From assembly GCA_002723345.1 (NCBI GenBank), contig PBNV01000031.1, positions 115,953-179,952 on the forward strand: a stretch of DNA of 64,000 nucleotides, in the 5' to 3' direction. The translations under genes were made by a program, and so were the position numbers. Each line of letters opens with the position of its first letter. Within the stretch, counting starts at the first letter, position 1. Below the pieces are notes generated by a model that was not told where the DNA came from, made no database searches, and saw only the letters and a program-made list of their open reading frames with translations. The stretch comes from Rhodospirillaceae bacterium (GTDB lineage Bacteria > Pseudomonadota > Alphaproteobacteria > Rhodospirillales > UBA2165). This document shows positions 1 to 64,000 of the stretch, one piece after another.

Positions 1-606
1 AACACCGGAATTAATGTGAACAACGGTGCCGCCAGCGAAATCGAGCACTCCAGCATTACCCAGGAAACCGCCTCCCCACACCCAGTATGTTATCGGCGAA
101 TATACGACGATGGACCAAAGGCCGATGAACCATAAGAGAGCCGAGAATTTCATGCGTTCGGCCACAGCCCCCGTGATGAGGGCCGCTGTAATAATGGCGA
201 AGGTTGCTTGGAATATGACGAAAACCGTGTCTGGGATGGTGCCATTAATGGCGTCGACCGTCAGGTGAGAGAGAAAGGCCAGGTCCATATTGCCGACCCA
301 GGCACTCCCGCCGTTGGAGAAAGCGAGACTGTAGCCGATCACCATCCAAATGATGGTCACTAGACAAGTGATGGCAAAGCTCTGCATCAGCGTTGCGAGG
401 ACATTACGTTTGCGCACCATGCCAGCATAGAACAGTGCCACGCCCGGAATAGTCATCATGAGGACAATCACTGTTGAGGTGAGCATCCAAGCTGTGTCAC
501 CCGTGTCTAAAGTGGGCTTTGTATCCTCCGCCAAAGAGGGATCTATCCACAATACACTTGTCAATGCCGCCCCCGCGAGTAGTGAAAATATTCTTAAACC
601 AGTCAT
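1..606 (-). CDS. amtB: Ammonium transporter AmtB, N-terminal 202 codons; gene runs off the left edge of the window
   Basis: My translation of the minus strand from the ATG at 606 gives MTGLRIFSLLAGAALTS...DTGDTAWMLTSTVIVLMMTIPGVALFYAGMVRKRNV...VHINSGV. It has a signal-like N-terminus and typical Amt family motifs. It lies directly downstream of glnK. It is absent from the ORF track because no stop lies in the window. Confidence 0.85.
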   Translation of the reverse strand, partial: MTGLRIFSLLAGAALTSVLWIDPSLAEDTKPTLDTGDTAWMLTSTVIVLMMTIPGVALFYAGMVRKRNVLATLMQSFAITCLVTIIWMVIGYSLAFSNGGSAWVGNMDLAFLSHLTVDAINGTIPDTVFVIFQATFAIITAALITGAVAERMKFSALLWFIGLWSIVVYSPITYWVWGGGFLGNAGVLDFAGGTVVHINSGV

Positions 607-617
607 TAAGTATCCTC

Positions 618-956
618 CTAAAGTGCTTCGTCGCCGGCTTCGCCGGTCCGAATTCGAAGAGCCTGGGCTACATCCACGACAAAAATTTTTCCGTCACCAA
701 TACTGCCCGTTGCCGCCGCTGTCTGGATGGCAGTCACAGCTGCCTCAGTCTGATCATCGGCAACGACAACCTCGATTTTTGTTTTGGGGACAAAACTCAC
801 AGCATATTCTGCGCCCCGGTAGATTTCGGTGTGGCCTTTTTGTCTGCCAAAGCCGGACACCTCGCTGGATGTTAGACCTTGAATGCCGATTTCAATCAGA
901 GCTTCTCGGACAGCGTCCAGCCTGGTTGGTTTTACAATTGCCATTATCAACTTCAT
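618..956 (-). CDS. glnK: Nitrogen regulatory protein P-II (GlnK type), 112 aa
   Basis: The ORF 618..1013 contains MKLIMAIVKPTRLDAVREALIEIGIQGLTSSEVSGFGRQKGHTEIYRGAEY. This is the canonical P-II sequence including the T-loop. The internal ATG at 956 gives the standard 112-aa length. It is paired with amtB. Confidence 0.9.
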   Translation of the reverse strand: MKLIMAIVKPTRLDAVREALIEIGIQGLTSSEVSGFGRQKGHTEIYRGAEYAVSFVPKTKIEVVVADDQTEAAVTAIQTAAATGSIGDGKIFVVDVAQALRIRTGEAGDEAL

Positions 957-1034
957 TAAACGACCCCTTGTTATGCCTCTAGTTACGCTTTTCGTCGGAA
1001 AAACGAAGATCACTCTCCTCTCTTATCCCTTCCG

Positions 1035-1051
1035 TTTCAAATTCCATGCCA
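1035..1051 (-). promoter_or_regulatory. Weak sigma-54-like -24/-12 element upstream of glnK
   Basis: The minus strand reads TGGCATGGAATTTGAAA, compared with the consensus TGGCAC-N5-TTGCW. The GG is present but the -12 GC is GA, so one key mismatch. It lies about 80 nt upstream of the glnK ATG. TGCAC-containing half-sites (minus-strand ATGCACATTGCACA, about 1137..1150) lie about 95 nt further upstream. Confidence 0.25.
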
Positions 1052-1258
1052 CCATTAAATAATTTCGTAAAATCAACCGTCTCTTACTTTTTTGTCTTTA
1101 AATCAGGGGTTATTTTGTGATCGTAAAGAACAATAAGTGTGCAATGTGCATAATTGCCTATTATTTAATCTATCACAAGTGGCAGGTAGTGTCTGGTATT
1201 CTGGTGTGGGAGGCGCTATGTCAGAGGGTATAGACATCATCAGAGTTTATGGAATCAT

Positions 1259-2473
1259 ATGAATACTCATTGCACAGATACCCTGATCGTTGGGGGCGGT
1301 CCCGTAGGTGGTAGCCTGGCCTGCGCACTGGCTTCCGCTGGTATCTCATCTGTTGTCGTTGATCGCGTCCCCGCGGCAGAACTTCTGGCACCGAATTTTG
1401 ATGGTCGCGCCACAGCGGTTGCCCAGGGACCAAAAAAAATGCTTGAACAAATTGGCGTCTGGCAGGCCCTTGGCACTGAGGTAGCGCCCATCCGAGATAT
1501 TCGAGTAGCAGATGGTCGGTCAAACTTGTTCCTGCATTACGATCATGCGGACGTAAGAGAGGATGCTCTAGGCTACATGGTCGAAAACCAGCACCTCCGA
1601 CATGCAGTTTTGACGGCCGTTACGGATGCCCCCGCCATTATGTACCTTGCGCCTAACGAAATCGATGCATTAGAACACTCAGAAACGGCTGTTATCGCGA
1701 GGTTAAAAGGCGGAGATCACATCACCGCTCCTCTTATCATTGGTGCTGATGGCCGCAATTCCTTTGTGCGTGATCATGCCGGGCTGGAGTTGACCCAATG
1801 GCCCTATCATCAGTCAGGTATTGTATGCACCATTGCGCATGAAGAACCTCATCACAACATTGCCCATGAACATTTCTACCCGGCAGGGCCCTTTGCTATT
1901 CTCCCGCTGACAGGCAATCGATCTTCCATTGTCTGGACAGAGTCGGAAGTGGATGCTGCCGATATTATGGCCTTGCCAGATGATGATTTCATTTGGGAAC
2001 TGACGCAGCGCGCAGGTGACTTTATGGGCGCGTTGGAAGTTGTTGGGCCGCGCTGGAGCTACCCCCTCTCTCTCCAATACACTAAGACCAGCACGGCCCC
2101 AAGGCTGGCTTTGGCTGGAGATGCTGCCCATGGAGTCCATCCGATTGCGGGTCAGGGGCTAAATATGGGGTTGCGGGATGTTGCCGCGCTGGCCGAAGTA
2201 TTGGCCGATGCCCGCCGACTCGGGCTCGATATCGGATCAACACAAGTGCTTCGGAAATATGATCGATGGCGCCGTTTTGACAATACTATGATGCTGGCGG
2301 CGACGGATGTGCTTAACAGATTGTTTTCTAATGACATCGCGCCTATCCGGATGGCGCGCGACCTCGGGTTGGCCGCCGTTAACCGGATCGGTCCGCTCAA
2401 ACAATTCCTCATGCGGCAGGCTATGGGGCTAACGGGAACATTACCGAGGCTGTTAAAGGGTGAGTCTTTGTAG
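1259..2473 (+). CDS. UbiH/UbiF/VisC/COQ6-family FAD-dependent ubiquinone-biosynthesis hydroxylase
   Basis: 404 aa. N-terminal dinucleotide fold LIVGGGPVGGSLACALA, the motif LIIGADGRNSFVR, and the C-terminal GDAAHGVHPIAGQGLNMGLRD signature of this flavoprotein monooxygenase family. Confidence 0.8.
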   Translation: MNTHCTDTLIVGGGPVGGSLACALASAGISSVVVDRVPAAELLAPNFDGRATAVAQGPKKMLEQIGVWQALGTEVAPIRDIRVADGRSNLFLHYDHADVREDALGYMVENQHLRHAVLTAVTDAPAIMYLAPNEIDALEHSETAVIARLKGGDHITAPLIIGADGRNSFVRDHAGLELTQWPYHQSGIVCTIAHEEPHHNIAHEHFYPAGPFAILPLTGNRSSIVWTESEVDAADIMALPDDDFIWELTQRAGDFMGALEVVGPRWSYPLSLQYTKTSTAPRLALAGDAAHGVHPIAGQGLNMGLRDVAALAEVLADARRLGLDIGSTQVLRKYDRWRRFDNTMMLAATDVLNRLFSNDIAPIRMARDLGLAAVNRIGPLKQFLMRQAMGLTGTLPRLLKGESL

Positions 2474-2624
2474 ACCCCCGACTCGCGCTGCTCATAACCC
2501 TTGAACATGTTAACTCATCCACCCTTCGACATTAACATAACTTGTTACCCCGTCCCGTTTCGCTTTAGTTTAATGTAAGATTACGTTACTAGCGTTGCAG
2601 TTGTACCCTCGTCTGGGAGTTCCC

Positions 2625-3842
2625 ATGGTTATTAAAATGACGCCCGCGAATTATATCATCGTATTTTCGGCGGCCTTTGTGATCCTGCTCTCCATGGGCA
2701 CGCGGCACAGTTTTGGACTTTTCCAGACACCGGTTTCTGAAGCGTTCGGAATCGGCTTGACGGCATTTTCGTTTTCGTTGGCACTGCAAAACTTGCTTTG
2801 GGGGTTGTCGCAGCCGTTTATTGGCGCGCTCGCGGATAAATATGGCTCTGGGCGCGTTATTGCAATTGCTGGAGTGGCCCAGGTTCTGGGTCTAGTTATT
2901 CTCGCGAACGCGGACTCTGTCTTCGAGCTTCATTTGAGCACCGGTATAATCATTGGCATCGCCGGATCCGGCACCACTTGGGCGGTGCTCATGTCCGTTG
3001 TGGCGCGAAATGTCCCCGAAAACCGACGTACGTTTTTCTTTGGTTTGGTGGGTGCGATGGGCACCGGCGGCCAAATTTTGATTGCACCTTTAACCCAGAC
3101 TAACATTAATGCGTTTGGCTGGGTTGATGCGCTGCTCATCCTTGCCATCCTACTGGCCGTTGTTGTTCCGTTGAGTTACGTGCTGAAAGGCAAGACGGCA
3201 GATCACGGTGCCCAGACGGAAAAGGCAGAGAGCCTCCTTCAAACACTTGACCGAGCGCGGCAGCATTCGGGCTATCTGTATCTGACGGCTGGGTTTTGTG
3301 TCTGCGGTTTCCACGTCATGTTTATCGCCGCTCACCTGCCCAACTATCTCCTCACATTGGATATGCCTGAGTGGTTGCCGGGTACTGCCATTAGCCTGAT
3401 CGGTGTTACCAACCTGGCCGGGACGCTTATTTTTGGTTGGCTGGGGGATCGCTACTCAAAAAAATATCTTCTGAGCATGCTCTATTTTCTCCGCTCTTTG
3501 GTGATTGCGGCCTTCATATTTTTCCCCATTTCGCCCACATCTGTGTTGATATTTTCCGCATCGATAGGTTTTCTATGGCTCGCCACTGTTCCATTAACTA
3601 ACGCCTTAGTTGGCCAGTTGTTTGGCATTAAATATTTGGCGACGCTCGCCGGCATTGTGTTTGCAAGCCATCAACTTGGCTCCTTCACCTCGGTGTGGCT
3701 TGGAGGCTGGTTGTTCGACGAAACTGGTTCTTATGAGTTGGTTTGGCAGATCGCTATTGGATTGGGCTTGCTTGCAGCATTGTTACACCTGCCCATCAGC
3801 GAAAAAAAAACGGAGACCCCTAAGGCGCAACCGGCCGAATAA
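2625..3842 (+). CDS. MFS transporter (paralog of 12084..13271)
   Basis: Multi-TM protein with QNLLWGLSQPFIGALADKYGSGR. The start is moved to the ATG at 2625, which follows the GGGAG Shine-Dalgarno (track start 2595). It is clearly paralogous to the minus-strand MFS gene at 12.1-13.3 kb. Confidence 0.8.
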   Translation: MVIKMTPANYIIVFSAAFVILLSMGTRHSFGLFQTPVSEAFGIGLTAFSFSLALQNLLWGLSQPFIGALADKYGSGRVIAIAGVAQVLGLVILANADSVFELHLSTGIIIGIAGSGTTWAVLMSVVARNVPENRRTFFFGLVGAMGTGGQILIAPLTQTNINAFGWVDALLILAILLAVVVPLSYVLKGKTADHGAQTEKAESLLQTLDRARQHSGYLYLTAGFCVCGFHVMFIAAHLPNYLLTLDMPEWLPGTAISLIGVTNLAGTLIFGWLGDRYSKKYLLSMLYFLRSLVIAAFIFFPISPTSVLIFSASIGFLWLATVPLTNALVGQLFGIKYLATLAGIVFASHQLGSFTSVWLGGWLFDETGSYELVWQIAIGLGLLAALLHLPISEKKTETPKAQPAE

Positions 3843-4081
3843 AGGGTCAGGGGCAAGGTCCGTCTGACGGACCTACAGTGAAATTAGGCAAAGAGGATTG
3901 TTGTGCGAACGCCGGATTATATACAACACGAAAATCAGCTTAGGCCAGAGGCTTGGCTGCTTTTCCAATATGCTTCCTTTACGCCCGCTGGCACAAGAAT
4001 TCCGCGGCTACCGTTGCAATTGGCACCAAGGGTGGGGTAAGTAAAAGCAGCTTATGTGCTTGATGGAGAGAAGACATTCTC

Positions 4082-4678
4082 GTGCGGGGATTTTTTGGTA
4101 TTGGTGTGGAGTGCGTGAGCAAATCCATGAACGTGGGAAGTTTGTTCCGCTCAGCGCACGCTTTTGGCGCGGGCTTCGTCTTCACTGTTGACGCCCAATA
4201 TGATAGAGGCGAGGGCCGCAAGGCGGACACGTCAGGCACACCGGACCACGTGCCATTTTACAGCTTTCCTGATGTGGAAAGTCTTGTTTTGCCGGCCCGC
4301 TGCGAGTTAGTTGGCATTGAACTAGTTCCTGACAGCTGGGAGCTTCCCAGCTTCCGTCATCCGAACCAGGCAGCTTATGTCTTGGGACCAGAGCGGGGCA
4401 GCCTGTCTCCCGCGATTCAGGCACGTTGCGCATACATTGTTCAAATTCCGACGAAGTTCTGCGTCAATGTAGGCATTGCAGGCGCCATAGTCATGTATGA
4501 CCGAGTCATTAGTTTGGGTAAGTACCCGCGCCGGCCGGTTACGCCTGGGGGCCCTCTGGAATCCCTGCCCAAGCATGTATTTGGGGGTCCTTCACTACGG
4601 CGTAAAATGGATGCGTATCGGGCCGATAGTCCTTTGGCTGAGTTGGACGAATACCTGGAGACCGTGAGCGAATTATGA
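4082..4678 (+). CDS. SpoU/TrmH-family RNA 2'-O-methyltransferase
   Basis: 198 aa. N-terminus is FFGIGVECVSKSMNVGSLFRSAHAFGA and the C-terminal region is IPTKFCVNVGIAGAIVMYD, typical of SPOUT methyltransferases. GTG start. Confidence 0.7.
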   Translation: MRGFFGIGVECVSKSMNVGSLFRSAHAFGAGFVFTVDAQYDRGEGRKADTSGTPDHVPFYSFPDVESLVLPARCELVGIELVPDSWELPSFRHPNQAAYVLGPERGSLSPAIQARCAYIVQIPTKFCVNVGIAGAIVMYDRVISLGKYPRRPVTPGGPLESLPKHVFGGPSLRRKMDAYRADSPLAELDEYLETVSEL

Positions 4679-5181
4679 TCAAAAGCATTTTAATACCGAT
4701 AGCAGTTTCACTTGTTTTTATCGCTGATACTGCGGCGGCTCAGACTGTTATTAAAACTACCGGAGACTGGAGTGTGCTCAAGTACGGTAGCGGTGAATCC
4801 CGCAGTTGTTATATCGCGAGTGCCCCGCAAGAGGAGACCGGTAACTACAAGCGCCGGGGTGATACCTTCGTGATGGTAACCCACAGGCCGGGGGAGGGCA
4901 CCCGGGATGTTTTCGAACTCCGGGCTGGTTATTCCTACAAAAAGGGCTCTTCTGTTACGGTGGTTATCGACGGCCAAAAATTCGATCTTTTCACCCAGGG
5001 CAGTACGGCCTGGGCTAAGGATGAAAAAACTGATAGAGCCCTTGCCCGCGCCATGATTAGGGGCCGTAAAATGACGGTAACGGGCACGTCGAGTCGGGGC
5101 ACGAAGACAGTTGATGTCTACTCTCTCAGCGGCTTCACCGCCGCCTACAAGACTATCGGCCGCGACTGCGGCGTGAAGTAG
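4675..5181 (+). CDS. Invasion-associated locus B (IalB)-family periplasmic protein
   Basis: 168 aa with a signal peptide ([17 protein letters not shown]) and the motif GDWSVLKY...SCYIASAP. It sits immediately upstream of rlmN, a common alphaproteobacterial position. Its ATGA start/stop overlaps the previous gene. Confidence 0.65.
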
Positions 5182-5188
5182 GGGCGGT

Positions 5189-6289
5189 GTGATCGAAAGC
5201 CAAAAACCCAATCTGATCGGATTGAGCAGAAATGAATTGGTGGCCGAAATGGTGCGCCTGGATGAGAAACCTTTCCGCGCTAAGCAATTGTGGCATTGGA
5301 TATATTTCCGGGGCGCTACCAGCTTTGCTGAAATGACCACCCTTTCCGGCACTCTTCAGGAAAAACTGGGGACGAACTTCGTCATCGAGCGACCGATTAC
5401 AGTTACCGAACAACTCTCAGCGGACGGCACCCGAAAATGGCTTTTGCGCACAAGGGATGGTAATGAAGTGGAGTCGGTCTATATCCCGGAGGAAGATCGC
5501 GGGGCGCTGTGCATTTCGAGTCAGGTTGGCTGCACACTCACTTGCTCTTTTTGCCACACCGGCACTCAACGTATGGTTCGGAATTTGACCGCCGCAGAGA
5601 TTGTTGGACAAATGATGGTAGCCCGCGACACTTACGCTGAGTGGCCATCCCCGGCGGACAGGCGGTTGCTCTCCAATGTTGTGATGATGGGCATGGGCGA
5701 GCCTTTGTATAATTTTGACGCTGTGGCCAAGGCGATCAGGATCATCATGGATCCCGAAGGATTAGCGCTCTCAAAGCGTCGCATCACCCTGTCCACATCG
5801 GGTCTCGTGCCTATGATCAAGCGCGTGGGGGATGAGTTAGGCGTAGGCCTTGCCATCTCCCTCCATGCGGTTCGGGATGACCTCCGCAACGAGTTGGTTC
5901 CAATAAATAAAAAGTACCCTATCGAGGAATTGCTGGCAGCCTGCCGTGCATATCCTGGTGCCAACAATGCCCGCCGAATTACTTTTGAATACGTCATGCT
6001 GGACGGCGTGAATGATTCGGAGGCCGACGCTTACGAACTAGCCAGACTTTTGCGAAACATTTACGCAAAGGTAAACCTCATTCCATTTAATAAATGGCCT
6101 GGGGCGAAATACGACTGCTCGCCTCCTCATAAAATCAAGAGATTTTCTGAAATTCTGAACAGGCATGAGCTTTCTGCGCCCATCCGCGTACCCCGCGGCC
6201 GGGATATCATGGCCGCATGTGGGCAGCTTAAAAGTGCGAGCGAACGCACGCGGGGGAAAGATCGCACGCTATTGGCGGTTGCACAGTGA
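5189..6289 (+). CDS. rlmN: 23S rRNA/tRNA adenine-C2 methyltransferase RlmN (radical SAM)
   Basis: 366 aa with the radical-SAM cluster motif [12 protein letters not shown], the sequence [10 protein letters not shown], and the C-terminal AACGQL with the catalytic Cys. Confidence 0.9.
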
Positions 6290-7080
6290 CCCCTCTCCCC
6301 GTACTTGGTACCGTCCTGGGCGCCTATGCTTTTGTCTGGCAGGAGCGCCGGCAATTCTGGCGGCTGACCCTGCCACCGTTAGTTATCCTCGCCATACTTA
6401 CTGCTTTGGTGCAATGGGGAACGGTCTCTTTCGACGTGACGTGGGACGGCGTTAGGTCTTTTTCCGTGCAACGGTCAGGCTGGGTCAGCGTATTGTCCTC
6501 TGTGCTGCTTATGCTCAATATATGGGTGTGGCTCGCCTACAGCGTTGCCTGGCACCGAAGTTATCTTATGCCTGCGGAAGGTTGCTCGACGGTCGATGCT
6601 TACCGACCTCATGGTCGTCAAATTCGTTTCCTTTGGACCGCGTGTAAAATTTTTCTGCTAATGATCCCAGGCCTTTTCGTCGTACCCATTCTTGTCGCGT
6701 TCGCGGCAACCGGTGTTGTGCTTATGCTTCTTGGCATTCTGGCTTGTGGCTATGTTTACGGCCGCTTATTGATCTGGTTGCCGGCGGTTGCTGTGGATGA
6801 TCGGTTGACATTTTGGGAGGCCTGGGCGGTTTCCGGAGGTAATGGTTTTCGCCTGTTAGGGGTCGTTTTGGGAGTTACCTTGCCGCTCATCGCCCTGAGC
6901 CTTCCGACCCTGGTCCTTGTCGGACCGCTGGGTGGCGTTGATGGCGCGACCAAGTCTCTCACTTTAGGGCTGGTTGGCAGCCTAATTATGGAATTTTTAT
7001 CGTTCATTGGCTTGGCTGCGAGTATTTCGGCCCTCTCAATTGCCTACGGTGCTATGCGCCCAGACCACGTGTCCAGCTGA
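6286..7080 (+). CDS. Hypothetical polytopic membrane protein
   Basis: 264 aa with several long hydrophobic segments. Its start overlaps the rlmN stop (GTGA). I recognise no family motif. Confidence 0.5.
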
Positions 7081-7550
7081 CAAAAAACCGGTGTAATATG
7101 TCCAACTGGGGATTTTTACAAGCTGCCCGGTTGACATGGAGAGCAGCATTCCCCGACCTCGCCAAGTAGATCTGGATCCCGTATAGACGAACTACAGCCA
7201 TGCAAACATTGACGAAAGTATGGCTTTACGCGTGAGATCCAATGTGTTTCTGGTGTTACGGATTTGGCATCGCTAAGAAAAAAACCGGGGGATCAATGCA
7301 CCGCCCGCTCTGTCGCCACATTGGTGGCAGGTGGGCTCCACACATACTGGCCTGAGCCTCAGAATGCTATCCGAAAAAATTCCTCGACAAGTCACTGGTG
7401 CGTGACTGGAGAGCGTACTGGGTATCCCGGTACTGTGACCTGCGTTATCATTATCAGTATTTTGTCATGTGCCTTATCATTAATCGACATGCTACCCGTC
7501 TCCAGCAAACGCCCATCCACCGGCACCGAAAGAAAAATCAAATACAACTG

Positions 7551-8144
7551 CTAGCTTTTACGTCGTTCCCTCAGCGCCGCGCTCAGCGTGCCGTCGTCAA
7601 GATAGTCCAGCTCACCGCCGACCGGAATGCCATGGGCGAGCGCGGTTACGGTGACATTACATTCCGACAGCCGGTCGGTGATATAATGGGCAGTCGCTTT
7701 ACCGTCTACTGTGGCGCTGGTGGCGAGGATAACCTCGGAAATGGCGTCCCGACCGGCCCGGTTGAGCAGTCCGCCAATACTGAGATCTTCCGGGCCAATG
7801 CCGTCCAGCGGCGAGAGAACACCTCCTAAAATATGATACCGCCCCTTGAACACGGCTGTTCGTTCAAGTGCCCATAAATCGGCCACTTCCTCGACAACAC
7901 ATATAATGGATGAGTCCCGTCGGGCATCGGTGCAAATAACGCACGGGTCAACTGTATCCAAATTGCCACAAGCACTGCACTGTTTAACGCTCTGGGACGC
8001 GGACGCCATTGCTGTCGCGAGGGGCTTTAGAAGCTGTTCTCTGTTTTTGATTAGATGCAAAGCGGCCCGGCGCGCAGACCGAGGCCCGAGCCCCGGCAGC
8101 TTAGACATCAGTTGGATCAGTAGATCAATGTCACCCGTGGCCAT
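7551..8144 (-). CDS. recR: Recombination protein RecR
   Basis: 197 aa with the zinc finger [16 protein letters not shown], a Toprim region [12 protein letters not shown], and C-terminal [12 protein letters not shown]. Confidence 0.95.
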
Positions 8145-8160
8145 CTCAGCCGTCTCTAAC

Positions 8161-8484
8161 TTAAAAGGGTAGCTTGAAACCCGGAGGCAGTTGCAGGCCG
8201 CCGGTGAGCTCGGACATTTTTTCCTGAACTTTGTTCTCTACCTTGGAGCGGGCGTCATTGGCGGCAGCAACTATCAGGTCCTCCAGCATCTCGGCACTAT
8301 CCGGCATCAAAAGACTTGGGTCGATTTTTAAGCGTCGGGCCTCATTCTTGCCGGTGAGGGTGTATTCCACCATCCCACCACCTGAAGAGCCGGTCACCTC
8401 TATATCGGAGAGCTTATCCTGCATTTCAGCCATTTTGCTTTGCATTTCTTGGGCCTGTTTCATCATCTGCCCCAGATTTTTCAT
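8161..8484 (-). CDS. ybaB: YbaB/EbfC-family nucleoid-associated protein
   Basis: 107 aa beginning [25 protein letters not shown] and ending LPPGFKLPF. It sits in the conserved dnaX-ybaB-recR order. Confidence 0.9.
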
Positions 8485-10262
8485 GTGTTTTCCTCTGCTC
8501 CTGTGCCTGGCATCACCTCCGAGATTTCTCCCATTGGCCCGTCACCATCGAGATTACGGATGGTTTCGATTTCTGCGTCCGGGAATGTTGCCATGACTGA
8601 TTTCACGAAGGGATGGGCTGCTACCTTTGCGCGGAGAGCCTCCTTGCGGTTGCCTTCTTGTTGGGCCAAGGTTTCGTCTCCACCGTCCTTGGCGAGTACC
8701 ACGGACCAGCGTGTGTCGGTGTGTTCGTTCAAGAATTTATAGAGCCGCTGGGGAATGTCCGACGCCGCACCTGTTACGAGTCGAAGCTCAATCTTCCCCG
8801 CCTCAAAATTCACCAGGTGCACATTGTTCACCAGATCGGCCCGAAGAATACGCTCATTTTCCCGGTCCAGGAGAGTAATAATTTGTTCAAAATTTTTAAT
8901 TTCGGGTTGTATCTGCTGCAGTTGTGACACGGCTTCAGCGCCGGATTGGGGTGCTGGTTGCGAAATAGCCGCCGCCATGGCCGCTTGACTTTTGGGTCTG
9001 ACCTCAGTACCTGGCGTCGCAGTCGGTCCACCAGAAGGTCCCTGTCCCGCGCCGCCGCTTTGCAGAGATTTCACGGCTTCCGCCGGCGATGGCAAGTCGC
9101 TCAAGTAGGCGAGCCGGACCAGTATCATTTCGGCAGCCTGAATCGGAGAAGGCGCAATTTGCACCTCTTGCAGGCCTTTCAGGAGCATTTGCCATGCGCG
9201 ACTGAGGCTGGCCATGGATAGCCTGCTGGCCAAGTCGTTGCCGCGCACGCGCTCGCTCTCGGGGTTGGCCAAATCATTAGCCACCGCGGGTGTCACCTTG
9301 ACCCGGGTGAGCCAATGCACCACTTCGAGCAGATCCCGCAGCACAATGACGGGATCAGCGCCGTTGGCATAATCCTCCCCAATCATGTCAAGCGCGCCTG
9401 AGGCATCCCCCTTCATAGTAAGGTCTAAGAGGTCGAAACTTCGCTCCCTGTCCGCAAGACCTAAGATCCCTCGGACATCCGTATCGGATATTTCAGCCCC
9501 CGCACCGGTAGCAATGGCTTGATCCAGGAGACTTTGGCCATCTCGGACGGAGCCGTCTGCGGCTCGGGCGATGAGGGCAATCGCTTCGCGCGTAAGTTTG
9601 GCGCCCTCCTTGTCCGCGATCATTCTGAAATGCGCGGAGAGGGTGGCCACCTCGACCCGCCGAAGATCAAACCGCTGGCAGCGCGACAGCACCGTTACCG
9701 GGATCTTACGGATTTCCGTCGTTGCAAAGATAAACTTCACATGTTCGGGCGGTTCCTCGAGGGTCCTCAACAGGGCGTTGAAAGCGTTCCGGGACAGCAT
9801 GTGCACTTCGTCAATAATGTAGACTTTGTAGCGTGCGGATACCGGTTTATAGCGTACTCCTTCTATCAGCTCGCGCACATCATCAACGCCTGTTCGGCTC
9901 GCAGCGTCCATCTCCAATACATCGACCAGACGGTCTTCTGCAATGGATGTGCAAAATTGACACTTGCCGCAGGGGTCGATTGTGGCGTCTCCATCGCCGC
10001 CGGGCCCGACACAGTTGAGGGCTTTAGCAATAATTCGGGCTGTTGTTGTTTTTCCAACACCCCGGACGCCAGTGAGAATAAACGCATGGGCAATGCGCCC
10101 CGTGTCAAATGCGTTGGTGAGGGTCCTAACCATGGCGTCCTGACCGATCAAATTGGAAAAATCTGTCGGCCGGTATTTTCGCGCGAGAACCTGATAGCCG
10201 GCGGCGGCAGCGGGGCTCTTCTCCGTCAAAGCTGAGTTCTGATCTAACGTATCTTCTGACAT
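8481..10262 (-). CDS. dnaX: DNA polymerase III subunit gamma/tau
   Basis: Motifs [12 protein letters not shown], the Walker [14 protein letters not shown], the zinc module CGKCQFC, and [10 protein letters not shown] place the start at the ATG at 10262 (MSEDTLDQ...) rather than the track start at 10307, because the extension would run into the SRP RNA gene. Confidence 0.9.
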
Positions 10263-10293
10263 GCTGTCTCGGGCAGTTGATCTCGTGGCGAGT

Positions 10294-10390
10294 GGAAGAT
10301 CGGACACGCGACCCGGACAAAACTCGTTACGGCTGCTTCCTTCCGGACCTGACCGGGTTGGCGAGCGGTCCGTCCGCGGCCGATCTCCCG
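10294..10390 (-). ncRNA. ffs: Signal recognition particle RNA (small bacterial 4.5S type)
   Basis: The minus strand reads CGGGAGAUCGG...CCGGUCAGGUCCGGAAGGAAGCAGCCGUAACG...CCGAUCUUCC. It contains the universally conserved domain IV string GGUCAGGUCCGGAAGGAAGCAGCC, identical to E. coli 4.5S. Its termini GGGAGAUCGG and CCGAUCUUCC pair over 10 bp. The position upstream of dnaX is the conserved one. Confidence 0.85.
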
Positions 10391-11083
10391 TTTGAAATAT
10401 AGCAGTTCAAGGGGGAGGCGAGGCAAGCACGAATCCCGAATGTTTGGTTTTGTATCGGGCGGTGCCAGAAATTAGGGTTCAAAAACGAGAGTGTATAACA
10501 AACCTAGAAGAGTACAGCGCCTGACCGCAGTAGTACCAAAGGCTGTTAAACCAAGTTTGAGCCCGTAGTCGCGCCCGAGGGTATGCTATCCGTTCTATAC
10601 GTAGATGACGGAACCTTTCTTGTTTTTCTTAGTTAAAGGTTAGGGCCAATGAGTTCTGTAACAGAAAATTCGCCAGCTAAGGCGAATTCAGGTGATGGTT
10701 TTCCAGACGGCGGTAGATTTGACAACTTAGTTGCGAGGCAAAAAGGGTCCTCGCCATCCCGGTCTCCGATCATCACAGGAGCCACCCGTCCGACTGCGTC
10801 GATGATCGCAACTTGGTTTCACAGATAATTCAACACCTTCAACTATTCGTAAAAATCTGATTTTCCATAAAAGATTGCTAGAAAAAGTATAACGGCAGGG
10901 ACCATGGCCGAGGGCTAACTAGGTGCTAAAAATCAGAAAAGGTCCATCAGAATGATTTTTCAAACCTATCCGCTAATCAAAATTGCTATTACCTTATCCT
11001 GCGATATTCACCGCATATGTTTCGGTTTAATTGGATTTTCCTCGCTGCGACTCTTCAGGATTGCACCTGGGTTAGAGACGTGT

Positions 11084-12010
11084 ATGTTTTCCGCCATGTT
11101 TCAAAGATTTTACTTCGATCATGTGATTATGGAACGCGCGGCTTATCTGCGCCGGCAGGGGGTAGAAACCTTGTCTTCTGAAGTGCAAAACTTTGTCTAT
11201 ATCCCGACCTGGCAGGATAAAAACCTGATCCGCGAGGGGGGTGAGCCCGCTGCAGTCTTTGTGCGCGGCGACGATGCGAGGTGGCTCAAGGAAAACTCGA
11301 CGCTCATGACCTTCCTCGGCATTGAAGGGAGTACAGCGTATTATGGTGCGGATATATCGCACTTGGAAGATCCGGGCCTCGCCGACCTGCCGGATGGGAC
11401 TTTGTTTGAGGACCTACGTAGGTTGGCTACTGCCATTGATAACAAAACTGCCGGTTATTTGGCCTATGCCCGAGCCCTCGCCCATTGGAACAGGAACCAA
11501 CTCTATTGTGGCAGCTGCGGCGCTGTGACTGAGAGCCGGAAAAGCGGACATGAACGGCTTTGTACTAACGATATCTGCGGCCGATCGCATTTTCCACGCA
11601 CAGACCCCGCTGTCATCATGCTTGTCACTCATCCCAACGAAGAAAAATGCTTGCTCGGTCATAACAAACGTTTTGAAGGCCTACGGTTCTCAACGGTCGC
11701 TGGTTTCGTAGAGCCTGGCGAGTCACTAGAGCATGCCGTGGCTCGAGAGGTAAAAGAAGAGACCGGCGTTGATATAACTGATATTACCTATCAGGCATCT
11801 CAGCCCTGGCCTTTTCCCGCGTCCATCATGCTGGGTTTCCGAGCGAAAGGAACCACGACGGTGATAAATTGTATTGACGAAGAGCTCGTAGAAGCGCGAT
11901 GGTTTACCCGTGATGAAGTCCGCGAAATGGGGGGGGCGAGAGATATGTTGCCTCCTGCCCAGTTTTCTATCTCCCGATGGCTCATCGACGCTTGGCTGGA
12001 TGAGGTATGA
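11084..12010 (+). CDS. nudC: NAD(+) diphosphatase (NADH pyrophosphatase) NudC
   Basis: Zinc-ribbon CGSCGAVTESRKSGHERLCTNDICGRSHFPR followed by the Nudix box GFVEPGESLEHAVAREVKEETGV and the motif SQPWPFP. The start is moved to the ATG at 11084 (track start 10952 adds an implausible hydrophobic leader). Confidence 0.8.
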   Translation: MFSAMFQRFYFDHVIMERAAYLRRQGVETLSSEVQNFVYIPTWQDKNLIREGGEPAAVFVRGDDARWLKENSTLMTFLGIEGSTAYYGADISHLEDPGLADLPDGTLFEDLRRLATAIDNKTAGYLAYARALAHWNRNQLYCGSCGAVTESRKSGHERLCTNDICGRSHFPRTDPAVIMLVTHPNEEKCLLGHNKRFEGLRFSTVAGFVEPGESLEHAVAREVKEETGVDITDITYQASQPWPFPASIMLGFRAKGTTTVINCIDEELVEARWFTRDEVREMGGARDMLPPAQFSISRWLIDAWLDEV

Positions 12011-12083
12011 TTTTTGCTGGGCTCGCACGAGGCCTAACACCCAAGGATCCAACTCACAGAAAAAACTAGCTCGTCGGTCGGGC

Positions 12084-13271
12084 TTACCGTCGGAGAAGGG
12101 GCCGTTCATCAATAGGTAAGTGGAGCAGGGCGGCAACAATTCCTAGTCCGATAGAAACCAGCCAAATTGAATCATAAGAACCCGTTTGGTCAAATAAGAT
12201 ACCTCCGATCCAGCTGGAGGTAAACGCGCCCAGCTGGTGGCTTGCGAAGACGATGCCGAATAGTGTTGCTAAGTAACGAATTCCGAAGAACTGCCCAACG
12301 AGTCCGCTCGTTAGAGGCACTGTCGCGAGCCATAGAAACCCGAGGATCCCGGAAAAAATCAACACTGATGTGACAGATATAGGCACAAGGATGAAGGCTG
12401 CGAACAAGATGGCGCGGCCGAAATAAATGCTGCTCAAAAGGTATTTTTTACTCCATTTGTCACCTGCCCAGCCGAAAGAGAATGTGCCGATTAGGTTGGT
12501 AACCCCCACCACCGAGATTGCCGCGCCCGGCAACAAATCCGGCATTTCAAGCGATGTCAGGTAGTTGGGAAAATGACTCATAATAAAGGCCACGTGAAAG
12601 CCGCAAACATAAAATCCAAGGGTAAGGCAGATATAGCCTGAATGCGTCCGCGCCTGATGGAGGGCATCCATCAATTTTTCCGCTCCTGCATTGGATGCAT
12701 TTAGGTCGCTTGCCTTGCCTCTCAGTGCGAGGGCCAACGGCACGATCAGGCCCATTGTTATGCCAAGTAGGATGACCGTCGTGGCCCAACCAAAGTCTGT
12801 GATTAGATTTTGAGATATCGGCGCAATTGTAATCTGGCCCATTGTTGCGACTGCGCTACCTATGCCAAGGAACAGGCTACGCCGTTCTGTTGGCACGTTC
12901 CGCGCGATGACCCCTAAAATAACAGCTAAGGTCGCGCCAGACCCAGCGATCCCAACGATTACGCCTGCGCTAATGTGAATTTCCCAAACGGAGGTGGCAT
13001 TTGCTAGCCACCACATTCCGAGAACGTTTGCGATGCCGGCTAATACGATGGTACGCCCCGAACCGTATTTATCTGCGAGTGCACCGATGTAAGGCTGGGA
13101 CAATCCCCAAAGCAGGTTCTGTATTGCAAGGGTTAACGAAAAAACGCTGAAATCGAGCTGAAAATCCTGGGTTAACGGATTGAGGAACAGCCCGAAGCTC
13201 TGTCGAACGCCCATGGTGATTAGGAGAACAGCGCATCCTGAAACCACAACGAGATAGGCCTTTTTAGACAT
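12084..13271 (-). CDS. MFS transporter (paralog of 2625..3842)
   Basis: Contains QNLLWGLSQPYIGALADKYGSGR and has the same architecture as the gene at 2.6 kb. The start is at the ATG at 13271 (MSKKAYLVVV), preceded by GGAGAA. Confidence 0.8.
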   Translation of the reverse strand: MSKKAYLVVVSGCAVLLITMGVRQSFGLFLNPLTQDFQLDFSVFSLTLAIQNLLWGLSQPYIGALADKYGSGRTIVLAGIANVLGMWWLANATSVWEIHISAGVIVGIAGSGATLAVILGVIARNVPTERRSLFLGIGSAVATMGQITIAPISQNLITDFGWATTVILLGITMGLIVPLALALRGKASDLNASNAGAEKLMDALHQARTHSGYICLTLGFYVCGFHVAFIMSHFPNYLTSLEMPDLLPGAAISVVGVTNLIGTFSFGWAGDKWSKKYLLSSIYFGRAILFAAFILVPISVTSVLIFSGILGFLWLATVPLTSGLVGQFFGIRYLATLFGIVFASHQLGAFTSSWIGGILFDQTGSYDSIWLVSIGLGIVAALLHLPIDERPLLRR

Positions 13272-13693
13272 ATAATTCTCCACGGAGACGGCGAGCGTGT
13301 ATAGACCTCCCCGCAAAGGAGCGCAAACGCCCATTTAAGTTTTATATCTTGGGTCGATGCAAGGGCATCATGGAAAGCGGTAGCGCGCTCAATCGAAACT
13401 TTATGCGACTGTCTTAATCTTTAGTTTAATCCTACCCTTCAAAATTATGAAAAGTTCAGGAGAGCTCTTAGAAAACGATCTTTTCATTATTGGCAGAAGA
13501 TATCGAGAATAAAAAGTGGTCGAAATAACCTGCGAGTAAGAGCAGAAAAATTACAAGTCTCAGCCACCTCTGGCCGAAAGCCAACGTAATTTTTTTGGGA
13601 GAGTAATCCAAAGCATTAAATCTTTACACAATTACTAATTGCATTTTACATTTGTGTATTTCGTAATTTGAACTCAACCTGTTAGGATCAGCA

Positions 13694-14665
13694 TTGGAAA
13701 ATAGCCAAGTAAAAGCCGAGCAAGGACTTTTGTTCGACTCTGTTGTCGCGCCTATGACTGTCACGGATTTTTTCAAAGAATATTTCCGGAATAAACCAGT
13801 CGTAATAAAGGGCGCAGATAATAAATTTTCTGATGTTATGAATTGGAAATTATTATCAGACATACTGAATCAGTCCGCTATTTGGTCGCCGCACTCTTTA
13901 AACCTGTATTCCAATACGAGAGCAATCTCTGCAGATCAATTCAGTTATCCATCACTTACGCGTGAGGGAAACGAGGGGCGGTTGATTAACTTCGATCAGG
14001 TCGCGGAACACGTAAAAAATGGCGCCTCTCTCGTTCTTAACGACATAGAAACACTTAACCCAGGGCTTAAATCAGTAGCTCACGCTATTGAGAGTACTTT
14101 CGTAGGTAAAGTGCAGGCAAACCTTTACTGTTCTCGGAGTGAAAACCAGGCGTTACCCGTCCATTTTGACACACACGACGTGTTCGCATTTCAAGTAGAG
14201 GGATCAAAACAGTGGCGCGTTTATGGCACATCAGTTCAAAAGCCAATCAATCATCATTTTTTTAAGTCAATAGATCAAAGTTTTCATGAGGCCAACAAAG
14301 GTGAGTTGTCCATAGACGAGGAATTAACTTCAGGCGATTTTATATACATTCCAAGAGGATTTTATCACGAAGCAATGTGCCATTCTGAGAGTACTGTGCA
14401 TGTTAGTTATAGTTGTGTGCCTATAATAGGGATTGATCTTTTAACGGCTTTTTTCGATGTGGCGGTAAAGGATGAGCTGTTCAGAGATGCTATTCCTAAT
14501 CCAGATGAGAAATCTGGTAAAAAGTTGGAGGAACACATTACTCGGTTAGTCGGACGAATGAGAAATAACGTGCTAAGTCCTGAATTTCAGGAACCGTTTA
14601 AGGAGGCCTTAAACAATTATAAGTTTGATAGGTTTAGCGTTAAGTTGCCCGATGATTTTGTTTAG
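13694..14665 (+). CDS. JmjC / cupin-4 family 2-oxoglutarate-Fe(II) oxygenase-like protein
   Basis: 323 aa with an HxD...H candidate metal triad in PVHFDTHDVFAFQVEGSKQWRVY and STVHVSY, plus FIYIPRGFYHEA. This resembles bacterial ribosomal-protein hydroxylases (YcfD/RoxA type). TTG start is uncertain (alternative ATG at 13754). The gene is AT-rich. Confidence 0.6.
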   Translation: MENSQVKAEQGLLFDSVVAPMTVTDFFKEYFRNKPVVIKGADNKFSDVMNWKLLSDILNQSAIWSPHSLNLYSNTRAISADQFSYPSLTREGNEGRLINFDQVAEHVKNGASLVLNDIETLNPGLKSVAHAIESTFVGKVQANLYCSRSENQALPVHFDTHDVFAFQVEGSKQWRVYGTSVQKPINHHFFKSIDQSFHEANKGELSIDEELTSGDFIYIPRGFYHEAMCHSESTVHVSYSCVPIIGIDLLTAFFDVAVKDELFRDAIPNPDEKSGKKLEEHITRLVGRMRNNVLSPEFQEPFKEALNNYKFDRFSVKLPDDFV

Positions 14666-14925
14666 TCGCCAATTTTATTAGGTGGTTTTTCTTATTTCAT
14701 TCTCGCGGGCGAGTAAGGAGTAACGACGCATAGTTATACTGCAACCACTCTATTTAGACCAGAAATTGTAGCTACACGCTCTCTCCTTCAGACAAATTTT
14801 GGTTCCCTGTGATTCAGAAATATTATCCTGATGGCTTTATCGCAAAACTTGTCTCATATAACCTACATCAAAGATCCAGGATTCTAACTGACTGCACGAT
14901 TTAAAATAGTTTGTGAGGATGTTTA

Positions 14926-15633
14926 ATGAATAAAATTTATGCCGATGCGCAAGCGGCACTCGAAGGACTGATGTACGATGGCATGACGGTTATGGCAGGT
15001 GGGTTTGGCCTTTGCGGAATTCCAGAACACCTGATCCTTGCTATGCGAGATTCTGGCATCGGTAACCTTACCGTTGTTTCGAACAACGCTGGTGTTGATG
15101 ATGCCGGACTTGGTCTACTTCTAAAGACTAGGCAAATTAAAAAAATGATCTCCTCTTATGTGGGCGAAAATAAAACCTTTGAACAGCAATACCTTGACGG
15201 CGAATTGGAGCTGGAGTTCAATCCGCAAGGTACCCTTGCAGAACGTATTCGTGCTGGCGGGGCCGGCATACCAGCGTTTTTCACAAAAACAGGTTTTGGC
15301 ACACAAATCGCTGATGGCAAGGAAACCCGGGCATTTGATGGAGAAAACTACGTGATGGAGACGGGTCTCGTTGCTGACGTTGCTATTGTGAAAGCAGATG
15401 TGGGTGACTCGGAGGGAAATTTGATTTTCCGAAAAACGGCGCGCAATTTTAACTCTATCATGGCCACCGCAGGGAAGGTGACAATCGCTGAAGTGGAGAA
15501 CCTGGTAGAACCGGGTGAGTTGGATAAGGACAAAATTCATACGCCAGGCATATTTGTGCAGCGCATTATCAAAGGCACGAGCTTTGAAAATCGCATCGAA
15601 CAATTGACGACCCGTGAACGGGATGTGGCATAA
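14926..15633 (+). CDS. scoA: 3-oxoacid CoA-transferase subunit A
   Basis: 235 aa with GGFGLCGIPE, VSNNAG, and ELEFNPQGTLAERIRAGGAGIPAFFT, which are canonical family I CoA-transferase A subunit motifs. Confidence 0.9.
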   Translation: MNKIYADAQAALEGLMYDGMTVMAGGFGLCGIPEHLILAMRDSGIGNLTVVSNNAGVDDAGLGLLLKTRQIKKMISSYVGENKTFEQQYLDGELELEFNPQGTLAERIRAGGAGIPAFFTKTGFGTQIADGKETRAFDGENYVMETGLVADVAIVKADVGDSEGNLIFRKTARNFNSIMATAGKVTIAEVENLVEPGELDKDKIHTPGIFVQRIIKGTSFENRIEQLTTRERDVA

Positions 15634-15645
15634 GGGAGAAGAGAC

Positions 15646-16296
15646 ATGGCTTGGTCACGCAATGACATGGCAGCCCGTGCTGCCAAGGAACTCCAGGATG
15701 GGTTTTATGTAAACCTCGGCATCGGTATTCCGACCTTGGTGTCGAACTATATTCCAGATGGCGTTTCCGTCTCCCTACAAAGTGAGAACGGGATGTTGGG
15801 CATCGGTCCCTTTCCCTATGCGGGGGATGAAGACCCGGACCTTATTAATGCCGGGAAGCAAACAGTAACAGAGCTGGATCAGACATCCTACTTCGACAGC
15901 GCCACGAGTTTCGGCATGATAAGAGGGGGACACGTCGATCTGGCAATATTGGGCGCCATGCAGGTAGCGGAAAATGGTGATCTCGCGAATTGGATGATAC
16001 CGGGTAAGCTCGTAAAGGGTATGGGCGGTGCCATGGACTTGGTCGCTGGCGTTAAACGTGTAGTTGTTATAATGGACCAGAACGCTAAAGATGGCAGCCC
16101 AAAATTTCTCAAAGAATGCAACTTGCCCCTTACCGGCACTCAGGTGGTAGATATGCTAATCACCGACCTCGGGGTCTATGAGATTGACCGAAAGTCGGGT
16201 CGGGCAACCCTGATCGAATTGGCGAAGGACGTGACCCTCGATGAAGTGCGGGAAAAGACGGAGGCTTCTTTTAATGTCACTCCCGGGCTGGCATAG
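15646..16296 (+). CDS. scoB: 3-oxoacid CoA-transferase subunit B
   Basis: 216 aa with [19 protein letters not shown] (catalytic Glu motif), and GMGGAMDLV. Confidence 0.9.
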
Positions 16297-16408
16297 GGGC
16301 CGATTGATTTCCGCTTCTGACTATACCGGCACGCACTCTAGCGCATTCGGGTTTTGGTGGCAGGCGTGCAGTGCTTCCACCCTGTGAGGGGCTCCTTCAT
16401 AAAATCAC

Positions 16409-17341
16409 ATGACTTTCTTGCCTTCCTGGTGGCGCCAAGCGCCGGGTGCTTTCAGGGGTGCTACCTGGATCATTCTGGCAAGCGCATGTTTCGCTCTCAT
16501 GAGCGTTACCATCCGTCTCGCTGCGCGCGACGTGGACCCTTTGGAGGTGGTGTTCTTCCGCAATGTCTTCAACCTCCTATTTATGACGCCGTGGTTTATG
16601 AAAATAGGGTTTGCGGGGCTTAGAACGGACCGGTTTGGTCTCCATTGTTTTCGGACGGCTTCTAGCCTGACTTCCATGTTCTTATGGTTTACCGCGCTGA
16701 CTTTGTTGCCGCTGGCTGAAGCAACATCCCTCAGTTTCACGGCACCTCTTTTCGCCACTGTTGGCGCGGCTATATTTTTGGCTGAGGATGTGAGATTGCG
16801 GCGTTGGCTTGCTGTAGTGCTTGGCTTTGTCGGTACCCTGATTATTCTCCGGCCGGGCCTCGAAGTAGTGACGCCTGGTGCACTTTTAATGCTTGCCGGG
16901 TCAGTGTTTGTGGCGACGTCCATTCTTCTCGTGAAGGTTTTGAGCCGGACGGAATCTCCTAACACTATGGTTCTCATGGTGGCGTTGATCGCTACACCCA
17001 TCTCTGCCATCCCTCTGTTCTGGGTATGGGAAATGCCGCAAGGGATTACTTGGGTCTGGCTCGCCTGTGTCGGTGCAGCTGCAACAGGTGGACACTTATG
17101 TTTTAATCGGGCCATGGTGAGTGCAGATGCTTCCGCAGTTCTTCCTTATGAGTACACGCGTCTGATCTTCGTTGCGCTCATGGGCTTCTTTCTTTTCAGC
17201 GAAGTGCCGGATGCTTGGACCTGGGTGGGCAGTCTCGTGATTTTCGGCGCAGGTATATACATCGCCAACCGGGAAATTGCCGCGCGCAAAGCGGGGAGAA
17301 AAACGCGCAGCACTGCTGCGAAGATAAGGCGAGACGGCTGA
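16409..17341 (+). CDS. DMT-superfamily (EamA-like) transporter
   Basis: 310 aa with about 10 hydrophobic segments in two repeated halves and a basic C-terminal tail. Confidence 0.75.
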   Translation: MTFLPSWWRQAPGAFRGATWIILASACFALMSVTIRLAARDVDPLEVVFFRNVFNLLFMTPWFMKIGFAGLRTDRFGLHCFRTASSLTSMFLWFTALTLLPLAEATSLSFTAPLFATVGAAIFLAEDVRLRRWLAVVLGFVGTLIILRPGLEVVTPGALLMLAGSVFVATSILLVKVLSRTESPNTMVLMVALIATPISAIPLFWVWEMPQGITWVWLACVGAAATGGHLCFNRAMVSADASAVLPYEYTRLIFVALMGFFLFSEVPDAWTWVGSLVIFGAGIYIANREIAARKAGRKTRSTAAKIRRDG

Positions 17342-17846
17342 GGTGAGTAGACTTTGTGACGCCGCCCCGTTTCCCAGTCCGTGATGATCCGACCATAGGT
17401 CCGTCAGATTTCACCCTTGAAGCCTGGGTTTTTTCTGGGAGGTCGCCTAAGTAATAGGCTTGCGCGTAAAGTTTGACCAAAAACGTGTGCTTCAGTTTCG
17501 GCAGTTCTTCTAAAACACGGTCGTGTCCGGCGGGGACGCGTTTCGGCCGGGGCGGTTTGTTGCCGCCCCTTGCTAGACGCCCGGGACAGCAAAACCCCAT
17601 CGGCATGATGGCGATCCGGTATGCATCGTAAAATATATTTCCATTCATCAGAGTCCAATCCAGTAGCCGCTCGCCCGAGGGGTCATTCCAGGCAATACCG
17701 GTCTCGTGAACTTTGATGCCGGGCACGTAGCTGTTGATGATGTGGGCGCCTGGATGCATCGATATTGCAAGGCGCGGGCCCAGGGGAAGGTCCTTTTCAT
17801 GAAGAGTGCAGGCACGCACCTCTTTTAACAAAGCGGCAAACCCCAT
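17196..17846 (-). pseudogene. Uracil-DNA glycosylase-family gene, apparently divergent and 3'-truncated
   Basis: The N-terminal two thirds match the alphaproteobacterial UDG-family pattern (CTLHEKDLPLGPR...PGIKVHETGIAWNDPSGERL...FYD...IAIMPMGFCCPG...PPRP...YAQ). Several normally conserved residues are replaced. No PLPHPSxRN-type C-terminal motif is found in any frame. The last 146 nt of the ORF are antisense to the DMT gene. Confidence 0.4.
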
Positions 17847-17849
17847 GCG

Positions 17850-18584
17850 CTAAATGCCGATCTCCAGAATTTCATCCACAAAACTGGGGATAAGCTCTGT
17901 CGCTGGTCCATAACGGCTTTCGTCAAAAAACGTCGCTCCCGCGGACGGCTCCAGGTTCAGCTCAATGGTGCGCGCACCGACCGCGCGGGCATCTTGTACA
18001 AAGCCCGCTGCAGGATAAACATTCCCGGATGTTCCAATGGATATAAACAGTGCACAGTGCTGCAGACGCTGCTGAATTTCTTCCATAAAAAGGGGCATTT
18101 CACCAAACCAGACGACATGTGGTCGGAGGCTACCGGCACTGGAACATCGCGGACAAGCCTCCCCCTGGCCGAGATCATGTGACCAGGGTGATGTCCCCTG
18201 GCAGGACAGGCAGCGGGCTTTCAACAATTCGCCATGCATGTGCAAAATCGTCTTTGAGCCCCCCGCTTCATGCAGGCTGTCGATGTTTTGAGTCACGATC
18301 GTTACAGTGCCTCCTCCCCGCGCGGGCCATTCCTCCTCCAATCTGGCGAGCGCTCTGTGCGCCGCGTTAGGCTCAACATTGCTTGTTACCAGTTGCCGCC
18401 GCCGGGCATTGTAGAAATCGTGCACCCGGGACCGGTTCTGCGCGAAGGCCTCCGGAGTGGCTACATCCTCGAGGCGTACCTGAGACCAGATCCCGTTAGC
18501 ATCCCGAAATGTGTCAAGGCCGGACTCCTTGGAGATGCCGGCGCCTGTCAAAATGACGATCTCTTGGTTGCTAGAAATTGCCAT
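17850..18584 (-). CDS. cobB: NAD-dependent protein deacylase, Sir2 family (CobB)
   Basis: Contains ILTGAGISKESGLDTFRDANGIW, QNIDSLHE, and the zinc ribbon CLSC...CPRC. The start is moved to the ATG at 18584 (MAISSNQEIVILTGAG). Confidence 0.85.
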   Translation of the reverse strand: MAISSNQEIVILTGAGISKESGLDTFRDANGIWSQVRLEDVATPEAFAQNRSRVHDFYNARRRQLVTSNVEPNAAHRALARLEEEWPARGGGTVTIVTQNIDSLHEAGGSKTILHMHGELLKARCLSCQGTSPWSHDLGQGEACPRCSSAGSLRPHVVWFGEMPLFMEEIQQRLQHCALFISIGTSGNVYPAAGFVQDARAVGARTIELNLEPSAGATFFDESRYGPATELIPSFVDEILEIGI

Positions 18585-18612
18585 GATAAAGAAGGCTAGA
18601 CAGGAGATTGAT

Positions 18613-19086
18613 TTGGTCAAGGTTCTTTTCGTTTGTACCGGTAACATCTGCCGTTCTCCCACGGCTGAGGGAGTGTTCGATAAGCTCGTGAAGGAGGCCG
18701 GCCTGGCTGACGATGTTCACATCGAGTCCGCTGGAACCACTGCCTACCACGTGGGGGAGCCGCCCGACAGACGATCACAGGCGGCCGCGCGACAGCGCGG
18801 CATTGACCTCAGCCAGCAGCGTGCCCGACAGGTCAATGAGGCTGATTTACGGACTTTCGATTATATTCTCGCCATGGATGAGGACCATTTAAACGATCTC
18901 GCCCGCATAGCCCGGACGACCCCTGGCACCCGCCTCTCGCGTTTTCTGGATTTTGCCCCCAACCGGCCAGAGCAGGACGTTCCAGACCCGTATTACGGCG
19001 GTCCGAATGGCTTTGAAAATGTGCTCGATATGATCGAGGACGCGGCACGGGGTCTGTTAGCAGACATACGCGCCAACCATCTTTAG
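18613..19086 (+). CDS. Low-molecular-weight protein-tyrosine phosphatase
   Basis: P-loop VLFVCTGNICRSPTAEG and DPYYG. I place the start at the TTG at 18613, because AGGAG lies 6 nt upstream (18602..18606). The track start at 18511 would overlap cobB. Confidence 0.85.
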   Translation: MVKVLFVCTGNICRSPTAEGVFDKLVKEAGLADDVHIESAGTTAYHVGEPPDRRSQAAARQRGIDLSQQRARQVNEADLRTFDYILAMDEDHLNDLARIARTTPGTRLSRFLDFAPNRPEQDVPDPYYGGPNGFENVLDMIEDAARGLLADIRANHL

Positions 19087-19107
19087 GGCCGTTGTTGGCC
19101 CGTTTTT
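19086..19107 (+). terminator. Putative rho-independent terminator after the phosphatase gene
   Basis: GGGCC-GTTGTT-GGCCC stem-loop followed by GTTTTT. Confidence 0.45.
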
Positions 19108-19286
19108 GATAGGTTATTTGTGCTGATCTTTATCAGGCCGTTTCCAGGCGGGTGATAGGCGGCAACAGAGTTAGAGGTGGAGCCAACCTGCCTGCTCAGA
19201 CGGTGCAAACAATGTTGCAAGAGTGTTCGGAGTGGGAGCTATAACTCGACAATCAGCCTCATCCTTATCAGTGCATCCAAGAAAGC

Positions 19287-20438
19287 TTAAACAAATAACG
19301 TGAGCACACCTGTATAGCTGTAGATGCGGTTATTGGAAATCTCCCCGTTGGCGTAGAGACCAACAAGGGGAATGCCGCCAAAGATGTCTCGGATAAGCTC
19401 AAGCTCGGCGTTTTGACGTCCGAACATATTCGGTCCGCGGGCGATACAGGAAATGTAAAGCCCGCCTTTGATCTGGTCACCTACCCGGCTCTTGAGTTTT
19501 TCAAACGATTGTCGGAGATCATTCTCGGCGGCTTGGGCGTCCCGTCGGACAAACATGATGGGATCGCCGTCCTGGACCGGCGCGCCGATTGCGACTACGC
19601 CATGATCTTCGTCTACACCTATTAGATTTCGCACCACATAATCGGCTGTATCCGATCCCGCGACGGGAAGAGCGGCATGAACATCTCCTCCGAGACCTCG
19701 CAACGCCAAAACCGAGTCAACTCCAAAGGCACCAAGTAACACGTCCAAGGCAGGTCGGTCATCCAACTCAAATATAAGATTATCGGTGGAGCGGGAGACG
19801 GTGTGTGTACGGCTCATGGGCTGACAGCCCTGACTGAGAGCCGTGACCACGGGCACTTCGGGCGAGAATATCACGCCGGATACACTTCCGCCGGTCACGG
19901 ACCCGGAGACGTGATGTTTTGGCGTTGCGCTGGAGGTTAATCCACCGACGATAAAGCCCCCGGTACTCTCTGCTAGGTCTTCGATGAGGAGCAGAGCATT
20001 TGGATTAGAGGTGTCCGCATGTGCGACCACGAATGGCAGGCCCGCCGGCCAGTCTTTCTTGGATGTTTCCGAGGCAACATCCTGTCGATCTAAATCGACG
20101 CCCGGGTCTCCGCTCGAGTCTGAAGCCGGGAACAGCATAAAACTTCCTGGGGGCACATTGGCGGCCAAGACTACGATGGTGGGGTCGTCAAAAAATTCAC
20201 CGCAATTCGACTGATTATTAATGAACACACCGAGCCCGGTGCTACCAACCCAATGGGAGATGCCCGAGCGTTTATGAAGGTCGTGAAGAATGAGATCGAG
20301 ACTGTCCGATAAGGCCTCGGTGATATAAAGAAAACCGAGATTAGCGCCGACGCTTGAAGGCCCTTGCCCGAGTTGCGCCAAGCATGAGTCGACGCCGGTT
20401 TTCCAATCTGCGGTGACAGCGTGCGCTGATTTAAACAT
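19287..20438 (-). CDS. FIST-domain (FIST_N/FIST_C) putative sensory protein
   Basis: 383 aa. The overall pattern is typical of FIST proteins as I recall them: LGFLYITEALSD...WVGSTGLGVF...GGFIVGGL...ISCIARGPNMFG...PLVGLYANGEI. Confidence 0.6.
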   Translation of the reverse strand: MFKSAHAVTADWKTGVDSCLAQLGQGPSSVGANLGFLYITEALSDSLDLILHDLHKRSGISHWVGSTGLGVFINNQSNCGEFFDDPTIVVLAANVPPGSFMLFPASDSSGDPGVDLDRQDVASETSKKDWPAGLPFVVAHADTSNPNALLLIEDLAESTGGFIVGGLTSSATPKHHVSGSVTGGSVSGVIFSPEVPVVTALSQGCQPMSRTHTVSRSTDNLIFELDDRPALDVLLGAFGVDSVLALRGLGGDVHAALPVAGSDTADYVVRNLIGVDEDHGVVAIGAPVQDGDPIMFVRRDAQAAENDLRQSFEKLKSRVGDQIKGGLYISCIARGPNMFGRQNAELELIRDIFGGIPLVGLYANGEISNNRIYSYTGVLTLFV

Positions 20439-20476
20439 TAGTGTAATTTCGCTGTAAATTACAGGTTAGCACTAGA

Positions 20477-21151
20477 TTATGGACGGACCCGTTTGAGGGT
20501 TGCCATAACCTTGGGCAGGATGCGCTGAACAATTTCATCGACGCCGGCCCGGTTTGGGTGAATACCATCCCGTTGATTGAGGAGAGGTTCACCGGCGACT
20601 CCGTCCAGGAAAAAACTATAGAACACGGCATTGTGTTTTCGCGCCAATGCCGGAAATAGGCTGTTGAACTCCACACCATACTCCGTGCCCAAGTTTGGGG
20701 GCGCCAGCATGCCCGTCAACAGCACGCTGATATCGCGTTTTCCGAGTTCTGACAAAATTGCATCAAGATTAGCACGGGTTTCGGATGGCTCCAGTCCGCG
20801 AAGCCCGTCATTGGCGCCCAACTCTAGAATAACGACGGCCGGTTTGTCAGCGAGCGCCCAGGCCAGGCGCGACCGTCCGCCAGCCGTCGTATCACCTGAT
20901 ACGCCGGCATTGATGAAGTTAACATTGTAACCGGCTTTTTTTAGGGCGGCTTCGAGCACCACCGGAAAAGCGTCTGTCTCCGCCAAGCCGTAACCGGCGC
21001 TCAAACTGTCGCCGAGAACAAGAACTTTCACAGGAGTTGCAGATTGTGCGATCCCAGCCGTATGACATATCAACGCCGTGAGAAGAACTAAAAGCCGGGC
21101 CGCCTGTTTCGTCCGGGTCGGTAGGTTAAAAATGAGGATGACGTTCGACAT
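20477..21151 (-). CDS. SGNH/GDSL arylesterase-lysophospholipase (TesA-like), secreted
   Basis: Signal peptide, block I VLVLGDSLSAGYGL, block III GANDGLRG, and block V DGIHPN. It is divergent from a ybbA/ybbP-like ABC pair, as in E. coli tesA. Confidence 0.8.
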   Translation of the reverse strand: MSNVILIFNLPTRTKQAARLLVLLTALICHTAGIAQSATPVKVLVLGDSLSAGYGLAETDAFPVVLEAALKKAGYNVNFINAGVSGDTTAGGRSRLAWALADKPAVVILELGANDGLRGLEPSETRANLDAILSELGKRDISVLLTGMLAPPNLGTEYGVEFNSLFPALARKHNAVFYSFFLDGVAGEPLLNQRDGIHPNRAGVDEIVQRILPKVMATLKRVRP

Positions 21152-21216
21152 TTCCCATTTGCAGTATAAATATAAGAGATAACTTTGACCGTTTTCTATT
21201 ATTTAGGTTAATCTTT

Positions 21217-21945
21217 ATGGATTCAATGCCTGACACCGAGACGCCGGCAGACCTTCTCGCTGTTCGGCTGGAAAACGTTCAGCTGACCCTGCCGAGCGAA
21301 GCGGGTGACGTTCATATTCTTCGGGGCATTGATCTGAGAGTTCCTCGGGGAGAAGCTGTGGGAATTGTCGGGCCGTCCGGTGGCGGCAAGTCCACTATGA
21401 TGATGGTAATAGCAGGGTTGGAACGGGCCAGCCGGGGGACCGTCGAAACCGCTGGTGTTGATCTAATGCCGTTGAGCGAGGATTCCCTGGCACTCTTTCG
21501 ACGGGAGACTGTCGGTATAGTGTTCCAGGACTTCCATCTTATCCCGACCATGACGGCCCTTGAGAATGTGGCTGTTCCTCTGGAGTTTAAGGGCGGGGAG
21601 AAACGCGATCAGATTTTTGAGAGAGCGCAACAGCAACTCGAAGCTGTCGGGCTCGGTCACCGTTTGTTCCATTATCCTGGGCAGTTGTCGGGTGGAGAGC
21701 AACAACGGGTCGCACTTGCCAGGGCCTATGCGGGCGAGCCAAAAATCCTGCTGGCGGACGAGCCCACGGGTAACCTTGATCGCGAGACCGGCGAAGTTGT
21801 AATGGATCTCCTGTTCGATCTCCATGGCCGAGCTGGGACGACCATGCTGTTGATCAGTCATGATCCTGTCCTGGCCGAGCGCTGTGACCGAGTGGTGACC
21901 CTGGCCGATGGCCGCATCGCATGCGACAGGCAAGCCGTGGAGTAG
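21217..21945 (+). CDS. ABC transporter ATP-binding protein (YbbA/LolD-like)
   Basis: Walker A GPSGGGKST, signature LSGGEQQRVALARA, Walker B ILLADEPTGNLD. Confidence 0.85.
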   Translation: MDSMPDTETPADLLAVRLENVQLTLPSEAGDVHILRGIDLRVPRGEAVGIVGPSGGGKSTMMMVIAGLERASRGTVETAGVDLMPLSEDSLALFRRETVGIVFQDFHLIPTMTALENVAVPLEFKGGEKRDQIFERAQQQLEAVGLGHRLFHYPGQLSGGEQQRVALARAYAGEPKILLADEPTGNLDRETGEVVMDLLFDLHGRAGTTMLLISHDPVLAERCDRVVTLADGRIACDRQAVE

Positions 21946-21951
21946 GCGGCC

Positions 21952-24501
21952 ATGATTCCGGGCTTTTCCCTCGCGGTTACCATTGCGCTTAGAGAGATGC
22001 GCGGGGGCCTGAGTGGCTTTCGTATTCTTGTTGCCTGCCTTGCCCTCGGCGTGGCGGCTATTGCCGGTGTTGGAAGTCTCAGCGAGGGTATTACCGGGGG
22101 TATAGAGAAGGATGCCCGCAGGTTGCTGGGCGGGGATGTCGCATTTCGGTTGCTACATCGTCCGGCAACTGACCCGCAGCGGGCCTATTTGACCAACTCG
22201 GCTGTCGTCTCTGAAGTTATCGAAATGCGCGCCATGGCCCAGGTAGACTCGAAGGTTAATCCCGGGGCTGAGAGCAAGAGGCGACGAACCCTCGTGGAGT
22301 TGAAGGCCGTTGATGATCTTTATCCACTGGTGGGCCGCTTGGAACTGGTCTCTGGCGCGGTATTGAGAGGAAGTCTCGCGCGCGACGGTGAGAGTTGGGG
22401 CGCTGTGGCGGAGCGGAATCTGCTGACCAAACTTGGACTGAATATAGGCGACCGTTTGCGTGTTGGTGAGGCGTCATTTGTAATCACCGGTATCATTGCC
22501 AAGGAGCCTGACCGGGTGGCGACTGTTCTGAGCTTTGGGCCCCGGCTTATGGTGTCGTCGCAGTCTCTTGCAGCTACCAAGCTTGTTCGGCCGGGCAGTC
22601 AGATCAGATACTGGTATCGCGCCGTTCTGCCCGATGGTGTCGTGCCAAGCGACTGGATTGATCAGGTCAAAGCTGAATTTCCGACGGCTGGTTGGCGGAT
22701 CCGAGCTTTGGATCAGGCCGCCCCGGGTCTGCAGCGCTTTATAAACCGGATTACCCTGTTCCTGAGTTTCGTTGGGCTTACTACGCTGCTAGTGGGCGGA
22801 GTTGGGGTCAGTAATGCGGTGGAGAGTTATTTGGATGGCAAGGTTCGTACCATCGCGACGCTAAAATGTCTTGGTGCACCGAGCTCTCTTATTTTCCGTG
22901 CATACTTTTTCCAAATTCTGGTTTTGGCTGGAGGCGGTATTCTGATTGGCCTTATAGCAGGCGGGGCGCTTCCTGCGGCGGCGGCCTGGGCGCTAAAGGG
23001 TCAATTACCCGTCGATATCCAAGGGGGCATCTTTCCTATGTCCTTGATAATCGCCGCAGTATTCGGTTTTTTGGTTGCGTTTACGTTTGCTCTTTGGCCT
23101 TTGGCCAGGGCTCGATCAATCCCGGCTGCGAGTCTGTTTCGTGATAAGATCACGCCCGGCAACCACCGTCCCGGTTGGAGCTACGTCCTTCTCATGGTCA
23201 CCGGGGGTTTGGCCCTCTCGGTGCTTACCATTGGAACGGCGGCCGACAGCTGGTTTGCTCTTTGGTTTGTGGTTGGGGCGTCGGCGTCTCTCGCGCTTCT
23301 GAGAATTTCGGCGGCGGCGTTGAAACGGCTTGCACGGCGCATTCGTGCCGCTAGGTGGACGGAATTGCGGCTGGCGGTGGCCAATCTCCATCGGCCCGGC
23401 GCATCCACTAATTCGGTTGTTTTATCTCTTGGACTCGGCCTCGCGGTCCTTGTGGCGATCAGCCTGATTGAGAGTAATCTCAGCCGACAAGTGGATGAGC
23501 GGTTGCCTGAGATGGCACCAGCCTTTTTCTTTATTGATATCCAGTCCCATCAAGTCGCGGCATTCGATAAAATTCTGGCCGGATTCGACGGAACCGGAGC
23601 TTACCGCAGGGTCGCGAGTTTGCGCGGCCGAATTGTGAAAATCGCCGGACAGCCGGTCGATCAGGTGACCATTGCATCAGGTTCGCAATGGGCAGTGCGC
23701 GGGGATCGGGCGCTGACCTTTGCTGTGGCCCCTTCCGAGGGCACGCGTATCGTGTCTGGTGACTGGTGGCCTGCAGATTACAGCGGACCGCCTCGGATCT
23801 CCCTGGATGCCCAGATCGCAAGGGATTTTGGCGTGGGGGTTGGGGATACACTAACCTTAAATATTCTTGGCCGCGAGATAGAAGCGGAAATAGGTAGCCT
23901 GCGCGCCATTGACTGGCGCTCCATTCGCATGGATTTTGCCATCATTTTCGCTCCTGGCACGCTCGAGCACGCGCCACATAGTTATATTGCCGCTTTGCAA
24001 GCGCCGGAGCCGATGGAAGATAGAATCGAAGATGCCGTGGCTTCCCAATTCAATAACATTTCTATCATTCGGGTGCGCGAGGCCCTGCAGTCTGCATCAA
24101 ACATTCTTGCGGGGATCGGTGTGGCCGTCCGGGCGACGGCAGCGGTTACGATTACAGGGGGGATTCTCGTGCTCGCGGGCGCCGTTGCGGCAGGCCGTCG
24201 CCGTCGTGTGTATGACGCTGTGGTATTCAAGGTATTGGGCGCCACCCGGGCCACGGTTTTGCGGGCGTTTCTGTTGGAGTATGGCCTTTTAGGTGTGGCC
24301 ACTGGTGTCATTGCGGCGTTGATTGGGTCACTGACTGCCTGGGCGGTGGTTGTGCTTCTGATGGACATGGTTTGGTATTTTGATGTCGTGGCCGTCGGTG
24401 GTACTATTTTAGTTTGCCTGGTGGCGACCCTCGTCATTGGTTTTGCTGGTACATGGCACGCCTTGGGCCAAAAAGCGGCGCCGCTTCTCAGAAATGAATA
24501 G
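21952..24501 (+). CDS. FtsX-like ABC transporter permease with duplicated domain (YbbP-like)
   Basis: 849 aa with two FtsX-type membrane modules separated by large periplasmic regions. It directly follows the ATPase gene. Confidence 0.8.
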   Translation: MIPGFSLAVTIALREMRGGLSGFRILVACLALGVAAIAGVGSLSEGITGGIEKDARRLLGGDVAFRLLHRPATDPQRAYLTNSAVVSEVIEMRAMAQVDSKVNPGAESKRRRTLVELKAVDDLYPLVGRLELVSGAVLRGSLARDGESWGAVAERNLLTKLGLNIGDRLRVGEASFVITGIIAKEPDRVATVLSFGPRLMVSSQSLAATKLVRPGSQIRYWYRAVLPDGVVPSDWIDQVKAEFPTAGWRIRALDQAAPGLQRFINRITLFLSFVGLTTLLVGGVGVSNAVESYLDGKVRTIATLKCLGAPSSLIFRAYFFQILVLAGGGILIGLIAGGALPAAAAWALKGQLPVDIQGGIFPMSLIIAAVFGFLVAFTFALWPLARARSIPAASLFRDKITPGNHRPGWSYVLLMVTGGLALSVLTIGTAADSWFALWFVVGASASLALLRISAAALKRLARRIRAARWTELRLAVANLHRPGASTNSVVLSLGLGLAVLVAISLIESNLSRQVDERLPEMAPAFFFIDIQSHQVAAFDKILAGFDGTGAYRRVASLRGRIVKIAGQPVDQVTIASGSQWAVRGDRALTFAVAPSEGTRIVSGDWWPADYSGPPRISLDAQIARDFGVGVGDTLTLNILGREIEAEIGSLRAIDWRSIRMDFAIIFAPGTLEHAPHSYIAALQAPEPMEDRIEDAVASQFNNISIIRVREALQSASNILAGIGVAVRATAAVTITGGILVLAGAVAAGRRRRVYDAVVFKVLGATRATVLRAFLLEYGLLGVATGVIAALIGSLTAWAVVVLLMDMVWYFDVVAVGGTILVCLVATLVIGFAGTWHALGQKAAPLLRNE

Positions 24502-24705
24502 TCAGCCGGGGTGGAGGGTTTGTTATCGGACGCGCAGATGAACTAATCTTGAGACTGGCCCGAAACCTGCCTGAAACCCTTGATCTAAAACTCAAACCTG
24601 CCATATTACAACAGGCTTACCCAAATACGTTATGTCGGGTAACAAACCTAATCGCTTCGCAGCCGGAAAAGGTGTTTGCTAGAGTGTTACACGGAGAAAC
24701 AAAAC

Positions 24706-25416
24706 ATGTCTGACGATCTGAGATATATGACACGGACCCAGGCGAACGCCGCCGACATTGATGTCGGACTTCGCCAGTATATGCTTCGGGTCTACAATTA
24801 TATGGCATCCGGTGTTGCCCTTACGGGCATCGTTTCGGCCCTGGTATCGAGTAGCCCGCAGCTGATGCAGGCAATTTTTGGTGGGCCCCTCAAATGGGTC
24901 TTCTTTATCGGCATTCTAGGACTTGGCTTCATGGCACCGCGGATCATTATGTCAAAGAGTATAGTCGCAGCTCAGGGTGCATTTTGGGTCTATGCTGGCA
25001 TGTTCGGTGCGCTTATGGCGCCGTACTTTCTTGTTTACACCAGCACCAGCATTGTACGGGTCTTCTTCATCACGGCTGCGGCATTTGCCGGCCTTAGCTT
25101 GTTCGGGTACGTGACGAAGAAGAATTTGAGCGGCATGGGTGCATTTATGGTGATGGGTACGTGGGGCCTATTGATCGCCATTGTCGTGAATATTTTCTTG
25201 CAGTCGCCCGTTTTGCAGATGACCTATTCGGCGATCGGAGTCCTGATATTCTCTGGTTTGACTGCTTACGAAACCCAGCAGATCAAAAACTTGTATTACG
25301 AAGGGGACAGTAGCGATACTGCTACGAGGAAGGCTATAATGGGTGCCCTGCAGCTTTATGGTTCTTTCGTCATGATATTTATTTTCCTGCTCAATTTGCT
25401 GGGTAATAGGGATTAG
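24706..25416 (+). CDS. Bax inhibitor-1/YccA-family membrane protein
   Basis: N-terminus YMLRVYNYMASGVALTG, seven hydrophobic segments, and C-terminal ALQLYGSFVMIFIFLLNLLG. The start is at the ATG at 24706, after the GGAGA Shine-Dalgarno. Confidence 0.85.
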   Translation: MSDDLRYMTRTQANAADIDVGLRQYMLRVYNYMASGVALTGIVSALVSSSPQLMQAIFGGPLKWVFFIGILGLGFMAPRIIMSKSIVAAQGAFWVYAGMFGALMAPYFLVYTSTSIVRVFFITAAAFAGLSLFGYVTKKNLSGMGAFMVMGTWGLLIAIVVNIFLQSPVLQMTYSAIGVLIFSGLTAYETQQIKNLYYEGDSSDTATRKAIMGALQLYGSFVMIFIFLLNLLGNRD

Positions 25417-25431
25417 ACACAAACATTAATG

Positions 25432-25467
25432 AAAAAAGGCCCGGAGACTTGCCTCCGGGCTTTTTTT
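25432..25467. terminator. Rho-independent terminator, possibly bidirectional
   Basis: AAAAAA-G-GCCCGGAG-ACTTGC-CTCCGGGC-TTTTTTT. This is an 8-bp perfect GC-rich stem with an A-run on one side and a T-run on the other, lying between convergent genes. Confidence 0.7.
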
Positions 25468-25579
25468 ATGCTCGAGGACCAACAATTGACAAAAGGGGCC
25501 GTCATGCGTAGCTCTGCCTCGGTTAAAGGGCTCCCATTTTACGGCTATTTCAGCGCCAGTTTTGGGCGCGGCTCATTTA

Positions 25580-26248
25580 TCAGCTGCTCAGTAGGTCCAT
25601 GGCCGCGTTGAGTTGGCTCATACGCTGATGGTTGCCATAGTTTCCGTCGGGATGATGAATAGCTGCCAGCTTGCGGAACCGGGCACGAACGGTAGCCGTA
25701 TCGGGCCTGTCCGAGGGTGCAAAACCCATGACGTGTCGGGCATCTTCCCGAGTGGTGACGCCCTCTTCAAGAGGCTCGAACATTAGGGCGGAAACGATGG
25801 ACTGAAGCCGGTTCACTTCCTCTTGTAATGCTGGGGATTGCTGCGGTGGTTCTGTTGGTTTTTGTGTCTCTCGGGCCCCCGTGTCGGGCCTCGCTTTTTC
25901 GAGTTTGGGCGTCAGGTCTCCCTGATTTAATTTTAGTGCTAAATATAGAGCTCTTCGGACTATTGTGGTATTATAACCAGCGCTCAGGCGGACCTGAAGG
26001 CGAGGTTTTCGGCGCCAGAGTTTGCCGGCCGATGGACCAGATTTTAGAGTGGTCTCTTCCCGATCCTCTGGTGGAGGGTCTCCTGGATCTGGAATTTCGC
26101 GGACTGCGGTTTCTGGGATGACCAGCAAAATAGATCGGGCCAAGTCCGCGACGTTGACCTGTCGGCTCGCCGCAAGCGCGTTGATTGCATCACGGAACGC
26201 ACTCGAACATGGAATCGTATAAGATGTTTTCGGTGTTTTGATTGTCAT
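25580..26248 (-). CDS. J-domain protein with an uncharacterised N-terminal region
   Basis: The C-terminal approximately 60 aa read ARHVMGFAPSDRPDTATVRARFRKLAAIHHPDGNYGNHQRMSQLNAAMDLL, a helix II-HPD-helix III J-domain pattern. The N-terminus TSYTIPCSSAFRDAINALAASRQVNVADLARSILL resembles a ribbon-helix-helix. The middle is Pro/Glu-rich. The start is moved to the ATG at 26248. Confidence 0.6.
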   Translation of the reverse strand: MTIKTPKTSYTIPCSSAFRDAINALAASRQVNVADLARSILLVIPETAVREIPDPGDPPPEDREETTLKSGPSAGKLWRRKPRLQVRLSAGYNTTIVRRALYLALKLNQGDLTPKLEKARPDTGARETQKPTEPPQQSPALQEEVNRLQSIVSALMFEPLEEGVTTREDARHVMGFAPSDRPDTATVRARFRKLAAIHHPDGNYGNHQRMSQLNAAMDLLSS

Positions 26249-26787
26249 CCGCGTAGTCCCACCGCCACAGACAGACGGACCCAATCACCGGCTGAAGCAA
26301 GGCAGTGTATAAAAGTGTATCGTGAACTGAAAAACCTTACCAACCCCAGTGCCATCGTCAATTACTATCGTTGATGATGCAAAAAGCAATTTTATCCCTA
26401 TCGTTTTGAAATTAGTTGAGGTTAATTATCCATTTTATTCCGGTTTCCGCACGGTTAAACCGAATGATTTGACGGATTGTGGTTGGTTCGGTTTCTCAAC
26501 CTGTCCCCGCCAGACTGTCAGGCAAACTCTCTCCACCTACGTTGTCGTTTGATTTAAAATGATTTGTTAAGATGTTTGTATATAAGCAGTACTTTTTGAG
26601 GGTAAACAGTTAAAACTACTCCCAATTTATTAGTCTGTTGAACGGTAAAACTGTCGCACTATGCAGCTGTTCGGTTAATCGTGCAACGTCCTCTAGATCC
26701 GATGTGAATCGGTCTTGAAGTGCAGCGTCTTGACGAAAAGGTCCTGGATATAACTTAGCGGGTGATTTGTGTACCGCCAATTTAAGG

Positions 26788-27858
26788 TTATGCAGGCGCC
26801 TTTTCGCCATAAACAATCGTCCACGGAAAACGCCAGAATGGGTTGTTTAGTGGATCGACGTCGTCGGCTTCTTGAAATGGAATAATCTCTATATTGATGA
26901 GCCCTTTTTCTGCCATTAGTGCGACGGGGTCGATGTCTGCCCAGGATGACATGAACGGTTCATTATTGCGCCGGGCGTGGCCGTCATGAATAAACCGGGC
27001 AAAAGCGTTGGGGACATGGTGAAAGTCTAAATGAGCCATGCGTCCGCCAGGTGCCAGGACACGGGTTGCCTCCTGGAATAGTTGATTGATTTCCGCTGGA
27101 GGCAGTTCATGGATGAGCATGGTGGAGGTGACTAAATCAAACGTGTTGTCGTCATAATCCGTCGTCAGAGCATCCATCTGGCGATAGCGCACCGTACTTT
27201 TGGTGCAATACCCGGCTTCGTGCGCCCCGACCTTTAGACAGGGAGCCGACAGATCAATGGCATCGACAATGGCCTCCTTGAAAGTCTCGTAGAATGGTCG
27301 CGTGCTTTTACCAAAACCGCAACCCATGTCTAGAATATGCGATGGGGTTGTGCCTTGGTTGGCGACAAAACTGGTAAACCGCTGATGCAGGTCCTTATGA
27401 GCCTTTCCCATTAGGGGGGTGGTAGATCGGGCACCCCTCTCGTAAACAAAGCCGGCGATTTCGTCTCTCCAGATGCCGCCTGGATGCTGATGGATATCAA
27501 CTTTCCGGTAGTATTCCGGAATTGGAAGATCGGGGTTGAGTGTCAGGCGATCAGCAGCGATTTCGATCCCGGCGACGGAAGCCATCAGCTCTCTGCGCTT
27601 TCCATCATGATAGGGGTAAAGTCCATATCGTCCGGAATATTTTAAGCGCTGCAGGTGGCGTTCAAGCCAGGCATAAAAACGGTACAGTGTGGTACTGCCA
27701 ATCAACGCTTCGACCTCCTCTGAGGTGTCGGGTACCGATTCAAACGATGCGGTGCGGTTCTCATAGTCGGCTTTCAACGCCGGATAGATCTCCGTTGTCC
27801 AAAAGCGTTTGACATCGAGTATAAAATCTTGCGCGGCGATAAAACTGCGATCATCCAT
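26788..27858 (-). CDS. Class I SAM-dependent methyltransferase with a long N-terminal extension
   Basis: 356 aa. Motif I is ILDMGCGFGKST, post-I is DAIDLS, and motif II-III is FDLVTSTMLIHELP...LAPGGRM. The roughly 170-aa N-terminal region is unrecognised. Confidence 0.7.
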   Translation of the reverse strand: MDDRSFIAAQDFILDVKRFWTTEIYPALKADYENRTASFESVPDTSEEVEALIGSTTLYRFYAWLERHLQRLKYSGRYGLYPYHDGKRRELMASVAGIEIAADRLTLNPDLPIPEYYRKVDIHQHPGGIWRDEIAGFVYERGARSTTPLMGKAHKDLHQRFTSFVANQGTTPSHILDMGCGFGKSTRPFYETFKEAIVDAIDLSAPCLKVGAHEAGYCTKSTVRYRQMDALTTDYDDNTFDLVTSTMLIHELPPAEINQLFQEATRVLAPGGRMAHLDFHHVPNAFARFIHDGHARRNNEPFMSSWADIDPVALMAEKGLINIEIIPFQEADDVDPLNNPFWRFPWTIVYGEKAPA

Positions 27859-27870
27859 TGTTTTGTTCTC

Positions 27871-28164
27871 CTAGGCCGCGCCTTGGGATTGTTGCTTTCC
27901 CAAAAGGCTGATCATGAGCGCGCGTGTGAATTCAGCCCGGTCATCTGCATTGGCGCGGCGTTCCTGATCGGAGGGTTCACCATCAAGGGCGGCGCGGTCA
28001 AGCACTCCGGCCTCTTCCAAGAGGCGTTCGAGTGCTTGCTGACGGTTGCGCAGCACATAGACTTCAGTCGCGAGCGCCATGACGACGCCGAAAGCGCGGT
28101 CCAGCGCCGGGTCCTCAAAAAAAGTTTGTTCAGCCAAATCAACCAACTCCGGCGCAAGCGACAT
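27871..28164 (-). CDS. Hypothetical small acidic protein, first gene of the methyltransferase operon
   Basis: 97 aa from the ATG at 28164, preceded by AGGAG with a 6-nt spacer. It lies 12 nt upstream of the methyltransferase start. I recognise no family. Confidence 0.5.
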   Translation of the reverse strand: MSLAPELVDLAEQTFFEDPALDRAFGVVMALATEVYVLRNRQQALERLLEEAGVLDRAALDGEPSDQERRANADDRAEFTRALMISLLGKQQSQGAA

Positions 28165-28302
28165 TTCATTCTCCTTCACGGCAAGGGGCCCCAATTCTTA
28201 TCAGGATGATATTCCGAGAACCGTGAATTTAACATAAGAATATGGGGCCAGGATTTTTGACCGGATTTTACCTAAAGGGAGAAAATGGAGACGCCCATCA
28301 TC

Positions 28303-29433
28303 TCAGAGTATTCTCTCCAAGAACCAGACAAATCCGGTAGTTCCAATTAGAATTGTTAGGGGGCGAACGATGCGGGCCCTATACCAGTCTTTTTGGCTGA
28401 CCCAAAATCCGAGGGCACCATACGCGATGGCAATGGTGGCCAACTGGCCGAGTTCGACACCTAGATTAAAAAAGACCAAGCTCGTCGCAAAGTCGGCCGG
28501 CCCCAAGTTCATTTCTCTTAGCACTCCTGCGAATCCGAACCCGTGAATAAGACCAAATCCAAAAATCACAAATGGTCTCCACGGCTGAAGTCTCTCAGTG
28601 AACCAATTCTCCACCGCGACAAATACGATTGAGAGGGCAATCAGAGGTTCTATTATAGCCGATGGTATCGACACCAAACCGAGCATGCTAAGGGCGAGTG
28701 TAAGCGTATGCGCCACCGTAAAGCTTGAAACCTGGATGATGAGCGGCCGAAGTCGGCTGGACAGAAAATATAGGCCGAGTACGAATAGGATGTGGTCCAA
28801 ACCCAGCGGAATAATGTGGGTAAAACCGATCCCCACATACTGATATGCCAACCCGACGAAGCTCTGTGCGGACCTGCCACGTATCTTAATGGGCGGGCTC
28901 CGCTCTCCGTTTTTCAGCCAAAATGCAACCCTCTCGCCACCGATGGCGCCCCGAACGCGGAAGACACTATCGCCGAACGCAGGCGCATATCGCCAGGCGA
29001 GGACAGGCGCGCCCTCGGGCGCTGTCCCGGTCAGCGTAATTTTGGTGTGACGGGGTAGTGCAAGGTCCCCTACTTGGGGCACCCTTATCTGGGTGAGTTT
29101 GAGGTCTGCCCGGCGCTTATCGAAGGTTACATCGATGCCGGAAAGATACGCTGGCATGAAAGAGCGTATACGATTACTCAAAACGGCAGGGGGTAATTGT
29201 CGAAGGGCGTCATATATTTGTGATTTTGGAGAATCCTCTGTGTTCTTATGTGAGGCCCCGATACCTGCTATTAATGCCTCCAGATTTGCATTTATTTGGA
29301 TTGTATAAAGGCCCGTTTCGCTAAATTCAGCGGTGACGATTGTCGGTCTGATTTCATGCGCGTTCACCTGCCGTAATGTTCCAACGAGAAGGACGAGAGT
29401 AACCATGCATAAAAATGTTCGGAGATGAAGCAT
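28303..29433 (-). CDS. HupE/UreJ-family membrane protein (putative Ni/Co transporter component)
   Basis: The C-terminal membrane domain has GFTHIIPLGLDHILFVLGLYFL, FTVAHTLTLAL, and GFGLIHGFGFAG, typical of HupE/UreJ_2. The start is moved to the ATG at 29433 (signal-like MLHLRTFLCMVTLVLLVG). Confidence 0.75.
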   Translation of the reverse strand: MLHLRTFLCMVTLVLLVGTLRQVNAHEIRPTIVTAEFSETGLYTIQINANLEALIAGIGASHKNTEDSPKSQIYDALRQLPPAVLSNRIRSFMPAYLSGIDVTFDKRRADLKLTQIRVPQVGDLALPRHTKITLTGTAPEGAPVLAWRYAPAFGDSVFRVRGAIGGERVAFWLKNGERSPPIKIRGRSAQSFVGLAYQYVGIGFTHIIPLGLDHILFVLGLYFLSSRLRPLIIQVSSFTVAHTLTLALSMLGLVSIPSAIIEPLIALSIVFVAVENWFTERLQPWRPFVIFGFGLIHGFGFAGVLREMNLGPADFATSLVFFNLGVELGQLATIAIAYGALGFWVSQKDWYRARIVRPLTILIGTTGFVWFLERIL

Positions 29434-29482
29434 ATTTAAAGGATGAACACCGGTTTGAGCGTAAATTCGAGAGGTAACACAG

Positions 29483-30286
29483 ATGAATATACAGGCAGCA
29501 AAAATAACGGGCATACCCTTTATTTTAATTTTATTACTGATCGCGACGCCGTTGCAATCTCATGAATTCTGGCTGGAAACGTCGAATTATCAACCTAAGA
29601 TCGCTGAAAAGCTGCCCATCACCCTCCACTTAGGTGAATTTTTTAACGGCGTCAGTATTCCTTATTTGCGAAACGAATTCGTTCTTTTTCAGACCTATAC
29701 AGGCAACACCATCAAGTTTGTAAATGGCGTTGATGGAGATTTGCCGGCCGCGACGCTTACCGTCTCCCAGCCAGAACTTACTTTGGTTACCTATCGCAGC
29801 ACGCCGTCGAGTATAAAGTTTGAAGAATGGGATAAATTTGAGAGTTACCTCCAAAATCAGGGGCTCGAACACGTTATCCAAAGTCACACGATATCGGGGA
29901 AACCGACAAAAAATATTACGGAGCTTTATGAGCGCAACGCGAAACTGTTAATAGGTGCCGGTGTCGTCGGTCGGGATCGAAAGACCGGTTTGCCTTTAGA
30001 GATCGTTGCGGAGAGCAACCCCTCCACACTAAACCGCAGTTCTACTCTCTCCGTGCGGCTTTTTTTTAGGGGTAAGCCGCTCGTCGGTTCTCAAATTACA
30101 GCATTCGCAAAGGCCGAACCAACTCGTCCTCTAAAAATCCGGACCGACTCAACTGGACGGGCTAAAATCCACCTGCCGCATGCCGGTGCGTGGCTCGTTA
30201 GTACTGTCCATATGGTGGCTCCTCCAGCGGCAGAGAATGCGGACTGGTACAGCTATTGGGCCTCTTTGGTATTTTTCCGACAGTAG
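29483..30286 (+). CDS. DUF4198 (NikM-like) periplasmic metal-uptake protein
   Basis: Signal peptide followed by the mature N-terminus HEFWLE, characteristic of DUF4198. It is divergent from the HupE-like gene with only about 50 nt between the starts. Confidence 0.75.
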   Translation: MNIQAAKITGIPFILILLLIATPLQSHEFWLETSNYQPKIAEKLPITLHLGEFFNGVSIPYLRNEFVLFQTYTGNTIKFVNGVDGDLPAATLTVSQPELTLVTYRSTPSSIKFEEWDKFESYLQNQGLEHVIQSHTISGKPTKNITELYERNAKLLIGAGVVGRDRKTGLPLEIVAESNPSTLNRSSTLSVRLFFRGKPLVGSQITAFAKAEPTRPLKIRTDSTGRAKIHLPHAGAWLVSTVHMVAPPAAENADWYSYWASLVFFRQ

Positions 30287-30401
30287 TTAGGTTATCAGTC
30301 CTGCCCCCATTCAGTTGCAACATTGGGATCAGGGATACTTAGTATATGGCGGAGACACTTGGTCCAAAAACACTGCGACCGAAACCCCGGGCCTCGAGCC
30401 C

Positions 30402-31121
30402 TTAACTGAACAAGATGGTAACGCCCGTCACGGCCACCAGCCACGCTACCACTGAGGTAAACCAGGTTAGCGGGAGTATTTGAAATAACTTTGCACCTGC
30501 CCAAACCCCAAACAAAAAGGGCGGTGTGAAGATTGCCGCGAGGAGAAGGGTTTCTGCCAGAATTTTGCCCGCATAAATCAATCCGAGTAGAAAAAAAATA
30601 ATCGTCAGTCCGGCAGAGACAACGATATGCGCTCGCTGCGTTATTGGGTTCCCGTTTGAAGAAACGAAATAGAGCGCAAAAAACTGGCCGGCTGGCACCC
30701 CTAATCCCCCAAGAGCGCCGCCGCTTAGCATCCCCGCGCAGACACCAGCATAGGATGATCTAGGGCCACTGTATTTCCAACCTCCGATTAGCAGGACAGC
30801 GGCAAACATCAAAAACCCGCCCATCAACTTCTTGATGGTTGCTGGGTCATTAGAGACGAGAAACCCTACCGTCAAAAAACAGGTAATGGCTGCCGCCACC
30901 AATGGGGGCATTAGCACGCCCCAATCTGCTGCCTTAAGGGCATTTGGTAGAAGCTGAATTCCGCCAATGCTCGAGACAATGGCCGCAATGGCGATACCCT
31001 CAATGGGGCCAAAAATTATGGCAAAGATTGGCACGAGAAATAACCCGCTCGCGAAGCCCGTATAGCCCCTAATAAGCCCGCTGAGGAGGCTGGTCGCAAA
31101 AGCTACGGAGATCTCGAGCAT
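30402..31121 (-). CDS. TauE/SafE-family anion exporter-like membrane protein
   Basis: 239 aa, highly hydrophobic, with a two-half repeat carrying G-rich helices typical of the TauE family. Confidence 0.75.
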   Translation of the reverse strand: MLEISVAFATSLLSGLIRGYTGFASGLFLVPIFAIIFGPIEGIAIAAIVSSIGGIQLLPNALKAADWGVLMPPLVAAAITCFLTVGFLVSNDPATIKKLMGGFLMFAAVLLIGGWKYSGPRSSYAGVCAGMLSGGALGGLGVPAGQFFALYFVSSNGNPITQRAHIVVSAGLTIIFFLLGLIYAGKILAETLLLAAIFTPPFLFGVWAGAKLFQILPLTWFTSVVAWLVAVTGVTILFS

Positions 31122-31287
31122 AAGGAATGCCAGGGTTAGCTCTAAGGTTTTGGAAAATGACGAAAATTAGCAAGTTTGGATAATTTGATTATAATCATAG
31201 CTCTTTCCATGGACACACCATTTGCGTAATTAACCAATCTTTTTTATATGTTAGTTAATTTCTAAGGAATGGTCAGGGTAATCTATT

Positions 31288-32337
31288 ATGACAAATTTTG
31301 CTAATGAGCCAGTTATTGAGGACGCTTGGTATATAGCTGGATGGTCTCACGAGTTGAGTGATGGCCCGGTAGCACGTCGTATAATGGACGAAGATGTCGT
31401 CTTATTTCGCACTGTGAATGGTAAGGCCGGAGCATTGGAGGACCGTTGTTGTCATCGAGGCGTGCGTTTATCCCTGGGTGAGTGCACCGATGCGGGAATC
31501 CGGTGCGGTTACCATGGTATGGCTTTCGGGCCCAGTGGTGAATGCATTGATAACCCTGGTGAGAAATTGAATCGGTCATTTTGTGTTCGTTCTTTTCCAT
31601 TGGTGGAACGCCAAAATTTCTTGTGGATTTGGATGGGAGAACCAGCAAATGCAGATGAAGATCTGATTATAGATTTTCCATATCACGATCAATGGAGTTT
31701 CCATTTTGGGCATTATCCAATAGAGGCCAACTTTATGTTTCTTATCGATAATCTGATGGACTTGACCCATTTGGGATACGTACACGGCAGTACGATCGGT
31801 GGTGATATTGAAAATCAAAATGTGGCCGAGGTGGAAACTTGGAAGACAGAAAAGGGTGCAAGGTTTGTTCGATGGATGGAGGACGTACCTCCGCCACCTA
31901 CCTTTGTCGCATCAGGAGGCTTTCAGGGTAATATCGATCGCCGAGCCGAGTTTGAATACATTGCCCCCGCGTCTGTTATGCAATCTACTGGCGTATTTGA
32001 CGCAGGAAAAGGTAGCAAAGAGAGTATTGATCTGGACGGAGGTTTAAAGTTTCGATTATTTCATCATGCGACCCCGGCGTCTGAGAGTGAGTTTCATTAT
32101 TTTTTTTCGGCAGGGGTTGAAGGAGCCACACTCGAGTCGCCCGAGAGCCAGAAATTTTTTCAAGATGTTTTAGATGCGTTCCTTGAGGATAAGCTCTTTA
32201 TTGAGGCACAACAAGATGCCGTAGCCCGAAACCCCTCAGAGCGATTATTGCTTAGGGAACACGACAGGGCTGTTGCCTACGCGCGACAAGCCGTTGCCCA
32301 ACTGCGCCGCCAAAATTTTGCCACGGCTGCAGAATAG
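31288..32337 (+). CDS. Rieske [2Fe-2S] non-heme-iron oxygenase alpha subunit (VanA/PaO-like)
   Basis: Rieske motif CCHRGVRLS...CGYHGMAF and a mononuclear-iron region DNLMDLTHLGYVHGST. The size of 349 aa fits the vanillate-demethylase-like class. Confidence 0.8.
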   Translation: MTNFANEPVIEDAWYIAGWSHELSDGPVARRIMDEDVVLFRTVNGKAGALEDRCCHRGVRLSLGECTDAGIRCGYHGMAFGPSGECIDNPGEKLNRSFCVRSFPLVERQNFLWIWMGEPANADEDLIIDFPYHDQWSFHFGHYPIEANFMFLIDNLMDLTHLGYVHGSTIGGDIENQNVAEVETWKTEKGARFVRWMEDVPPPPTFVASGGFQGNIDRRAEFEYIAPASVMQSTGVFDAGKGSKESIDLDGGLKFRLFHHATPASESEFHYFFSAGVEGATLESPESQKFFQDVLDAFLEDKLFIEAQQDAVARNPSERLLLREHDRAVAYARQAVAQLRRQNFATAAE

Positions 32338-32552
32338 TTATCCTAAGTTCACATTCGCGAGGAAATTAGGCGCTTTGATACTGGACCGGATGCAAAACAT
32401 CGGTTGATAGTCACAAATCGTAGTGAGTGCTTTAGAAGGTATTAATCAGGTTAACGCTGCGCTGAGTAGGTGCGGACCTGGCCCTTTTTCTTTTTTTCCG
32501 ACAGGTTTTCTGGTAGACCCTCTGTCGAGAGTTATCGCACTACTTAGGCTCT

Positions 32553-32771
32553 ATGCAGATGATCAAAAAGGCGATCCCACTGTTAACCTTACTGCTGGTG
32601 ATGTTTTGGCCGAGCGCTTCACAGGCTTATTTAGATCCTGCGACAGGCAGTATGCTCATACAGTTGTTAGTCGGTGGAGCAGTAGCTATTGGTGTTACGT
32701 TGAAAATGTATTGGGAGAAAGTCAGGTTTTTCTGGCAAAAAAAAGTTTTGAAAAAAGATCGACCTGAATAG
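32553..32771 (+). CDS. Small membrane protein with a YLDPATGS motif
   Basis: 72 aa: signal-like N-terminus, AYLDPATGSMLIQLLVGGAVAIGV (a hydrophobic helix), and a basic tail. It is preferred over the overlapping 114-aa ORF at 32423..32767, which has no membrane or signal logic. Confidence 0.4.
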   Translation: MQMIKKAIPLLTLLLVMFWPSASQAYLDPATGSMLIQLLVGGAVAIGVTLKMYWEKVRFFWQKKVLKKDRPE

Positions 32772-32924
32772 CAAGTTCGGTCGAATAAAAGTGCCAATGC
32801 GCACGTCTGGTGTTTTTAGCGCAAGGCCTTTACTCCCGAGAAAACACTTAAATTTTCAAATGATATTTCTTTTCAGTAATTTTCCAGAATTATTTTACTC
32901 GGAATGGCAGATACATTTTAAAAC

Positions 32925-34442
32925 ATGCATAATTTAAGCGTCAAAAAAGGCTTTGCTCTAATATTACCTTGCTTGGTTTTCATTACGATGCAGGTTGTTT
33001 TTCAGTCTAGTCAGCTGCATTCAATACTAAATCTGGAGAGTTTAGCCCTCTTTTCTGTATTAGTCTTTGTTGGTGTTTGGGCAGGAGTCTTACTTGAATT
33101 TGAAAATCGCATGGTATCTTCAATTGTTATTGGGGCGCTATTTTCCATATTCCTAAATTTTATCGTATCCATAGAATACTCTGAGATTCGCATGCGCCAC
33201 AGTGTCCCCTTTTACTTTCTTATAGGTTTTTCCATTCATTGGTTTATGGGTGGGAAATTTCTAGTCATAATTTCTTCTGGTTTAATTGCAGTCTTATTAT
33301 CAACTTTATTGCTTCCATCAGAAAAGCCTTGGAAGGAGAACACGTTTAAGTTGGCGAAAACCGTACACCCCTCAAATTACCGCTCACCAATTCTTCACAT
33401 AATTTTAGATGGGCATCTTGGGTTGGCAGCATTTCCTCGTCAAATTGAGGGAGTTGAGCGATTAAACAAAAGAATTGGCGGTATCTATAAACAATATGGC
33501 TTTAAGGTTTATTCCCATGCTTTTAGCCGCCACAATTATACTCAAAACTCTATTCCAGAAATCCTAAATTTGAAGGAAATCAAAATTGATAAGAGTTATA
33601 TTAAAACGGACCCAAAACGCGGATTCGTACTAAAAAAGTCGGCCGTATTCGAGCAATACCGTAAGCACGGCTATGAATTGAACGTATTTCAGACCGATGT
33701 CATGGACTTTTGTTCGTTGGGATATTTTTCTTATTGCCTGACCGCGCCTTATAGAAACCTTGCATGGCTATCAAAGTCGGGCTTCGATTTTTCCACGAAA
33801 TTTTTCGTACTGGCATCAGCATTTCTAAACCAATCAAATTTGTTCCGTTGGTTTGAGAGGTATGTGCTGGCTAGGTGGAATATCGCTGCCCATCCGAAGA
33901 GTTTTCCGCCCGTCAACATGGTAGAGATGTTTAAACGAATTTCGAGGAGCACAGATTTGATTAAACCTGGGACCGTATCACTCGCCCATGTTCTGCTACC
34001 TCACGAGCCCTATGCTTTGGATGAATTATGCAACCTTCGTCCAATAAGTGAATGGTACCCTCAGAATTTAATTAAGGACCAGGAGTCTTACTTCGCTCAG
34101 ATGAATTGCACATACACGCTACTAGAGGAGTTGTTTGAATCGATCCGTAACAATCAAAGCGCAAAAGACGCTATCATAATTGTCCACGGCGATCATGGTT
34201 CCCGTATCGCACACAATGAAAAGTATGCAAAACTGTACACTTACTCCACGTTGTTTGCCGTTCGACACCCAAATTTACCCGCAAATGTTTTTAGCGATGA
34301 AGAGAGTATCACGACATTATTTTCCAAACATGTGTTGGAGTACCTTGGCCTAAACGACGGTAAAAAATTTAGAAACAACTCAATAATGAAAATTAAAGAG
34401 GCTGGCGGGGAGCTGGTCGAGGATGCAGCCCTAAAGTTTTAA
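32925..34442 (+). CDS. Membrane-anchored sulfatase/alkaline-phosphatase-superfamily transferase-hydrolase (LtaS/EptA-like architecture)
   Basis: 505 aa with about 5 N-terminal TM helices and then a soluble domain. That domain has ILHIILDGHLG (metal-ligand Asp region), a candidate nucleophile region HNYTQNSIPE, HVLLPHEPY, and IIVHGDHGSRI (the HGDHG metal motif). Confidence 0.6.
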   Translation: MHNLSVKKGFALILPCLVFITMQVVFQSSQLHSILNLESLALFSVLVFVGVWAGVLLEFENRMVSSIVIGALFSIFLNFIVSIEYSEIRMRHSVPFYFLIGFSIHWFMGGKFLVIISSGLIAVLLSTLLLPSEKPWKENTFKLAKTVHPSNYRSPILHIILDGHLGLAAFPRQIEGVERLNKRIGGIYKQYGFKVYSHAFSRHNYTQNSIPEILNLKEIKIDKSYIKTDPKRGFVLKKSAVFEQYRKHGYELNVFQTDVMDFCSLGYFSYCLTAPYRNLAWLSKSGFDFSTKFFVLASAFLNQSNLFRWFERYVLARWNIAAHPKSFPPVNMVEMFKRISRSTDLIKPGTVSLAHVLLPHEPYALDELCNLRPISEWYPQNLIKDQESYFAQMNCTYTLLEELFESIRNNQSAKDAIIIVHGDHGSRIAHNEKYAKLYTYSTLFAVRHPNLPANVFSDEESITTLFSKHVLEYLGLNDGKKFRNNSIMKIKEAGGELVEDAALKF

Positions 34443-34479
34443 AGGAAGGACCCGTTTTTGATGCTGGCTCAAACCCGAT

Positions 34480-36030
34480 TTAAAGTACACGCCTTCGGAT
34501 TTGCGAAGAAACCATGTCAATTATGAAGATGGTAACAAAAATCATAATAATTATTGCAGATACTCGAGGGTAGTTAAACATTCTAAACGATGATTGAAGT
34601 TCGTATCCTATGCCACCAGCTCCGACTATACCAAGCATGGTGGCCATTCTCACGTTTCGGTCAAGGATATACAAATTGTTGCCAACAAAAGATGGAAGCA
34701 CTTGAGGGATTATAGAAAAAGCGAGAACCTGGAGGCGCGAGGCATTCATCGAGGTAAGTGCTTCTGACGGGCCTGGATCTATATGTTCGATGGCCTCGGC
34801 ATAAAATTTAGCAAGAAATCCCATCGTGTGAAGACCGAGAGCTAGAACTCCAGGGATTGCGCCAAAACCCACAGCAATGACCAAGATCATTGCCATTACA
34901 AATTCGGGAACGGCTCTAAAAAACACGGTTATAACCCGACACATCACATAAATACTATAATTTGGAGAAATATTGGAAGCTGATAAGAACCCGAGAGGAA
35001 TTGATAGGGTAATGGCCATTAATGTCCCTAAAAAAGCCATCTCAACTGTTTCTAGCATCAACCCAAGTAATTGATTCATATTGGAAAAATCTGGTGGCAT
35101 CATTCTTTGAATGACATCGGAAAAATAGGTAAAAGTATTATGAAACAGCTCTAATGGGTCGATCTCTAAATCTATAATTGCTAAAATTGTAAATAGAATT
35201 AGACCTGAAATGCTCAAATATGTGGGCCAATTCCATTGCGGTAGGATGTAAGACTCCAAAAGCTTGCGGTTGCCTTCCTCTATGTCGATATATTTGTCTA
35301 ATTTTCCACCATAACCACTTATTTCTGCACTTTCATGAGCGACTAGGACTAATTCTTTGATCGTATTTTTAGTTTTCTCCGGCAATACTGATGAGAAGAC
35401 CAATGGAGCGCCTGGAATAGGCTTAGACTCATGAAGGATACGTATCCTTTGGGCGTACTCTGGGTTACGAGCAATATTCTCTTGCAGATTCACTGAGCTT
35501 ACGGCTGCAACATCAGCACGACCCTCCAATAATATTCGGATAGCCTCATCATGATTATTTGCTTCTATAATTTCAGAAAAATGCAACCTGTTATCTAGAT
35601 TTACCCCGACATCTTTTAGTTCTCTTTTAGGGACGAGGTATCCACTCATAGATTGCGGATTACCTATAACTATTCTCGTCCCCTTAATGTTTTTTAGATC
35701 CTCAACATTTGACTCTTTGAGAGAAATAAAAAGGCTATTGTATGTTGGGGTTGATTGTCCCTTCAGCAACCCGACTGCAAAAGGCTGTATAATCCCTTTT
35801 TCGTTAGCCTCAAGATACGCGTAAGGGCCTAGCCATCCCATTTGCGCTTCCCCGTTTGTCAGTTTAGAGAGCGCCTCTTCATAACTTTCGCAGCGCTGGA
35901 TATGGAAGGAAAAAGATGTTTTCTCTGTCAGAAATTCAAAGAGATTATCAAAATCGAGGCCGGAGGCTTTTCGGCTCGCGGGTGCGATGGCCACTTGAAT
36001 TGTTGTTTCAGGTTCCACCATTTCCATCAA
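34480..36030 (-). CDS. Fusion protein: PhnD-like phosphonate-binding domain plus PhnE-like ABC permease
   Basis: 516 aa. Residues about 1-260 are PhnD-like (GWLGPYAYLEA, SMSGYLVP, ADVAAVSS). The rest is PhnE-like (ETVEMAFLGT, RAVPEFVMAMILV, LDRNVRMATMLGIVGAGGIG). The N-terminus has no signal peptide. The start is TTG 36030 or ATG 36027. Confidence 0.75.
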   Translation of the reverse strand: MMEMVEPETTIQVAIAPASRKASGLDFDNLFEFLTEKTSFSFHIQRCESYEEALSKLTNGEAQMGWLGPYAYLEANEKGIIQPFAVGLLKGQSTPTYNSLFISLKESNVEDLKNIKGTRIVIGNPQSMSGYLVPKRELKDVGVNLDNRLHFSEIIEANNHDEAIRILLEGRADVAAVSSVNLQENIARNPEYAQRIRILHESKPIPGAPLVFSSVLPEKTKNTIKELVLVAHESAEISGYGGKLDKYIDIEEGNRKLLESYILPQWNWPTYLSISGLILFTILAIIDLEIDPLELFHNTFTYFSDVIQRMMPPDFSNMNQLLGLMLETVEMAFLGTLMAITLSIPLGFLSASNISPNYSIYVMCRVITVFFRAVPEFVMAMILVIAVGFGAIPGVLALGLHTMGFLAKFYAEAIEHIDPGPSEALTSMNASRLQVLAFSIIPQVLPSFVGNNLYILDRNVRMATMLGIVGAGGIGYELQSSFRMFNYPRVSAIIIMIFVTIFIIDMVSSQIRRRVL

Positions 36031-36050
36031 TTTTCATCCGGGTAACAAAA

Positions 36051-36848
36051 TTAGGATACAAAAGGAACGTCAATACTTGAGATATATTCGTTATTATGGG
36101 CCCCAAAAAACACGTCCTGTCTCTCACTGCCATAGATATTATGGAGGTATTTTAGGTCTAAAGACGCGCTAGGTGCATCAAAAACTATCTTTCCGTTAGT
36201 CAAACCTATAATTCGATCAGCAAATTTCAGCGCCAAGTCTACTTGATGAAGATTACACAAAACGGTAATCCCCTGTGCCGAGCTAATTCGTTTGAGCATT
36301 GATAGCACCTGAAATGCAATTAAGGGATCAAGACTGGCTACCGGTTCATCTGCCAAAACAATTAGAGGCGAGCGAGCTATAGCCCTGGCAATGCCAACTC
36401 TTTGCTGTTGGCCACCAGAGAGTTGATCCGCTCGAACGTGAGCTTTTGAGAGCAGGCCCACTTGATCAATACATTCGAGTGCTCGCAATTTCTGAGATTT
36501 ATCGAATAAATAAAAAAGCGAACCAACTGGGTGGCACTTATCCAACATCCCTGACAGCACATTATTTATCGTCGACAGATTCTTGACCAAGTTAAAATCT
36601 TGAAAAATCATACTAATGTGTTGCCGAGCTACAAACGGATCATCAAAATTTATGTGGTTTTTATTTAAAATAATTGAGCCGCTGGTCGGTTTATTTAATC
36701 CATTTATACTTCTTAATAATGTTGTTTTTCCGGACCCACTAGGTCACAAAATAACAACAAATTCTCCCTTTTTTACCTCAAAATTCACCTCTTTTAATGC
36801 TTTGGTCCCGTCATTAAATGTATGCTGAAGGTTTTGTACGTTTAGCAT
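36051..36848 (-). pseudogene. phnC: Phosphonate-type ABC ATPase PhnC, interrupted by an in-frame TGA at the first Walker-A Gly codon
   Basis: From the ATG at 36848 the frame reads [53 protein letters not shown]...ISMIFQDFNL...[14 protein letters not shown]...[10 protein letters not shown]. The stop codon at 36744..36746 occupies the G of GPSGSGKT. The track reports only the downstream 186 aa. Confidence 0.8.
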
Positions 36849-36906
36849 ATTTTCATGTTTATTAATCAGCGGGTAAAAATAAAAATAAAAAACTTGGCAT
36901 CATGAT

Positions 36907-37755
36907 TTATTTTCTAGCGTCGAGCAAACCCTCCACCTCTCGCAGTAGGTCATAGTCGGAGTCGGTAACAGGGATATAACGTGCCATTTCTCCGCCGTAG
37001 CCCCCAATTTTACCGTGTTTATGAGCCTCCAAAACGGCCGCCCTTATTTTTTTTCTGACTGGCTCCGGGAGCTTAGTCGAGTAGGCTAGTGGGGGAGGTG
37101 GAACGGGGGATGACACATGAATTATGCGGAAATCATCTTTTTTAAACGTTTGATCCTTGAGGCGCGCATCAAAATTTCTAGAACTGACCCCACACACATC
37201 AGCGTGTTTATTTCGGATCGACATCATGCACGCGTCGTGGCTTCCAGCGTAAAAAACGCGTTTAAAGTCCTGGGCTGTTGAAAGACCAAATTTTTGCAGT
37301 TCTACCCGGGGGATTAAATCCCCGCTGGTTGAACCTATACTATTCAGCGCCAGTAATTTGCCTTTTAAGTCGGGCAGTGTTTTGTAGGCGCTGTCCGTAC
37401 GAACAACAAAATAAGTGTTATAAGTCGCATCGGTATCACCTTTACGAACGCCTGCCGCAAAAGCCTCTGCATTTGCTATTTTTGCTGCCATTATGTAGGT
37501 CTTACCACCAAACCAGGCTATTTGCGCCCTGTCTGCCCGCATCGACTCAACGGCCGCATTATAGTCCGTAACTCGAATTGGCGTTATTTCATATCCCGTT
37601 AGCTTGTTTACAATCTCTATTAAATTTACGTAGTCTTTTTCATCGCCCTTCTCGCTGGCTGGAACGAACACCATGTTGATTTTTACTGGTTTTGCTATCA
37701 GGGGAACAGTCCATGCGATCAGCAAAATAACAAAAAGAGGGAGCAATTTATTCAT
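36907..37755 (-). CDS. phnD: PhnD-family periplasmic phosphonate/phosphite-binding protein
   Basis: 282 aa with a signal peptide MNKLLPLFVILLIAWTVPLIA, then MVFVPA, IAWFGGKTYIMA, and STSGDLIPR, typical of the PhnD family. Confidence 0.8.
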   Translation of the reverse strand: MNKLLPLFVILLIAWTVPLIAKPVKINMVFVPASEKGDEKDYVNLIEIVNKLTGYEITPIRVTDYNAAVESMRADRAQIAWFGGKTYIMAAKIANAEAFAAGVRKGDTDATYNTYFVVRTDSAYKTLPDLKGKLLALNSIGSTSGDLIPRVELQKFGLSTAQDFKRVFYAGSHDACMMSIRNKHADVCGVSSRNFDARLKDQTFKKDDFRIIHVSSPVPPPPLAYSTKLPEPVRKKIRAAVLEAHKHGKIGGYGGEMARYIPVTDSDYDLLREVEGLLDARK

Positions 37756-37781
37756 TAATTCACCTACTGGTTACCTTTTTA

Positions 37782-38903
37782 TCAGCTAGCAAACTCGACG
37801 AGTGCTTTTTTATAGTCTTCAACCGTATCTATCTCTCTCCAGCCACGTTCAATGATAACGCTGTGAACGGATACTCCGAGATCCACCATTTCTTGGATTA
37901 AGTCAGTGAGGTAGGCTTTTTGGAATGTTTTGGCCCGTTGGAAGGGCTTGTCCCAATAAAGTGCTTTTGACCTCTGAAAATGACGCTTAAAAATTTCCGC
38001 CCCTCGTGGCGTCAATTTAATCATACCAATAAATTCACCATGAACATCATCCTTGTTGGTCATAATTTTACCGATTTTTATGACCTCATTATTGGCGTCC
38101 AATACCACATTTTCCGCCTCATCAATTGGATGTTCTTTCCTGCCGACATACATTCCGCGCCAATCGATATCTACTACAATCGAAATGTCGTGCTTGGACT
38201 CAAGTAATCTACGAACAATAAAGCTCTCGAATAGTATGTCAGAGTAAGATATAACAACATTATTGTTTATTTCCTTTTCTGCATAAAATAGTGAATTTAA
38301 GATATTGTTATTCTCATATTCATCATTATCAAAATATTTGATATCTGGATAATCTATACACTCTTTTTTGTACCCTCTAATCAGCGAAATATCAGATATG
38401 CCTGTTTCTTGGTATGCCTCAAGCTGGCGTTGCAGCAGGGTCTTGTCTCCAAATTCTAAAAGACATTTTGGACGCACATCGGTATATGACCCCATCCTGC
38501 TACCGAGACCGGCTGCAATAATGATCGCTTTTGTATTCTTGGCCATAAGCAACTCCCGCATTTCTCTGATCTGTAACTCGCTGGCGCGTTGGTCTTGGAT
38601 CTCCCTCAATAGGTGCACTGTTTCGGGACTTTTCTGGATCATCTCTGATACATCTGCCGCGATATCATTTCTAGACTGCCCTGCTAAATCGAAAGCTAAT
38701 TTTTTATCCGCATTCAACAGATTGGCGATCTCCATCACGGTTGCCGCTTTTGGGGCGTCACGTTTCTGTTTCTCGATGTCGTTAAGGTACGAAGGGGAAA
38801 TGCCTAATTGACGCGCAAATTCCCTGAGCCCTAGACCCGCATCTAATCTAAGATCTCGAATGTACTGTCCAAAAGTATCGCTTGGGTCACCCATGAGAGC
38901 CAC
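37782..38903 (-). CDS. XRE-type HTH domain fused to a LicC/PntC-like nucleotidyl(cytidylyl)transferase
   Basis: 373 aa. The N-terminus FGQYIRDLRLDAGLGLREFARQLGISPSYLNDIEKQKR is a Cro/C1 HTH. From about residue 122 it reads KAIIIAAGLGSRMG...RPKCLL...ISYSDILF...WREIDTVEDYKKA, a GT-A NTP-transferase fold of the phosphocholine or 2-AEP cytidylyltransferase type. Confidence 0.75.
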   Translation of the reverse strand: MALMGDPSDTFGQYIRDLRLDAGLGLREFARQLGISPSYLNDIEKQKRDAPKAATVMEIANLLNADKKLAFDLAGQSRNDIAADVSEMIQKSPETVHLLREIQDQRASELQIREMRELLMAKNTKAIIIAAGLGSRMGSYTDVRPKCLLEFGDKTLLQRQLEAYQETGISDISLIRGYKKECIDYPDIKYFDNDEYENNNILNSLFYAEKEINNNVVISYSDILFESFIVRRLLESKHDISIVVDIDWRGMYVGRKEHPIDEAENVVLDANNEVIKIGKIMTNKDDVHGEFIGMIKLTPRGAEIFKRHFQRSKALYWDKPFQRAKTFQKAYLTDLIQEMVDLGVSVHSVIIERGWREIDTVEDYKKALVEFAS

Positions 38904-38955
38904 ATTTGTTCAACTGTTCGCAAACAGGTAAACAATCTAGGTCCGATGGTCAATA

Positions 38956-40110
38956 TTATTTTTTTACTATGTCATAAATCAACTCGGAGCCCCTTTTGGC
39001 ACTTTGGCCGATATTAAATACAGTTTTGTCCCGCAAAGCTCGAATTTGTGTGACAAATTTCTCTGAGTCTTCCATAATTTCTGTCACGACATCTGTCACG
39101 TTGTCTAACTTCTCTTTCCCAAGAATTATGCCAATCTTATCACGCGCACTAATTTCAATGGGAATATTTTCTAACTCCGTGTAACGTGGATTATTTATTT
39201 TTTTGGGAACGTCAATGAATATGACGGGCCGCTCTAAGCCGAAGGCAAACTCTAAACTGACGCCCGACCAGTCACTTATTAATACATCGGCTTTGATCAA
39301 ACTCTCAAAAATAGCGTTATCCATATCCATTTCAAAATTTGGATGACTATTAAAGTTCGCAGCTAAGAGTTTCACATTTTTGGCAGATTTGATCCTGCTT
39401 TGCGGGTGAAGCCGCAACGTCACATAATGTCCCGCATCCAGTAGCGACCCAACTAATTCTTTTGCACCATTTTCAATCAAGCCCTCTGACCCCCATGATG
39501 GGGCAACTAATACGTTATAATTCGAGGTTGCTGGTTTTGAAATAAGGGGCTGCGAAGATACCATATCCAGAATGGTGTCTAATGGTGCGTATCCATGTTC
39601 ATACAAATTTTTTTCTGGGAGATTATTCAATTTCTCCCATTCGCGAATTTCCGATACATGGTGGGATCCGGAGCACAAAATTGTGTCAAAGTGATCAAAA
39701 GCCCCTGGCTTGTAAACCATGTGAGAACTCACAAGAGAGTGTTGCAAATAGATATAGTGGACCGGGTAACGCGATCGTTTAATATGAAAGGAGTGAAGGT
39801 CAGGCATTGTCATCACTAAGACCTTGGCCTTTAAGGTTTGAAAGGCAAATATCATTGCGCTTCCCCAACCTACATATACTGATTTTACATTCTCTGGTGG
39901 TTCCGAGAGCAACGGGTCATCTTGATCAGAGGTTAAATAACAAATTCTTAAATTATGATCCTCTGTTAAATGGGACATTACTGGCAAAAGAAAACCGTGG
40001 TATGCCCCCCCCTCCGAGTAAAATACCAAGTTTTTATCTTCCAAAGGTAGCGACCGCAGTTCAATGCACCCACGCCAAGATGCAATAAACGATTGGAAAT
40101 ATTTAAGCAC
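38956..40110 (-). CDS. TagF-like CDP-alcohol (glycero/ribitol)phosphotransferase family protein
   Basis: YNVLVAPSWGSEG matches the family APTWR-type motif. ADVLISDWSGVSLEFAFGLERPVIFIDVP matches the LITDYSS...F motif. The start is uncertain: the track start at 40203 overlaps the tRNA, so I suggest the GTG at 40110 (MLKYFQSF...). Confidence 0.7.
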   Translation of the reverse strand: MLKYFQSFIASWRGCIELRSLPLEDKNLVFYSEGGAYHGFLLPVMSHLTEDHNLRICYLTSDQDDPLLSEPPENVKSVYVGWGSAMIFAFQTLKAKVLVMTMPDLHSFHIKRSRYPVHYIYLQHSLVSSHMVYKPGAFDHFDTILCSGSHHVSEIREWEKLNNLPEKNLYEHGYAPLDTILDMVSSQPLISKPATSNYNVLVAPSWGSEGLIENGAKELVGSLLDAGHYVTLRLHPQSRIKSAKNVKLLAANFNSHPNFEMDMDNAIFESLIKADVLISDWSGVSLEFAFGLERPVIFIDVPKKINNPRYTELENIPIEISARDKIGIILGKEKLDNVTDVVTEIMEDSEKFVTQIRALRDKTVFNIGQSAKRGSELIYDIVKK

Positions 40111-40164
40111 TTTCAAACCAGGCAAAACAATACAGTTTTGTTTAGAGACTTCGGCCCATAAGAA

Positions 40165-40240
40165 TGGTGCCGCCTGGGTGACTTGAACACCCGACCCTCG
40201 CATTACGAATGCGATGCTCTACCAACTGAGCTAAGGCGGC
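40165..40240 (-). tRNA. tRNA-Thr (anticodon CGU), with encoded CCA
   Basis: The minus strand reads GCCGCCTTAGCTCAGTTGGTAGAGCATCGCATTCGTAATGCGAGGGTCGGGTGTTCAAGTCACCCAGGCGGCACCA. It folds into a perfect cloverleaf: 7-bp acceptor, GCTC/GAGC D stem, TCGCA/TGCGA anticodon stem with loop TTCGTAA, and GGGTG/CACCC T stem with a TTCAAGT loop. Confidence 0.95.
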
Positions 40241-40291
40241 AAGGTACTCAGCATGCTTTTTTATACCGGTGCGACCAGAATTACCAGGGTT

Positions 40292-41758
40292 TCATTGGTC
40301 CGTCATCCCGCGGACTCTCTGACTTAAGCTAGCGCGGGCTGCGGATATCACGCCTGCCCAATCTCCCGGCGATGTTTGCCTGAATAGCCGAGCTGACGGG
40401 TACCACGGCGTAGTTTTGCCGTGGTACCACCGCCAATCAGGGTCATGATGCAGCAGCACCCAGACGGGTTTTCCAAGCGCGCCTGCCAGATGCGCGACGG
40501 CTGTGTCAGAGGTGATGACCAGATCCAGGGCGTTGATCATTCCGGCCGTATCTTCTAACGATGCCGGGCCGGTGTCGATAATGGGGAAGTCTACTGGCAA
40601 CGGTGGGGCCGGTGTTTGGCCTTTCTGCAAGCTAAACCAAATGACCTTGTTATTTTCGGCTAGCGTCATCAATTGGTCCACTGGGAGCCGCCGCCGTTTC
40701 TCTACTGGATTATTCGAATTGCCACTCCAGTTCAGGCCAATCTTCAAGCCGTCATACTGGCTTAGTTTTTTTTGCCAGGTTACATAATGATTCACAGGAA
40801 CACGTATGTATGGCGTTGCGCGGAACAAGTCAGGACCGCGCAATTGACACAGCCGTGGTACATCCATCAAGGGGGCATGGACGTCAAAATTTGAGCTCGT
40901 CTCTGCTGGCCGCTGGATTTCATCGGCGAGATGGCTCTCCTCGGCAATGGGGATCAGTGTCTCGGGTAGTTCCAAAATAACACGGCCGCCGGTGGCTTTG
41001 AGAGCAGACACAAACCGCAGCATAAACAGCATGTCGCCGAGCCCTTGCTCGGGATATACCAATATGGTCCGCCCGTTAAGATTATTTCCGGTCCATTCCG
41101 GTTGGTCAAAGGATGACCGCCGACCGGGAAATTTGGGCCAGCGCCAGCGCCAGTTCATCTCGCGAAAGCCGTCTTCATAGCGTCCCGCGCTCAATAGAGC
41201 GAGCGAGAGGTTCCAATGAGCAAGCGCAAAATCCGGGTCAAGGTCGATGGCTTTTTGGTAACTGGCAAGGCTGTCGTCAACCAGGCCAACGTCTTTTTCG
41301 GCATTGCCAAGATTATTAAGCGTTTCTGGATCCGACCCAGCAATAGCAGCGGCCCGCCGGGCGTAATCAAGGCCCGAAACGATGTCTCCGGCATTACGAC
41401 ATGCGCTGGCTAAATTACTGAGCGCCCTCGAGTGCTCCGGATTAAGCCTTATCGCAGAGCGAAAGCTCCGTTCTGCAGCTTCCTCCTGACCTTGCTCACG
41501 CAATGCTATGCCCAGATTGTTATGATAATCGGCGACATCATTTTTGATGGATAAAGCCATACTAATTAGCCGAACGGCAAGACGGTTATCGCCTTTCTGC
41601 ATCGCTGCGACACCCAGAAGGTGCCATAAGTCCGGATGATCTGGGTGCTCGTCTAGCAGGTTGTGGTACAGGCCGATTGCCTGATCAAGGTCGCCAGATA
41701 CTTGCAGTTGAATCGCGTTCTGCAAAGTTGCAGTGAAGGCTTGGCTAGGGTCTGCCAT
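40292..41758 (-). CDS. TPR-repeat protein fused to a glycosyltransferase family 9 (heptosyltransferase-like) domain
   Basis: 488 aa. The N-terminal half has repeated TPR units (e.g. AIRLNPEHSRALSNLA, AIDLDPDFALAHWNLS). The C-terminal half has LVITSDTAVAHLAGALGKPVWVLL, typical of GT9. Confidence 0.7.
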   Translation of the reverse strand: MADPSQAFTATLQNAIQLQVSGDLDQAIGLYHNLLDEHPDHPDLWHLLGVAAMQKGDNRLAVRLISMALSIKNDVADYHNNLGIALREQGQEEAAERSFRSAIRLNPEHSRALSNLASACRNAGDIVSGLDYARRAAAIAGSDPETLNNLGNAEKDVGLVDDSLASYQKAIDLDPDFALAHWNLSLALLSAGRYEDGFREMNWRWRWPKFPGRRSSFDQPEWTGNNLNGRTILVYPEQGLGDMLFMLRFVSALKATGGRVILELPETLIPIAEESHLADEIQRPAETSSNFDVHAPLMDVPRLCQLRGPDLFRATPYIRVPVNHYVTWQKKLSQYDGLKIGLNWSGNSNNPVEKRRRLPVDQLMTLAENNKVIWFSLQKGQTPAPPLPVDFPIIDTGPASLEDTAGMINALDLVITSDTAVAHLAGALGKPVWVLLHHDPDWRWYHGKTTPWYPSARLFRQTSPGDWAGVISAARASLSQRVRGMTDQ

Positions 41759-41769
41759 GGCCTACGATG

Positions 41770-43218
41770 TTACTTTTCTTTTTGATCCCGGGCGACGCGC
41801 TGATCCGAGGGATTAGGCGGCTCTATAATATCGAGGTGGTCAGGCCCGTCCTCGTTATCCAAAGTTTGCATGATTTCGGACCCCGCGTGGTTCAGCGTGT
41901 TTGTCGCGATTTCACTATCAATCCGCGTTACGCGCGGCGGTATCTTCCACTCCAACGTGTCAAATTTTTCGCACCGGGTGCAAATCGGTTCCCATTCTGC
42001 AGCAGCGTTTCCACAATCATTACAAAGCCAGACTGGGTCTGGATCGGCAACAGACGCCCGTTTTAACCATTCCCGTGACGCGTCCACATCATTGTGCTCG
42101 GCCTCTTCAAGTTCTGCCATATAGCGGCATACGCGTGCCGAGGGGTGAATTTGCACCGTTGCCAGAAGATGCTCCCGGGCCTCCTGCCACATGCCGGCGG
42201 CGAGTGCGGCCCTGGCAATGGCGAGGTGGCTCTCCTCGTGATCATTATTGTAAGCTGCCAGCCGTTCAATCGTGCGCATTTTCTCTTGCGGACCCGCGCC
42301 CGAGGCCAGTTCTCCCATCACATCTGCCAAGTGAGGGTGCGGATTGGAAACCCAAATCTCTTCGATGATTGCAGCTGCCTTCCGGCGTTTACCGGCGCTT
42401 TGCAGCAGACGGGCCGTCCGGATTGCGGCTGGTACGAAATCTGGTGCTAAATTATTGGCCCTCTGAGCATGGCGTAGGGCGTCGCCCAGCTTTCCATCGT
42501 TTTCCTCTTCTAGGCTGCGCTGAAACAGCATCAGCGCTCGCCTTCGCCGTCCTGTCGTGCCGTCAACAGTCTTATTCTTGATGGACTTTTTGACCGTCTC
42601 TTCTGCTCTCTCCCAGTCCTGTTTTTTGATTTGTAGATCCAAAAGTGTGGCGGTTGCGGTTTCTGTCTTTGGTTTGAGATTGCTGGCTTGTTCCGCCAAC
42701 TCCAGCGCGCCGTCCTGATCGCCATCTTCCATGGCCTGTTTGAGTTTACCGCTCAAGCCCAAATATTTTGTCTCGGGTTGCTCCGCCATGGCATCAAAGA
42801 ATTTCCCGGCCGCTTTTTCGTCCCCCGATAATTGAGCGGCTTGGGCAGAGAGCAGCATGGTGAGGGGAGGCTCGGCAAGCAGCGCCTCTGCTTTTCGGGA
42901 CAGGCGGCGGGCTTCGACTGCATCGCCTGCAGCGACGGCCACCATGCCCTGGGTAAGGGCTTTGTATCCTCGTTGCCGGCGCCAGTCCTGGCGAGCCCGG
43001 TCGATGCGCCGGGGCGCGCGCCGCAAAAATGACCAGATCCGAAGCGCGGACGCCAAAAGAAAAGAGAGGACGAAGAGCGCCGCGAAAAGGATGCCGACGG
43101 AGGCCTCAATTTTATATCCCAGCCACTGCATGGACATTTGACCGGGATTGTCCGCCAGTAGGGCGGCGCCAAGACTGAATGCTGCCAGCAGGAGAAGAAA
43201 CCAAAATGCTCGAAACAT
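41770..43218 (-). CDS. hemY: HemY-like protein (HemY_N membrane domain, TPR region, C-terminal zinc ribbon)
   Basis: The N-terminus MFRAFWFLLLLAAFSLGAALLADNPGQMSMQWLGYKIEASV is the HemY_N pattern. The C-terminus is CNDCGNAAAEWEPICTRC. It occupies the conserved position after hemC-hemD-mic60. Confidence 0.8.
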   Translation of the reverse strand: MFRAFWFLLLLAAFSLGAALLADNPGQMSMQWLGYKIEASVGILFAALFVLSFLLASALRIWSFLRRAPRRIDRARQDWRRQRGYKALTQGMVAVAAGDAVEARRLSRKAEALLAEPPLTMLLSAQAAQLSGDEKAAGKFFDAMAEQPETKYLGLSGKLKQAMEDGDQDGALELAEQASNLKPKTETATATLLDLQIKKQDWERAEETVKKSIKNKTVDGTTGRRRRALMLFQRSLEEENDGKLGDALRHAQRANNLAPDFVPAAIRTARLLQSAGKRRKAAAIIEEIWVSNPHPHLADVMGELASGAGPQEKMRTIERLAAYNNDHEESHLAIARAALAAGMWQEAREHLLATVQIHPSARVCRYMAELEEAEHNDVDASREWLKRASVADPDPVWLCNDCGNAAAEWEPICTRCEKFDTLEWKIPPRVTRIDSEIATNTLNHAGSEIMQTLDNEDGPDHLDIIEPPNPSDQRVARDQKEK

Positions 43219-43225
43219 AAGATGG

Positions 43226-45106
43226 TTACTCGTTTGCGGCCAGTAAGGCGACAGCTCTGATTTGTAATCGGTCCAGGAAGTTGTTTACGGAAATCAAAGC
43301 TTCAGCATTTTTAAGCCATGGCGCCGCCTTTGTGGCAGGAGCGGCTGTGAGTGTTTTGAGTTCTGCCACAGCATCGGCTAAGTCAGACCGTCCTAGGGAG
43401 CGCTCTGCCCGAGCAACGATGGCTTCCACGTCAGTACCGTTGAAGTCGTCGGTTCGGCGCCATTTCAGAGTCTGGGCGAGCCGGGCAAGCGTGCGGTCCA
43501 TTAAGCCCTTCCCCTTGGGTAAATTTTCCGCCTGAACAATGGCGCCGGCCAACACTGTGAATTCTTGACGCAATTGACTTAGGCTAGGCACCCCTTTTTT
43601 AGCGGCTTCTGAAAGGCCGGTAATGGCCTCTGAGAGGTCGGTGTCATCAAGTTTGAGATTCTTTAAAATTTCAAGCTCTCCCGAGAATGATCGGCCGGCG
43701 TGGGCAGCGGTTCGGAGTTGAACCACGGCAAGAAGAAAAGCTCGTACTTTTGCACTGTTATCTGCCGTCCCTGCCGATGGGACTTTCGTCTCCATAGTGG
43801 CCATTTTTTGCGTCAGCAGGCCCAGTCGTTTTCGAGTTTCCGAAGCCATCGACTCTTTGGTCGCCTCCAAAAGAGTGAGACGTTCAGAGAGTTTCTTTAA
43901 CGTCGCTTCTGCTGAGTCGGAGCCCTTGCTGGTATCCACTGCATTAATCATCGATTTTACCGAGTTGAGGGATCCTTCGAGAGATCTGATACGAGTAAGG
44001 GTAGCGTCTAGTTGGGATTGGAGCAGGTTCCGTTCTTTTTGCAATTCGTTGAGTTTGGGGAGGCTCTCCTTTGATTTGGACTCAAGTTTCAGAAGCCGGC
44101 TCGTTAGAGCATTTAACTGATCGGTCGTTGAGTCACCAAAGATTGGCAATGGGACAAAATCTCGGAGCTTGGGCACCCACAGGTCTGACGTGGCCGCACC
44201 AGCACCGATGGTAAAGGCGGAAAAGAGAAGCGTTATAAAGACGGTTCGAAATGTGTGACTTTTTTGACTTTGCTGGGATTTTACCTCAGGCGCTGGCGGG
44301 CGTTCTCCTGAGCCGTGTACTGGCGATGTTTTCTTTGGCGATACGTTATTTTGCACGTATTGTTCCCTCTCCAATGCCAGCTCAGACGCCGTTTTACCCT
44401 TGGTATCTTCGAGCGCCTGTAGCAAAGCATCTTGTGTGGGTGCTTTCGCTACTAGGCATTCTCGCCAGCTCAGATCAGAGGCTTTTTCTGCCACGGCAGG
44501 GCTCAAGCAAATTAAAGTAAGATGTTTTGCTACCCGGACCAATCTGGATTTCCTGAGTAGTTTAACAAATGTTTCGGCCGTTCGCGGAGAATAAAGCAGA
44601 ACCGTCTTGATCTTCCCACTCTTGATGCCCGCAATGGTCTCGGGACTGAGTGATTTGGTAGGTTCAGATTTATAAAGAACGTGTAGCCGGCATTCGAAAC
44701 CTGCTGTTTCCAAGGTCTCTTTCAGGAGCCCTGCTCGCACCGAACCAGCAGCGTGATAAAGTGCACCATTTTTCGGGTCGAGCATTTCTGTGGCCATCGC
44801 GGCAAGCGCGCCCACGTCACCCTCAGCACTATGAACCTGGGCGAACCCCAAATCACGCGCGGTGTTAGCGGTTGCATCTCCAACTGCATAAAGTGGGATA
44901 GACATGTTTGGTTTGCGGTTAAACAGGGCCCGCACGCCATTGGAGCTTGTTGCTAAATAAGCCTGAACACCACTCGTATCGATATCGGGCCCGTCTCGAA
45001 GATTGACCACCAAAAGCGGCTCATGGAGCCCGTCATAGCCCAGTTCCGTCAAGCGGGCCATTAGGGCCTCTCCATCTGTGCCGGGTCTAGTGACAAGGAC
45101 ACGCAT
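43226..45106 (-). CDS. hemD: Uroporphyrinogen-III synthase (HemD) fused in one ORF to an alphaproteobacterial Mic60/mitofilin-like protein
   Basis: 626 aa from the ATG at 45106, preceded by AGGAGG with a 9-nt spacer. Residues about 1-245 are HemD-like (MRVLVTRPGTDGEAL...LLYSPRTAETF). Next come a Pro/Ser/Gln linker, one TM segment (TVFITLLFSAFTIGAGA), and coiled-coil sequence. The C-terminus is mitofilin-type (AERSLGRSDLADAVAELKTL...APWLKNAEALISVNNFLDRLQ). Confidence 0.75.
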   Translation of the reverse strand: MRVLVTRPGTDGEALMARLTELGYDGLHEPLLVVNLRDGPDIDTSGVQAYLATSSNGVRALFNRKPNMSIPLYAVGDATANTARDLGFAQVHSAEGDVGALAAMATEMLDPKNGALYHAAGSVRAGLLKETLETAGFECRLHVLYKSEPTKSLSPETIAGIKSGKIKTVLLYSPRTAETFVKLLRKSRLVRVAKHLTLICLSPAVAEKASDLSWRECLVAKAPTQDALLQALEDTKGKTASELALEREQYVQNNVSPKKTSPVHGSGERPPAPEVKSQQSQKSHTFRTVFITLLFSAFTIGAGAATSDLWVPKLRDFVPLPIFGDSTTDQLNALTSRLLKLESKSKESLPKLNELQKERNLLQSQLDATLTRIRSLEGSLNSVKSMINAVDTSKGSDSAEATLKKLSERLTLLEATKESMASETRKRLGLLTQKMATMETKVPSAGTADNSAKVRAFLLAVVQLRTAAHAGRSFSGELEILKNLKLDDTDLSEAITGLSEAAKKGVPSLSQLRQEFTVLAGAIVQAENLPKGKGLMDRTLARLAQTLKWRRTDDFNGTDVEAIVARAERSLGRSDLADAVAELKTLTAAPATKAAPWLKNAEALISVNNFLDRLQIRAVALLAANE

Positions 45107-45110
45107 TAAA

Positions 45111-46103
45111 CTAGTCCTCCTGTGCAATTTCAGGGTGCGGCCTTATGATCTTTGGCCGCTCATTATCGATTGCCTCGAGAATACTCGTTCCAGCCTGAGC
45201 CAACAAATTTTCCGCTACGGAACGGCCAAGCTCCCTCGCGCTTGTAATAGGCGCGCTCATTGAAAAACGCGTCGATTCGGTTCCATCAGGCCTGGCGATT
45301 AGACCTTGCATATCGATATTGCCTTTACCATCAGGTAAGGCCAGCCCTGCGATGGGTGTATGGCAGGATCCGTCGAGTAGGACAAGCATGGCACGCTCTG
45401 CGATGATCGCAGCGGTGGCCGGCGGCTCTCCTAGATTTGCTAGCATCGCGTTGGTCCCATGGTCATCCATCCGGCAGGTTGCCGCGAGTGACCCCTGACC
45501 TACAGCAGGCAACATCACGTCGGTTTCCAATATTTCCGTGATCACATTTTCTTTGCCCAGTCGTTTTAAGCCAGCATAGGCAAGGAGAGTCGCGTCAGCC
45601 TCGCCGTCCGTGATTTTTTTGAGCCGCGTGTCCACATTTCCTCGCAAGGGAACAACCCTCAAATCTGGTCTGGCAATAAGAACCTGGCATTTGCGGCGGA
45701 GAGAGGCCGTGCCTAGAGTTGCGCCTTTTGGCAATTCTATAAAAGATGCGTATTTTTCGGAAATGAAAGCGTCTCTGACGTCTTCGCGCGGCATGATAGC
45801 GTGCAAGGCGATGTTCTCGGGCAAAAATGTGGGCATGTCTTTCATGGAATGAATGCCGAGATCGATTTGATCGTTTAGAAGGGCTTCGTCCAGCTCCTTG
45901 GTGAACATTCCTTTGCCGCCGATTTCCGAGAGCAAACGGTTTTGGATGCGGTCTCCGGTTGTCGTTATTACAACCATCTCAATGGCATTTTTTTTTCTCA
46001 ACGATGGATGTGCTTTCTGCAGAGAATCTATAACCTTACTGGTTTGGATGAGGGCCAGCGGACTGCCGCGGGTGCCAATTCTGAGGGGACCAATATCATT
46101 CAT
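45111..46103 (-). CDS. hemC: Hydroxymethylbilane synthase (porphobilinogen deaminase)
   Basis: 330 aa with LRIGTRGSPLALIQT, ALLNDQIDLGIHSMKDMPT, RGNVDTRL, and the cofactor-Cys region LLDGSCHTPIAG. Confidence 0.95.
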   Translation of the reverse strand: MNDIGPLRIGTRGSPLALIQTSKVIDSLQKAHPSLRKKNAIEMVVITTTGDRIQNRLLSEIGGKGMFTKELDEALLNDQIDLGIHSMKDMPTFLPENIALHAIMPREDVRDAFISEKYASFIELPKGATLGTASLRRKCQVLIARPDLRVVPLRGNVDTRLKKITDGEADATLLAYAGLKRLGKENVITEILETDVMLPAVGQGSLAATCRMDDHGTNAMLANLGEPPATAAIIAERAMLVLLDGSCHTPIAGLALPDGKGNIDMQGLIARPDGTESTRFSMSAPITSARELGRSVAENLLAQAGTSILEAIDNERPKIIRPHPEIAQED

Positions 46104-46264
46104 GAGAAAAACGGAGATTTATCGGTCTCGTTGATGCAAACGGGCGATGGTTTTCGAGCGGCAACACCAGTATTGTAGGTGATTATGCCAATTGAAAGTT
46201 TCCTATAGCCTGTTTTGGTTAATGGATAAAGAATTGATGATAAAATTTAGAGGAGGGCTCGGGC

Positions 46265-47335
46265 GTGATTATGCTCGGAATTGAGACCAGTTGTGACGAG
46301 ACGGCTGCTGCAGTTGTTCAAGACTCGATCGACCCGTCGACCCGTATTTTATCAAATGTGGTGCAGTCGCAACACCGGCAGCATCGGCCGTTTGGCGGAA
46401 TTGTCCCCGAGATCGCGGCGCGAAGCCACTTACAGCATGTAGACGAGGTCATAAATGCCGCGATGTCGGACGCGGCAGTCGGGTTCGGTGATTTGGACGG
46501 TGTTGCAGCGACTGGGGGGCCAGGCCTGATAGGCGGTGTTATTGTTGGCGTTACGTCTGCAAAGGGCATCGCATTGGCCAGGGATATTCCATTTCTTGCA
46601 ATTAATCATCTTGCGGGGCATGCCCTGACGGCGCGGCTCACCCATGATGTTGACTTTCCTTATTTGCTGCTCCTCGTCTCGGGAGGTCACACACAGCTTC
46701 TCATTGTAAATGGTGTTGCAGATTATGAGCGCCTAGGCACCACAGTCGACGACGCCGTAGGCGAGGCTTTTGACAAATCAGCCAAACTTCTGGGTCTCGG
46801 GTATCCTGGTGGCCCCGAAATTGAAAAAGAGGCAATCAAGGGGGATCCCCGTAAGATTAGTTTGCCCCGACCCATGAAAGGCAGGGACTCGTGCAATTTT
46901 TCATTTTCTGGGCTAAAGACGGCTGTGAGAAACAAGGTGCGAGAGTTAAGAGATCGAGGGCTCGATGAACGGGATATTGAAAATCTTTGTTCCTCTTTTC
47001 AGGCGGCTGTTGCCGATGTCATGGCCGATCGGAGCCGACGAGCAGCGGAGGTGTTCAAACGAAAAAACCCTGAAGGGCAACACCTGGTTGTTGCCGGCGG
47101 AGTGGCCGCAAATCTAGCCTTGCGGGGGTCGCTAGAGAAGGTTGCTTTGCAAGCGGGCCTGAAATTGATCGCACCCCCACCCGCGCTCTGTACTGATAAT
47201 GGTGCCATGATCGCCTGGGCTGGTTTAGAACGGATGGCACAGGGGCTAACTTCGGATCTGGCATTCGCGCCCCGGCCCAGATGGCCCTTGGACCCAAGAG
47301 CGCCAGCGGTTGGCGGTGCAGGGGTGAAAGCGTGA
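46265..47335 (+). CDS. tsaD: tRNA N6-adenosine threonylcarbamoyltransferase TsaD
   Basis: 356 aa with [31 protein letters not shown], and GGVAAN. Confidence 0.95.
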
Positions 47336-47393
47336 CTTGCAGCCCAGGGGTGGGGCGGGCATAGTTTTTTAACGGCCATGTTCGGGGATTATC

Positions 47394-48386
47394 ATGAGTA
47401 AGATTGGTATAATTGGCGCAGGCGCCTGGGGTACGTCCCTCGCAACTGTAATGCGGCGTGCGGGAAATGAGGTTGTGTTGCAAGCTCACGAGCCGGAGAC
47501 AGCGGCCGCGATTAACAAAAGCCATACCAATCCAGACTTTTTGCCTGAAATTGAACTGGATCCAGAGATCAGAGCCGTTACAGCCTTAAGTGAAGTGGTT
47601 GATGCGGATGCAGTGCTTCGGGTGGCGCCGGCGCAGCACCTCCGCGCGATTTGTGATGCTGCCGAGCCGTATTGGCCCGACTCTGTTCCCGCGATTATTT
47701 GCGCCAAAGGGATTGAACAGCGAACCTGCGCTTTAATGAGTGAGGTTGTTTCAGTGGCCCTGCCGCGAAAACAGATCGCTGTTTTGTCGGGGCCGACATT
47801 TGCGATTGAGGTGGCTCGGGACCTTCCGACGGCCGTAACGTTGGCATGTCACGATGAGAACCTAGTGAAAATTCTTATGGAGCAAATAAACACTCGGCAT
47901 TTCCGGATTTACAGATCCTCTGATGTTGTTGGTGCGCAGATCGGCGGGGCCATCAAGAACGTTCTTGCCATTGCATGTGGTATCGTCGAAGGCCGGGGCT
48001 TGGGAGAAAATACTCGAGCGGCACTCGTAACGCGTGGGCTCGCGGAGATGATGCGCATCGGAGTGGCGAAGGGAGCAAAACCTGAGACCCTTTCTGGTCT
48101 CTCGGGCTTGGGGGACCTGACCCTGACTTGCAATGCCATGCAATCCCGAAATTTTTCCCTCGGCGTCAGATTTGGCCAAGGGCAAAGCCTCAATCAAATA
48201 TTGTCTAATCGAAAATCCGTCGCGGAGGGGGTGTTCACAGCAGCATCGGTCTCGGACCTTGCGCGGAAAATTGGCGCGGAGGTTCCCATTTGCAGCGCAG
48301 TCGACAAAGTAATTAACCACGGCGAAGAAATCGAGCTTGTCATCTCCGGTCTGCTATCCAGACCGCTGAAGGAAGAAACGGCTTAA
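47394..48386 (+). CDS. gpsA: NAD(P)H-dependent glycerol-3-phosphate dehydrogenase
   Basis: 330 aa with IGIIGAGAWGTSLA, KGIE, SGPTFAIEVA, GGAIKNVLAIACGI, and GLGDLTLTC. Confidence 0.9.
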   Translation: MSKIGIIGAGAWGTSLATVMRRAGNEVVLQAHEPETAAAINKSHTNPDFLPEIELDPEIRAVTALSEVVDADAVLRVAPAQHLRAICDAAEPYWPDSVPAIICAKGIEQRTCALMSEVVSVALPRKQIAVLSGPTFAIEVARDLPTAVTLACHDENLVKILMEQINTRHFRIYRSSDVVGAQIGGAIKNVLAIACGIVEGRGLGENTRAALVTRGLAEMMRIGVAKGAKPETLSGLSGLGDLTLTCNAMQSRNFSLGVRFGQGQSLNQILSNRKSVAEGVFTAASVSDLARKIGAEVPICSAVDKVINHGEEIELVISGLLSRPLKEETA

Positions 48387-48434
48387 GGAAACATCGGGCC
48401 ATGGCCAAGAAATAGAGAGCATGGATTATTTTCG

Positions 48435-48950
48435 ATGATTTTTGACTGGCTCAAACAGACCTCCGATAACCAGGCAGGTAATTCAAGCCTGAGAGAAGTT
48501 ACAGGTTTTATTGACGGCCTGCGGTCTATGACAGATGAAGATATGGGGGTTGTAATCGCTGTCGCGACCGTCATTCGGGTGAGCATGGAAAAAGAGGGCT
48601 TTTTGCCTAAGGGACTGTTTAATGAATCAACATTGCCGTCTTCGGTGGCCTTAAGCAACTATCAGGTCGACCTCCATAAATTAGTTCGCCGGTTTAATAA
48701 ACAAGGTCAACCAACGGATGCCGTGGCGGCATTGGTGATCTCTCATTCCCTTCGATGTTTGAATGTGCCTGATCTCCGGGAATACGGAAGGGACATGTGG
48801 CAAACCCTCTCGAGAGGGTTTCCGCATGCAGAAAAAGCCTTGAGAGACGGCGAAGAGGCAAAAGGGAAGCCATTTCCAAAAAGGGTCTGGAAAGAATGGC
48901 GGACCATCCCCCTAGGATTGAAACCCCGCGAGACTTCGGAGGATTCATGA
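48435..48950 (+). CDS. Hypothetical protein
   Basis: 171-aa ORF with plausible composition. Its stop overlaps the start of the next gene (ATGA at 48947..48950), which suggests translational coupling. I recognise no family. Confidence 0.45.
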   Translation: MIFDWLKQTSDNQAGNSSLREVTGFIDGLRSMTDEDMGVVIAVATVIRVSMEKEGFLPKGLFNESTLPSSVALSNYQVDLHKLVRRFNKQGQPTDAVAALVISHSLRCLNVPDLREYGRDMWQTLSRGFPHAEKALRDGEEAKGKPFPKRVWKEWRTIPLGLKPRETSEDS

Positions 48951-49291
48951 GCCGCACTGTTTTGTGCCAATTAGAAGATATTGAGGACGGCGGCAGTGCC
49001 GGATTCACGTCACAGGTGGATGGCAAGCCGCGCATGCTGCTTGCGGTTCGCAGAGGAAAGGACGTTTTCGTCTACATCAACTCCTGCCCCCATCTTGGCG
49101 TCCCATTGGATTTTCATGCCGGTCAATTCCTGAGCCACGACCAGAAGTATATCATATGCTCAACTCATGGGGCGTTGTTTGAGATTGAAAATGGTCTGTG
49201 TGTCTCAGGTCCATGTCGCAATGCATATTTAAAACCTGTCATGGTATCGGTCGAGGAAAGGTCAGTCTTGATTGACGGAAACCAGCTCTAA
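48947..49291 (+). CDS. Small Rieske [2Fe-2S] domain protein
   Basis: 114 aa from the ATG at 48947, with CPHLGVPLD...CSTHGALF (the CxH...CxxH Rieske ligands). The track's longer start at 48797 overlaps the upstream ORF. Confidence 0.75.
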   Translation: MSRTVLCQLEDIEDGGSAGFTSQVDGKPRMLLAVRRGKDVFVYINSCPHLGVPLDFHAGQFLSHDQKYIICSTHGALFEIENGLCVSGPCRNAYLKPVMVSVEERSVLIDGNQL

Positions 49292-49436
49292 TAGAAGAGC
49301 GCTTGTCGTCGGGTATTGGGTATACGTTCTTGTCTTCAGACGTTCGATCAGGAAAGATACACGTCCGAAACGCGTTTAGCGGATAGACGTTGCCCGTTGG
49401 GTATTTAGAGTATTTCAGTGAGGAGAGCGAAGCAAC

Positions 49437-51374
<1,938 letters not shown>

Positions 51375-51915
51375 GCTTTTCAGGGTATCTTAGTGGAGGA
51401 CGCCTTTCGAATTGCAGGTCCTACAACGGGGGCGTGTTCGACGATTAGGTCCGAGGCGTTGTTGGCTGGGGTCCAGAGAATTATCAACGCCCGAACGATT
51501 GGTGCCACCTCTGCCTATTGTTGGCTATCCCAAAGCCCTGGTAAACCAGTGACGTAGCAAAGTGGATTCAGCGGAACTCGTAAGTGCCTCAACACGCGGA
51601 CGGCATATTGAGGCAAATTGGATATTGCAGTGTCGCCCAGCTTGACGCGGGCAATAGCTAAACGTGGTACTTTTGATATTCAAGCTAAGGCAGAAATACC
51701 CGCTGAAAATGAGTGTCTCGTCGTCATTAACTCTCGCGACTTTAGCAAGGATGGGCTATGGTGGAACCTAGATCGCCATAGATTTTGTAATATCATGATC
51801 AGTAGAGTAATGAGCCAAAACGTCTGCCAAACGGATTAACCGGGCCACCACCTTACTTGCTATTAAAAATCTCAGACTTATTACTCTGTATCCAAATGTA
51901 TGCATTGAAAAGTTT

Positions 51916-52080
51916 CTAGAAGTCGATGCAACGGTCGCCTTTTTCCCAATCCCCATATCGGGTCGAGTCGGGTTTGGGTGCCTCGCTCTCCGTCTTTTTT
52001 TCCGCCTTCGGTTGCGATGTGGTGTCGGAACCGAAGGGAGTTTTGGGCTCCGCAAAAGGTGAATTTTCTGTATTTGTCAT
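51916..52080 (-). CDS. DUF1674 / SDHAF4-like mini-protein (54 aa); not in the ORF track
   Basis: My translation is MTNTENSPFAEPKTPFGSDTTSQPKAEKKTESEAPKPDSTRYGDWEKGDRCIDF. The C-terminal TRYGDWE-KG-RCIDF is the DUF1674 signature. It falls below the 60-aa track cutoff. Confidence 0.7.
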   Translation of the reverse strand: MTNTENSPFAEPKTPFGSDTTSQPKAEKKTESEAPKPDSTRYGDWEKGDRCIDF

Positions 52081-52175
52081 TCCTGTATTTCATCCATACA
52101 TATTTCAGCGATTTAATACTTGGGATAAAATCCTGCGACGCTAATCGGTGATAATATTCCTTATTAGGATATGCC

Positions 52176-52937
52176 ATGCTCGACATCATATGGTTCGATA
52201 TGCCTTGGGAGGCCATTTGGTCCCAAGATCTGGTGATCGCGTCGATCTTTGCCATGGTCGGTGCCGCAATCCGCGGGCTCACAGGATTTGGTGCAAATCT
52301 TATTTGGGCCCCGGCACTTGTCGTTTTGTATGGTCCAGTTGAAACCGTTGCCATCATGGGAATTACGGGCATATTGTCGGCGGTTCCGGTGTTTGTGCCT
52401 GCAATGGGCAACGTCGATTGGCGAGAGATCCGGATCATCATCGTCAGCGCATTTGTTCTGGCACCCGCAGGGGTCATGAGCTTGTTATATCTCGAGCCAG
52501 ACATGTTCCGTAGGGTCGTGGGCGGATTAATTTTTTTAATGGCAGGTCTCCTCATGACTGGATGGCATTATGAGGGCACGCGCAGCGCGGCATCGAAAAT
52601 TATTGCTGGGGGGGTCTCTGGATATCTTGCCGGGTTTGCCGGGATCGGCGGCCCAATCTGTGCACTTTATTTTCTGTCTGCGCCGGGGACGGCTCAGGCC
52701 CAGCGCGCAAATAATACTGTGTCAGTCTCACTTTTAATCCCTGTTCCTATTTTGTCTCTTGGATTGAGCGGCTTGATAGGCCTCGACACGGTGATAAAAG
52801 CCTTCATTCTGGTGGCGCCTTATGTGGTCGGCCAATGTCTCGGTAGCCTGCTTTTTGGTATGGTGCCGCAAAAGGCGTTCCGGCAAATCGTTCTGTTACT
52901 TCTAGCCGCTATTGGCGTCGGGAGCATGGCGTTTTGA
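52176..52937 (+). CDS. TauE/SafE-family membrane protein (second copy in the window)
   Basis: 253 aa, hydrophobic, with G-rich helices (GLTGFGANLIW, GFAGIGGPI) typical of the TauE family. Confidence 0.75.
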   Translation: MLDIIWFDMPWEAIWSQDLVIASIFAMVGAAIRGLTGFGANLIWAPALVVLYGPVETVAIMGITGILSAVPVFVPAMGNVDWREIRIIIVSAFVLAPAGVMSLLYLEPDMFRRVVGGLIFLMAGLLMTGWHYEGTRSAASKIIAGGVSGYLAGFAGIGGPICALYFLSAPGTAQAQRANNTVSVSLLIPVPILSLGLSGLIGLDTVIKAFILVAPYVVGQCLGSLLFGMVPQKAFRQIVLLLLAAIGVGSMAF

Positions 52938-53002
52938 GAATAAAAAATTATTACTCGACGCCAGTTGCACCTTGGTTGGTCACAGCATATGTCTGACGGG
53001 CC

Positions 53003-53872
53003 ATGAACGCCTTTAAAACATCAATCTTGCTGGCCGGCTTAACAGCCTTGGTGCTCGCCGCCGGCCTGTTGCTGGGGGGCGAAGGTGGTTTGGTGCTTGC
53101 CATCGGGTTTGCACTGTTTGGCAACATCTTTGCCTATTGGAGTTCGGACAAAATGGTATTGTCTATGTATGGCGCACGTCAAGTAGATGAAACCGCACAT
53201 CCGGCCCTTGTCGGCACGGTTAAACAGCTGGCGGCTCGTGCTCAATTGCCCATGCCCAAGGTTTATGTCATCGATACTCCTCAGCCAAACGCCTTCGCCA
53301 CGGGCCGTAATCCAGATAATGCGGCAGTCGCAGCCACCACCGGGCTCCTCGACAATTTGAGCCACCAGGAAATTGCCGGTGTGATGGCTCATGAACTCGC
53401 GCATGTGAAAAACCGGGATACATTGATCATGACGATTACCGCAACCTTAGCAGGCGCTCTGTCAATGTTGGCGGCCTCTGCCATGTTTTTTGGCGGCAGA
53501 AGCCAAAATAACCCCCTCGGATCGCTCGGCACTATTCTAGTCACGATCCTTGCACCTGTGGCTGCCATGTTGGTGCAAATGGCAATTTCGCGGACCCGCG
53601 AGTACCAGGCAGACCGCCTTGGGGCGGAAATTTGCGGCCGACCACTATGGCTTGCATCCGCGTTGGAGAAACTTGAGACGTTGTCACACCGGATCGATAA
53701 TGATCAGGCCGAGCACAATCCAGCGACGGCCCATCTGTTTATCATCAATCCTCTCCATGCCCGAAAAGTGGATAATTTATTTTCCACCCACCCCAGCACG
53801 TCTAACCGCGTACACTACTTGCGTGATATGGCGGCCTCTTCCCTGGAGCTGCCCCCCCCCTCCCGCCCATGA
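53003..53872 (+). CDS. htpX: Zinc metalloprotease HtpX
   Basis: 289 aa with PNAFATG, the HEXXH motif in [20 protein letters not shown], and [10 protein letters not shown]. Confidence 0.9.
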
Positions 53873-53935
53873 GGATGATGTCCAAGGCCAAACACCGATG
53901 TTGTCACCCCTTAGGTTGGCTGATATGGGACGACG

Positions 53936-55225
53936 ATGCCTCGTGTTCTAGCCGCAGATGTTCTTGAAGATATTCTTTTTCGCCGAAAAAGTTTTGACGA
54001 CGCTTTTGCAGCCGGTGTCGTGCATCGCGCCCGGGCCTCCGTTTTGGCTTCCAGGGACCGTTCTTTTTCATATAATCTCGTGGCAACGACCCTTCGGCGG
54101 CTCGGGCAAATTGATGACTTGATTGACAGTTGTCTCGAGACGCCGCTTCCTAGCAAGGCGCGAGGCGCCCTCACAATATTGCGGTTGGGGGTTGCTCAGC
54201 TTTTATTTATGAACGTTTCAGCCTATGCCGCCGTGGATACTAGCGTCGAATTGGCCCAATTCCGCCGCCAGGGAGCCTATAAAAAACTAATCAATGCTGT
54301 TCTGCGCCGCCTTGGTCGGGAAGGGCCTAAAATGATATTAGCCCAGGATGTGTGCCGACTTAACACGGCTGTTTGGCTGTGGGACAATTGGTGCACGGCA
54401 TATGGCGAGGACTTGACCCGGCGAATTGCTGACGTCCATCTAATTCGGCCGCCCCTCGACATCTCTGTGAAGCCCAATTTCGAAGAAGTAGCTGCAGATC
54501 TTGGAGGAACGCTCCTGCCCACGGGGTCGGTGCGCCTGCACGATCACCCCGGCGTTGAGACCTTGCCCGGTTTTGACCAGGGCTACTGGTGGGTTCAGGA
54601 CGCAGCGGCGGCGTTGCCGGCGAAATTATTCCCTCACTTGAAGGGCAAACGTATTGCAGATCTGTGTGCGGCGCCGGGAGGAAAGACAGCTCAAATGGCC
54701 GCTGCCGGTGCGGATGTCACGGCCATTGATCGCTCCGAAAAACGATTGCACCTCTTGCAGGAAAACATGGATCGGCTCTCTCTCGATGTTTCGTGTATTC
54801 TAGACGATGCCGTCAAATGGCGACCCCGCGAAGCTTGCGATGGCGTGCTAATAGATGCGCCATGTTCGGCTACTGGAACCTTGCGACGGCATCCTGACAT
54901 CCAATGGATAAAATCACCGAATGATGTGGTCGGCGTTGCTAACATCCAGCGCGCTTTGCTGGAAGCATCAGTGGAGATGGTGAGGCCTGGTGGCACGATT
55001 ATCTTTGCAACCTGTTCATTGCAGCCCGAAGAAGGGCCTTTTTTAATCGACGATTTTCTGGATTCTTTCACCAACGTCAGGCGTGATCCGCTTGATGATT
55101 ATGCTAAGTTTTTAACCTCCGACATGATTACAGAAGATGGGGACCTTCGGACCTTTCCTTATTTTCTCTCTGATCATGGTGGGATGGACGGTTTTTTCGC
55201 GGCCCGTCTCATCCGAACATCTTAA
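53936..55225 (+). CDS. rsmB: RsmB/Sun-family 16S rRNA cytosine-C5 methyltransferase
   Basis: 429 aa with GYWWVQDAAAALP, DLCAAPGGKT, DAPCSATGTLRRHPD, and ATCSLQPEEG. Confidence 0.8.
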   Translation: MPRVLAADVLEDILFRRKSFDDAFAAGVVHRARASVLASRDRSFSYNLVATTLRRLGQIDDLIDSCLETPLPSKARGALTILRLGVAQLLFMNVSAYAAVDTSVELAQFRRQGAYKKLINAVLRRLGREGPKMILAQDVCRLNTAVWLWDNWCTAYGEDLTRRIADVHLIRPPLDISVKPNFEEVAADLGGTLLPTGSVRLHDHPGVETLPGFDQGYWWVQDAAAALPAKLFPHLKGKRIADLCAAPGGKTAQMAAAGADVTAIDRSEKRLHLLQENMDRLSLDVSCILDDAVKWRPREACDGVLIDAPCSATGTLRRHPDIQWIKSPNDVVGVANIQRALLEASVEMVRPGGTIIFATCSLQPEEGPFLIDDFLDSFTNVRRDPLDDYAKFLTSDMITEDGDLRTFPYFLSDHGGMDGFFAARLIRTS

Positions 55226-55298
55226 CGAATTATTTGCGTTTTTCCTCATAGAATAAAACCAATAACAAAAGCACCAGGATTTACGAGGAGCGAAGAAA

Positions 55299-56933
55299 TT
55301 GCTCTCGCAAGCTCTAATGATGGGAAGCCCGAAAGGCTTTTTGAGTGGGTTGCAGCGGTTTACCTTTGCGAGCCCCATCTACAATTATACCTTGCTGGGA
55401 CGGGTGCCCGACCGTCTGCTAGGTACGCCGCCAGAACTTCTGCCAGGCAATGCCTCGGCAGGGCAAGCGATCCTGTCTGGGGCCCTTACTTTCAAGGGCC
55501 GTCGTTATCCATTGCCAAACTTTGAGGTGCTCCCTAAGGAATTGTCTGAAGAGTTGTGTGAGTATACTCACGGATTCTCTTGGCTTGCGGACTTGAGGAT
55601 CGTGGGTGGGCCAAGAGCCCGTCATCGAGCCCAGGCTTTGATTGCCGATTGGCTGTCTCGGTATGATGATTGGGATTTATTTGTTTGGCGCCCAGATATT
55701 ACCGGGGCCAGGCTGGCAAACTGGATCACGCATTTTGCTTTTTATGTTTCAGACGTGGATGTCAGGTTTCGAGAGGAATTGTTTGTATCTCTCGCGCGCC
55801 AGTCGCGACATTTAAGCCGGGCAGCGCATATGGCGAACCCAGGGTTAGAGGCCGTGCTAGCCCTACAAGGACTTATTTATGCGGGGATCGCTGTTCCCGA
55901 GTCTGATAACTATCTGGCTCAAGGCCTTGAGCTTTTGGAGGCCGAGGCGAGAAATCAGATCTTACCCGATGGTGGCCATGTGTCCAGGAATCCGAGTAAT
56001 CAATTGCGAATGTTGAGAGCTTTTTTGGAAATTCGGGATGCCCTTATGGCGGCACATATTGATCTCCCAAATTGGCTTAAAAATGTGATCGAACGGATGG
56101 TTCCCATGACCCGCGCCTTGCGGATGGGAGATGGTGCGCTTGTGTGTTTTCACGGCGGAGGCGCCGGAGAGAGCGCCGAAATTGATTTGATTCTGGCTAA
56201 GTCGAACATCAGGGGCAAGCCGGCGCTAATCGCCCCGCACACGCAATTCCATCGATTATCAGCCGGCAAAACCACCCTCGTGCTAGATGCCGGCGCACCT
56301 CCGACCGTGCAAACTAATCGGTGGGCGCACGCTGGCACGCTTGCCTTTGAGATGAGCGCGGGAAAGGAGCGTCTGATCGTTAACTGCGGTTCAACCCGCC
56401 AAATGGGTCTTAAATGGCAACAAGCCTTGCGCACGACAGCGGCCCATTCGACGGTGGTTGTGGATGATACCAATTCCTCCGAGCTGGGAAAAAACGGCGG
56501 TCTCGGTAAGAGAGGCCATACCGTTCAATGCAGCCGGCGCGAGATTGATGGTCGGTCTGTGCTAGAGGTTTCCAGCGACGGGTATAAGGGGCTTTTCGAC
56601 CTGCAACATCGCCGGTTTCTGATGATGTCTTCGGATGGTACAGAGCTGTTGGGCGAGGATCTTCTGATTGGAACCGGGGGCAAGCGCTTTACTATTCGGT
56701 TTCATCTTCATCCCAATGTGCAGGCGACACTTATACAAAACGGGAACGCGGTTCTCTTGAAACCGCGCCGTGGACGCGGGTGGAAATTGGTGTCGCCCGA
56801 CACGGAGGTTCTTCTGGAGGAGAGCATATATATTGAAAACGCCGACCACCCTCGCCGAACGCAACAAATTGTAATTCCCGGCGAGATATTGGGTCGGGGC
56901 GCTGCAGTAAAATGGCGTTTGGAACAGATTTAG
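55299..56933 (+). CDS. Heparinase II/III-family protein
   Basis: 544 aa. The central region (LPDGGHVSRNP, HAGTLAFEMSAGKERLIVNCG) matches my recollection of the heparinase II/III-like family that commonly follows rsmB in Alphaproteobacteria. TTG start. Confidence 0.7.
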   Translation: MLSQALMMGSPKGFLSGLQRFTFASPIYNYTLLGRVPDRLLGTPPELLPGNASAGQAILSGALTFKGRRYPLPNFEVLPKELSEELCEYTHGFSWLADLRIVGGPRARHRAQALIADWLSRYDDWDLFVWRPDITGARLANWITHFAFYVSDVDVRFREELFVSLARQSRHLSRAAHMANPGLEAVLALQGLIYAGIAVPESDNYLAQGLELLEAEARNQILPDGGHVSRNPSNQLRMLRAFLEIRDALMAAHIDLPNWLKNVIERMVPMTRALRMGDGALVCFHGGGAGESAEIDLILAKSNIRGKPALIAPHTQFHRLSAGKTTLVLDAGAPPTVQTNRWAHAGTLAFEMSAGKERLIVNCGSTRQMGLKWQQALRTTAAHSTVVVDDTNSSELGKNGGLGKRGHTVQCSRREIDGRSVLEVSSDGYKGLFDLQHRRFLMMSSDGTELLGEDLLIGTGGKRFTIRFHLHPNVQATLIQNGNAVLLKPRRGRGWKLVSPDTEVLLEESIYIENADHPRRTQQIVIPGEILGRGAAVKWRLEQI

Positions 56934-57032
56934 CGGACTTTATGGCTTGCAAGAAAGAGAACACAAATTAGGGTGCGGGCAACTTTGGAGTCGGTAGACA
57001 TTGTCTGCTGTCAGAAGGAAACGAACAAATCC

Positions 57033-58367
57033 ATGTCTCACCAAGACCTTCTCAAGCGTATTACAGATAATACAGCTATCATCGGTGTGATCGGCATGGG
57101 GTATGTTGGTTTGCCTCTTGCTATTACTTTTGCAGACAAAGGGTTTTCCGTCGTCGGCCTTGATGTTGATCCAGATAAGGTCAAGAGTTTGAATGCTGGA
57201 ATTTCTTACATCAGACATGTCCCTGGCGAGAGCATTTCTCGTCATGTGGAAGGCGACCGTATTAATGCGACCATCGATTTTACTGCGCTGGCCGATGTTG
57301 ATGCTATTCTTATCTGTGTACCGACCCCTCTTAACGGGAACAGGGAGCCAGATTTAAGTTATGTTGAGTCGACGGCTCAGATGATTGTTCCTCATTTGAG
57401 AGAGGGCCACTTAATCGTGCTCGAGTCGACTACATATCCAGGCTGCACGGATAGTTTATTAAAGCCTATTCTTGAACAAGGTGGGATGAAGTCAGGCGAG
57501 GACTTTTACCTTGCTTATTCGCCAGAGAGGGAAGATCCAGGAAATCCTGAATTTGCAACGTCGCGCATTCCAAAAGTGGTCGGAGGCGATGGTGCTCAGG
57601 CTCTTGAAACAGCAACTGCACTTTACGATCAAATTGTTGTTGGGACTGTTCCCGTGTCATCCATGGACGTTGCCGAGGCTGTAAAACTCACAGAAAATAT
57701 TTTCCGTTCAGTGAACATTGCGCTCGTAAACGAACTCAAGGCGATCTATGAAAAAATAGGCATTAATATCTGGGAAGTTATTGAGGCGGCAAAAACAAAG
57801 CCATTTGGGTACATGCCATTTTATCCCGGACCAGGACTGGGCGGGCACTGTATCCCCATTGACCCCTTCTATCTCTCGTGGCGTGCTAAGCAGGCCGGTG
57901 AGTCAACACGGTTCATCGAGCTCGCTGGTGAAATAAATACTGCAATGCCAGAAAAGGTAATAAATACACTTGAGCAGGCCCTTCAGGACCAATTCAATCA
58001 ACCATTAAAAGGTGCAAGTATTTTACTAATAGGACTGGCGTATAAGAAAAATGTCGATGACACACGCGAAAGTCCTGCGTTTTCATTAATCGAGATTATG
58101 GAAACTCGCGGTGCGAATGTCCAATATTATGATCCCCATATCCCTGAGATTCCTATTACACGTGAATACGCGCATTTGGCGGGGCGTCGCTCACTTGATT
58201 TGGACGGTAAAAATAATGCTGACTTCGATGCATTGCTCATTTGTACAGATCACGATGCCATAGATTTTGTAAAAATTACGGAGGGTCAAAAGTTGATCAT
58301 AGATACCCGCGATGCAATTTCCCGATCGGAGGTTACATTGAATGAGAACCAAGTAGTTAGAGCGTAG
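57033..58367 (+). CDS. Nucleotide-sugar dehydrogenase (UDP-GlcNAc/ManNAc 6-dehydrogenase type)
   Basis: GVIGMGYVGLPLA Rossmann fold, the catalytic region GPGLGGHCIPIDP, and LGLAYKKNVDDTRESPA. The start is moved to the ATG at 57033. Confidence 0.85.
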   Translation: MSHQDLLKRITDNTAIIGVIGMGYVGLPLAITFADKGFSVVGLDVDPDKVKSLNAGISYIRHVPGESISRHVEGDRINATIDFTALADVDAILICVPTPLNGNREPDLSYVESTAQMIVPHLREGHLIVLESTTYPGCTDSLLKPILEQGGMKSGEDFYLAYSPEREDPGNPEFATSRIPKVVGGDGAQALETATALYDQIVVGTVPVSSMDVAEAVKLTENIFRSVNIALVNELKAIYEKIGINIWEVIEAAKTKPFGYMPFYPGPGLGGHCIPIDPFYLSWRAKQAGESTRFIELAGEINTAMPEKVINTLEQALQDQFNQPLKGASILLIGLAYKKNVDDTRESPAFSLIEIMETRGANVQYYDPHIPEIPITREYAHLAGRRSLDLDGKNNADFDALLICTDHDAIDFVKITEGQKLIIDTRDAISRSEVTLNENQVVRA

Positions 58368-58877
58368 CCCTCATTCAGGGTGTATTAGCCGAGAATTTCA
58401 TTATTACATCCGGATGCAGTATCTCATTCCCTTGACTTTCATATTTTTGTTTAGGCACATGCTTTATTGATGATAGTTGGATAACAAATACTGTTGTAAT
58501 TGTTCGTCTATCAATAGGTTTACGAAAAGAATAAGTATGCAGTTCTGTCCCAACCAAAAAAACAGGGATGCGGAGTTCAAAAAAAATTGAAGCAATTTAT
58601 TTTTGCCAAATTTCGGTGTACTGGGCCAAAATATTGAAACAACCCGGAAAACTGCATACAAAGGATGACTTGGTTGAAGACGATTGTAGTTTGTTACTCT
58701 AAAAACGTCTGTTCTCAAATGTTTGCAGTATTGCAAGCTAACCTAATACAGTATTTTTCTTTTGCCTTGAGTTCTCCGCAGCGTTGAATAATTTATGTTC
58801 AATCAACTAACGTCATCCTCGCTCACACAATGTTGCGCATTTTTTTCATTATCCCTTAAATGCTTGGCTCTCGTTGA

Positions 58878-60149
58878 GTGAGGTACTCAAAGTCACGTCA
58901 AAATCACCTACTAGGGCTAGCGTTGTCGTTAGTCCTTCCGTTAGGTGTATTTGCACCCAAGGGGCTTGCTCCACTTTTTATTATAACGTTTTTTATAATA
59001 GCAACCTATCTCCCTCGCTTCGGAGTTATTACTGCTTGGGTGCGATTAGGTAGGACGAGCGAGTTATCTTTTGCGATCGCGACTATATTTTTGATCGGTG
59101 TTGCCTCTTCAGCCTGGTCTGTCACCCCACAGAAATCTTTTTGGGCCGCTATTACAGTCGGTGCAATGCTTTTTATGGGCGTTGCCGTTTCTAGAATTGG
59201 ATCCTCTATATCGGCTGAAGATCGTAAAATTATTGAAAAATATATTTTTTTTGGAGCACTTTGCGGCTTTGTCCTGCTGGGTACTGAATATTTAACTAAT
59301 TCATTTCTAACCAGACACATACTACTATTTTCAGGCAAAGATGTGCTGCCCCAAACAGATCTCAGCCACCGACTAAATGCCGCGAGTTCAGTTGGAGCAA
59401 TACTTATTTGGCCATGGTTTCTATTTTTATTTCGGAATTTCAGTTTTGCTCTTGCAGTAGTTATTGCTGGGGCATCTGTCTCCATTTTTGCATTTAGTCA
59501 CGCGAGTGCCCCGGCGGTTTCTGTTCTTATAGGGTGCGTGGTCTTCTTGGTGAGTTACTTATTTTATCGCCAAATATCTGTGGTCTTTGGATTGCTCGTT
59601 GTTACCGCGATTTTTTTTATGCCCTTGGGCCCAAAATTAATAGCCTCGCCTACCGAGTTGGGCAGTAGTTCACATTTTTTACCTCATTCTAGTGTGCACC
59701 GTTTGTTTATTTGGCAGACTACAATCAAACATATCGAAGATAGACCAATTTTGGGCCATGGATTTGATACAGCAAGGTCGTTTTACGATAAAAAAAATCT
59801 TGAGGTAATTGAATTTTTTCCAGGTCAGCCCCGTAAGTCATTCAAAAACTTTTTTGAGCCAATTCCCCTTCATCCGCACAATGGTGTACTTCAAATTTGG
59901 CTCGAAATGGGTGTGCTTGGCGCGCTGGCACTCGTGGTTATTTTGTTGGCGATAATAAGAGTAATACATATAAATTGCCAGAATGCCGCCGAGGTTGCTA
60001 TGGCCTATTCAACACTATCATCTGCCTTGGTTCTTGTTTCCGTGAGTTTTGGAATTTGGCAAAATTGGTGGCTGGCTGCTCTAATGTTGATCGGACTTCT
60101 ATCAGTTTTCTCAAATCTGACAAGCCGGAAAAACTCTTTGAAGAGTTAA
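58878..60149 (+). CDS. O-antigen ligase / Wzy_C-family membrane protein
   Basis: 423 aa, polytopic, with a periplasmic-loop motif GHGFDTARSF and PLHPHNGVLQIWLEMGVLG typical of the family. AT-rich. Confidence 0.7.
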   Translation: MRYSKSRQNHLLGLALSLVLPLGVFAPKGLAPLFIITFFIIATYLPRFGVITAWVRLGRTSELSFAIATIFLIGVASSAWSVTPQKSFWAAITVGAMLFMGVAVSRIGSSISAEDRKIIEKYIFFGALCGFVLLGTEYLTNSFLTRHILLFSGKDVLPQTDLSHRLNAASSVGAILIWPWFLFLFRNFSFALAVVIAGASVSIFAFSHASAPAVSVLIGCVVFLVSYLFYRQISVVFGLLVVTAIFFMPLGPKLIASPTELGSSSHFLPHSSVHRLFIWQTTIKHIEDRPILGHGFDTARSFYDKKNLEVIEFFPGQPRKSFKNFFEPIPLHPHNGVLQIWLEMGVLGALALVVILLAIIRVIHINCQNAAEVAMAYSTLSSALVLVSVSFGIWQNWWLAALMLIGLLSVFSNLTSRKNSLKS

Positions 60150-60311
60150 AAATATCGCTTTTCTATCGGCTCAGGTCCCAAAAATTCTGAGCCAGAGCGA
60201 TCCGTCAATAAGAAGTTTTTGTGCAGGCGCTGATGTACAAAAGAACTTGACGTTCATGTCGTGAACCAGTTACTGTTCGGACGATGAACGCTATGTTTAC
60301 ACACCCTCAAT

Positions 60312-60989
60312 ATGATTTCTGTCGAATTAATGATTAATCGCGCAAGAAGTACTGTGCCGGACAATTCAGATTCAGCTATTATCCTGAAGTTGTTAAGCGC
60401 AATAGAAAATAATAGTGCGTTAACGCAAAGAAGCCTCGCCAAAGAATTAGGCATTGCTCTGGGATTAGCGAATGCTTACATGAAGCGGTGCGCAAAAAAG
60501 GGACTCATCAAGATCCAGCAGGTGCCGGCTAATCGATACGCTTATTATCTAACACCAAACGGGTTCTCTGAAAAAAGTCGTCTGACCACAGAATATCTCT
60601 CTCAGTCGTTCCTAGTGTTCAGGCGCGCTAAGGAGGAATATTCGAGGATTCTCTCTCTGTGTGTCGCGCATGGAAAGAATAAAATTGCTGTGTTTGGGGG
60701 TTCCGACTTAAGTGAGATTATATTAATTTGCGCTCGAGACTTTCCAGTTGAGCTTGTCGGCATTGTTAAGCAAGGTGAAACGAGCAGCAAATACTCGGGC
60801 ATACCCGTTAAAAACAGCGTTGCTGATCTAAGCGAATTTGATGTTATTTTGTTTGCCGAGCTTGTGGATCCCCAAAGCTCCTATGAGAGCCTAGCCAGTG
60901 TGGTCGGCAGTGGTAGGGTTTTGGCGCCTGAGTTTCTGAACATATCGACTGATCGTATCCTCAAAAATTCATTGGAGAGCGACGAGTGA
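60312..60989 (+). CDS. Winged-helix (MarR-like, EPS-associated) regulator with an extra C-terminal Rossmann-like domain
   Basis: The N-terminus ILKLLSAIENNSALTQRSLAKELGIALGLANAYMKRCAKKGLIKIQQVPANRYAYYLTPNG is a wHTH. The C-terminal approximately 110 aa (KIAVFGGSDLSEIILICARDF...) are unassigned. Confidence 0.6.
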   Translation: MISVELMINRARSTVPDNSDSAIILKLLSAIENNSALTQRSLAKELGIALGLANAYMKRCAKKGLIKIQQVPANRYAYYLTPNGFSEKSRLTTEYLSQSFLVFRRAKEEYSRILSLCVAHGKNKIAVFGGSDLSEIILICARDFPVELVGIVKQGETSSKYSGIPVKNSVADLSEFDVILFAELVDPQSSYESLASVVGSGRVLAPEFLNISTDRILKNSLESDE

Positions 60990-61489
60990 GTAGTTGGTGC
61001 GTTGTCTATACCCAAGCGCAAAGCGAAGCTACGGCAGCCAGGCATCTGCGGCGCCAAGGCTTTGATGTTTATCTTCCCGAATATTACAAAATGCGTCGGC
61101 ACGCCCGAAAAAGAGAGAGAGTAAAATCACCGCTATTTTCTCGATATCTTTTTGTTGCTCTGGACATGACCAGGGACAGATGGCGAGCGATCAATTCTAC
61201 GATCGGTGTAAGTCATCTCATTTGTTGTGGAGATCGTCCGCAGGCCATATCAGAGGGGGTAATTGCTAGTATCCGGAATAGAGAAGATAGAAGTGGAATG
61301 GTTGCTTTAAACACGGTTGATGATCTTAAATCGGGTGATGCGGTGCAGATCCAGCATGGCGCTTTTTGTGACCAGATTGGAATTCTTGATTGTGTCACTA
61401 ATGAAGAGCGGGTTCGTGTACTTCTCAATTTACTGGGTAGGTCAGTTAAATTGAACCTGCCTGTCGAGTCCATAGTGGCCTATAGCTGA
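60986..61489 (+). CDS. NusG-family paralog (RfaH/UpxY-like operon-specific antiterminator candidate)
   Basis: 167 aa. NGN-like N-terminus WCVVYTQAQSEATAARHLRRQGFDVYLPEY...PLFSRYLFVALD, and KOW-like GDAVQIQHGAFCDQIGIL. Its GTG start overlaps the upstream stop (GTGA). Confidence 0.75.
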   Translation: MSSWCVVYTQAQSEATAARHLRRQGFDVYLPEYYKMRRHARKRERVKSPLFSRYLFVALDMTRDRWRAINSTIGVSHLICCGDRPQAISEGVIASIRNREDRSGMVALNTVDDLKSGDAVQIQHGAFCDQIGILDCVTNEERVRVLLNLLGRSVKLNLPVESIVAYS

Positions 61490-61545
61490 TTTAGCTATTG
61501 GCGCTATTTTGGTTTTTAGTGTCCTGGGGGCGGAGCCACCTGGAC

Positions 61546-61557
61546 TGCGGTAGCGTG
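61546..61557 (+). promoter_or_regulatory. ops-like element (TGCGGTAGCGTG)
   Basis: It matches the E. coli ops 12-mer GGCGGTAGCGTG at 11 of 12 positions, and the consensus GGCGGTAGnnTG at 9 of its 10 fixed positions. It lies on the non-template strand in the 94-nt gap between the NusG paralog and the first sugar-modification gene. Comparable near-matches also occur by chance elsewhere in the window. Confidence 0.35.
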
Positions 61558-61583
61558 GAAAATAACATGACGGAAAATACTAC

Positions 61584-62027
61584 ATGACTGACCAGGTAAC
61601 CTATTTCCAGGCCAATGTTGCGGTGGACGACAGAGGCATGCTTCAATTTTGTAACGATTTTGACATGTCCGCTGTTAAACGCTTTTATGTGGTATCCAAC
61701 CATCAGTCTCAGTTTGTCAGAGCTTGGCATGCGCACAAAATTGAGAGAAAATTCGCTTATGTTGTCTCTGGTTCCGCATTGTTCTGTATTGTTCAGATCG
61801 ATGATTGGGAAAAGCCCGACCCAAATTTACAGGTACAAAGGCAAACTTTAAGCTATGCACAACCCGGGGTGTTGGAGATTCCGGGAGGCTTCGCTCATGG
61901 GTTTAAAACGTTGGTTCCCGATACAAAAGTGATCTTCTTTTCAAGCTCGACACTACAGGAGAGCGCGGAGGACGACTTTCGCTATCCTTACGACTATTGG
62001 AACCCCTGGTCTATAGTGCCTCGTTAA
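61584..62027 (+). CDS. RmlC-like cupin (sugar-nucleotide epimerase/isomerase family)
   Basis: 147 aa with DDRGMLQF, RAWHAHK, and IPGGFAHGF, resembling the dTDP-4-dehydrorhamnose epimerase / WxcM-type cupin fold. Confidence 0.6.
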   Translation: MTDQVTYFQANVAVDDRGMLQFCNDFDMSAVKRFYVVSNHQSQFVRAWHAHKIERKFAYVVSGSALFCIVQIDDWEKPDPNLQVQRQTLSYAQPGVLEIPGGFAHGFKTLVPDTKVIFFSSSTLQESAEDDFRYPYDYWNPWSIVPR

Positions 62028-62078
62028 TAAGCTCTCAATCCGCTAAACCTAGATCGAAAAAAAACAGGACAGACTGCC

Positions 62079-63500
62079 TTGCTACAGGACTTTGAGATAT
62101 TGCCGGCCCGGTCCCTCTCACCCCAGAAAACAATAGCGGATGCTCTTGAGCAGATCGGTGACCGTTATGGCGCAATCGTCACAGTCGCGGATAATGACAA
62201 TCGACTGCTTGGCGTCGTTTCAGCAGGTGATCTGCGCAAAAATATATTAAACGGTAACGGGGTTGATACTCCTCTTAACCAGGTAATGAACAGCGAGCCT
62301 ATCACCATTACCGACATAGATGTTAACAATCTAGAGAGCTTCAACCGCGTATCAGAGCGCATTAAAAACTTATATAATTTAGGCAACATGATGTATGCCT
62401 TGGTTCCGGTGGTGGGGAAGGATAAAAAAATTGTCGGCCTCGCCAGCCTGCAGTCGCTAGAGCGGCATCTTTCCGATCTAGACATTACGGTATCTCGCAA
62501 AAGTGCCCTGGTGGTTGGCGGAGCCGGCTTTATTGGATCCGCTTTGACACTTATGATGATCGAGGAAGGCTGGTCCGTTAAGGTCCTGGATAATTTCTTC
62601 TATGGCCAGAACTCTCTGGACCGTATCAACAGTGACAGGCTCTCGGTTATCCGCGGAGATGCAAAAAGCATCGACACCATCGTCGAGGCGGTTGATGGTG
62701 TGGATGCGGTGATTTATCTCGCGAAATTGGTAGGCGATCCAGCCGTTTCTGTCGCGCCACAGACAGCGCTGAAAACCAATTATCTAGCTGTCACGACACT
62801 GGCAAATCTTTGCGCCTACCTGAATATAAATCGGTTTGTTTACACGTCGTCATGCAGCGTTTACGGAGCCAGTGAAAATCCTGACGCTCTCCTGGATGAG
62901 GGTTCGGTTATTGCTCCAGTCAGTCTATATGGCAAGATCAAGCTGATGGTCGAGGAGGCCGTTCTCTCCGCCGCGCGACTGCCCAATCCGTCCTTTGCGC
63001 CGACAATATTAAGGCTAGCGACAGCGTTTGGATATTCGGAAAGGTGCCGATTCGACCTTGTTGTGAATACCTTCGTGAAAGAAGCCTTTACTAAAGGACG
63101 GATCGAACTTTTTGGCGGCAACCAGTGGCGACCCCAGGTTCACATCAAAGACATATCGCAGGCAATCTTGAAGGTCCTTGACGCTCCTCTTGAGGACGTT
63201 CGCTCCCAGATCTTCAATGTTGGAAGCACGCAGAATAACCATACAATCAATGAACTGGGTGATTTCATTGAGGAATTATTTCCCGATGTGAAGCTGGTTC
63301 GAAATGAGGCTAAAGCGGATATTCGGAATTATCGGGTAAATTGCGATAAAATAGGACGTATTTTGGGTTTCAATGCAAAATATTCCGTTATAGATGGTAT
63401 GGCAGAACTAAAAGCCGCACTTGAGAATGGCGAGATGGGTAATGTCGAGGACGCGAAATACAGCAATTTTGCCTCGGCGCGAGACTTGGAACTTAATTGA
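62079..63500 (+). CDS. CBS-pair domain fused to an NAD-dependent sugar epimerase/dehydratase (extended SDR)
   Basis: 473 aa. The N-terminal approximately 140 aa contain two CBS-like units (GAIVTVADNDNRLLGVVSAGDLRK; ALVPVVGKDKKIVGLASLQSLE). Then come VVGGAGFIGSAL, SSCSVYG, and the YGKIK catalytic motif. TTG start. Confidence 0.75.
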   Translation: MLQDFEILPARSLSPQKTIADALEQIGDRYGAIVTVADNDNRLLGVVSAGDLRKNILNGNGVDTPLNQVMNSEPITITDIDVNNLESFNRVSERIKNLYNLGNMMYALVPVVGKDKKIVGLASLQSLERHLSDLDITVSRKSALVVGGAGFIGSALTLMMIEEGWSVKVLDNFFYGQNSLDRINSDRLSVIRGDAKSIDTIVEAVDGVDAVIYLAKLVGDPAVSVAPQTALKTNYLAVTTLANLCAYLNINRFVYTSSCSVYGASENPDALLDEGSVIAPVSLYGKIKLMVEEAVLSAARLPNPSFAPTILRLATAFGYSERCRFDLVVNTFVKEAFTKGRIELFGGNQWRPQVHIKDISQAILKVLDAPLEDVRSQIFNVGSTQNNHTINELGDFIEELFPDVKLVRNEAKADIRNYRVNCDKIGRILGFNAKYSVIDGMAELKAALENGEMGNVEDAKYSNFASARDLELN

Positions 63501-63533
63501 GCCGGTTCGGAATTAAACAATAGGCCCGAAATT

Positions 63534-64000
63534 GTGACAGATACATTTATACCTTATGCTAGGCAAAGCCTGACTGAAGATGACATCGCCGCGGTTGTCG
63601 ATGTGCTTCGAGGCAATTGGTTGACCCAAGGGCCCAACATTGTCGCGTTCGAAGAGGCTGTGGCTACACGTGTCGGTGCCGATTTTGCCGTCGCGGTTGC
63701 CACCGGCACTGCTGCTTTGCATTGCGCCTGCTACGCTGCGGGCGTCGGGCCCGGCGACAATATAATAACGTCTCCGATCACTTTTGCGGCTAGTGGTAAT
63801 TGTGCACTGTACTTAGGGGCAGACGTAAAGTTTGTGGATATTCGGCCTGACACCTACTGCTTCGATCCGGAAAAGCTGGAAGCGGCGATCACACCTGAAA
63901 CGAGGGCGATCGTGCCCATCGACTATACTGGACAACCCTGCGACATCGATCCAATCAATGAAATCGCCAAGCGTCACGGTATTGCGGTTATCCAGGATTC
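63534..64000 (+). CDS. DegT/DnrJ/EryC1/StrS-family PLP-dependent sugar aminotransferase (PseC-like); 3' end outside the window
   Basis: My translation from the GTG at 63534 is VTDTFIPYARQSLTEDDIAAVVDVLRGNWLTQGPNIVAFEEAVATRVGADFAVAVATGTAALH...ITFAASGN. It is not in the track because there is no stop in the window. Confidence 0.85.
   Translation, partial: MTDTFIPYARQSLTEDDIAAVVDVLRGNWLTQGPNIVAFEEAVATRVGADFAVAVATGTAALHCACYAAGVGPGDNIITSPITFAASGNCALYLGADVKFVDIRPDTYCFDPEKLEAAITPETRAIVPIDYTGQPCDIDPINEIAKRHGIAVIQD

What the first reader, a model, noticed from the sequence alone, without database searches (positions are those of the whole stretch)
32553..40110. Candidate import, CMP-activation and transfer module for decorating the envelope with a scavenged phosphonate or phosphoester
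Seen in the sequence:
- Five co-directional, tightly spaced minus-strand genes, with gaps of about 52, 26, 58 and 20 nt.
- They encode a TagF-like CDP-alcohol phosphotransferase, an HTH-fused LicC/PntC-like cytidylyltransferase, a secreted PhnD, PhnC, and a PhnD-PhnE fusion.
- A convergent membrane-anchored sulfatase/LtaS/EptA-superfamily enzyme and a tiny YLDPATGS membrane protein lie alongside.
- The window contains no phosphonate biosynthesis genes (no PEP mutase or decarboxylase) and no catabolic genes (no C-P lyase, phnW/X/A).

Established knowledge:
- The Lic pathway imports choline (LicB), makes CDP-choline (LicA/LicC) and transfers it to glycans (LicD).
- LicC-family PntC makes CMP-2-aminoethylphosphonate directly from the phosphonate without a kinase.
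- TagF-family enzymes transfer alcohol-phosphates from CDP donors.

Inference: combining a PhnCDE-type importer with a cytidylyltransferase and a TagF-like transferase would allow surface modification with an environmentally acquired phosphonate or organophosphate. As far as I know, that gene combination has not been described as a unit.
Basis: partly seen in the sequence, partly recalled or inferred. Interest (0 to 1): 0.8.

Follow-up and report, generated by a model that had tools for sequence, protein, structure and literature searches.

The report
Phosphonate import-and-attach gene island
A low-GC island beside a tRNA gene joins a phosphonate-type importer to an activating enzyme and a transfer enzyme that, in ocean SAR11 bacteria, belong to the methylphosphonate-making gene cluster, so the cell probably decorates its surface with phosphonate taken from seawater rather than made in-house.

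Summary
Seven genes occupy a 7.7-kb island of 41-42% GC (flanks 50-55%) next to tRNA-Thr. They encode a TagF-like transferase, an HTH-fused LicC/PntC-like cytidylyltransferase, PhnD, PhnC, a PhnD-PhnE fusion, a 5-TM alkaline-phosphatase-superfamily enzyme and a 72-aa membrane protein.

The phnC stop codon is a single G-to-T change. Three other public assemblies of the same population have GGA there, so the transporter is not a relic.

In 83 loci that carry the cytidylyltransferase, PhnD-PhnC-PhnE follow it in 53 (SAR11, Rhodospirillales and others). A TagF-like gene is present in at least 22. In SAR11 the same enzyme, 91-93% identical, sits either in front of PhnDCE or inside a Ppm-Ppd-Pdh-MpnS methylphosphonate cluster, with PhnDCE taking the place of MpnS. 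An unrelated TagD-type cytidylyltransferase forms the same triad elsewhere.

The PhnD pocket lacks the phosphite cap and the 2-AEP acidic pair.

The import, CMP-activation and transfer reading is therefore well supported by comparative genomics, though untested biochemically. I found no paper describing it. I rate it a new variant of the Lic/Pnt tailoring pathways. The ligand is unresolved; methylphosphonate or 2-hydroxyethylphosphonate is the best guess.

The parts
40165..40240 (-). tRNA-Thr (anticodon CGT). Its 3' end marks the right-hand edge of the low-GC island.
   Evidence: ARAGORN. GC jumps from 0.43-0.45 to 0.55-0.59 here. No direct repeat of the tRNA 3' end and no integrase were found in the window. 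A related module in L002/L004 is followed by an integrase-like gene.
38956..40110 (-). TagF-like GT-B phosphotransferase (about 384 aa from the TTG start; the longer ORF would overlap the tRNA). Proposed to move the phosphonyl group from the CMP-phosphonate to a hydroxyl acceptor, releasing CMP.
   Evidence: PF04464, 27.8 bits against a cutoff of 22.1. AlphaFold model pLDDT 91; best solved fold is TagF 3l7k (E 3.9e-13), then the TagF-like capsule polymerase 8qoy. 1972 homologues. It adjoins the NTase in L007, L019, L021, L023, L031, L038, L040, L043, L057, L060, L062, L068, L074, L081 and L085, and lies in the MpnS cluster of L017.
37782..38903 (-). XRE-type HTH fused to a LicC/PntC-like nucleotidyltransferase (373 aa; 370 aa from the ATG). 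Proposed CTP:phosphonate cytidylyltransferase and probable autoregulator.
   Evidence: HTH_31/HTH_3 plus NTP_transf_3. The motif G132-x-G134-S-R136-x8-P145-K146, D222 and E357-I-D359 are invariant in 22 homologues. LicC 1jyk 1.9e-16, PntC 6pd1 1e-6. More than 2800 homologues. Orthologues occur in Ppm/MpnS clusters.
36907..37755 (-). Secreted PhnD-family substrate-binding protein (282 aa, with signal peptide).
   Evidence: PF12974 1.3e-54; TIGR01098 175.7 bits against a cutoff of 112; below the TIGR03431 PhnD equivalog cutoff. Nearest solved relatives are PtxB 5lv1 (4e-29), 5o2j and 5jvb. In 54 orthologues Y65, Y112, S142-T143-S144 and H173 are invariant; R193 is in 53/54 and P221 in 52/54.
36051..36848 (-). 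PhnC ATPase (265 codons), with TGA in place of the first Walker A glycine (window 36744-36746).
   Evidence: Translation and sequence. TIGR02315 1.3e-61 on the downstream fragment. GGA at this codon in L090, L091 and L092.
34480..36030 (-). PhnD-like domain (residues about 10-260, no signal peptide) fused to the PhnE permease (about 265-516).
   Evidence: PF12974 plus BPD_transp_1; TIGR01097 287.9 bits. The fusion is common: all of the best 120 of 1810 homologues are fused, whereas most SAR11 loci have an unfused 275-aa PhnE. Head-binding residues are kept; the tail positions are Ile/Val and Ala. The topology argument places the extra domain in the cytoplasm (inference).
32925..34442 (+). Membrane enzyme of the alkaline-phosphatase/sulfatase superfamily: five N-terminal TM helices plus an extracytoplasmic catalytic domain (505 aa).
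   Evidence: PF00884 9e-8. Model pLDDT 90; best folds are PbgA/YejM 6v8q/6xlp, then sulfatases, LtaS 4uoo and phosphonate monoester hydrolase 4uph. Invariant H158, D162, H355, H360, D423-H424 in 30 homologues. The family has 1522 representatives. Divergent homologues lie beside TagF-like genes in L037, L085, L081 and L030, with a weaker tblastn trace in L068 and L043.
32553..32771 (+). 72-aa protein: signal-like N-terminus, AYLDP(A/G)TGS motif, one TM helix, basic tail. A recurrent partner of the TagF-like gene.
   Evidence: Homologues lie next to TagF-like genes in L012, L030, L037, L043, L050, L068, L074, L081 and L085 and in L089. No Pfam or NCBIfam family matches.

Best explanation
The island is a salvage-type phosphonyl-tailoring module.

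Proposed steps:
1. The secreted PhnD captures a small alkylphosphonate in the periplasm. The best guess is methylphosphonate or 2-hydroxyethylphosphonate.
2. PhnC and PhnE import it.
3. The LicC/PntC-like domain of the HTH-nucleotidyltransferase condenses it with CTP to give a CMP-phosphonate. Its XRE-type HTH probably also regulates the operon, as in NadR or BirA.
4. The TagF-like GT-B enzyme transfers the phosphonyl group to a hydroxyl of a glycan or lipid-linked precursor and releases CMP.
5. The 5-TM alkaline-phosphatase-fold enzyme and the small AYLDPGTGS protein act on the outer face of the membrane. They may move the group on to its final acceptor, or release phosphonate from esters.

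Shown: the gene content, the folds, the conserved motifs, the co-conservation across genomes, and the interchange with MpnS/Ppm cassettes.

Inferred: every chemical step, the ligand, the acceptor and the regulatory role of the HTH.
For: 1. Conservation of the core. NTase-PhnD-PhnC-PhnE is conserved in 53 of 83 loci from SAR11, Rhodospirillales, Thalassospiraceae, Planctomycetia and a gammaproteobacterium.

2. Link to phosphonate biosynthesis. In SAR11 locus L017 the same NTase and a TagF-like gene lie in a cluster with PEP mutase (TIGR02320, 368 bits against a cutoff of 319.55), Ppd, Pdh and a true MpnS (6b9s, 1.7e-108; Q152/F162/I184 equivalents kept). That NTase is 91-93% identical to NTases followed by PhnDCE at the same chromosomal site, between ValS-IlvD-ManC and an SMR gene.

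3. Cassette exchange. L079 and L039 have Ppm-Ppd-Pdh-NTase-PhnDCE, with the transporter exactly where MpnS sits in L017. L005 has NTase-MpnS-Pdh followed by a 75-codon relic of phnE that is 81% identical to the window's.

4. Independent triad. L088 has TagF-like, PhnD, PhnC, PhnE and a non-homologous TagD-type cytidylyltransferase, PF01467.

5. The NTase looks like an enzyme. Its catalytic motifs are invariant and HTH-less orthologues exist. The GXG(T/S)RX4-8PK consensus is the one defined for LicC/PntC (PMC6697681).

6. The PhnD pocket. It keeps the P-head ligands but lacks the phosphite Tyr cap and the 2-AEP acidic pair.

7. The transporter is intact in the population.

8. Nothing in the window makes or degrades phosphonate.
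Against: - No biochemical or genetic data exist for any of these proteins.
- In 35 of the 53 PhnDCE-linked loci no TagF-like gene was found within the DNA held. Many of these contigs are short, and ManC, a glycan gene, is the usual neighbour.
- The HTH domain allows a purely regulatory reading.
- The invariant Arg193 in the PhnD pocket sits where GpxB has the Arg223 that binds glycerol hydroxyls. This fits a hydroxylated or anionic tail better than a methyl group, so the ligand is uncertain.
- L017 already carries a Fom1-like cytidylyltransferase domain fused to Ppm, so the division of labour between the two NTases is unclear.
- The rest of the genome was not available. Ppm or C-P lyase could lie elsewhere in it.
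Confidence: 0.55

Rival explanations
1. This is an ordinary regulated uptake system for phosphorus nutrition. PhnDCE imports phosphonate or phosphite, and the HTH-NTase is only its transcription factor, using a nucleotidyltransferase-like domain as a ligand sensor. The TagF-like and sulfatase-fold genes are unrelated neighbours.
For: An XRE-type HTH is present in 47 of the 53 PhnDCE-linked NTases. Many SAR11 loci show only the four genes. The nearest solved PhnD relatives are phosphite binders.
Against: - The catalytic motif GxGSRx8PK, D222 and the EID motif are invariant.
- HTH-less orthologues exist, one of them with PhnDCE (L078).
- TagF-like, the small TM protein and the AP-fold protein recur with the NTase in unrelated lineages.
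- The same NTase lies inside biosynthetic clusters.
- No C-P cleavage or phosphite dehydrogenase gene adjoins the module.
- The phosphite Tyr cap is absent.
Confidence: 0.15
2. The cargo is a phosphoester, not a phosphonate. For example, glycerol-1/3-phosphate is imported by a GpxB-like PhnD, converted to a CDP-alcohol and polymerised or attached by the TagF-like enzyme. The LtaS-like membrane enzyme then completes a teichoic-acid-like decoration.
For: The PhnT family includes the glycerol-phosphate binder GpxB (PMC12718374). Arg193 occupies the position of GpxB Arg223. The best fold match of the transferase is TagF, a CDP-glycerol enzyme. L088 pairs PhnDCE with a TagD-type enzyme.
Against: - PhnD is far closer to PtxB and marine PhnD (4e-29) than to GpxB 9lf9 (2.7e-9), and has Pro where GpxB has Thr247.
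- The NTase is LicC-like, not TagD- or TarI-like.
- NTases 91-93% identical alternate between an MpnS neighbour and a PhnDCE neighbour.
- PF01467 domains also act on phosphonates: the Fom1 CyTase makes CMP-HEP (PMC6697681).
- A cell makes its own glycerol-3-phosphate, so a dedicated importer is hard to justify.
Confidence: 0.12
3. The module recaptures the cell's own phosphonate. The AP-fold enzyme trims phosphonate esters from the cell's own or neighbouring glycans, PhnDCE takes the free acid back, and the NTase re-activates it. It would be a recycling loop in producers, not piracy by non-producers.
For: L079 and L039 carry Ppm-Ppd-Pdh together with PhnDCE. The AP-fold protein resembles phosphonate monoester hydrolase among others. 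The rest of this genome is unseen.
Against: Most PhnDCE-linked loci show no biosynthetic gene within 10 kb. The window has none in 64 kb. The AP-fold protein travels with TagF-like even where PhnDCE is absent (L085, L068, L081).
Confidence: 0.13

Closest known systems
Lic pathway (LicB choline permease, LicA kinase, LicC cytidylyltransferase, LicD transferase) of Streptococcus pneumoniae and Haemophilus
   Same: The logic is the same: import an environmental head group, activate it with CTP using a LicC-family enzyme, and transfer it to a surface glycan. LicC is the closest solved relative of the NTase domain.
   Different: The importer is an ABC PhnDCE system, not LicB. There is no kinase, which a phosphonate would not need. 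The transferase is TagF-like (GT-B), not LicD. The NTase carries an HTH domain. There are also an AP-fold membrane enzyme and a small TM partner.
Phosphonyl tailoring (Pnt) clusters with PntC (Rice et al. 2019, PMC6697681), and the marine Ppm-Ppd-Pdh-MpnS methylphosphonate cluster
   Same: The NTase family and consensus motif are the same. Orthologues of this NTase and of the TagF-like gene lie in a SAR11 Ppm/MpnS cluster.
   Different: The window has no Ppm, Ppd, Pdh or MpnS. A PhnDCE importer stands where MpnS, or the whole biosynthetic cassette, stands elsewhere. The acidic residues that bind the AEP amine in PntC and LicC appear to be replaced by Ser or Tyr, judged from a pairwise alignment only.
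PhnCDE phosphonate importers linked to C-P lyase, and PtxABC phosphite importers
   Same: The transporter family is the same (TC 3.A.1.9). PhnE passes the equivalog cutoff and the P-head ligands are conserved.
   Different: No C-P lyase, PhnWX, PhnYZ or PtxD is present. The pocket is distinct (Arg193/Pro221). A second PhnD domain is fused to the permease and is probably cytoplasmic.
TagF/TarF CDP-glycerol glycerophosphotransferases and TagF-like capsule polymerases
   Same: Both have the GT-B fold, with TagF as the best structural match, and the Pfam family is met.
   Different: Sequence similarity is marginal: no NCBIfam model and no PDB sequence match. The partners point to small CMP/CDP-linked P-groups: phosphonates here and phosphoramidate genes in L089. 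The protein is about 380 aa and has no polymerase-type extra domains.
Campylobacter O-methyl phosphoramidate pathway (Cj1416-Cj1418)
   Same: L089 has a related NTP_transf_3 enzyme next to a homologue of this TagF-like protein and of the 72-aa protein, together with a PRK05849-type kinase and a gamma-glutamyl-CDP-amidate-hydrolase-like GATase.
   Different: None of the kinase or amidohydrolase genes is in the window. Here the source module is a transporter.
NadR (HTH plus NMN adenylyltransferase that works with the PnuC importer)
   Same: A DNA-binding domain is fused to a nucleotidyltransferase that acts on an imported substrate. This comparison rests on my own knowledge.
   Different: The two are not homologous, and no evidence here shows DNA binding or coupling to transport.

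Membership tests
PhnCDE phosphonate ABC importer (TC 3.A.1.9) | PhnE permease equivalog | tested here: met
   TIGR01097, 287.9 bits against a cutoff of 216.7, residues 271-515.
PhnCDE phosphonate ABC importer (TC 3.A.1.9) | PhnD substrate-binding protein | tested here: inconclusive
   The protein passes PF12974 and the TIGR01098 subfamily (175.7 against 112) but not the TIGR03431 PhnD equivalog (196.7 against 261.1). The head ligands Y65, Y112, S-T-S and H173 are invariant.
PhnCDE phosphonate ABC importer (TC 3.A.1.9) | Intact PhnC ATPase | tested here: not met
   The window has TGA in Walker A. The ATPase is intact (GGA) in three sibling assemblies.
PhnCDE phosphonate ABC importer (TC 3.A.1.9) | Ligand is a phosphonate | not testable with these tools
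   The pocket excludes the phosphite-type cap and the 2-AEP pair. The ligand itself is unknown.
LicC/PntC cytidylyltransferases (PF12804) | GXG(T/S)RX4-8PK signature and metal-binding acids | tested here: met
   G132, G134, S135, R136, P145, K146, D222, E357 and D359 are invariant in 22 sequences. The consensus is taken from PMC6697681.
LicC/PntC cytidylyltransferases (PF12804) | Closest characterised relatives are LicC or PntC rather than sugar-1-P, TarI or IspD enzymes | tested here: met
   LicC 1jyk scores 1.9e-16, and the next hits (1tzf, 6pd1) score 1e-6. IspD Pfam scores 0.009, below its cutoff. No formal phylogeny with reference sequences was made.
LicC/PntC cytidylyltransferases (PF12804) | PntC as defined by Rice et al.: located near ppm and active on AEP | tested here: not met
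   There is no ppm in the window. Orthologues in L017, L079 and L039 are next to ppm. Activity is not testable here. The amine-binding acids seem to be replaced (weak).
TagF family (PF04464) | Pfam gathering score | tested here: met
   27.8 bits against a cutoff of 22.1. No NCBIfam model matches.
TagF family (PF04464) | GT-B fold with TagF as nearest structure | tested here: met
   3l7k ranks first with E 3.9e-13 and TM 0.56, and 8qoy ranks third.
TagF family (PF04464) | Catalytic histidines equivalent to TagF H444 and H584 | tested here: inconclusive
   H124, H130, H150 and H235 are invariant in 27 sequences. They were not mapped onto TagF.
TagF family (PF04464) | CDP-glycerol as donor | not testable with these tools
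   Context argues for CMP-phosphonate.
LtaS/EptA/PbgA-type membrane alkaline-phosphatase-superfamily proteins | Five N-terminal TM helices plus an extracytoplasmic AP-fold domain | tested here: met
   The model has helices 6-29, 37-58, 62-80, 90-108 and 110-129, followed by an alpha/beta domain. Top hits are PbgA 6v8q/6xlp, with LtaS 4uoo also listed.
LtaS/EptA/PbgA-type membrane alkaline-phosphatase-superfamily proteins | Metal ligands and a Thr/Ser nucleophile | tested here: inconclusive
   D162, H355, H360 and D423-H424 are invariant. The nucleophile was not identified.
Lic pathway | LicA kinase, LicB permease and LicD transferase | tested here: not met
   None of these families occurs in the island. 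Only the LicC-like step is shared.

The most novel reading that the evidence does not exclude
Abundant ocean bacteria, including many SAR11 and marine Rhodospirillales, take up free methylphosphonate or 2-hydroxyethylphosphonate and attach it, C-P bond intact, to their own surface glycans. They use the same cytidylyltransferase and TagF-like transferase that phosphonate producers use. This would be a previously unrecognised sink and re-use loop in the marine phosphonate cycle. It would also explain phnCDE genes in genomes that have no C-P cleavage pathway. In addition, the permease-fused PhnD domain would be a cytoplasmic ligand sensor or hand-off domain, an arrangement not described for ABC importers.
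Probability: 0.4. Interest if true: 0.85.

Novelty: new variant of a known kind. Interest (0 to 1): 0.72.

Why it matters
Phosphonates make up about a fifth to a quarter of high-molecular-weight dissolved organic phosphorus in the sea. Producers may spend up to 40% of their cellular P on them, apparently on surface glycoproteins (PMC8931226).

If cells can obtain the same decoration by importing ready-made phosphonate, three things follow.
- The number of organisms carrying surface phosphonates is larger than counts of pepM genes suggest.
- Some phnD/phnCDE genes counted as phosphorus-acquisition markers serve another purpose.
- Methylphosphonate, the precursor of aerobic marine methane, has an uptake route that does not release methane.

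The module also offers a compact, testable set of genes for the still unknown transfer steps of phosphonyl tailoring: the TagF-like enzyme, the AYLDPGTGS protein and the AP-fold membrane enzyme.

Tried and rejected
- Island borders. I searched the window for a direct repeat of the tRNA 3' end and found none. No integrase is present in the window.
- Promoter and terminator scans gave counts no higher than shuffled sequence.
- Sequence searches of the TagF-like and AP-fold proteins against PDB chains found nothing usable. Fold searches were needed instead.
- NCBIfam has no model for the TagF-like protein, the AP-fold protein or the 72-aa protein.
- Six literature searches found no description of an importer-coupled cytidylyltransferase module in bacteria. 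The nearest item is uptake of 2-AEP into lipids by a diatom (PMC9765203).
- The idea that the in-frame TGA might be a recoded glycine codon (code 25) was dropped. No other island gene has an in-frame TGA, and sibling assemblies read GGA.
- The 'decayed relic' reading was rejected for the same reason.
- Phosphite import was rejected as the main reading because the Tyr cap is absent in 54 of 54 orthologues.
- A palindrome search for an HTH operator gave only a weak TGTT-N4-AACA element in a block conserved with L007. I did not pursue it.

Full report
**What is in the window.** Between 32.5 and 40.2 kb the GC content falls to 36-45%, against 50-58% on both sides. The right-hand edge of this block is the 3' end of a tRNA-Thr(CGT) gene at 40165-40240 on the minus strand.

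The block holds seven genes.
- On the minus strand, with gaps of 52, 26, 58 and 20 nt:
  - a TagF-like protein (38956-~40110)
  - an XRE-type HTH fused to an NTP_transf_3 nucleotidyltransferase (37782-38903)
  - a PhnD with a signal peptide (36907-37755)
  - PhnC (36051-36848)
  - a PhnD-PhnE fusion (34480-36030)
- Convergent on the plus strand:
  - a 505-aa sulfatase-superfamily protein (32925-34442)
  - just upstream of it, a 72-aa protein with the motif AYLDPATGS (32553-32771)

I found no integrase and no repeat of the tRNA end.

**The stop codon in phnC.** The codon for the first glycine of the Walker A loop (GPSGSGKT) reads TGA. An exact-sequence look-up of the PhnD protein returned four other public contigs. 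One is a 67.6-kb contig that differs from the window at 2 of 12,755 aligned bases. In the three contigs that cover this codon it is GGA and phnC is a complete 265-codon gene. The transporter is therefore intact in the population. The stop is a private substitution or an error in this sequence.

**Is the gene combination conserved?** The HTH-nucleotidyltransferase has more than 2800 homologues, most above 60% identity. A scan of one genome per species with an alignment of 22 of them returned 80 loci. I mapped the window proteins onto these and clustered all ORFs. Among 83 non-redundant loci, including the window:
- PhnD, PhnC and PhnE follow the nucleotidyltransferase directly in 53. These include dozens of Pelagibacteraceae single-cell genomes, Rhodospirillales, Thalassospiraceae, two Planctomycetia and a gammaproteobacterium.
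- A TagF-like gene is present in 22 by clustering, and in two more by tblastn. It lies immediately upstream of the nucleotidyltransferase or just after phnE.
- The closest relative, a Rhodospirillales MAG (L007/L087), has the identical order TagF-like, NTase, PhnD, PhnC, PhnD-PhnE.
- The small AYLDPGTGS protein recurs beside TagF-like genes in at least nine loci of different lineages, usually together with a 500-580-aa membrane protein that in four of them (L037, L085, L081, L030) is detectably related to the window's sulfatase-fold protein.

The seven genes are thus a recurrent set, not a chance neighbourhood.

**The link to phosphonates.**
- *The SAR11 biosynthetic cluster.* In the SAR11 single-cell genome AG-909-C05 (L017), a TagF-like gene and the HTH-nucleotidyltransferase lie in one co-directional cluster. 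Its other members are a PhyH-family dioxygenase, a PEP mutase fused to a PF01467 cytidylyltransferase domain (TIGR02320, 368 bits against a cutoff of 319.55), phosphonopyruvate decarboxylase, an iron alcohol dehydrogenase and a 435-aa protein. That last protein matches methylphosphonate synthase 6b9s at 1.7e-108, against 2.5e-63 for HepD. It keeps the residues aligned with Gln152, Phe162 and Ile184 of the Nitrosopumilus enzyme. From my own knowledge of Born et al. 2017, these residues separate MpnS from HepD.
- *The same enzyme in both settings.* The nucleotidyltransferase of this cluster is 91-93% identical to those of L083, L024 and L041. Those lie at the same chromosomal position, between ValS-IlvD-ManC and a small multidrug-resistance gene, but are followed by PhnD-PhnC-PhnE instead of MpnS. 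In a neighbour-joining tree, enzymes from biosynthetic and importer contexts are intermixed.
- *Direct replacement.* L079 and L039 have Ppm-Ppd-Pdh-NTase-PhnDCE, with the importer exactly where MpnS stands in L017.
- *A scar of exchange.* L005 has NTase, an MpnS-family gene (6b9s, 1.2e-75) and Pdh, followed by a 75-codon remnant of phnE that is 81% identical to the window's gene.

So the importer and the last biosynthetic step, or the whole biosynthetic cassette, are alternative modules behind one and the same activating enzyme.

**An independent case of the same logic.** A distant homologue of the TagF-like protein (L088) is followed by PhnD, PhnC, PhnE and a 141-aa cytidylyltransferase of the unrelated PF01467 family. 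The Fom1 domain of that family is known to make CMP-hydroxyethylphosphonate (PMC6697681). Another homologue (L089) sits with an NTP_transf_3 enzyme, a PRK05849-type kinase, a GATase resembling gamma-glutamyl-CDP-amidate hydrolase, a homologue of the 72-aa protein and a YidC-like protein. This is a set like the Campylobacter phosphoramidate pathway. The TagF-like family with its small partner therefore looks like a general transferase for small cytidine-activated phosphorus groups.

**The individual proteins.**
- *Nucleotidyltransferase.* The domain carries the GXG(T/S)RX4-8PK signature and the acidic residues D222 and E357/D359, all invariant in 22 homologues. Its best solved relative is LicC (1.9e-16), and PntC scores 1e-6. 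HTH-less orthologues exist. This argues for a working enzyme, not a sensor. The acidic residues that hold the amine in LicC (D105) and PntC (E104) appear to be replaced by Ser or Tyr. That rests on a pairwise alignment only.
- *TagF-like protein.* The model is confident (pLDDT 91) and is nearest to TagF itself, then to a TagF-like capsule polymerase and to GT-B epimerases.
- *Sulfatase-fold protein.* The model (pLDDT 90) has five N-terminal TM helices and an alkaline-phosphatase-fold domain. It is nearest to PbgA/YejM; LtaS, sulfatases and a phosphonate monoester hydrolase also appear in the list. The D/H metal-ligand motifs are invariant.

**What does PhnD bind?** Its nearest solved relatives are the phosphite binders PtxB and a Trichodesmium homologue. 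I used the determinants summarised in PMC12718374 and an alignment of 54 orthologues.
- The phosphorus-head ligands (Y65, Y112, S142-T143-S144, H173) are invariant.
- The aromatic cap that restricts PtxB to phosphite (Tyr208) is Pro221 in 52 of 54.
- The acidic pair that binds the amine of 2-AEP in E. coli PhnD (Glu177, Asp205) is Arg193 (53 of 54) and Pro221.

The protein is thus neither a phosphite-type nor a 2-AEP-type binder. Arg193 occupies the position of Arg223 in the glycerol-phosphate binder GpxB. However, overall similarity to GpxB is weak (2.7e-9) and the partner residue Thr247 is not matched. The MpnS/PhnDCE interchange suggests methylphosphonate. The conserved Arg suggests a hydroxylated tail such as 2-hydroxyethylphosphonate. 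I cannot decide between them.

**The fused PhnD domain.** The fusion is common: all of the best 120 of 1810 homologues have it. Most SAR11 loci, however, have a plain 275-aa PhnE. The extra domain begins at the first strand of the mature fold, with no signal peptide and no hydrophobic segment in residues 1-250. The permease part aligns with the whole five-helix MetI core from residue 322 and has one additional helix (272-290) before it. The N-terminus of MetI is periplasmic (my own knowledge), and the loop after the extra helix is acidic. The extra PhnD domain should therefore be cytoplasmic. It keeps the head ligands but has Ile/Val and Ala at the two tail positions. This is an inference from topology rules, not a result.

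**What is absent.** tblastn with Ppm, Ppd, Pdh, MpnS and PhyH from L017 and L005 finds nothing in the 64-kb window. A Pfam sweep of 40 further ORFs shows housekeeping genes, transporters and, at 55-63.5 kb, a polysaccharide locus. It shows no C-P lyase, PhnW/X/A, PhnY/Z or PtxD family. The rest of the genome was not available.

**Mechanism and rivals.** I add the following points.
- The activating and transfer enzymes are the ones used by phosphonate producers.
- The HTH probably makes the enzyme an autoregulator as well.
- The AP-fold enzyme and its small partner belong to the transfer machinery on the outer face of the membrane.

I give this 0.55. The rivals are a plain regulated uptake system for P nutrition (0.15), a phosphoester cargo such as glycerol phosphate (0.12), and recapture of self-made phosphonate (0.13). 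Each is addressed by the assays listed under next steps.

**Novelty.** Cytidylyl activation of phosphonates (PntC, Fom1) and the import-activate-transfer logic of the Lic pathway are known. Six full-text searches, together with reading the main papers on marine phosphonate production and on PntC, found no description of a bacterial module that couples a PhnCDE importer to these enzymes. A diatom has been reported to incorporate exogenous 2-AEP into lipids (PMC9765203). I therefore rate this a new variant of a known kind. It is widespread in very abundant marine bacteria and is open to direct test.

Noticed in passing
window 34480-36030 (-), residues 1-265 of the product: The PhnD domain fused to PhnE has no signal peptide and precedes an extra TM helix in front of a MetI-like five-helix core. 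It is therefore predicted to lie in the cytoplasm. It keeps the phosphonate-head ligands, but its tail pocket (Ile/Val, Ala) differs from that of the secreted PhnD (Arg, Pro). A cytoplasmic binding-protein domain on an ABC importer would be unusual.
   Followed up: partly
window 36744-36746 (-): The TGA in the Walker A loop of phnC is one of only two differences from a 67.6-kb public contig over 12.8 kb. Three other assemblies read GGA.
   Followed up: yes
L005 13868-14098: A 75-codon remnant of the 3' end of phnE, 81% identical to the window's gene, lies directly after the MpnS-Pdh pair. It looks like a scar of exchange between the importer and biosynthetic cassettes.
   Followed up: partly
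L088 8001-13716: TagF-like, PhnD, PhnC, PhnE, a 141-aa PF01467 (TagD/Fom1-type) cytidylyltransferase and an unknown 333-aa protein lie together. This is the same triad built with a non-homologous activating enzyme. Its PhnD has Phe where the window's has Arg193.
   Followed up: partly
L089 1377-12464: A Pseudomonas MAG has a sulfatase, a PRK05849-type kinase, a gamma-glutamyl-CDP-amidate-hydrolase-like GATase, an NTP_transf_3 enzyme, a TagF-like homologue, a 75-aa AYLDPGTGS protein and a 524-aa YidC-like protein. This is a phosphoramidate (MeOPN-like) cluster that uses the same transferase pair.
   Followed up: partly
window 38904-38955 and L007 1620-1675: The TagF-NTase intergenic region shares a conserved block, TGTTTAC(C/A)(T/C)GTTTGC(G/T)AACA, containing a weak TGTT-N4-AACA palindrome downstream of a TTGAC(C/T) hexamer. 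It may be the operator of the HTH domain.
   Followed up: partly
L002/L004/L005, upstream of the NTase: B12-binding radical SAM enzymes (488-521 aa) recur near the nucleotidyltransferase. Fom3, which methylates CMP-hydroxyethylphosphonate, is of this type (my own knowledge).
   Followed up: no
window 55299-63500 (+): A surface-polysaccharide locus lies here: heparinase II/III-like protein, UDP-glucose dehydrogenase, a Wzy_C O-antigen-ligase-like protein, an HTH_24 protein, a NusG-like protein and a CBS-epimerase. Part of it is low-GC (58-62 kb, 41-45%). It may supply the acceptor glycan.
   Followed up: no
window 12000-16000: A second dip in GC (45-47%) covers an MFS transporter, a JmjC/cupin protein and a CoA-transferase pair.
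   Followed up: no
window 40183-40332 (+) and 38956-40203 (-): The ORF reading YECDALPTELRR is the familiar spurious translation of the tRNA gene. The longest TagF-like ORF (415 aa) overlaps the tRNA, and public gene calls use it. The TTG start near 40110 is more plausible.
   Followed up: partly

Follow-up and report, generated by a model that had tools for sequence, protein, structure and literature searches.

Background

By definition, the binding proteins of ABC importers are extracytoplasmic. In the GlnPQ and OpuA types of fusion, an N-terminal signal peptide or placement at the C-terminus brings the binding domain outside the cell, where it takes the place of a free binding protein. To our knowledge, all well-characterised fusions of a binding domain to an ABC permease are extracytoplasmic.

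The C-terminal regulatory domain (CRD) of CmpC/NrtC, from the cyanobacterial bicarbonate (CmpABCD) and nitrate (NRT) importers, is the only well-studied exception that we know of. It is a paralogue of CmpA and NrtA, which are periplasmic binding proteins. Nitrate inside the cell binds to this domain, which locks the ATPases (PMC13287603). What CmpC senses (nitrate) is not what its importer carries (bicarbonate). MetN (C2) and ModC also have cytoplasmic ligand-binding domains for trans-inhibition, and these shut the importer at high internal ligand (PMC13287603).

Here we describe a locus in a Rhodospirillaceae bacterium where a PhnD-type binding domain is joined to a PhnE-type permease and is predicted to lie in the cytoplasm. 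The window is the whole stretch of DNA that was analysed, 64,000 nucleotides long. With a probability of roughly 0.6, and by analogy with the regulatory domain of CmpC/NrtC, we read the fused domain as a Venus-flytrap sensor inside the cell that would control import.

The fusion gene and its transporter partners

The fusion gene and three parts of its protein are as follows.

34480..36030, minus strand: fusion gene, PhnD-like domain plus PhnE permease (open reading frame; Pfam and NCBIfam matches)
35245..36030, minus strand: N-terminal PhnD-family substrate-binding domain, aa 1-262 (PF12974, AlphaFold2, Foldseek)
35230..35283, minus strand: conserved pre-TM1 linker helix, aa 250-267 (AlphaFold2 helix 250-265; family consensus LESYLRPQWGW)
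34483..35229, minus strand: PhnE transmembrane domain, aa 268-516 (TIGR01097, AlphaFold2 helices, hydropathy, MetI/ArtQ alignment)

Read from the TTG at 36030, the open reading frame has 516 aa. Translation probably begins at the ATG at 36027 instead, which gives 515 aa. The 515-aa protein is identical to MBN07610.1, found at NCBI as 'MAG: PhnE [Rhodospirillaceae bacterium]'.

An earlier, sequence-only reading of this DNA had described a single reading frame with a complete PhnD-type domain, followed by a full PhnE-like permease. The Pfam, NCBIfam and AlphaFold2 matches bear this out. Pfam PF12974 (Phosphonate-bd) matches aa 26-235 (E 2.5e-43), and PF00528 matches aa 344-515 (E 4.6e-17). The NCBIfam PhnE profile TIGR01097 matches aa 271-515 with its positions 8-251 of 252, at 288 bits, which exceeds the equivalog cut-off of 216.7 bits. 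On TIGR01098 the fused domain reaches 127.6 bits, above the cut-off of 112. The PhnD equivalog TIGR03431 (alkylphosphonate-binding) has a cut-off of 261 bits, and both the fused domain (119 bits) and the free PhnD of the operon (197 bits) stay below it.

The PhnD-family domain is full length, at aa ~10-262. AlphaFold2 models the N-terminal half of the fusion as a full binding-protein fold (pLDDT 84, pTM only 0.57). Foldseek superposes the fused domain on crystal structures of PtxB, ArrX and PhnD over ~255 columns, with a target-normalised TM-score of up to 0.85. It shares 30% identity over 256 aa with the secreted PhnD of the operon (E 1e-40). Within the pre-TM1 helix, Q265 and W266 are invariant in the family alignment. 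The same helix also forms the N-terminal stub of unfused orthologues; the unfused SAR11 PhnE starts MEKK...YLRPQWSWKT.

Two further genes encode the rest of the transporter.

36051..36848, minus strand: phnC ATPase gene, 265 codons (TIGR02315, 298 bits, the stop being read as X)
36907..37755, minus strand: free secreted PhnD-family binding protein, 282 aa (PF12974, E 1.3e-54; signal peptide)

That a separate, secreted PhnD is encoded two genes upstream had also been claimed, and the Pfam match and the hydrophobic N-terminus (MNKLLPLFVILLIAWTVPLIA) confirm it. The best solved relative of this protein is Prochlorococcus PtxB (105 bits). A GpxB-like identity was dropped, with only 40 bits to 9lf9.

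The phnC gene of the window has an in-frame TGA at 36744-36746, which replaces the first Walker A glycine. The codon is GGA in locus L001 and in three assemblies whose DNA is 99.96-99.98% identical over the aligned region. The TGA is a singleton, absent from the three near-identical assemblies. Recoding of UGA (code 4 or 25) is ruled out by these GGA codons, and also by TGA ending 18 of the 48 long open reading frames in the window.

The C-terminal tail of PhnC is only 8-30 aa long. Its motif GHxxG[ML][FY]FG is found in 20 of 20 fused modules and is missing from 37 of 40 unfused ones; the three that retain it are non-SAR11 modules. The motif was considered as a partner of the fused domain. This was dropped because it is kept in those three unfused modules, and because its absence elsewhere is a single SAR11 event.

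Location of the fused domain

The N-terminus of the fusion had been called neither hydrophobic nor signal-like, and this stands. No signal peptide or anchor was found in aa 1-262, where the top 19-aa Kyte-Doolittle window is 0.89. A hydrophobic N-terminus is found in 0 of 120 homologues, all of which have polar N-termini. It had been suggested that an alternative start further upstream could supply a signal anchor. Such a start is ruled out by an in-frame TGA two codons upstream of the TTG. In homologues the permease gene abuts or overlaps phnC, and this tight junction is a further argument against an upstream start. Longer open reading frames at three loci (L003, L019 and L067) are artefacts of the first-start rule.

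The permease has six hydrophobic helices, at about 268-287, 318-350, 358-388, 391-415, 432-471 and 487-515 (AlphaFold2 and hydropathy). The odd count that would go with a periplasmic N-terminal domain was thus not found. The topology can be anchored on one loop.

34738..34785, minus strand: EAA coupling loop, aa 416-431, HIDPGPSEALTSMNAS (position after TM4; topological anchor)

In type I ABC importers, the EAA loop contacts the ATPase. By this established knowledge, the EAA loop of the fusion is the cytoplasmic docking site of PhnC. Its residues A424, L425, S427, G429 and A430 are nearly invariant in the family alignment.

MetI and ArtQ align to the fusion from aa 314/325 to 515, and MetI to aa 325-515. 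AlphaFold2, hydropathy and the MetI alignment agree that four helices separate the fused domain from the EAA loop. MetI itself has five helices (PMC8416018). The fusion has an extra first helix relative to MetI, which would put the fused domain on the side of the EAA loop, that is, in the cytoplasm.

Charges were also counted. In the 15 aa before TM1, K+R comes to 2.56, versus 0.46 after it, and 73 of 79 sequences agree. The C-tail of the permease has 2.4 K+R in 8 aa, and the N-terminal stubs of unfused orthologues are Lys-rich. Taken together, hydropathy, the charge bias under the positive-inside rule and the homology to MetI with its five helices predict a cytoplasmic location for the fused domain.

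The domain might instead be tethered outside the membrane, as in GlnPQ and OpuA, after some unconventional form of export, and deliver substrate in the periplasm alongside the free PhnD. Its complete binding pocket would suit such a role, and so would the outside position of every well-characterised fusion of this kind. In the E. coli protein ProW, an N-terminal tail of ~100 aa is said to cross the membrane although it has no signal peptide, so a large N-out tail is not strictly impossible. Such a placement is nevertheless hard to reconcile with the more than 120 homologues that lack a signal peptide, with the absence of a hydrophobic segment from aa 1-262, with the even number of helices (four) ahead of the EAA loop, and with the positive charges on the domain side of TM1. 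In addition, a free secreted PhnD is encoded in the window and at 17 of the 18 fused loci with enough upstream sequence. We consider an external domain highly improbable, and the sensor reading proceeds from a cytoplasmic one.

Homologues and evolution

A search for the same architecture in other genomes had been proposed, and it returned more than 120 protein clusters with both domains, 52-98% identical and 500-540 aa long. At 24 genomic loci the fusion is uninterrupted. These come from Rhodospirillales, SAR11, gammaproteobacterial single-cell genomes, Planctomycetia, Omnitrophota and Desulfobacteraceae. The uninterrupted fusion is retained across several phyla, down to 45-52% identity. The concern that a sequencing frameshift or assembly artefact had joined the two halves is ruled out by these clusters and loci.

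In one related assembly, the fusion gene is found in two pieces, of 151 aa and 305 aa.

In a tree, the fused domains form one clade, which is sister to the secreted PhnDs of the module, and the branching of the two is mirrored. By sequence comparison, the fused domain is a paralogue of the periplasmic PhnD of the same system and has diverged from it.

It could still be argued that the fusion is a relic or artefact: a product of annotation, assembly or read-through, or a decaying duplicate without a role. The stop codon in the phnC of the window and the split fusion gene would be in keeping with decay. However, the stop is a singleton not found in three near-identical assemblies, the fusion stays uninterrupted over large distances and several phyla, the pocket residues are conserved, and the fused and secreted domains show mirrored co-diversification. 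Conservation has largely refuted this idea already, and we give it next to no weight. A functional domain, as the sensor reading has it, is what this pattern leads us to prefer.

The same module also exists with an unfused PhnE of 275 aa. This is the case at about 40 SAR11 loci, and in most SAR11 genomes. In the permease tree, these unfused SAR11 sequences are nested beside fused SAR11 ones. SAR11 is known as a lineage with streamlined genomes, and its loss of the domain amounts to essentially a single event in evolution. SAR11 modules without the domain indicate that it is a dispensable accessory.

Every locus has one permease gene. This means that there are two fused domains per transporter.

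No stand-alone cytoplasmic version of the domain was established by a representative search with aa 1-262, which gave 8 representatives at E <= 1e-30. Three short top matches (269-350 aa) proved to be contig-end fragments of fused proteins. Literature searches on the fusion or the module found nothing relevant.

Predicted binding pocket

Residues Y50, Y97, S127, S129 and H160 of the fused domain are invariant in an alignment of 79 sequences. They correspond to Y47, Y93, S127, S129 and H157 of E. coli PhnD (mature numbering), which we take to be the ligands of the phosph(on)ate oxygens. Of 25 fused domains, all have the residues equivalent to Y47, Y93, S127 and S129, and 24 have that of H157, with Gln in the remaining one. 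The 30 secreted PhnD orthologues each have all five.

The amine ligands of E. coli PhnD are E177 and D205 (PMC12718374). At the E177 or 'tail' position, all 30 secreted proteins have Arg, whereas all 25 fused domains have Val or Ile. At the D205 position, the secreted proteins have Pro, versus Ala in 23 of the 25 fused domains. Arg223 of GpxB lies at the position where the secreted PhnD has Arg (PMC12718374). As far as residue conservation can tell, the fused domain has a conserved phosph(on)ate-head pocket and a different 'tail' pocket. The exchange of Arg for Val or Ile speaks against identical ligand recognition by the two domains.

The module and its neighbourhood

The permease gene belongs to a conserved four-gene module, together with phnC, the gene for the secreted PhnD and one that combines an HTH with a LicC-like nucleotidyltransferase. 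This last gene and the features around the module are listed here.

37782..38903, minus strand: XRE-type HTH plus LicC/PntC-like nucleotidyltransferase, 373 aa (Pfam HTH_31/HTH_3 and NTP_transf_3)
38956..40150, minus strand: TagF-like glycerophosphotransferase (PF04464, E 1.6e-06)
40165..40240, minus strand: tRNA-Thr(CGT) (ARAGORN)
32925..34442, plus strand: membrane sulfatase-superfamily protein of LtaS/EptA-like architecture (PF00884, E 9.3e-08; hydrophobic N-terminal helices)

The best solved relative of the nucleotidyltransferase is LicC (1jyk, E 1.9e-16); 6pd1, a nucleotidyltransferase/aminotransferase, also matches. The HTH-nucleotidyltransferase gene consistently heads the module. Where the sequence reaches far enough, it is present upstream at all 16 fused loci and at 29 of 31 unfused ones.

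The module is surrounded by surface-glycan genes. Homologues of the TagF-like gene adjoin it at many loci. In the window, the TagF-like open reading frame as listed reaches 40203 and runs into the tRNA, so its real start probably lies further in. The sulfatase-superfamily gene is convergent with the fusion gene, and a similar gene lies 3' of the module in locus L068. No C-P lyase, phosphonatase or ptxD was found in the module neighbourhoods annotated with Pfam.

The module lies within a low-GC segment, with a GC content of 0.41-0.42 over 32-40 kb versus 0.49-0.57 in the flanks, and the tRNA-Thr is at its edge. A search for direct repeats of the end of tRNA-Thr as island borders found none.

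A nucleotidyltransferase so close by raises the question of whether the domain might serve it directly. The cytoplasmic domain would then catch the substrate as it exits, pass it to the LicC-like enzyme and shield it from cytoplasmic phosphatases, with no regulation involved. The predicted location and the conserved pocket fit this equally well. The nucleotidyltransferase gene co-occurs with the domain at all 16 checkable loci, and in the AlphaFold2 model a short rigid helix holds the domain near the membrane. On the other hand, the Arg that contacts the tail in the secreted PhnD is replaced in every fused domain, and the SAR11 module, nucleotidyltransferase included, works without the domain. 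We also know of no precedent in ABC importers for a substrate hand-off of this sort. Direct hand-off seems unlikely, and the reading of the domain as a sensor remains preferred.

Proposed role

In the proposed mechanism, the fusion would be the sole permease subunit of a PhnCDE-type ABC importer, and each of its two copies would carry an N-terminal flytrap domain in the cytoplasm. The free periplasmic PhnD would bring substrate from outside. The fused domain would bind a phosphorus compound inside the cell, which could be accumulated substrate, product or phosphate. By opening or closing beside the PhnC ATPases, it would turn transport down or up. This would be regulation in trans, in the manner of the C-terminal domain of CmpC/NrtC.

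That the domain could be regulatory rather than substrate-delivering was first suggested in the sequence-only reading. The suggestion is in keeping with the conserved site, the orthologous SAR11 modules that do without the domain, and the CmpC/NrtC precedent.

The imported compound is probably an organophosphate or phosphonate for the decoration of surface glycans. It would be nucleotide-activated and then attached, and not burnt as a phosphorus source. The LicC-like nucleotidyltransferase and the neighbours of glycerophosphotransferase type are the reason for this view.

More tentatively, and at somewhat less than even odds, the ligand that the sensor reads may differ from the transported substrate and be, for example, phosphate or a nucleotide-activated product. 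This could couple the scavenging of organophosphate or phosphonate head groups for surface decoration to the internal phosphorus status of abundant marine bacteria. The system would then be the first ABC importer with a cytoplasmic flytrap sensor on its membrane subunit.

Significance

If the sensor reading is true, this would be a second, independent case next to CmpC/NrtC, and recruiting one's own binding protein as an internal sensor would be a recurrent design. The case differs by binding-protein family and by subunit, and it is conserved across several phyla and in many marine bacteria. The natural fused and unfused (SAR11) orthologues of the module would offer a genetically separable system for studies of trans-regulation.

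The context of the module suggests that marine Alphaproteobacteria have an unstudied route by which an imported phosphorus compound would be nucleotide-activated for the decoration of surface glycans. This bears on marine phosphorus cycling. The fusion proteins are annotated simply as 'PhnE' and are counted as markers of phosphonate catabolism in metagenomic surveys, which the gene context does not bear out.

Comparison with known systems

The transporter resembles PhnCDE, PtxABC and the GpxB type (PhnT family, TC 3.A.1.9), in that its PhnC and PhnE pass the NCBIfam thresholds. As in E. coli PhnD, the ligands of the phosph(on)ate head are the same in the fused and secreted domains. Unlike in the canonical PhnT family, the permease carries an extra domain of 262 aa, and both binding domains fall under the PhnD equivalog cut-off. 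In its gene neighbourhood, a LicC-like nucleotidyltransferase and surface-glycan genes take the place of C-P lyase, phosphonatase and phosphite dehydrogenase.

Like the GlnPQ and OpuA fusions, it has a substrate-binding and a transmembrane domain in one polypeptide. In contrast to them, the fused domain has no signal peptide, is predicted to be cytoplasmic, and comes with a free secreted PhnD encoded as well. The domains of MetN and ModC are small, of unrelated fold and on the C-terminus of the ATPase, whereas the fused domain has the complete fold of a periplasmic binding protein and sits on the permease.

The regulatory domain of CmpC/NrtC is of the NrtA family and is found on the C-terminus of the ATPase, once per transporter. 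The fused domain is of the PhnD family (PF12974) and is joined to the permease at its N-terminal end, so that each transporter has two copies, and the mechanics may differ. In both systems, a paralogue of a binding protein is joined to a type I ABC importer, here with the fused domain predicted to be in the cytoplasm. The mismatch between sensed and transported ligand in CmpC has its parallel in the different tail pocket of the fused domain.

The fusion gene and its domains

The fusion gene belongs to a transport module with a fixed order: an XRE-type HTH-nucleotidyltransferase, a secreted PhnD, the ATPase PhnC and a permease. Where the permease is fused to a PhnD-like domain, its gene is always last. 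The features discussed here are:

34480-36030, minus strand: fusion ORF, 516 codons counted from TTG
36907-37755, minus strand: free, secreted PhnD; nearest is Prochlorococcus PtxB, 105 bits
37782-38903, minus strand: XRE-type HTH plus LicC/PntC-like nucleotidyltransferase; equivalents in the compared loci L002-L070
40165-40240, minus strand: tRNA-Thr(CGT), end of a low-GC segment

The second codon of the fusion ORF is an ATG. Counted from there, the protein (515 aa) is identical to NCBI MBN07610.1, labelled 'MAG: phosphonate ABC transporter, permease protein PhnE [Rhodospirillaceae bacterium]'.

In Pfam, the matches are Phosphonate-bd (PF12974) over aa 26-235 (E 2.5e-43) and BPD_transp_1 over aa 344-515. 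NCBIfam matches a phosphate/phosphite/phosphonate binding-protein subfamily at aa 11-228, and the PhnE equivalog at aa 271-515, covering positions 8-251 of its 252-position profile with 288 bits vs a cut-off of 216.7. The AlphaFold2 model, with 79 homologues as input, has a mean pLDDT of 84 and lies mostly above 90 in the binding domain. In Foldseek, the N-terminal part superposes on complete crystal structures of PtxB, ArrX, AioX and PhnD over some 255 columns, at a target-normalised TM-score of up to 0.85. Both halves are therefore complete, as the sequence-only reading had it. The protein belongs to the PhnE family. Its N-terminal half is placed in the PhnD superfamily by sequence, fold and pocket, but it falls below the PhnD equivalog score and, being predicted cytoplasmic, departs from that family's defining localisation.

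At the 90% level there are at least 120 homologue clusters, with 52-98% identity and lengths of 500-540 aa, and both Pfam domains are present in all of them. Scanning one genome per species turned up 20 loci with the fusion uninterrupted; with those added by exact protein look-up, the analysis covered 24 fused loci. The alphaproteobacterial ones are from Rhodospirillales, Thalassospiraceae and some Pelagibacteraceae; others are from gammaproteobacterial single-cell genomes, Planctomycetia, Omnitrophota and Desulfobacteraceae. This recurrence of an intact chain excludes as the source of the fusion an assembly product or a frameshift, the latter a possibility that the sequence-only reading had raised.

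On one 133,639-bp contig the gene occurs as pieces of 151 and 305 aa, with the break away from the domain boundary, and another assembly thus seems to have a disrupted copy. A representative search also returned many proteins of 540-630 aa with two tandem PhnD-like stretches (P0133, P0139, P0141 and others), a different multi-domain architecture of the PhnD family.

In phnC of the window the codon for the first Walker A glycine is replaced by TGA, here an ordinary stop codon (36744-36746, minus strand; GEFVVIL*PSGSGKTT). GGA stands at this codon in three further assemblies, whose DNA is 99.96-99.98% identical over the aligned region, so the TGA is a singleton variant or a sequencing error. The fusion protein of these three is identical to that of the window. 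A TARA contig with 96% identity has GGA as well. The TGA has no bearing on the fusion.

Membrane topology

An upstream start that might supply a signal anchor was looked for, and is ruled out by an in-frame TGA two codons 5' of the TTG. Within aa 1-262 the top 19-residue hydropathy window reaches 0.89, where the main membrane helices peak at 1.9-2.6 and TM5 at 1.3. In every one of the at least 120 clusters the N-terminus is a short polar tail followed by the first beta strand, 'hhVVAPASDH'. A hydrophobic or signal-like N-terminus is absent from the window protein and from these clusters.

Both the AlphaFold2 model and the hydropathy profile give six membrane helices, with approximate limits 268-287, 318-350, 358-388, 391-415, 432-471 and 487-515. 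The segment 288-317 is polar (top hydropathy window 0.18) and averages 4.2 acidic vs 1.6 basic residues. E. coli MetI, a protein of five membrane helices (PMC8416018), aligns to aa 325-515, so the permease half is a MetI core plus one extra N-terminal helix, as is canonical PhnE. The EAA loop, the coupling loop that must face the cytoplasmic ATPase, is at aa 416-431. Four helices separate it from the N-terminal domain, which is therefore predicted to be cytoplasmic; an odd helix count, which would have put the domain in the periplasm, was not found. The charges agree under the positive-inside rule: K+R averages 2.56 in the 15 residues before TM1 vs 0.46 after it, the bias is toward the domain side in 73 of 79 sequences, and the C-terminal tail has 2.4 K+R in 8 residues.

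From helix count and charge, a cytoplasmic location is very probable. A periplasmic domain, exported unconventionally, is improbable, set against the even helix count.

Binding pocket

The fused domain was aligned with E. coli PhnD from MG1655, and 25 fused domains and 30 secreted PhnDs were compared. Y47, Y93, S127, S129 and H157 (mature numbering) are what we take to be the phosphonate-oxygen ligands of E. coli PhnD. All five are kept in 30/30 secreted PhnDs of the module; in the fused domains the first four are invariant (25/25) and H157 is kept in 24, with one Gln. By residue conservation, the fused domain keeps a strongly constrained phosph(on)ate site. That it is a functionless relic is beside this conservation hardly credible.

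The amine of 2-aminoethylphosphonate is bound in E. coli PhnD by E177 and D205 (PMC12718374). At the E177 position there is Arg in 30/30 secreted PhnDs, and Val or Ile in 25/25 fused domains. The D205 position is Pro in the secreted proteins and Ala in 23/25 fused domains. The fused domain therefore probably reads the remainder of the ligand differently from the delivery protein.

The invariant Arg of the secreted PhnDs sits where the glycerol-phosphate binder GpxB has Arg223, which binds the hydroxyls of its ligand (PMC12718374). Since a TagF-like glycerophosphotransferase gene also adjoins in the window, this hints at a polyol-phosphate substrate for the secreted PhnD, whose overall likeness to GpxB is low (40 bits).

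Gene neighbourhood and substrate

Each module has a single permease gene (24/24 fused, 42/42 unfused loci), which implies a permease homodimer and so two cytoplasmic domains per fused transporter.

The HTH-nucleotidyltransferase comes first in 16/16 fused and 29/31 unfused loci. The best solved relative of its nucleotidyltransferase is LicC, a CTP:phosphocholine cytidylyltransferase (1jyk, E 1.9e-16); 6pd1, a nucleotidyltransferase/aminotransferase, also matches. By analogy with BirA or NadR, it may be enzyme and repressor at once. Module neighbours include TagF-like glycerophosphotransferases, membrane sulfatase-superfamily proteins, Wzy, NeuB, CDP-alcohol phosphatidyltransferase and sulfation genes. 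Among the Pfam-annotated neighbours there are no genes for C-P lyase, phosphonatase or phosphite dehydrogenase. The inferred substrate is an organophosphate or phosphonate, which the transporter would scavenge for nucleotide activation and transfer to surface glycans.

GC content is about 41-42% in the segment that contains the module, roughly 32400-40240, vs 49-57% in the rest of the window. Besides the four-gene transport module, this segment holds a sulfatase-like gene and the TagF-like gene. With its low GC, this content and the tRNA-Thr boundary, it resembles an acquired island. None of the listed ORFs stood out as an integrase, and a search for a flanking tRNA-derived direct repeat found none. 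The listed ORF 38956-40203 overlaps the tRNA-Thr, so its start is over-extended.

Locus L068 encodes at 12077-15208, within a few kb of its module, another secreted PF12974 protein beside a PAS/HisKA/response-regulator hybrid kinase; the protein looks like a PhnD-family periplasmic sensor partner.

Origin and loss of the domain

Aligned over 256 residues, with one small gap, the fused domain and the operon's secreted PhnD share 30% identity (E 1e-40, 129 bits). The fused domain's best solved-structure match, at about 55 bits, is more distant. Neighbour-joining groups the fused domains in a single clade whose sister is that of the module's secreted PhnDs, and the two clades branch as mirror images. 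The pattern indicates a single ancient duplication and fusion, after which the two clades diverged together.

The unfused module was found in some 40 Pelagibacteraceae loci, one Rhodobacteraceae single-cell genome, one deltaproteobacterium and one spirochaete. Its PhnE has 266-300 aa (mostly 275), opening with a Lys-rich stub and then the shared 'YLRPQWSW' pre-TM1 helix. In the permease tree, unfused SAR11 sequences stand beside fused SAR11 ones (L012, L013), nested in the fused clade, and the deltaproteobacterial and spirochaete sequences are basal. These placements suggest a single gain of the domain and a later loss, in SAR11 at least. The transporter works with free PhnD alone, and the domain is an accessory to it. 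Such dispensability is expected of a regulatory add-on, unlike a substrate-delivery component.

The Pelagibacteraceae single-cell loci L023-L065 have the unfused module with a 275-aa PhnE, and are natural controls for experimental work.

The C-terminus of PhnC was compared across L001-L070. In all 20 fused-type modules PhnC carries a C-terminal tail of 8-30 aa with GHxxG[ML][FY]FG (window 36051-36125). PhnC of the SAR11 unfused modules stops right after '...IY', and three non-SAR11 unfused modules retain a short tail. As this pattern rests on one evolutionary event, it does no more than hint at a cytoplasmic partner surface.

Proposed role and known systems

The conserved short helix before TM1 would hold the PhnD-like domain beside the membrane. 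There the domain would bind an internal phosphorus compound, and its closure would change how freely the PhnC dimer or TM1 can move. We give this whole reading, a cytoplasmic domain that regulates transport, a probability of roughly 60%. The sequence-only reading had left topology unclear and regulation as a possibility; the cytoplasmic side now stands as a prediction, and regulation is favoured by analogy with CmpC/NrtC and by dispensability in SAR11. The domain might instead hand substrate to the nucleotidyltransferase encoded in the same module. As SAR11 has the module, nucleotidyltransferase included, without the domain, this is unlikely.

The literature searches turned up no account of either the fusion or the module, and the database name of the protein is simply PhnE. 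GlnPQ/OpuA-type fusions have their binding domain outside, where the fused domain is predicted to be inside, and in them the free binding protein is replaced, which is not so here. Identity with this type was rejected on both counts.

The C-terminal regulatory domain of CmpC/NrtC is related to the periplasmic binding proteins CmpA and NrtA. It is cytoplasmic, and in CmpABCD its binding of intracellular nitrate releases a lock on the two ATPases (PMC13287603). This is the closest understood system to the fused domain and the nearest in proposed working. The fused domain differs from it in binding-protein family, subunit and copy number, and therefore falls outside the CmpC/NrtC group.

Follow-up and report, generated by a model that had tools for sequence, protein, structure and literature searches.

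The phnC gene described here raises the question of whether an in-frame TGA in its Walker A loop reflects a genuine loss of the gene in the organism, a stop that is decoded in some unusual manner, or a base peculiar to one assembly. The gene (36051..36848, minus strand, in coordinates of the window, i.e. the entire 64-kb stretch of DNA that was analysed) codes for the ATP-binding component of a phosphonate ABC transporter. Minus-strand translation gives a frame that runs from an ATG at 36848 to a TAA at 36053..36051 and comprises 265 codons and the stop, with the TGA at codon 35 (36746..36744) as its sole internal stop; the next triplet is CCT, which places it in a UGA-C context. The residue replaced is the glycine that opens the Walker A loop GPSGSGKT, such that the window encodes a stop directly followed by PSGSGKT and departs from the GxxGxGK[ST] pattern at its first position. 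The remaining motifs are in frame and intact, namely the Q-loop (MIFQ, residues 80-83), the signature (LSGGQ, 143-147), Walker B (LIVLADEP, 162-169) and the H-loop (NLHQ, 199-202). Upon restoration of the glycine the protein scores 302.3 bits against the PhnC equivalog model TIGR02315 of NCBIfam (cutoff 266.1), and the alignment extends end to end, with residues 1-240 on model positions 1-243. The 34 codons upstream of the stop are the same as in intact 265-aa proteins of other assemblies, indicating that this is an interrupted gene rather than a chance pair of open reading frames. On re-reading of the minus strand, the account given by the sequence-only reading, namely a TGA at the first Walker A glycine of a frame otherwise intact through the Q-loop, signature and Walker B, held in every detail, and the H-loop can be added to it.

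As written, the window's phnC would encode a 34-residue peptide and, judged from its nucleotides, would be a null allele. Restarts in frame past the stop (ATA at codon 48, ATG at codon 80 and later ones) all lack Walker A. The restart at ATG codon 80 yields the 186-aa post-stop ORF (36051..36611, minus strand) of the mechanical ORF list; a standard gene caller would be expected to report this ORF for the gene, and the earlier remark that the ORF track shows the C-terminal 186 aa alone was correct. The 218-codon reading from ATA codon 48 (36707..36705), which spans 36051..36707 on the minus strand, is the one found in GenBank as MBN07611.1 (see below). On either side of phnC lie its partner genes, both likewise on the minus strand: phnD (36907..37755), coding for the substrate-binding protein, is 58 nt upstream, and a gene coding for a PhnD-PhnE fusion (34480..36027) begins 23 nt past the phnC stop. 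The fusion scores 287.9 bits against TIGR01097 (cutoff 216.7).

The neighbouring PhnD served as an anchor for locating other assemblies of the phnC locus. An identical PhnD is present in four assemblies, namely NODE_359 of ENA ERZ8733638 (67.6 kb, with a coverage label of 4.9), TARA SAMEA2622843, TARA SAMEA2622824 and Logan ERR594300, and phnC is called at 265 aa in all of them. Among the near-identical assemblies of this Tara Oceans population, three (L001-L003) match the window's phnC at 797 of 798 bases, the sole difference being the codon 35 base, and the fourth (L004) is identical apart from that base over its 282 bases of the gene; all four have GGA at this codon, i.e. a G in place of the window's T. 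Two sister strains, one from a long-read assembly (L085; 97.2% identical) and the other represented by record MDSZ01210688.1 (L097; 97.7% identical), also possess GGA, indicating that the T is derived. In total, GGA is found in six of six other assemblies and TGA in none, the six having been assembled independently from no fewer than three or four samples, with raw data possibly shared among some of them; on the plus strand position 36746 is an A in the window and a C in the other six. Hence the TGA base is private to the window's assembly and the ancestral state is GGA. The earlier suggestion that a single G-to-T change explains the stop is in this way shown directly, by the very comparison with orthologous loci that had been proposed alongside it.

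More distant homologs present the same picture, with glycine at position 35 in each of the 120 best homologs (54-98% identity) and neither cysteine nor selenocysteine in any. The closest phnC relative among GTDB species representatives is from a Rhodospirillales MAG, at 69%. A scan of JGI metagenomes with a 45-mer in which the variable base was left open returned no match, and a 25-mer recovered one contig, that of sister strain L097, with GGA. The exact 186-aa post-stop product is absent from an index of 153 billion genes; the intact 265-aa PhnC is on record in NCBI, ENA and Logan.

Older pseudogenisation can be rejected, since the orthologs read GGA in all six cases and carry no further lesion besides indel noise in L085. 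The several or shared lesions typical of a decaying pseudogene are lacking, the TGA being the sole lesion of the window's phnC. Further disabling mutations in orthologs had been named beforehand as the sign of plain pseudogenisation; on this point nothing emerged other than the said indels in the one long-read assembly. They account for a second 186-aa truncated form of PhnC, which was considered as a recurrent inactivation and rejected because its codon 35 is GGA and its truncation stems from an unrelated 2-bp deletion. Its source is the Pilon-polished long-read assembly of L085 (ena:ERZ28548085 masthead_4__contig_17940_pilon), which shows 52 gap openings against the window in 20 kb. Nearly all genes of this contig are split, including hemC, hemD, those for TPR proteins, phnC, phnE and a sulfatase-family gene.

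The public record of this gene is MBN07611.1, a 218-aa protein named 'MAG: phosphonate ABC transporter ATP-binding protein [Rhodospirillaceae bacterium]', which falls in the 90%-identity cluster of the intact PhnC. It corresponds residue for residue to window codons 49-265, with a methionine in front in place of Ile48, the ATA codon. An identical PhnD, MBN07612.1, is encoded on the same 233.7-kb contig. As MBN07611.1 corresponds to the post-stop reading, the deposited GenBank MAG contains the stop or, at minimum, some lesion ahead of codon 48, and we infer that the window comes from this Tara Oceans MAG. By using a rare ATA start, the public annotation bypasses the premature stop and thereby hides it; the product name looks normal, yet Walker A is missing. 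This 218-aa GenBank form is not on record in the contig index.

The comparison was extended outward from phnC by way of flanking genes. The region 20402-53218 of the window is covered by 2-4 other assemblies per base, which agree with one another save at the end of one contig, where two bases differ, and within it the window has six private single-nucleotide variants, the TGA included. Over 54.6 kb the window differs from NODE_359 at 12 single bases, which are evenly distributed; besides the TGA these are at 9766, 11010, 12535, 25958, 32267, 44050, 47620, 51798, 62366, 62724 and 63863, and five of these eleven sites are, like the TGA, private against 2-4 assemblies. One of the twelve is intergenic, and the 11 coding differences comprise 2 silent changes, the phnC nonsense change and 8 missense changes (K>R in DnaX, L>H in a NUDIX protein, W>L in an MFS protein, K>R in a Rieske protein, D>N in HemD-Mic60, L>R in GpsA, E>K in an epimerase and L>F in a DegT protein). 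Three sites can be polarised by the sister strains, and at these the sister strains have the ancestral base. Divergence of the window from L097 consists of 100 silent to 26 replacement changes, a proportion that differs strongly from that among the window's own differences (Fisher p = 7e-5). The transition:transversion ratio of the 12 differences is 6:6, against 109:47 in the L097 divergence, though this contrast (1:1 vs 2.2:1) is not significant (binomial p = 0.16). In light of the silent/replacement contrast with sister-strain divergence, the window's private differences look unfiltered by selection. Such a set fits with consensus errors, with low-frequency alleles taken up by the assembler, or with very fresh mutations of a sub-lineage.

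These observations support the earlier conjecture that the stop stems either from a very recent inactivation or from an error of sequencing or assembly, and both of these possibilities survive the present tests. We lean, at slightly better than an even chance, towards a stop that came about in the assembly, either through an error of the consensus or through fixation of a rare minor allele, with the organism's gene intact. Under this proposal the population's phnC would read GGA and be intact, and the TGA would most likely not be the organism's true or prevailing sequence; an error or rare minor allele would have become fixed in a metagenome assembly that was built from several samples at low coverage and left unpolished, and the stop would be accompanied by roughly twelve further single-base differences, likewise unselected, scattered over the window. 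A technical or minor-allele origin, as opposed to a fixed mutation of the strain, is supported by the low coverage of the organism, as seen in the coverage label of NODE_359, and by the fact that the 186-aa product expected of a TGA-bearing contig is not on record while the intact form is. The stop resembles spurious stops known from draft and metagenome-assembled genomes in being a single-base lesion of an otherwise perfect conserved gene, seen in one assembly only, as well as in its setting of low coverage, unpolished assembly and random-looking companion differences. It departs from clear-cut cases of this kind in that the window's 22 differences per 100 kb would also fit a genuine and very closely related sub-lineage.

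The accession style and co-occurrence with Tara assemblies suggest that the record was plausibly produced by the TOBG pipeline for Tara MAGs, in which per-sample Megahit contigs are merged by Minimus2 at >=95% identity (PMC5769542); passages of that paper on the pipeline mention no polishing step (PMC5769542). Further, G>T belongs to the class of changes that arise from oxidative damage in library preparation (PMC3616734). The match of the stop to this class is suggestive only. Counting against pure error is the rate of 22 mismatches per 100 kb, which is high for error and typical of strain variation. Assemblies from Illumina reads are usually accurate. Moreover, in very recently diverged real strains the ratio of replacement to silent changes is also nearly unfiltered, owing to the time-dependence of dN/dS, and the ratio observed here is therefore compatible with a real sub-lineage.

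This brings us to the chief competitor of a consensus error or minor allele, namely a genuine and very recent G-to-T loss-of-function allele in a sub-lineage of marine Rhodospirillaceae, which we regard as a serious contender though with somewhat less than an even chance of being right. Such a sub-lineage would differ from the common clone by approximately 2 bases per 10 kb and would have its PhnC cut at residue 34. Restart products from ATG codon 80 or later would be without Walker A and would not bind ATP, leaving the PhnD/PhnC/PhnD-PhnE importer dead, possibly with a polar effect on the permease gene 23 nt downstream. The even spread of the 12 differences is what a real close relative would show, the lack of damage to the rest of phnC and its neighbours is expected of a fresh mutation, and the presence of the post-stop reading (window codons 48-265) as MBN07611.1 places the stop in the deposited GenBank MAG. 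Additionally, the transport cassette lies in a low-GC and probably acquired block and is plausibly dispensable. Natural null alleles of phn transport genes do exist: in E. coli K-12 phnE is inactivated by a frameshift at an 8-bp repeat in this permease gene, which is reversible by slippage and has been established experimentally. The two cases are alike in that one component of a PhnCDE-type importer is inactivated while relatives are intact; unlike the K-12 lesion, that of the window is a nonsense substitution which affects the ATPase gene, is seen in a single uncultured assembly and has no mechanism of reversal. The proposal of a genuine null allele is weakened by the failure of any second assembly to show it (0 of 6), by the absence of the truncated product from the gene index, by companion differences that look random rather than selected, and by the balanced transition:transversion ratio, which contrasts with that of real divergence, albeit not significantly. 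A more elaborate version, in which the TGA is a real low-frequency allele in open-ocean Rhodospirillaceae that makes an import-and-decoration cassette for a phosphonate (or phosphocholine-like) substrate an on/off polymorphism, with leakage at UGA-C perhaps yielding a little complete PhnC and so lowering uptake without abolishing it, is in our estimate very improbable.

A third set of explanations keeps the TGA as the true base and has it decoded. Readthrough, selenocysteine insertion and an alternative code are, even taken jointly, very improbable. In the first two, the UGA would be decoded through leaky termination at UGA-C by a near-cognate tRNA, by insertion of selenocysteine or by a suppressor tRNA, such that some full-length PhnC is made; we find this highly improbable. 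In its favor are the frame beyond the stop, which is fully intact, and the weak termination context, UGA followed by C being reportedly the weakest termination signal in E. coli. The leakiness of this context had been invoked by the sequence-only reading, and it stands as general knowledge on E. coli. It does not carry over well to the present stop, which is unconserved and has no downstream structure, and where tryptophan would be placed at an invariant glycine. The window has no match in 5,426 E. coli genomes, and the framing in terms of E. coli is for that reason not directly transferable. All six orthologs, with identical or near-identical downstream sequence, read GGA; since the near-identical assemblies share the sequence downstream of the codon and yet have GGA, there is no case for a recoding signal that was present beforehand. 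The 77 nt past the UGA are no more stably folded than shuffled versions: their minimum free energy is -8.9 kcal/mol, the shuffles average -9.95 (z = +0.42), and 133 of the 200 shuffles are as stable or more so, which argues against a SECIS-like hairpin. Scans for tRNAs and with Rfam found neither a tRNA-Sec nor a suppressor tRNA in the 64-kb window, the sole tRNA being a tRNA-Thr(CGT), to which Rfam adds only an SRP RNA. Near-cognate decoding at UGA inserts mainly tryptophan, a bulky residue that would not restore the invariant P-loop glycine. The likeness to bacterial selenocysteine recoding amounts to an in-frame UGA in an otherwise intact ORF, unaccompanied by a downstream hairpin; moreover, the homologs have glycine (120 of 120) rather than cysteine or selenocysteine at this position, and a P-loop glycine is no redox site.

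An alternative code with UGA as a sense codon for glycine (code 25) or tryptophan (code 4), whose probability we consider negligible, would place UGA exactly where a glycine is expected, at a universally conserved glycine position as in the code 25 of Gracilibacteria / Absconditabacteria, but is rejected because 28 of the 72 long ORFs of the window end in TGA, and is further contradicted by the indiscriminate fusion of genes that results when TGA is read as sense (long ORFs rising from 72 to 127), by the lack of in-frame TGA in all 8 other full-length genes checked, by the full-length, uninterrupted gene calls on near-identical contigs, by the alphaproteobacterial gene content with its hemC-hemD/mic60-hemY cluster, and by the GGA that the organism's own population has at this very codon. 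The window uses the standard genetic code.

The genomic setting of phnC is of some interest in itself. The gene belongs to a five-gene co-directional cassette inside a low-GC block (window 32300-40240), in which the GC content is approximately 0.42 as against 0.53 in the flanks. Upstream of phnD, on the minus strand, are genes coding for an HTH domain fused to a LicC-like cytidylyltransferase (37782-38894) and for a 415-aa Glyphos_transf-like protein, resembling CDP-glycerol glycerophosphotransferases (38956-40203); a sulfatase-family gene on the plus strand (32925-34442) converges on the cassette. The PhnD-PhnE fusion combines an N-terminal PhnD-type domain (Pfam PF12974, residues 25-234) with PhnE (residues about 270-515), and is encoded in addition to the separate, free PhnD. 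This fusion is retained in the two closest alphaproteobacterial MAG loci (70% and 57%) and in three remote loci; the remaining 74 loci that have a permease hit, SAR11 loci among them, showed no full-span match to it. The best PDB matches of the LicC-like nucleotidyltransferase are 1jyk, a CTP:phosphocholine cytidylyltransferase (E = 1.8e-16), and 6pd1 (E = 1.1e-6), which we take to be the PntC phosphonate-tailoring fusion. The HTH-cytidylyltransferase gene adjoins phnD-phnC in 27 of 80 related loci, including those of SAR11 (~62% identity). Together these associations suggest that the cassette could define a pathway for import, cytidylyl-activation and transfer of a phosphonate or phosphocholine-like head group. 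The tRNA-Thr(CGT) gene (40165-40240, minus strand) sits right on the high-coordinate boundary of the low-GC block and is overlapped by 39 nt by the 5' end of the 415-aa ORF, whose start (40203) is probably called too far upstream. An att-like direct repeat of the 3' end of the tRNA-Thr was not found at the other edge of the block, and no integrase was seen.

Certain other features of the window deserve mention. A gene on the minus strand (43226-45106), located after hemC and before a gene for a HemY_N protein (41770-43218, minus strand) that lies downstream of it, codes for a 626-aa protein combining HemD (PF02602) with a C-terminal Mitofilin/Mic60 domain (PF09731). The order hemC-hemD/mic60-HemY_N is presumably the alphaproteobacterial Mic60 gene neighborhood, here in the form of a hemD-mic60 fusion. 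A bacterial small SRP RNA (Rfam RF00169, 68 bits; 10292-10388, minus strand) is found directly upstream of dnaX (8481-10262, minus strand). A second low-GC stretch (58000-60200, ~0.41) contains a gene for a Wzy_C (O-antigen polymerase-like) protein amid sugar-nucleotide and polysaccharide genes, and is probably a variable surface-polysaccharide locus.

In conclusion, the stop is an ordinary one, be its origin technical or a recent null mutation. The deposited MAG carries a base that is contradicted by six other assemblies, and in inferences of metabolism from this MAG, such as phosphonate uptake, phnC should be taken as neither cleanly present nor cleanly absent. The case serves as a warning regarding a MAG that has some dozen private, unfiltered bases within 55 kb and whose annotation conceals a broken phnC. 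Its biological weight is small: at most, one uncultured marine alphaproteobacterial sub-lineage would have lost a phosphonate importer.

Follow-up and report, generated by a model that had tools for sequence, protein, structure and literature searches.

A small repressor module joined to a LicC/PntC-type nucleotidyltransferase: a candidate trigger enzyme for phosphonate tailoring

Here, we describe a gene in which a complete small repressor module is joined to a complete LicC/PntC-type enzyme, found in a 64-kb stretch of Rhodospirillaceae DNA that we refer to as the window. The gene is real, and on balance we favour the explanation that its product is a trigger enzyme, a single polypeptide that serves both as a site-specific repressor and as a phosphonate-tailoring (LicC/PntC-type) cytidylyltransferase. 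A DNA-binding domain and a catalytically equipped domain are present in one chain, and predicted operators lie at genes of the same pathway. The first-pass annotation had proposed that the enzyme domain is the ligand sensor for operon control or that the protein is bifunctional, and the evidence set out below points to this pair of options. The coding sequence occupies positions 37782-38903 on the minus strand, running for 373 aa from a GTG at 38903 to a stop codon at 37782-37784; the same single reading frame had been recognised before, with its strand left unstated. An alternative ATG start at codon 4 (38894) is the one used by the database protein P0001, which has 370 aa and is 99% identical to the window protein. 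An AlphaFold2 model of the fusion protein has a pLDDT of 90.2 and a pTM of 0.81.

The first 120 residues make up a complete XRE/SinR-like repressor module. Its XRE/Cro-C1 HTH domain (38673-38873, minus strand; residues 11-77), with the recognition helix SPSYLNDIEKQKR, is matched within residues 11-67 by Pfam HTH_31 (E 9.7e-11, 42.3 bits, cut-off 27) and HTH_3 (E 5.8e-9, 36.3 bits, cut-off 23), and also by HTH_19 (35.5 bits, cut-off 30.2), the HTH matches together spanning residues 11-74. The model preserves the HTH core on which the original domain call depended, with helices at residues 11-21, 26-33, 37-44, 53-62 and 67-77 forming a compact five-helix fold at block-mean pLDDT values of 92-97. 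Beyond it lies a helical connector (38538-38657, minus strand; residues 83-122). This region (about residues 78-122) had been described as a charged linker of some 50 aa, but rather than a loose linker it is a conserved stretch, predicted to form three helices (residues 83-91, 93-104 and 109-122; block-mean pLDDT 87-94 over residues 81-120). Positions D84, L98, L99 and R100 are conserved in the connector, and D72, L73, A74, S77, D84 and R100 are invariant among 60 sequences. In the PDB, the N-terminal profile matches SinR, ClgR and the immunity repressor 8bny, and the profile of HTH and connector together (residues 7-126) aligns to residues 6-125 of 8bny and also to SinR. Since HTH plus connector resembles a whole small repressor, the connector may be an oligomerisation module. 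Residues 1-122 alone, searched against a set of 5.8 billion proteins, returned four short or partial proteins, a result that is silent on the origin of the repressor module.

A complete nucleotidyltransferase, its catalytic signature intact, makes up the C-terminal 250 residues. This GT-A domain (37785-38534, minus strand; residues 124-373) opens with KAIIIAAGLGSRMG (residues 124-137), and stand-alone homologues of about 255 aa start at a position equivalent to residue ~124. Both Pfam NTP_transf_3 (E 5.6e-12; 46.6 bits against a cut-off of 27) and NTP_transferase (E 4.5e-5) match from residue 125 above their gathering scores. By Foldseek, the best fold matches are PntC (6pd2, E 6.9e-18) and LicC (1jyk, target-normalised TM 0.84), and LicC is also the top PDB sequence match (E 1.9e-16, or 2e-20 with a profile). 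Pfam, fold and PDB sequence matches thus agree with the earlier call of an XRE HTH followed by a LicC/PntC-like GT-A nucleotidyltransferase. No NCBIfam family reaches its threshold for the fusion protein, the best being Arch_glmU at 56.4 bits against a cut-off of 292. The catalytic signature GLGSRMGSYTDVRPK (38466-38510, minus strand; residues 132-146) reads G132-L-G134-S-R136-x8-P145-K146 and fits the GXG(T/S)RX4-8PK pattern, which was defined in the study that also describes the roles of the PntC catalytic Arg and Lys (PMC6697681). G132, G134, R136, P145 and K146 are invariant in 60 members that are 61-76% identical to the query, as are about 80 further positions. Judged from these residues, the enzyme domain looks competent for catalysis.

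As for its substrate, the closest structural precedent is PntC, the phosphonate-specific cytidylyltransferase Tde1415 of Treponema denticola (PDB 6PD1/6PD2; Rice et al. 2019, PMC6697681). Besides being the best fold match, PntC has in common with the fusion protein the signature with its catalytic Arg and Lys, and an association with phosphonate clusters, the fusion genes of relatives lying near ppm, ppd, an iron alcohol dehydrogenase gene and the methylphosphonate synthase (MPnS) gene. However, the sequences are only about 21% identical, the PntC fusions inventoried in PMC6697681 are with PEP mutase or AEP transaminase and include none with an HTH, and the usual partner of the HTH fusion is an importer rather than ppm. 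In addition, Glu104, the acidic residue through which PntC contacts the AEP amine, aligns with an invariant Tyr220 here, as does its LicC equivalent, Asp105, and we have therefore not filed the protein as AEP- or phosphocholine-specific. A second precedent from the phosphonate field is the cytidylyltransferase domain of Fom1, which is fused to PEP mutase in the fosfomycin pathway and cytidylylates 2-hydroxyethylphosphonate (PMC6697681), one of the two candidate substrates of the fusion protein. Although a Fom1-like CTP_transf_like::PEP mutase fusion is encoded beside the fusion gene in the SAR11 loci L020 and L042, Fom1 itself lacks a DNA-binding domain and adopts another fold (PF01467).

LicC, the CTP:phosphocholine cytidylyltransferase of Streptococcus pneumoniae (1JYK/1JYL), superimposes over its whole chain at the TM value given above. 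In lic1 systems, import of a head-group precursor is coupled to its activation with CTP and its transfer onto surface glycans, and by analogy the gene set in the window suggests the same logic of take up, activate and decorate. There are differences, in that LicC has no DNA-binding domain and its Asp105 equivalent is replaced in the fusion protein, while the transporter in the window is a PhnD-type ABC system rather than a LicB-type choline permease, and a phosphonate needs no kinase.

The genes on either side fit this outline. The first gene downstream (36907-37755, minus strand) encodes a PhnD-type periplasmic phosphonate/phosphite binding protein (Pfam Phosphonate-bd, 1.3e-54) that belongs to the NCBIfam subfamily TIGR01098, and its closest solved relatives are the phosphite-binding PtxB, 5jvb (deposited as a phosphonate-binding protein) and E. 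coli PhnD. It is followed by genes for the ABC ATPase PhnC (36051-36848, minus strand) and for a 516-aa fusion of a PhnD-like domain with the PhnE permease (34480-36030, minus strand), in which Phosphonate-bd covers residues 26-235 and BPD_transp_1 residues 344-515; the latter reaches 287.9 bits against the NCBIfam PhnE cut-off of 216.7 and keeps its position in relatives. The phnC frame is broken by a TGA codon at 36744-36746, inside its Walker A motif (GEFVVIL*PSGSGKT). No stop is found there in the 60 other loci with a PhnC match, so we have rejected recoding; either the transporter of this genome is non-functional or the codon was read wrong. Upstream, a gene of the TagF-like glycerophosphotransferase family (38956-40125, minus strand; Pfam Glyphos_transf 27.8 bits, cut-off 22.1) encodes a candidate user of the nucleotide-activated head group, and its protein cluster recurs in 20 of 62 neighbourhoods. 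A start at 40203, as called mechanically, would run the gene into a tRNA gene, and the real start therefore probably lies close to 40125. The PEP mutase motif EDKXXXXXNS, which would mark proximity to a Pnt cluster, is absent throughout the 64-kb window. The locus was accordingly rejected as a biosynthetic cluster and, with no PEP mutase nearby, would represent an 'import and activate' version of the system.

The fusion is by no means confined to this genome, and recurs widely among marine bacteria, SAR11 among them. A database search returned 2834 matches, of which the best 120 are almost all close to 370 aa long, with both domains present in nearly every one; no stop or frameshift separates the two parts in these homologues, which effectively refutes a merger of two genes by error. 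The fusion occurs in Pelagibacteraceae (SAR11), Rhodospirillales, Omnitrophota, KSB1, Aminicenantes, Planctomycetia and Actinomycetota, and its database entries bear unspecific names such as 'NTP transferase domain-containing protein' or, for some at JGI, 'choline kinase/...'. The architecture had been noted as one not previously described. This holds for the literature searched, in which we found no paper describing an HTH-nucleotidyltransferase fusion, but in sequence databases the architecture is abundant under such names.

The next gene is usually that of a PhnD-PhnC-PhnD::PhnE importer, with phnD in this position in about 43 of 62 loci. In some relatives, MPnS and an iron alcohol dehydrogenase take this place (L005-7 and L018, for example, have an MPnS-like gene and the dehydrogenase after the fusion gene), and in others an MFS transporter, a phosphate-selective porin and a CDP-alcohol transferase (in L055-57, a methyltransferase, an MFS transporter, Porin_O_P and CDP-OH_P_transf). 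The SAR11 single-cell genome locus L020 has the order CTP_transf_like::PEP mutase, TPP decarboxylase, iron alcohol dehydrogenase, fusion gene, candidate operator and MPnS homologue, the last matching methylphosphonate synthase (6b9s, E 1.7e-108) far better than HEPD (2.5e-63). The PEP mutase motif is present in eight relatives' loci (L020, L042, L069, L070, L076, L083, L084 and L087), the first seven of which also encode a second cytidylyltransferase fused to PEP mutase. One of them, L042, has the importer alongside genes for ppm, ppd and an alcohol dehydrogenase, and so blurs any simple picture of import instead of synthesis. Relatives of the enzyme domain also occur fused to PEP mutase, iron alcohol dehydrogenase, sulfatase-fold and cupin-plus-HTH domains.

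The regulatory half of our proposal is carried by a candidate operator, a 30-bp imperfect palindrome, TTGTTTACCTGTTTGCGAACAGTTGAACAA (38906-38935, minus strand), with the core TGTTTGCGAACA at 38915-38926 and a core consensus of GTTWGCGAACA. It ends 2 nt ahead of the GTG and 11 nt ahead of the ATG start. Palindromic operators had been anticipated upstream of both the fusion gene and the TagF-like gene; a candidate lies directly upstream of the former, but the window holds no second site at the latter, the exact core occurring only once in the 64 kb. The window palindrome scores 38.3 bits against a position weight matrix, and matches above 20 bits adjoin the gene only, among 2.28 million positions scanned. 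With up to two mismatches, the 11-mer core was found upstream of the gene or of the next gene for 57 of 63 HTH-bearing homologues, compared with 3 of 18 HTH-less ones, two of these three being cut at the 5' contig end, and against a background of 0.12 per 430-nt search window. Half of the six HTH-bearing genes that have no core at this tolerance have diverged matrix matches instead, and the motif is absent from the HTH-less homologues that stand in a PhnDCE context (L071 and L073). On these comparisons, the palindromic motif, which is seen in upstream regions across different phyla, travels with the HTH-bearing form. The reverse test gave a similar answer: among 120 metagenomic stretches containing the 18-mer, 99 have it flanking the fusion gene or phnD, with the fusion gene ending just upstream and phnD beginning just downstream in 80, and only one of the two genes adjacent in a further 19. 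Where neither gene is adjacent, the matches lie in or beside unrelated ORFs and their right-hand arm is missing, the exception being L093, a full SAR11-type palindrome at a contig edge. These stray matches look like chance and we have rejected the notion that they denote a wider regulon.

Promoter positions are informative in two relatives with near-consensus elements: in L078, TTGACA-16-TAGAAT is directly followed by the palindrome and, in L076, TTGACT-18-GATAAT overlaps it. The window itself has a weak sigma-70-like match, TTGATT-16-AATAAT (38955-38982, minus strand), just upstream of the operator; a promoter and terminator scan of the region gave counts not above shuffled expectation, so this promoter is to be taken as a pointer only. 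An Rfam scan of 30-43 kb shows only tRNA, so no riboswitch accounts for the conserved intergenic motif. We also rejected the idea that the motif is the terminator hairpin of the upstream gene, given its AT-rich stem and the lack of a T-run after it, its presence upstream of the fusion gene in many phyla and its centre, GCGAACA, which is conserved as sequence rather than covarying.

Taken as a trigger enzyme, the protein would bind the palindromic operator, probably as a dimer or higher oligomer, at predicted positions ahead of the fusion gene itself (as in the window), phnD or mpnS. In loci with a recognisable good -35/-10 pair, the predicted operator overlaps the -10 or follows it directly, and binding would therefore occlude the promoter. 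The enzyme domain would use CTP and a small amine-free phosphonate to form a CMP-phosphonate, the substrate being most likely methylphosphonate, with 2-hydroxyethylphosphonate as second choice. A neighbouring transferase would then move the head group onto a glycan or lipid, candidates being the TagF-like enzyme, the CDP-alcohol phosphatidyltransferase and the sulfatase-fold enzyme. We suggest that DNA affinity is set by the ligand state of the enzyme domain, whether substrate, CTP or accumulated product, and that the repressed targets would be the supply genes of the enzyme's own phosphonate substrate. Phosphonate supply, by import or synthesis, might in this way be matched to consumption, as biotinoyl-AMP does for BirA. 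A more specific version, which we offer tentatively as possible but short of probable, is that one protein, in SAR11 and other marine bacteria, synthesises CMP-methylphosphonate and uses its own operator to turn the supply of methylphosphonate on and off, this supply coming from MPnS in some genomes and from a PhnD-type importer in others.

There are precedents for such an arrangement. BirA and the archaeal RbkR are likewise enzyme-repressor fusions that control biosynthesis or transporter genes for their own substrate, and the corepressor of BirA is a nucleotidylated intermediate, biotinoyl-AMP. These two differ from the fusion protein in having winged-helix DNA-binding domains, unrelated catalytic folds and a place in vitamin metabolism, and ligand control is for the fusion protein only proposed. 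NadR, whose HTH is of the Cro/C1 type and which also governs PnuC-mediated uptake, also joins a DNA-binding domain to a nucleotidyltransferase. It combines HTH, NMN adenylyltransferase and ribosylnicotinamide kinase, and controls genes of its own pathway (PMC5397151). However, its transferase is a member of the HIGH-motif (CTP_transf_like) superfamily, whereas that of the fusion protein has the GT-A fold; metabolite, operator and taxa all differ, and any sequence relationship is limited to the HTH class.

Other explanations need to be weighed against the trigger enzyme. A rather doubtful one is that the protein is a regulator only, with a nucleotidyltransferase-like domain that senses phosphonate, CTP or both, turnover being irrelevant and other enzymes performing the activation for surface tailoring. 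The second cytidylyltransferase in seven of the biosynthetic clusters listed above means that the fused domain could be mainly a sensor, and the distant HTH-bearing branch represented by P0127 (37% identity) has lost the Arg of GXGSR and the Lys while keeping its HTH, so the scaffold can persist without catalysis; the operator evidence, moreover, bears solely on the regulatory half. Yet a signature and some 80 positions invariant in 60 members are more than ligand binding usually needs, and in the window and most PhnDCE-type loci this protein is the sole LicC/PntC-type enzyme beside the TagF-like transferase. In L073, an HTH-less enzyme holds the same place ahead of phnDCE, and it therefore seems that an enzyme is wanted there. 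In an unlikely alternative, the protein is active as a LicC-type cytidylyltransferase whose substrate is phosphocholine or AEP, used for decoration in the manner of the lic1 and Pnt pathways, and the HTH simply autoregulates. LicC as the top PDB sequence match, the JGI names of some members and the methyltransferase and CDP-alcohol phosphatidyltransferase of the L055 type, which recall CDP-choline lipid synthesis, all speak for it. However, the amine-contacting acidic residue has been replaced by an invariant Tyr, no full-length NCBIfam model comes near its cut-off, and the immediate partners are MPnS, the iron alcohol dehydrogenase and the PtxB/PhnD-type binding protein, with no choline transporter or kinase and no AEP transaminase among them.

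It is similarly improbable that one ORF yields two products, a full-length repressor and a free enzyme initiated at Met120, which lies in LLMAKNTK (residues 118-125). This internal start, raised in the first-pass annotation, is possible in the window lineage, where the ATG at codon 120 has GGGAG upstream at a suitable distance, and several non-SAR11 members have a Met where stand-alone homologues start (MKAII...). It does not hold family-wide: 23 of 62 members have an in-frame ATG no more than 10 codons from the domain boundary, 14 of these 23 with an SD-like tetramer upstream, but 39 of the 62, most SAR11 copies among them, have none. The SD-like string is also forced by conserved Arg-Glu codons, and Met120 lies inside a connector helix that the model places in the fold with confidence. 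Finally, the fusion might be a sequencing or assembly artefact, or the HTH a structural domain that does not bind DNA, like the HTH-like alpha-domains carried by MPnS, HEPD and HppE; the fusion of some enzyme relatives to cupin-plus-HTH domains could be cited in the same sense. We regard this as extremely improbable. The continuous ORF recurs in many independent assemblies and phyla (2834 matches, the best 120 inspected), the N-terminal profile matches SinR, ClgR and an immunity repressor and not HppE or MPnS, and the palindrome co-occurs with the HTH while being rare beside HTH-less homologues. The spread of homologues, this co-occurrence and the reverse metagenome test effectively refute both forms of the idea.

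The wider interest of the family lies in its tying together of a PntC/LicC-like activating enzyme, a 30-bp candidate operator of defined sequence and phosphonate supply genes, be these for an importer or MPnS. SAR11 bacteria have streamlined genomes with few transcription factors, and a conserved regulator with a readable operator would be a useful handle on them; the predicted operator also offers a simple way to assign pathway genes in uncultured genomes. A GT-A nucleotidyltransferase would join the short list of trigger enzymes that includes BirA, NadR, RbkR and PutA. Of the phosphorus in marine dissolved organic matter of high molecular weight, 20-25% is reported to be phosphonate (10.1101/2020.11.04.368217), and the breakdown of methylphosphonate is reported to contribute to the methane supersaturation of oxygenated surface waters (PMC12916788). 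In the literature searched, we found no description of how producers regulate phosphonate synthesis and no stated purpose for the widespread PhnD-type importers outside C-P lyase clusters. If the more specific version of our explanation, with CMP-methylphosphonate as product, is right, free methylphosphonate or 2-hydroxyethylphosphonate in seawater would be salvaged for surface glycans or lipids, beyond its use as a phosphorus source, and a dedicated transcriptional control point would exist for the marine cycling of methylphosphonate, which feeds the aerobic production of methane.

The setting of the module in the window also bears mention. No convincing direct repeats, of the kind that would mark attachment sites, flank the low-GC island of about 7.3 kb on which it sits. 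The island lies beside a gene for tRNA-Thr(CGT) (40165-40240, minus strand), which forms its edge, and at about 40.2 kb the GC fraction steps from 0.40-0.42 to 0.52-0.57.

The open reading frame at 37782-38903, which the first-pass annotation had read as a single gene, is borne out: it lies on the minus strand and encodes 373 amino acids from a GTG, and the ATG at codon 4 is the start assigned to a metagenomic protein (370 amino acids) that shares 99% identity with it. In Pfam, HTH_31, HTH_3 and HTH_19 cover residues 11-74, and NTP_transf_3 and NTP_transferase begin at residue 125, all above their gathering scores; none of the curated NCBIfam families came near its own cut-off. The closest solved relative by sequence is LicC (1jyk, E 1.9e-16); a glucose-1-phosphate cytidylyltransferase and the PntC-AEPT fusion 6pd1 come next. 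An AlphaFold2 model built with 60 homologues (mean pLDDT 90.2, pTM 0.81) places five HTH helices (residues 11-77) before three further helices (83-122) and a GT-A fold, and the folds closest to it are PntC (6pd2, E 6.9e-18) and LicC (TM 0.84 over the LicC chain). The stretch between the domains, previously described as a charged linker, is better seen as a connector, conserved among homologues and modelled as those three helices. Because HTH and connector together align, in profile searches, with small repressors over their full length (SinR, and residues 6-125 of 8bny, an 'immunity repressor'), the protein is an entire small repressor joined to an entire enzyme.

This arrangement is widespread. 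A search of 5.8 billion proteins returned 2834 matches. The best 120 share 62-99% identity with the query, almost all are 366-400 amino acids long and nearly all have both domains; when sequences are clustered at 50%, the full-length form is represented by just a handful of clusters (P0112, P0123, P0127). Beyond these, with 35-50% identity, come enzymes that either stand alone, at about 255 amino acids and starting near query residue 124, or are joined to a different partner: iron alcohol dehydrogenase, PEP mutase, sulfatase or phosphodiesterase-fold domains, cupin plus HTH, an APS-kinase-like domain, a GT2 glycosyltransferase or a methyltransferase. With one genome scanned per species, the fused gene turned up in Rhodospirillales and numerous single-cell genomes of Pelagibacteraceae, and also in Omnitrophota, KSB1, Aminicenantes, Planctomycetia, Thermodesulfobacteriota and Actinomycetota. 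Two longer proteins, P0150 (702 aa, also with HTH_31) and P0174 (708 aa), pair the enzyme domain with cupin regions resembling the HEPD/MPnS/HppE family; if that resemblance is genuine, each would combine cytidylyltransferase and dioxygenase in a single chain. In a gammaproteobacterial single-cell genome (locus L071, 7653-8783; P0121), the enzyme precedes phnD-phnC-phnDE and an Arm-type (integrase N-terminal) domain replaces the XRE HTH; this is either a swapped-in domain or what remains of an integrase in the same frame.

When the ORFs of 90 loci were clustered, 62 HTH-bearing genes were recognised, about 43 of which are directly followed by PhnD, PhnC and PhnD::PhnE, and 20 of which have a TagF-like gene nearby. 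In nearly every locus with enough flank, the fusion gene adjoins something supplying phosphate or phosphonate, and it is often near a possible consumer of a nucleotide-activated head group. Five loci (L005-7, L018, L020) instead follow the fusion gene with a protein of about 435-463 residues and an iron alcohol dehydrogenase. The former matches methylphosphonate synthase (MPnS) 6b9s with E-values of 1e-75 to 1.7e-108, and HEPD more weakly. In alignment, the SAR11 copy retains His148, Gln152, His190, Phe162 and Ile184 of the archaeal enzyme, of which Phe162 and Ile184 reportedly tell MPnS from HEPD in the 2017 work of Born et al. Just upstream, L020 also carries a TPP decarboxylase and a PEP mutase fused to a Fom1-like CTP_transf_like domain, and so is a full methylphosphonate cluster built around the fusion gene. 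A SAR11 contig (L042, 50-7185) has a Fom1-like CTP_transf_like::PEP mutase fusion, decarboxylase and iron alcohol dehydrogenase ahead of the fusion gene and phnD-phnC-phnE, thus uniting synthesis genes and importer in one cluster; the importer takes the last position there, whereas mpnS does in L020. In a further type (L055-57, L059, L064), at least one of a methyltransferase, an MFS transporter, a phosphate-selective porin and a CDP-alcohol phosphatidyltransferase follows the fusion gene, with all four together in L055 only. B12-binding radical SAM enzymes also recur nearby (L002-L004 and L013, two genes upstream; L005-L007, L064, L070, L073). They recall Fom3, which methylates cytidylylated 2-hydroxyethylphosphonate, and could by analogy hint at a 2-hydroxypropylphosphonate branch.

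A search for palindromic operators upstream of the fusion gene had been suggested, and the 52-nt gap there contains a 30-bp imperfect palindrome, TTGTTTACCTGTTTGCGAACAGTTGAACAA (38906-38935), whose core has no other exact match in the 64-kb window. The motif is common to relatives of different phyla, with an upstream consensus of approximately GTGTTAAC-yTGTTwGCGAACAr-GTTAACAC. A position weight matrix from 12 sites, run over 2.28 million positions, exceeded 20 bits in two places only: 8-90 nt before the fusion gene start, or about 1.13-1.18 kb past that start, in the interval separating the fusion gene's stop codon from the gene that follows. The SAR11 form, ATTAACTTGTAAGCGAACAAAGTTAATGATAA, typically lies 17-40 nt ahead of the phnD start, and in L020 is placed before mpnS. 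Counting distinct proteins, with up to two mismatches and two search windows per gene, the 11-mer core accompanies 57 of 63 HTH-bearing genes (47/51 where both flanks are present) against 3 of 18 HTH-less homologues, two of these three being cut by a contig end; the background rate is 0.12 per window. The motif is absent from L073, where a stand-alone enzyme precedes phnDCE, and from L071 with its Arm-type domain, both informative controls for the link between operator and HTH. Searching a metagenome collection with an 18-mer version and no gene reference gave 120 stretches: in 80 the motif lies closely between the end of the fusion gene and the start of phnD, and in 19 others one of these genes adjoins it. 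Where neither does, the motif falls within or next to an unrelated ORF and has no right arm in every case but one (L093), which has a full palindrome at a contig edge. Recognition-helix variants track operator variants, SAAYLNDIE occurring with TGTTCGCTGTnAGCGAACA and APSYLNEIE.GER with TGTTCGC-N6-7-GCGAACA. Where a near-consensus promoter is visible (TTGACA-16-TAGAAT in L078, TTGACT-18-GATAAT in L076), the palindrome begins at or right after the -10 element, a geometry that would suit repression. We conclude from these sequence patterns that the HTH is very probably a working sequence-specific DNA-binding domain controlling its own operon or adjacent supply genes. The notion of an artefactual fusion or a non-binding HTH is effectively refuted by the palindrome's distribution, with which the reverse search agrees, and by the recurrence of the same ORF in many homologues and phyla, which excludes a merge error.

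The enzyme domain carries the signature GXG(T/S)RX4-8PK as G132-L-G-S-R136-x8-P145-K146, invariant in 60 members, and the corresponding PntC residues Arg15 and Lys25 are required for activity (PMC6697681). This intact signature argues for retained catalysis. That the domain serves the regulator only as a sensor, a reading favoured by second cytidylyltransferases in several clusters, seems to us unlikely though worth keeping in mind. Such a scaffold can persist as a sensor, since the cluster of P0127 (388 aa, 37% identity, from a distant HTH-bearing branch) keeps the HTH and overall fold and has lost the catalytic GXGSR arginine and PK lysine (AAGSNALGESIKSSQPVWQ), perhaps as a derivative that acts purely as a sensor. 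A free enzyme made from an internal start at Met120, as the first-pass annotation had envisaged, is possible in the window's lineage but is no family trait. Regarding substrate, PntC Glu104 contacts the amine of aminoethylphosphonate (AEP) and its LicC equivalent is the smaller Asp105; the aligned residue in the fusion family is an invariant Tyr220. A LicC-like role in phosphocholine or AEP decoration is disfavoured by this tyrosine and by the gene context. Tyr220, the MPnS and iron alcohol dehydrogenase partners, the window's PhnD protein (closest to PtxB and PhnD) and the enzyme relatives fused to PEP mutase or iron alcohol dehydrogenase together point to a small amine-free phosphonate as the probable substrate, with methylphosphonate the first choice and 2-hydroxyethylphosphonate the second.

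Given the architecture, its conservation, the operator-HTH association and the gene context, we infer that the protein, bound to its palindrome, would repress an operon that imports or makes its own substrate. The enzyme domain would convert CTP and phosphonate to CMP-phosphonate for a neighbouring transferase to consume, and its occupancy would alter DNA affinity. Nearest in kind is NadR, which like the fusion protein combines an HTH with a nucleotidyltransferase and is also linked to uptake. More broadly, the trigger enzymes BirA, NadR, RbkR and PutA (PMC5397151) are the closest functional precedents. The two domains are ordinary and trigger-enzyme logic is already known; what is new is their combination, its operator, the tie to phosphonate import and methylphosphonate synthesis, and the presence in SAR11. 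The earlier impression that this architecture is undescribed holds for the literature we searched, in which we found no description of it; the inventory of Ppm fusions by Rice et al. (PMC6697681) lists no HTH partner, and database names for the protein are generic.

Within the window, the fusion gene sits in a low-GC stretch from about 32.9 to 40.2 kb (GC 0.40-0.46 vs 0.52-0.57 in the flanks). As a minus-strand tRNA-Thr(CGT) gene (40165-40240) lies at one end, exactly where GC rises from about 0.41 to about 0.53, the module of six genes has the look of a genomic island beside a tRNA; no direct repeat was found flanking the stretch. In related Rhodospirillaceae (L002-L004), an integrase-like gene directly follows the module. 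The minus-strand order is a TagF-like glycerophosphotransferase-family gene, the fusion gene, phnD, phnC and phnD::phnE. Because the TagF-like ORF at its longest (start 40203) overlaps the tRNA, the gene probably begins near 40125. Facing the transporter genes within the island, a plus-strand gene (32925-34442) encodes a multi-pass membrane protein of 505 amino acids with a weak sulfatase-fold domain and LtaS/EptA-like architecture, which might act in head-group transfer or trimming outside the cell. The PEP mutase motif is absent from the entire 64-kb window. The minus-strand phnC (36051-36848) has an in-frame TGA at 36744-36746 in place of the Walker A glycine codon (GEFVVIL*PSGSGKT), a stop found at this position in none of 60 related loci with a PhnC match. 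It represents either a sequencing error or a recently formed pseudogene; the latter would leave this genome with a dead importer. The PhnE permease (34480-36030, minus strand) bears an N-terminal PhnD-like binding domain (residues ~10-236), as do its counterparts in L001, L002 and the majority of related loci. Since the sequence ahead of it shows neither a signal peptide nor a membrane anchor, this second binding domain may be cytoplasmic, which would be unusual for an ABC importer, and its presence on PhnE is conserved throughout the family.
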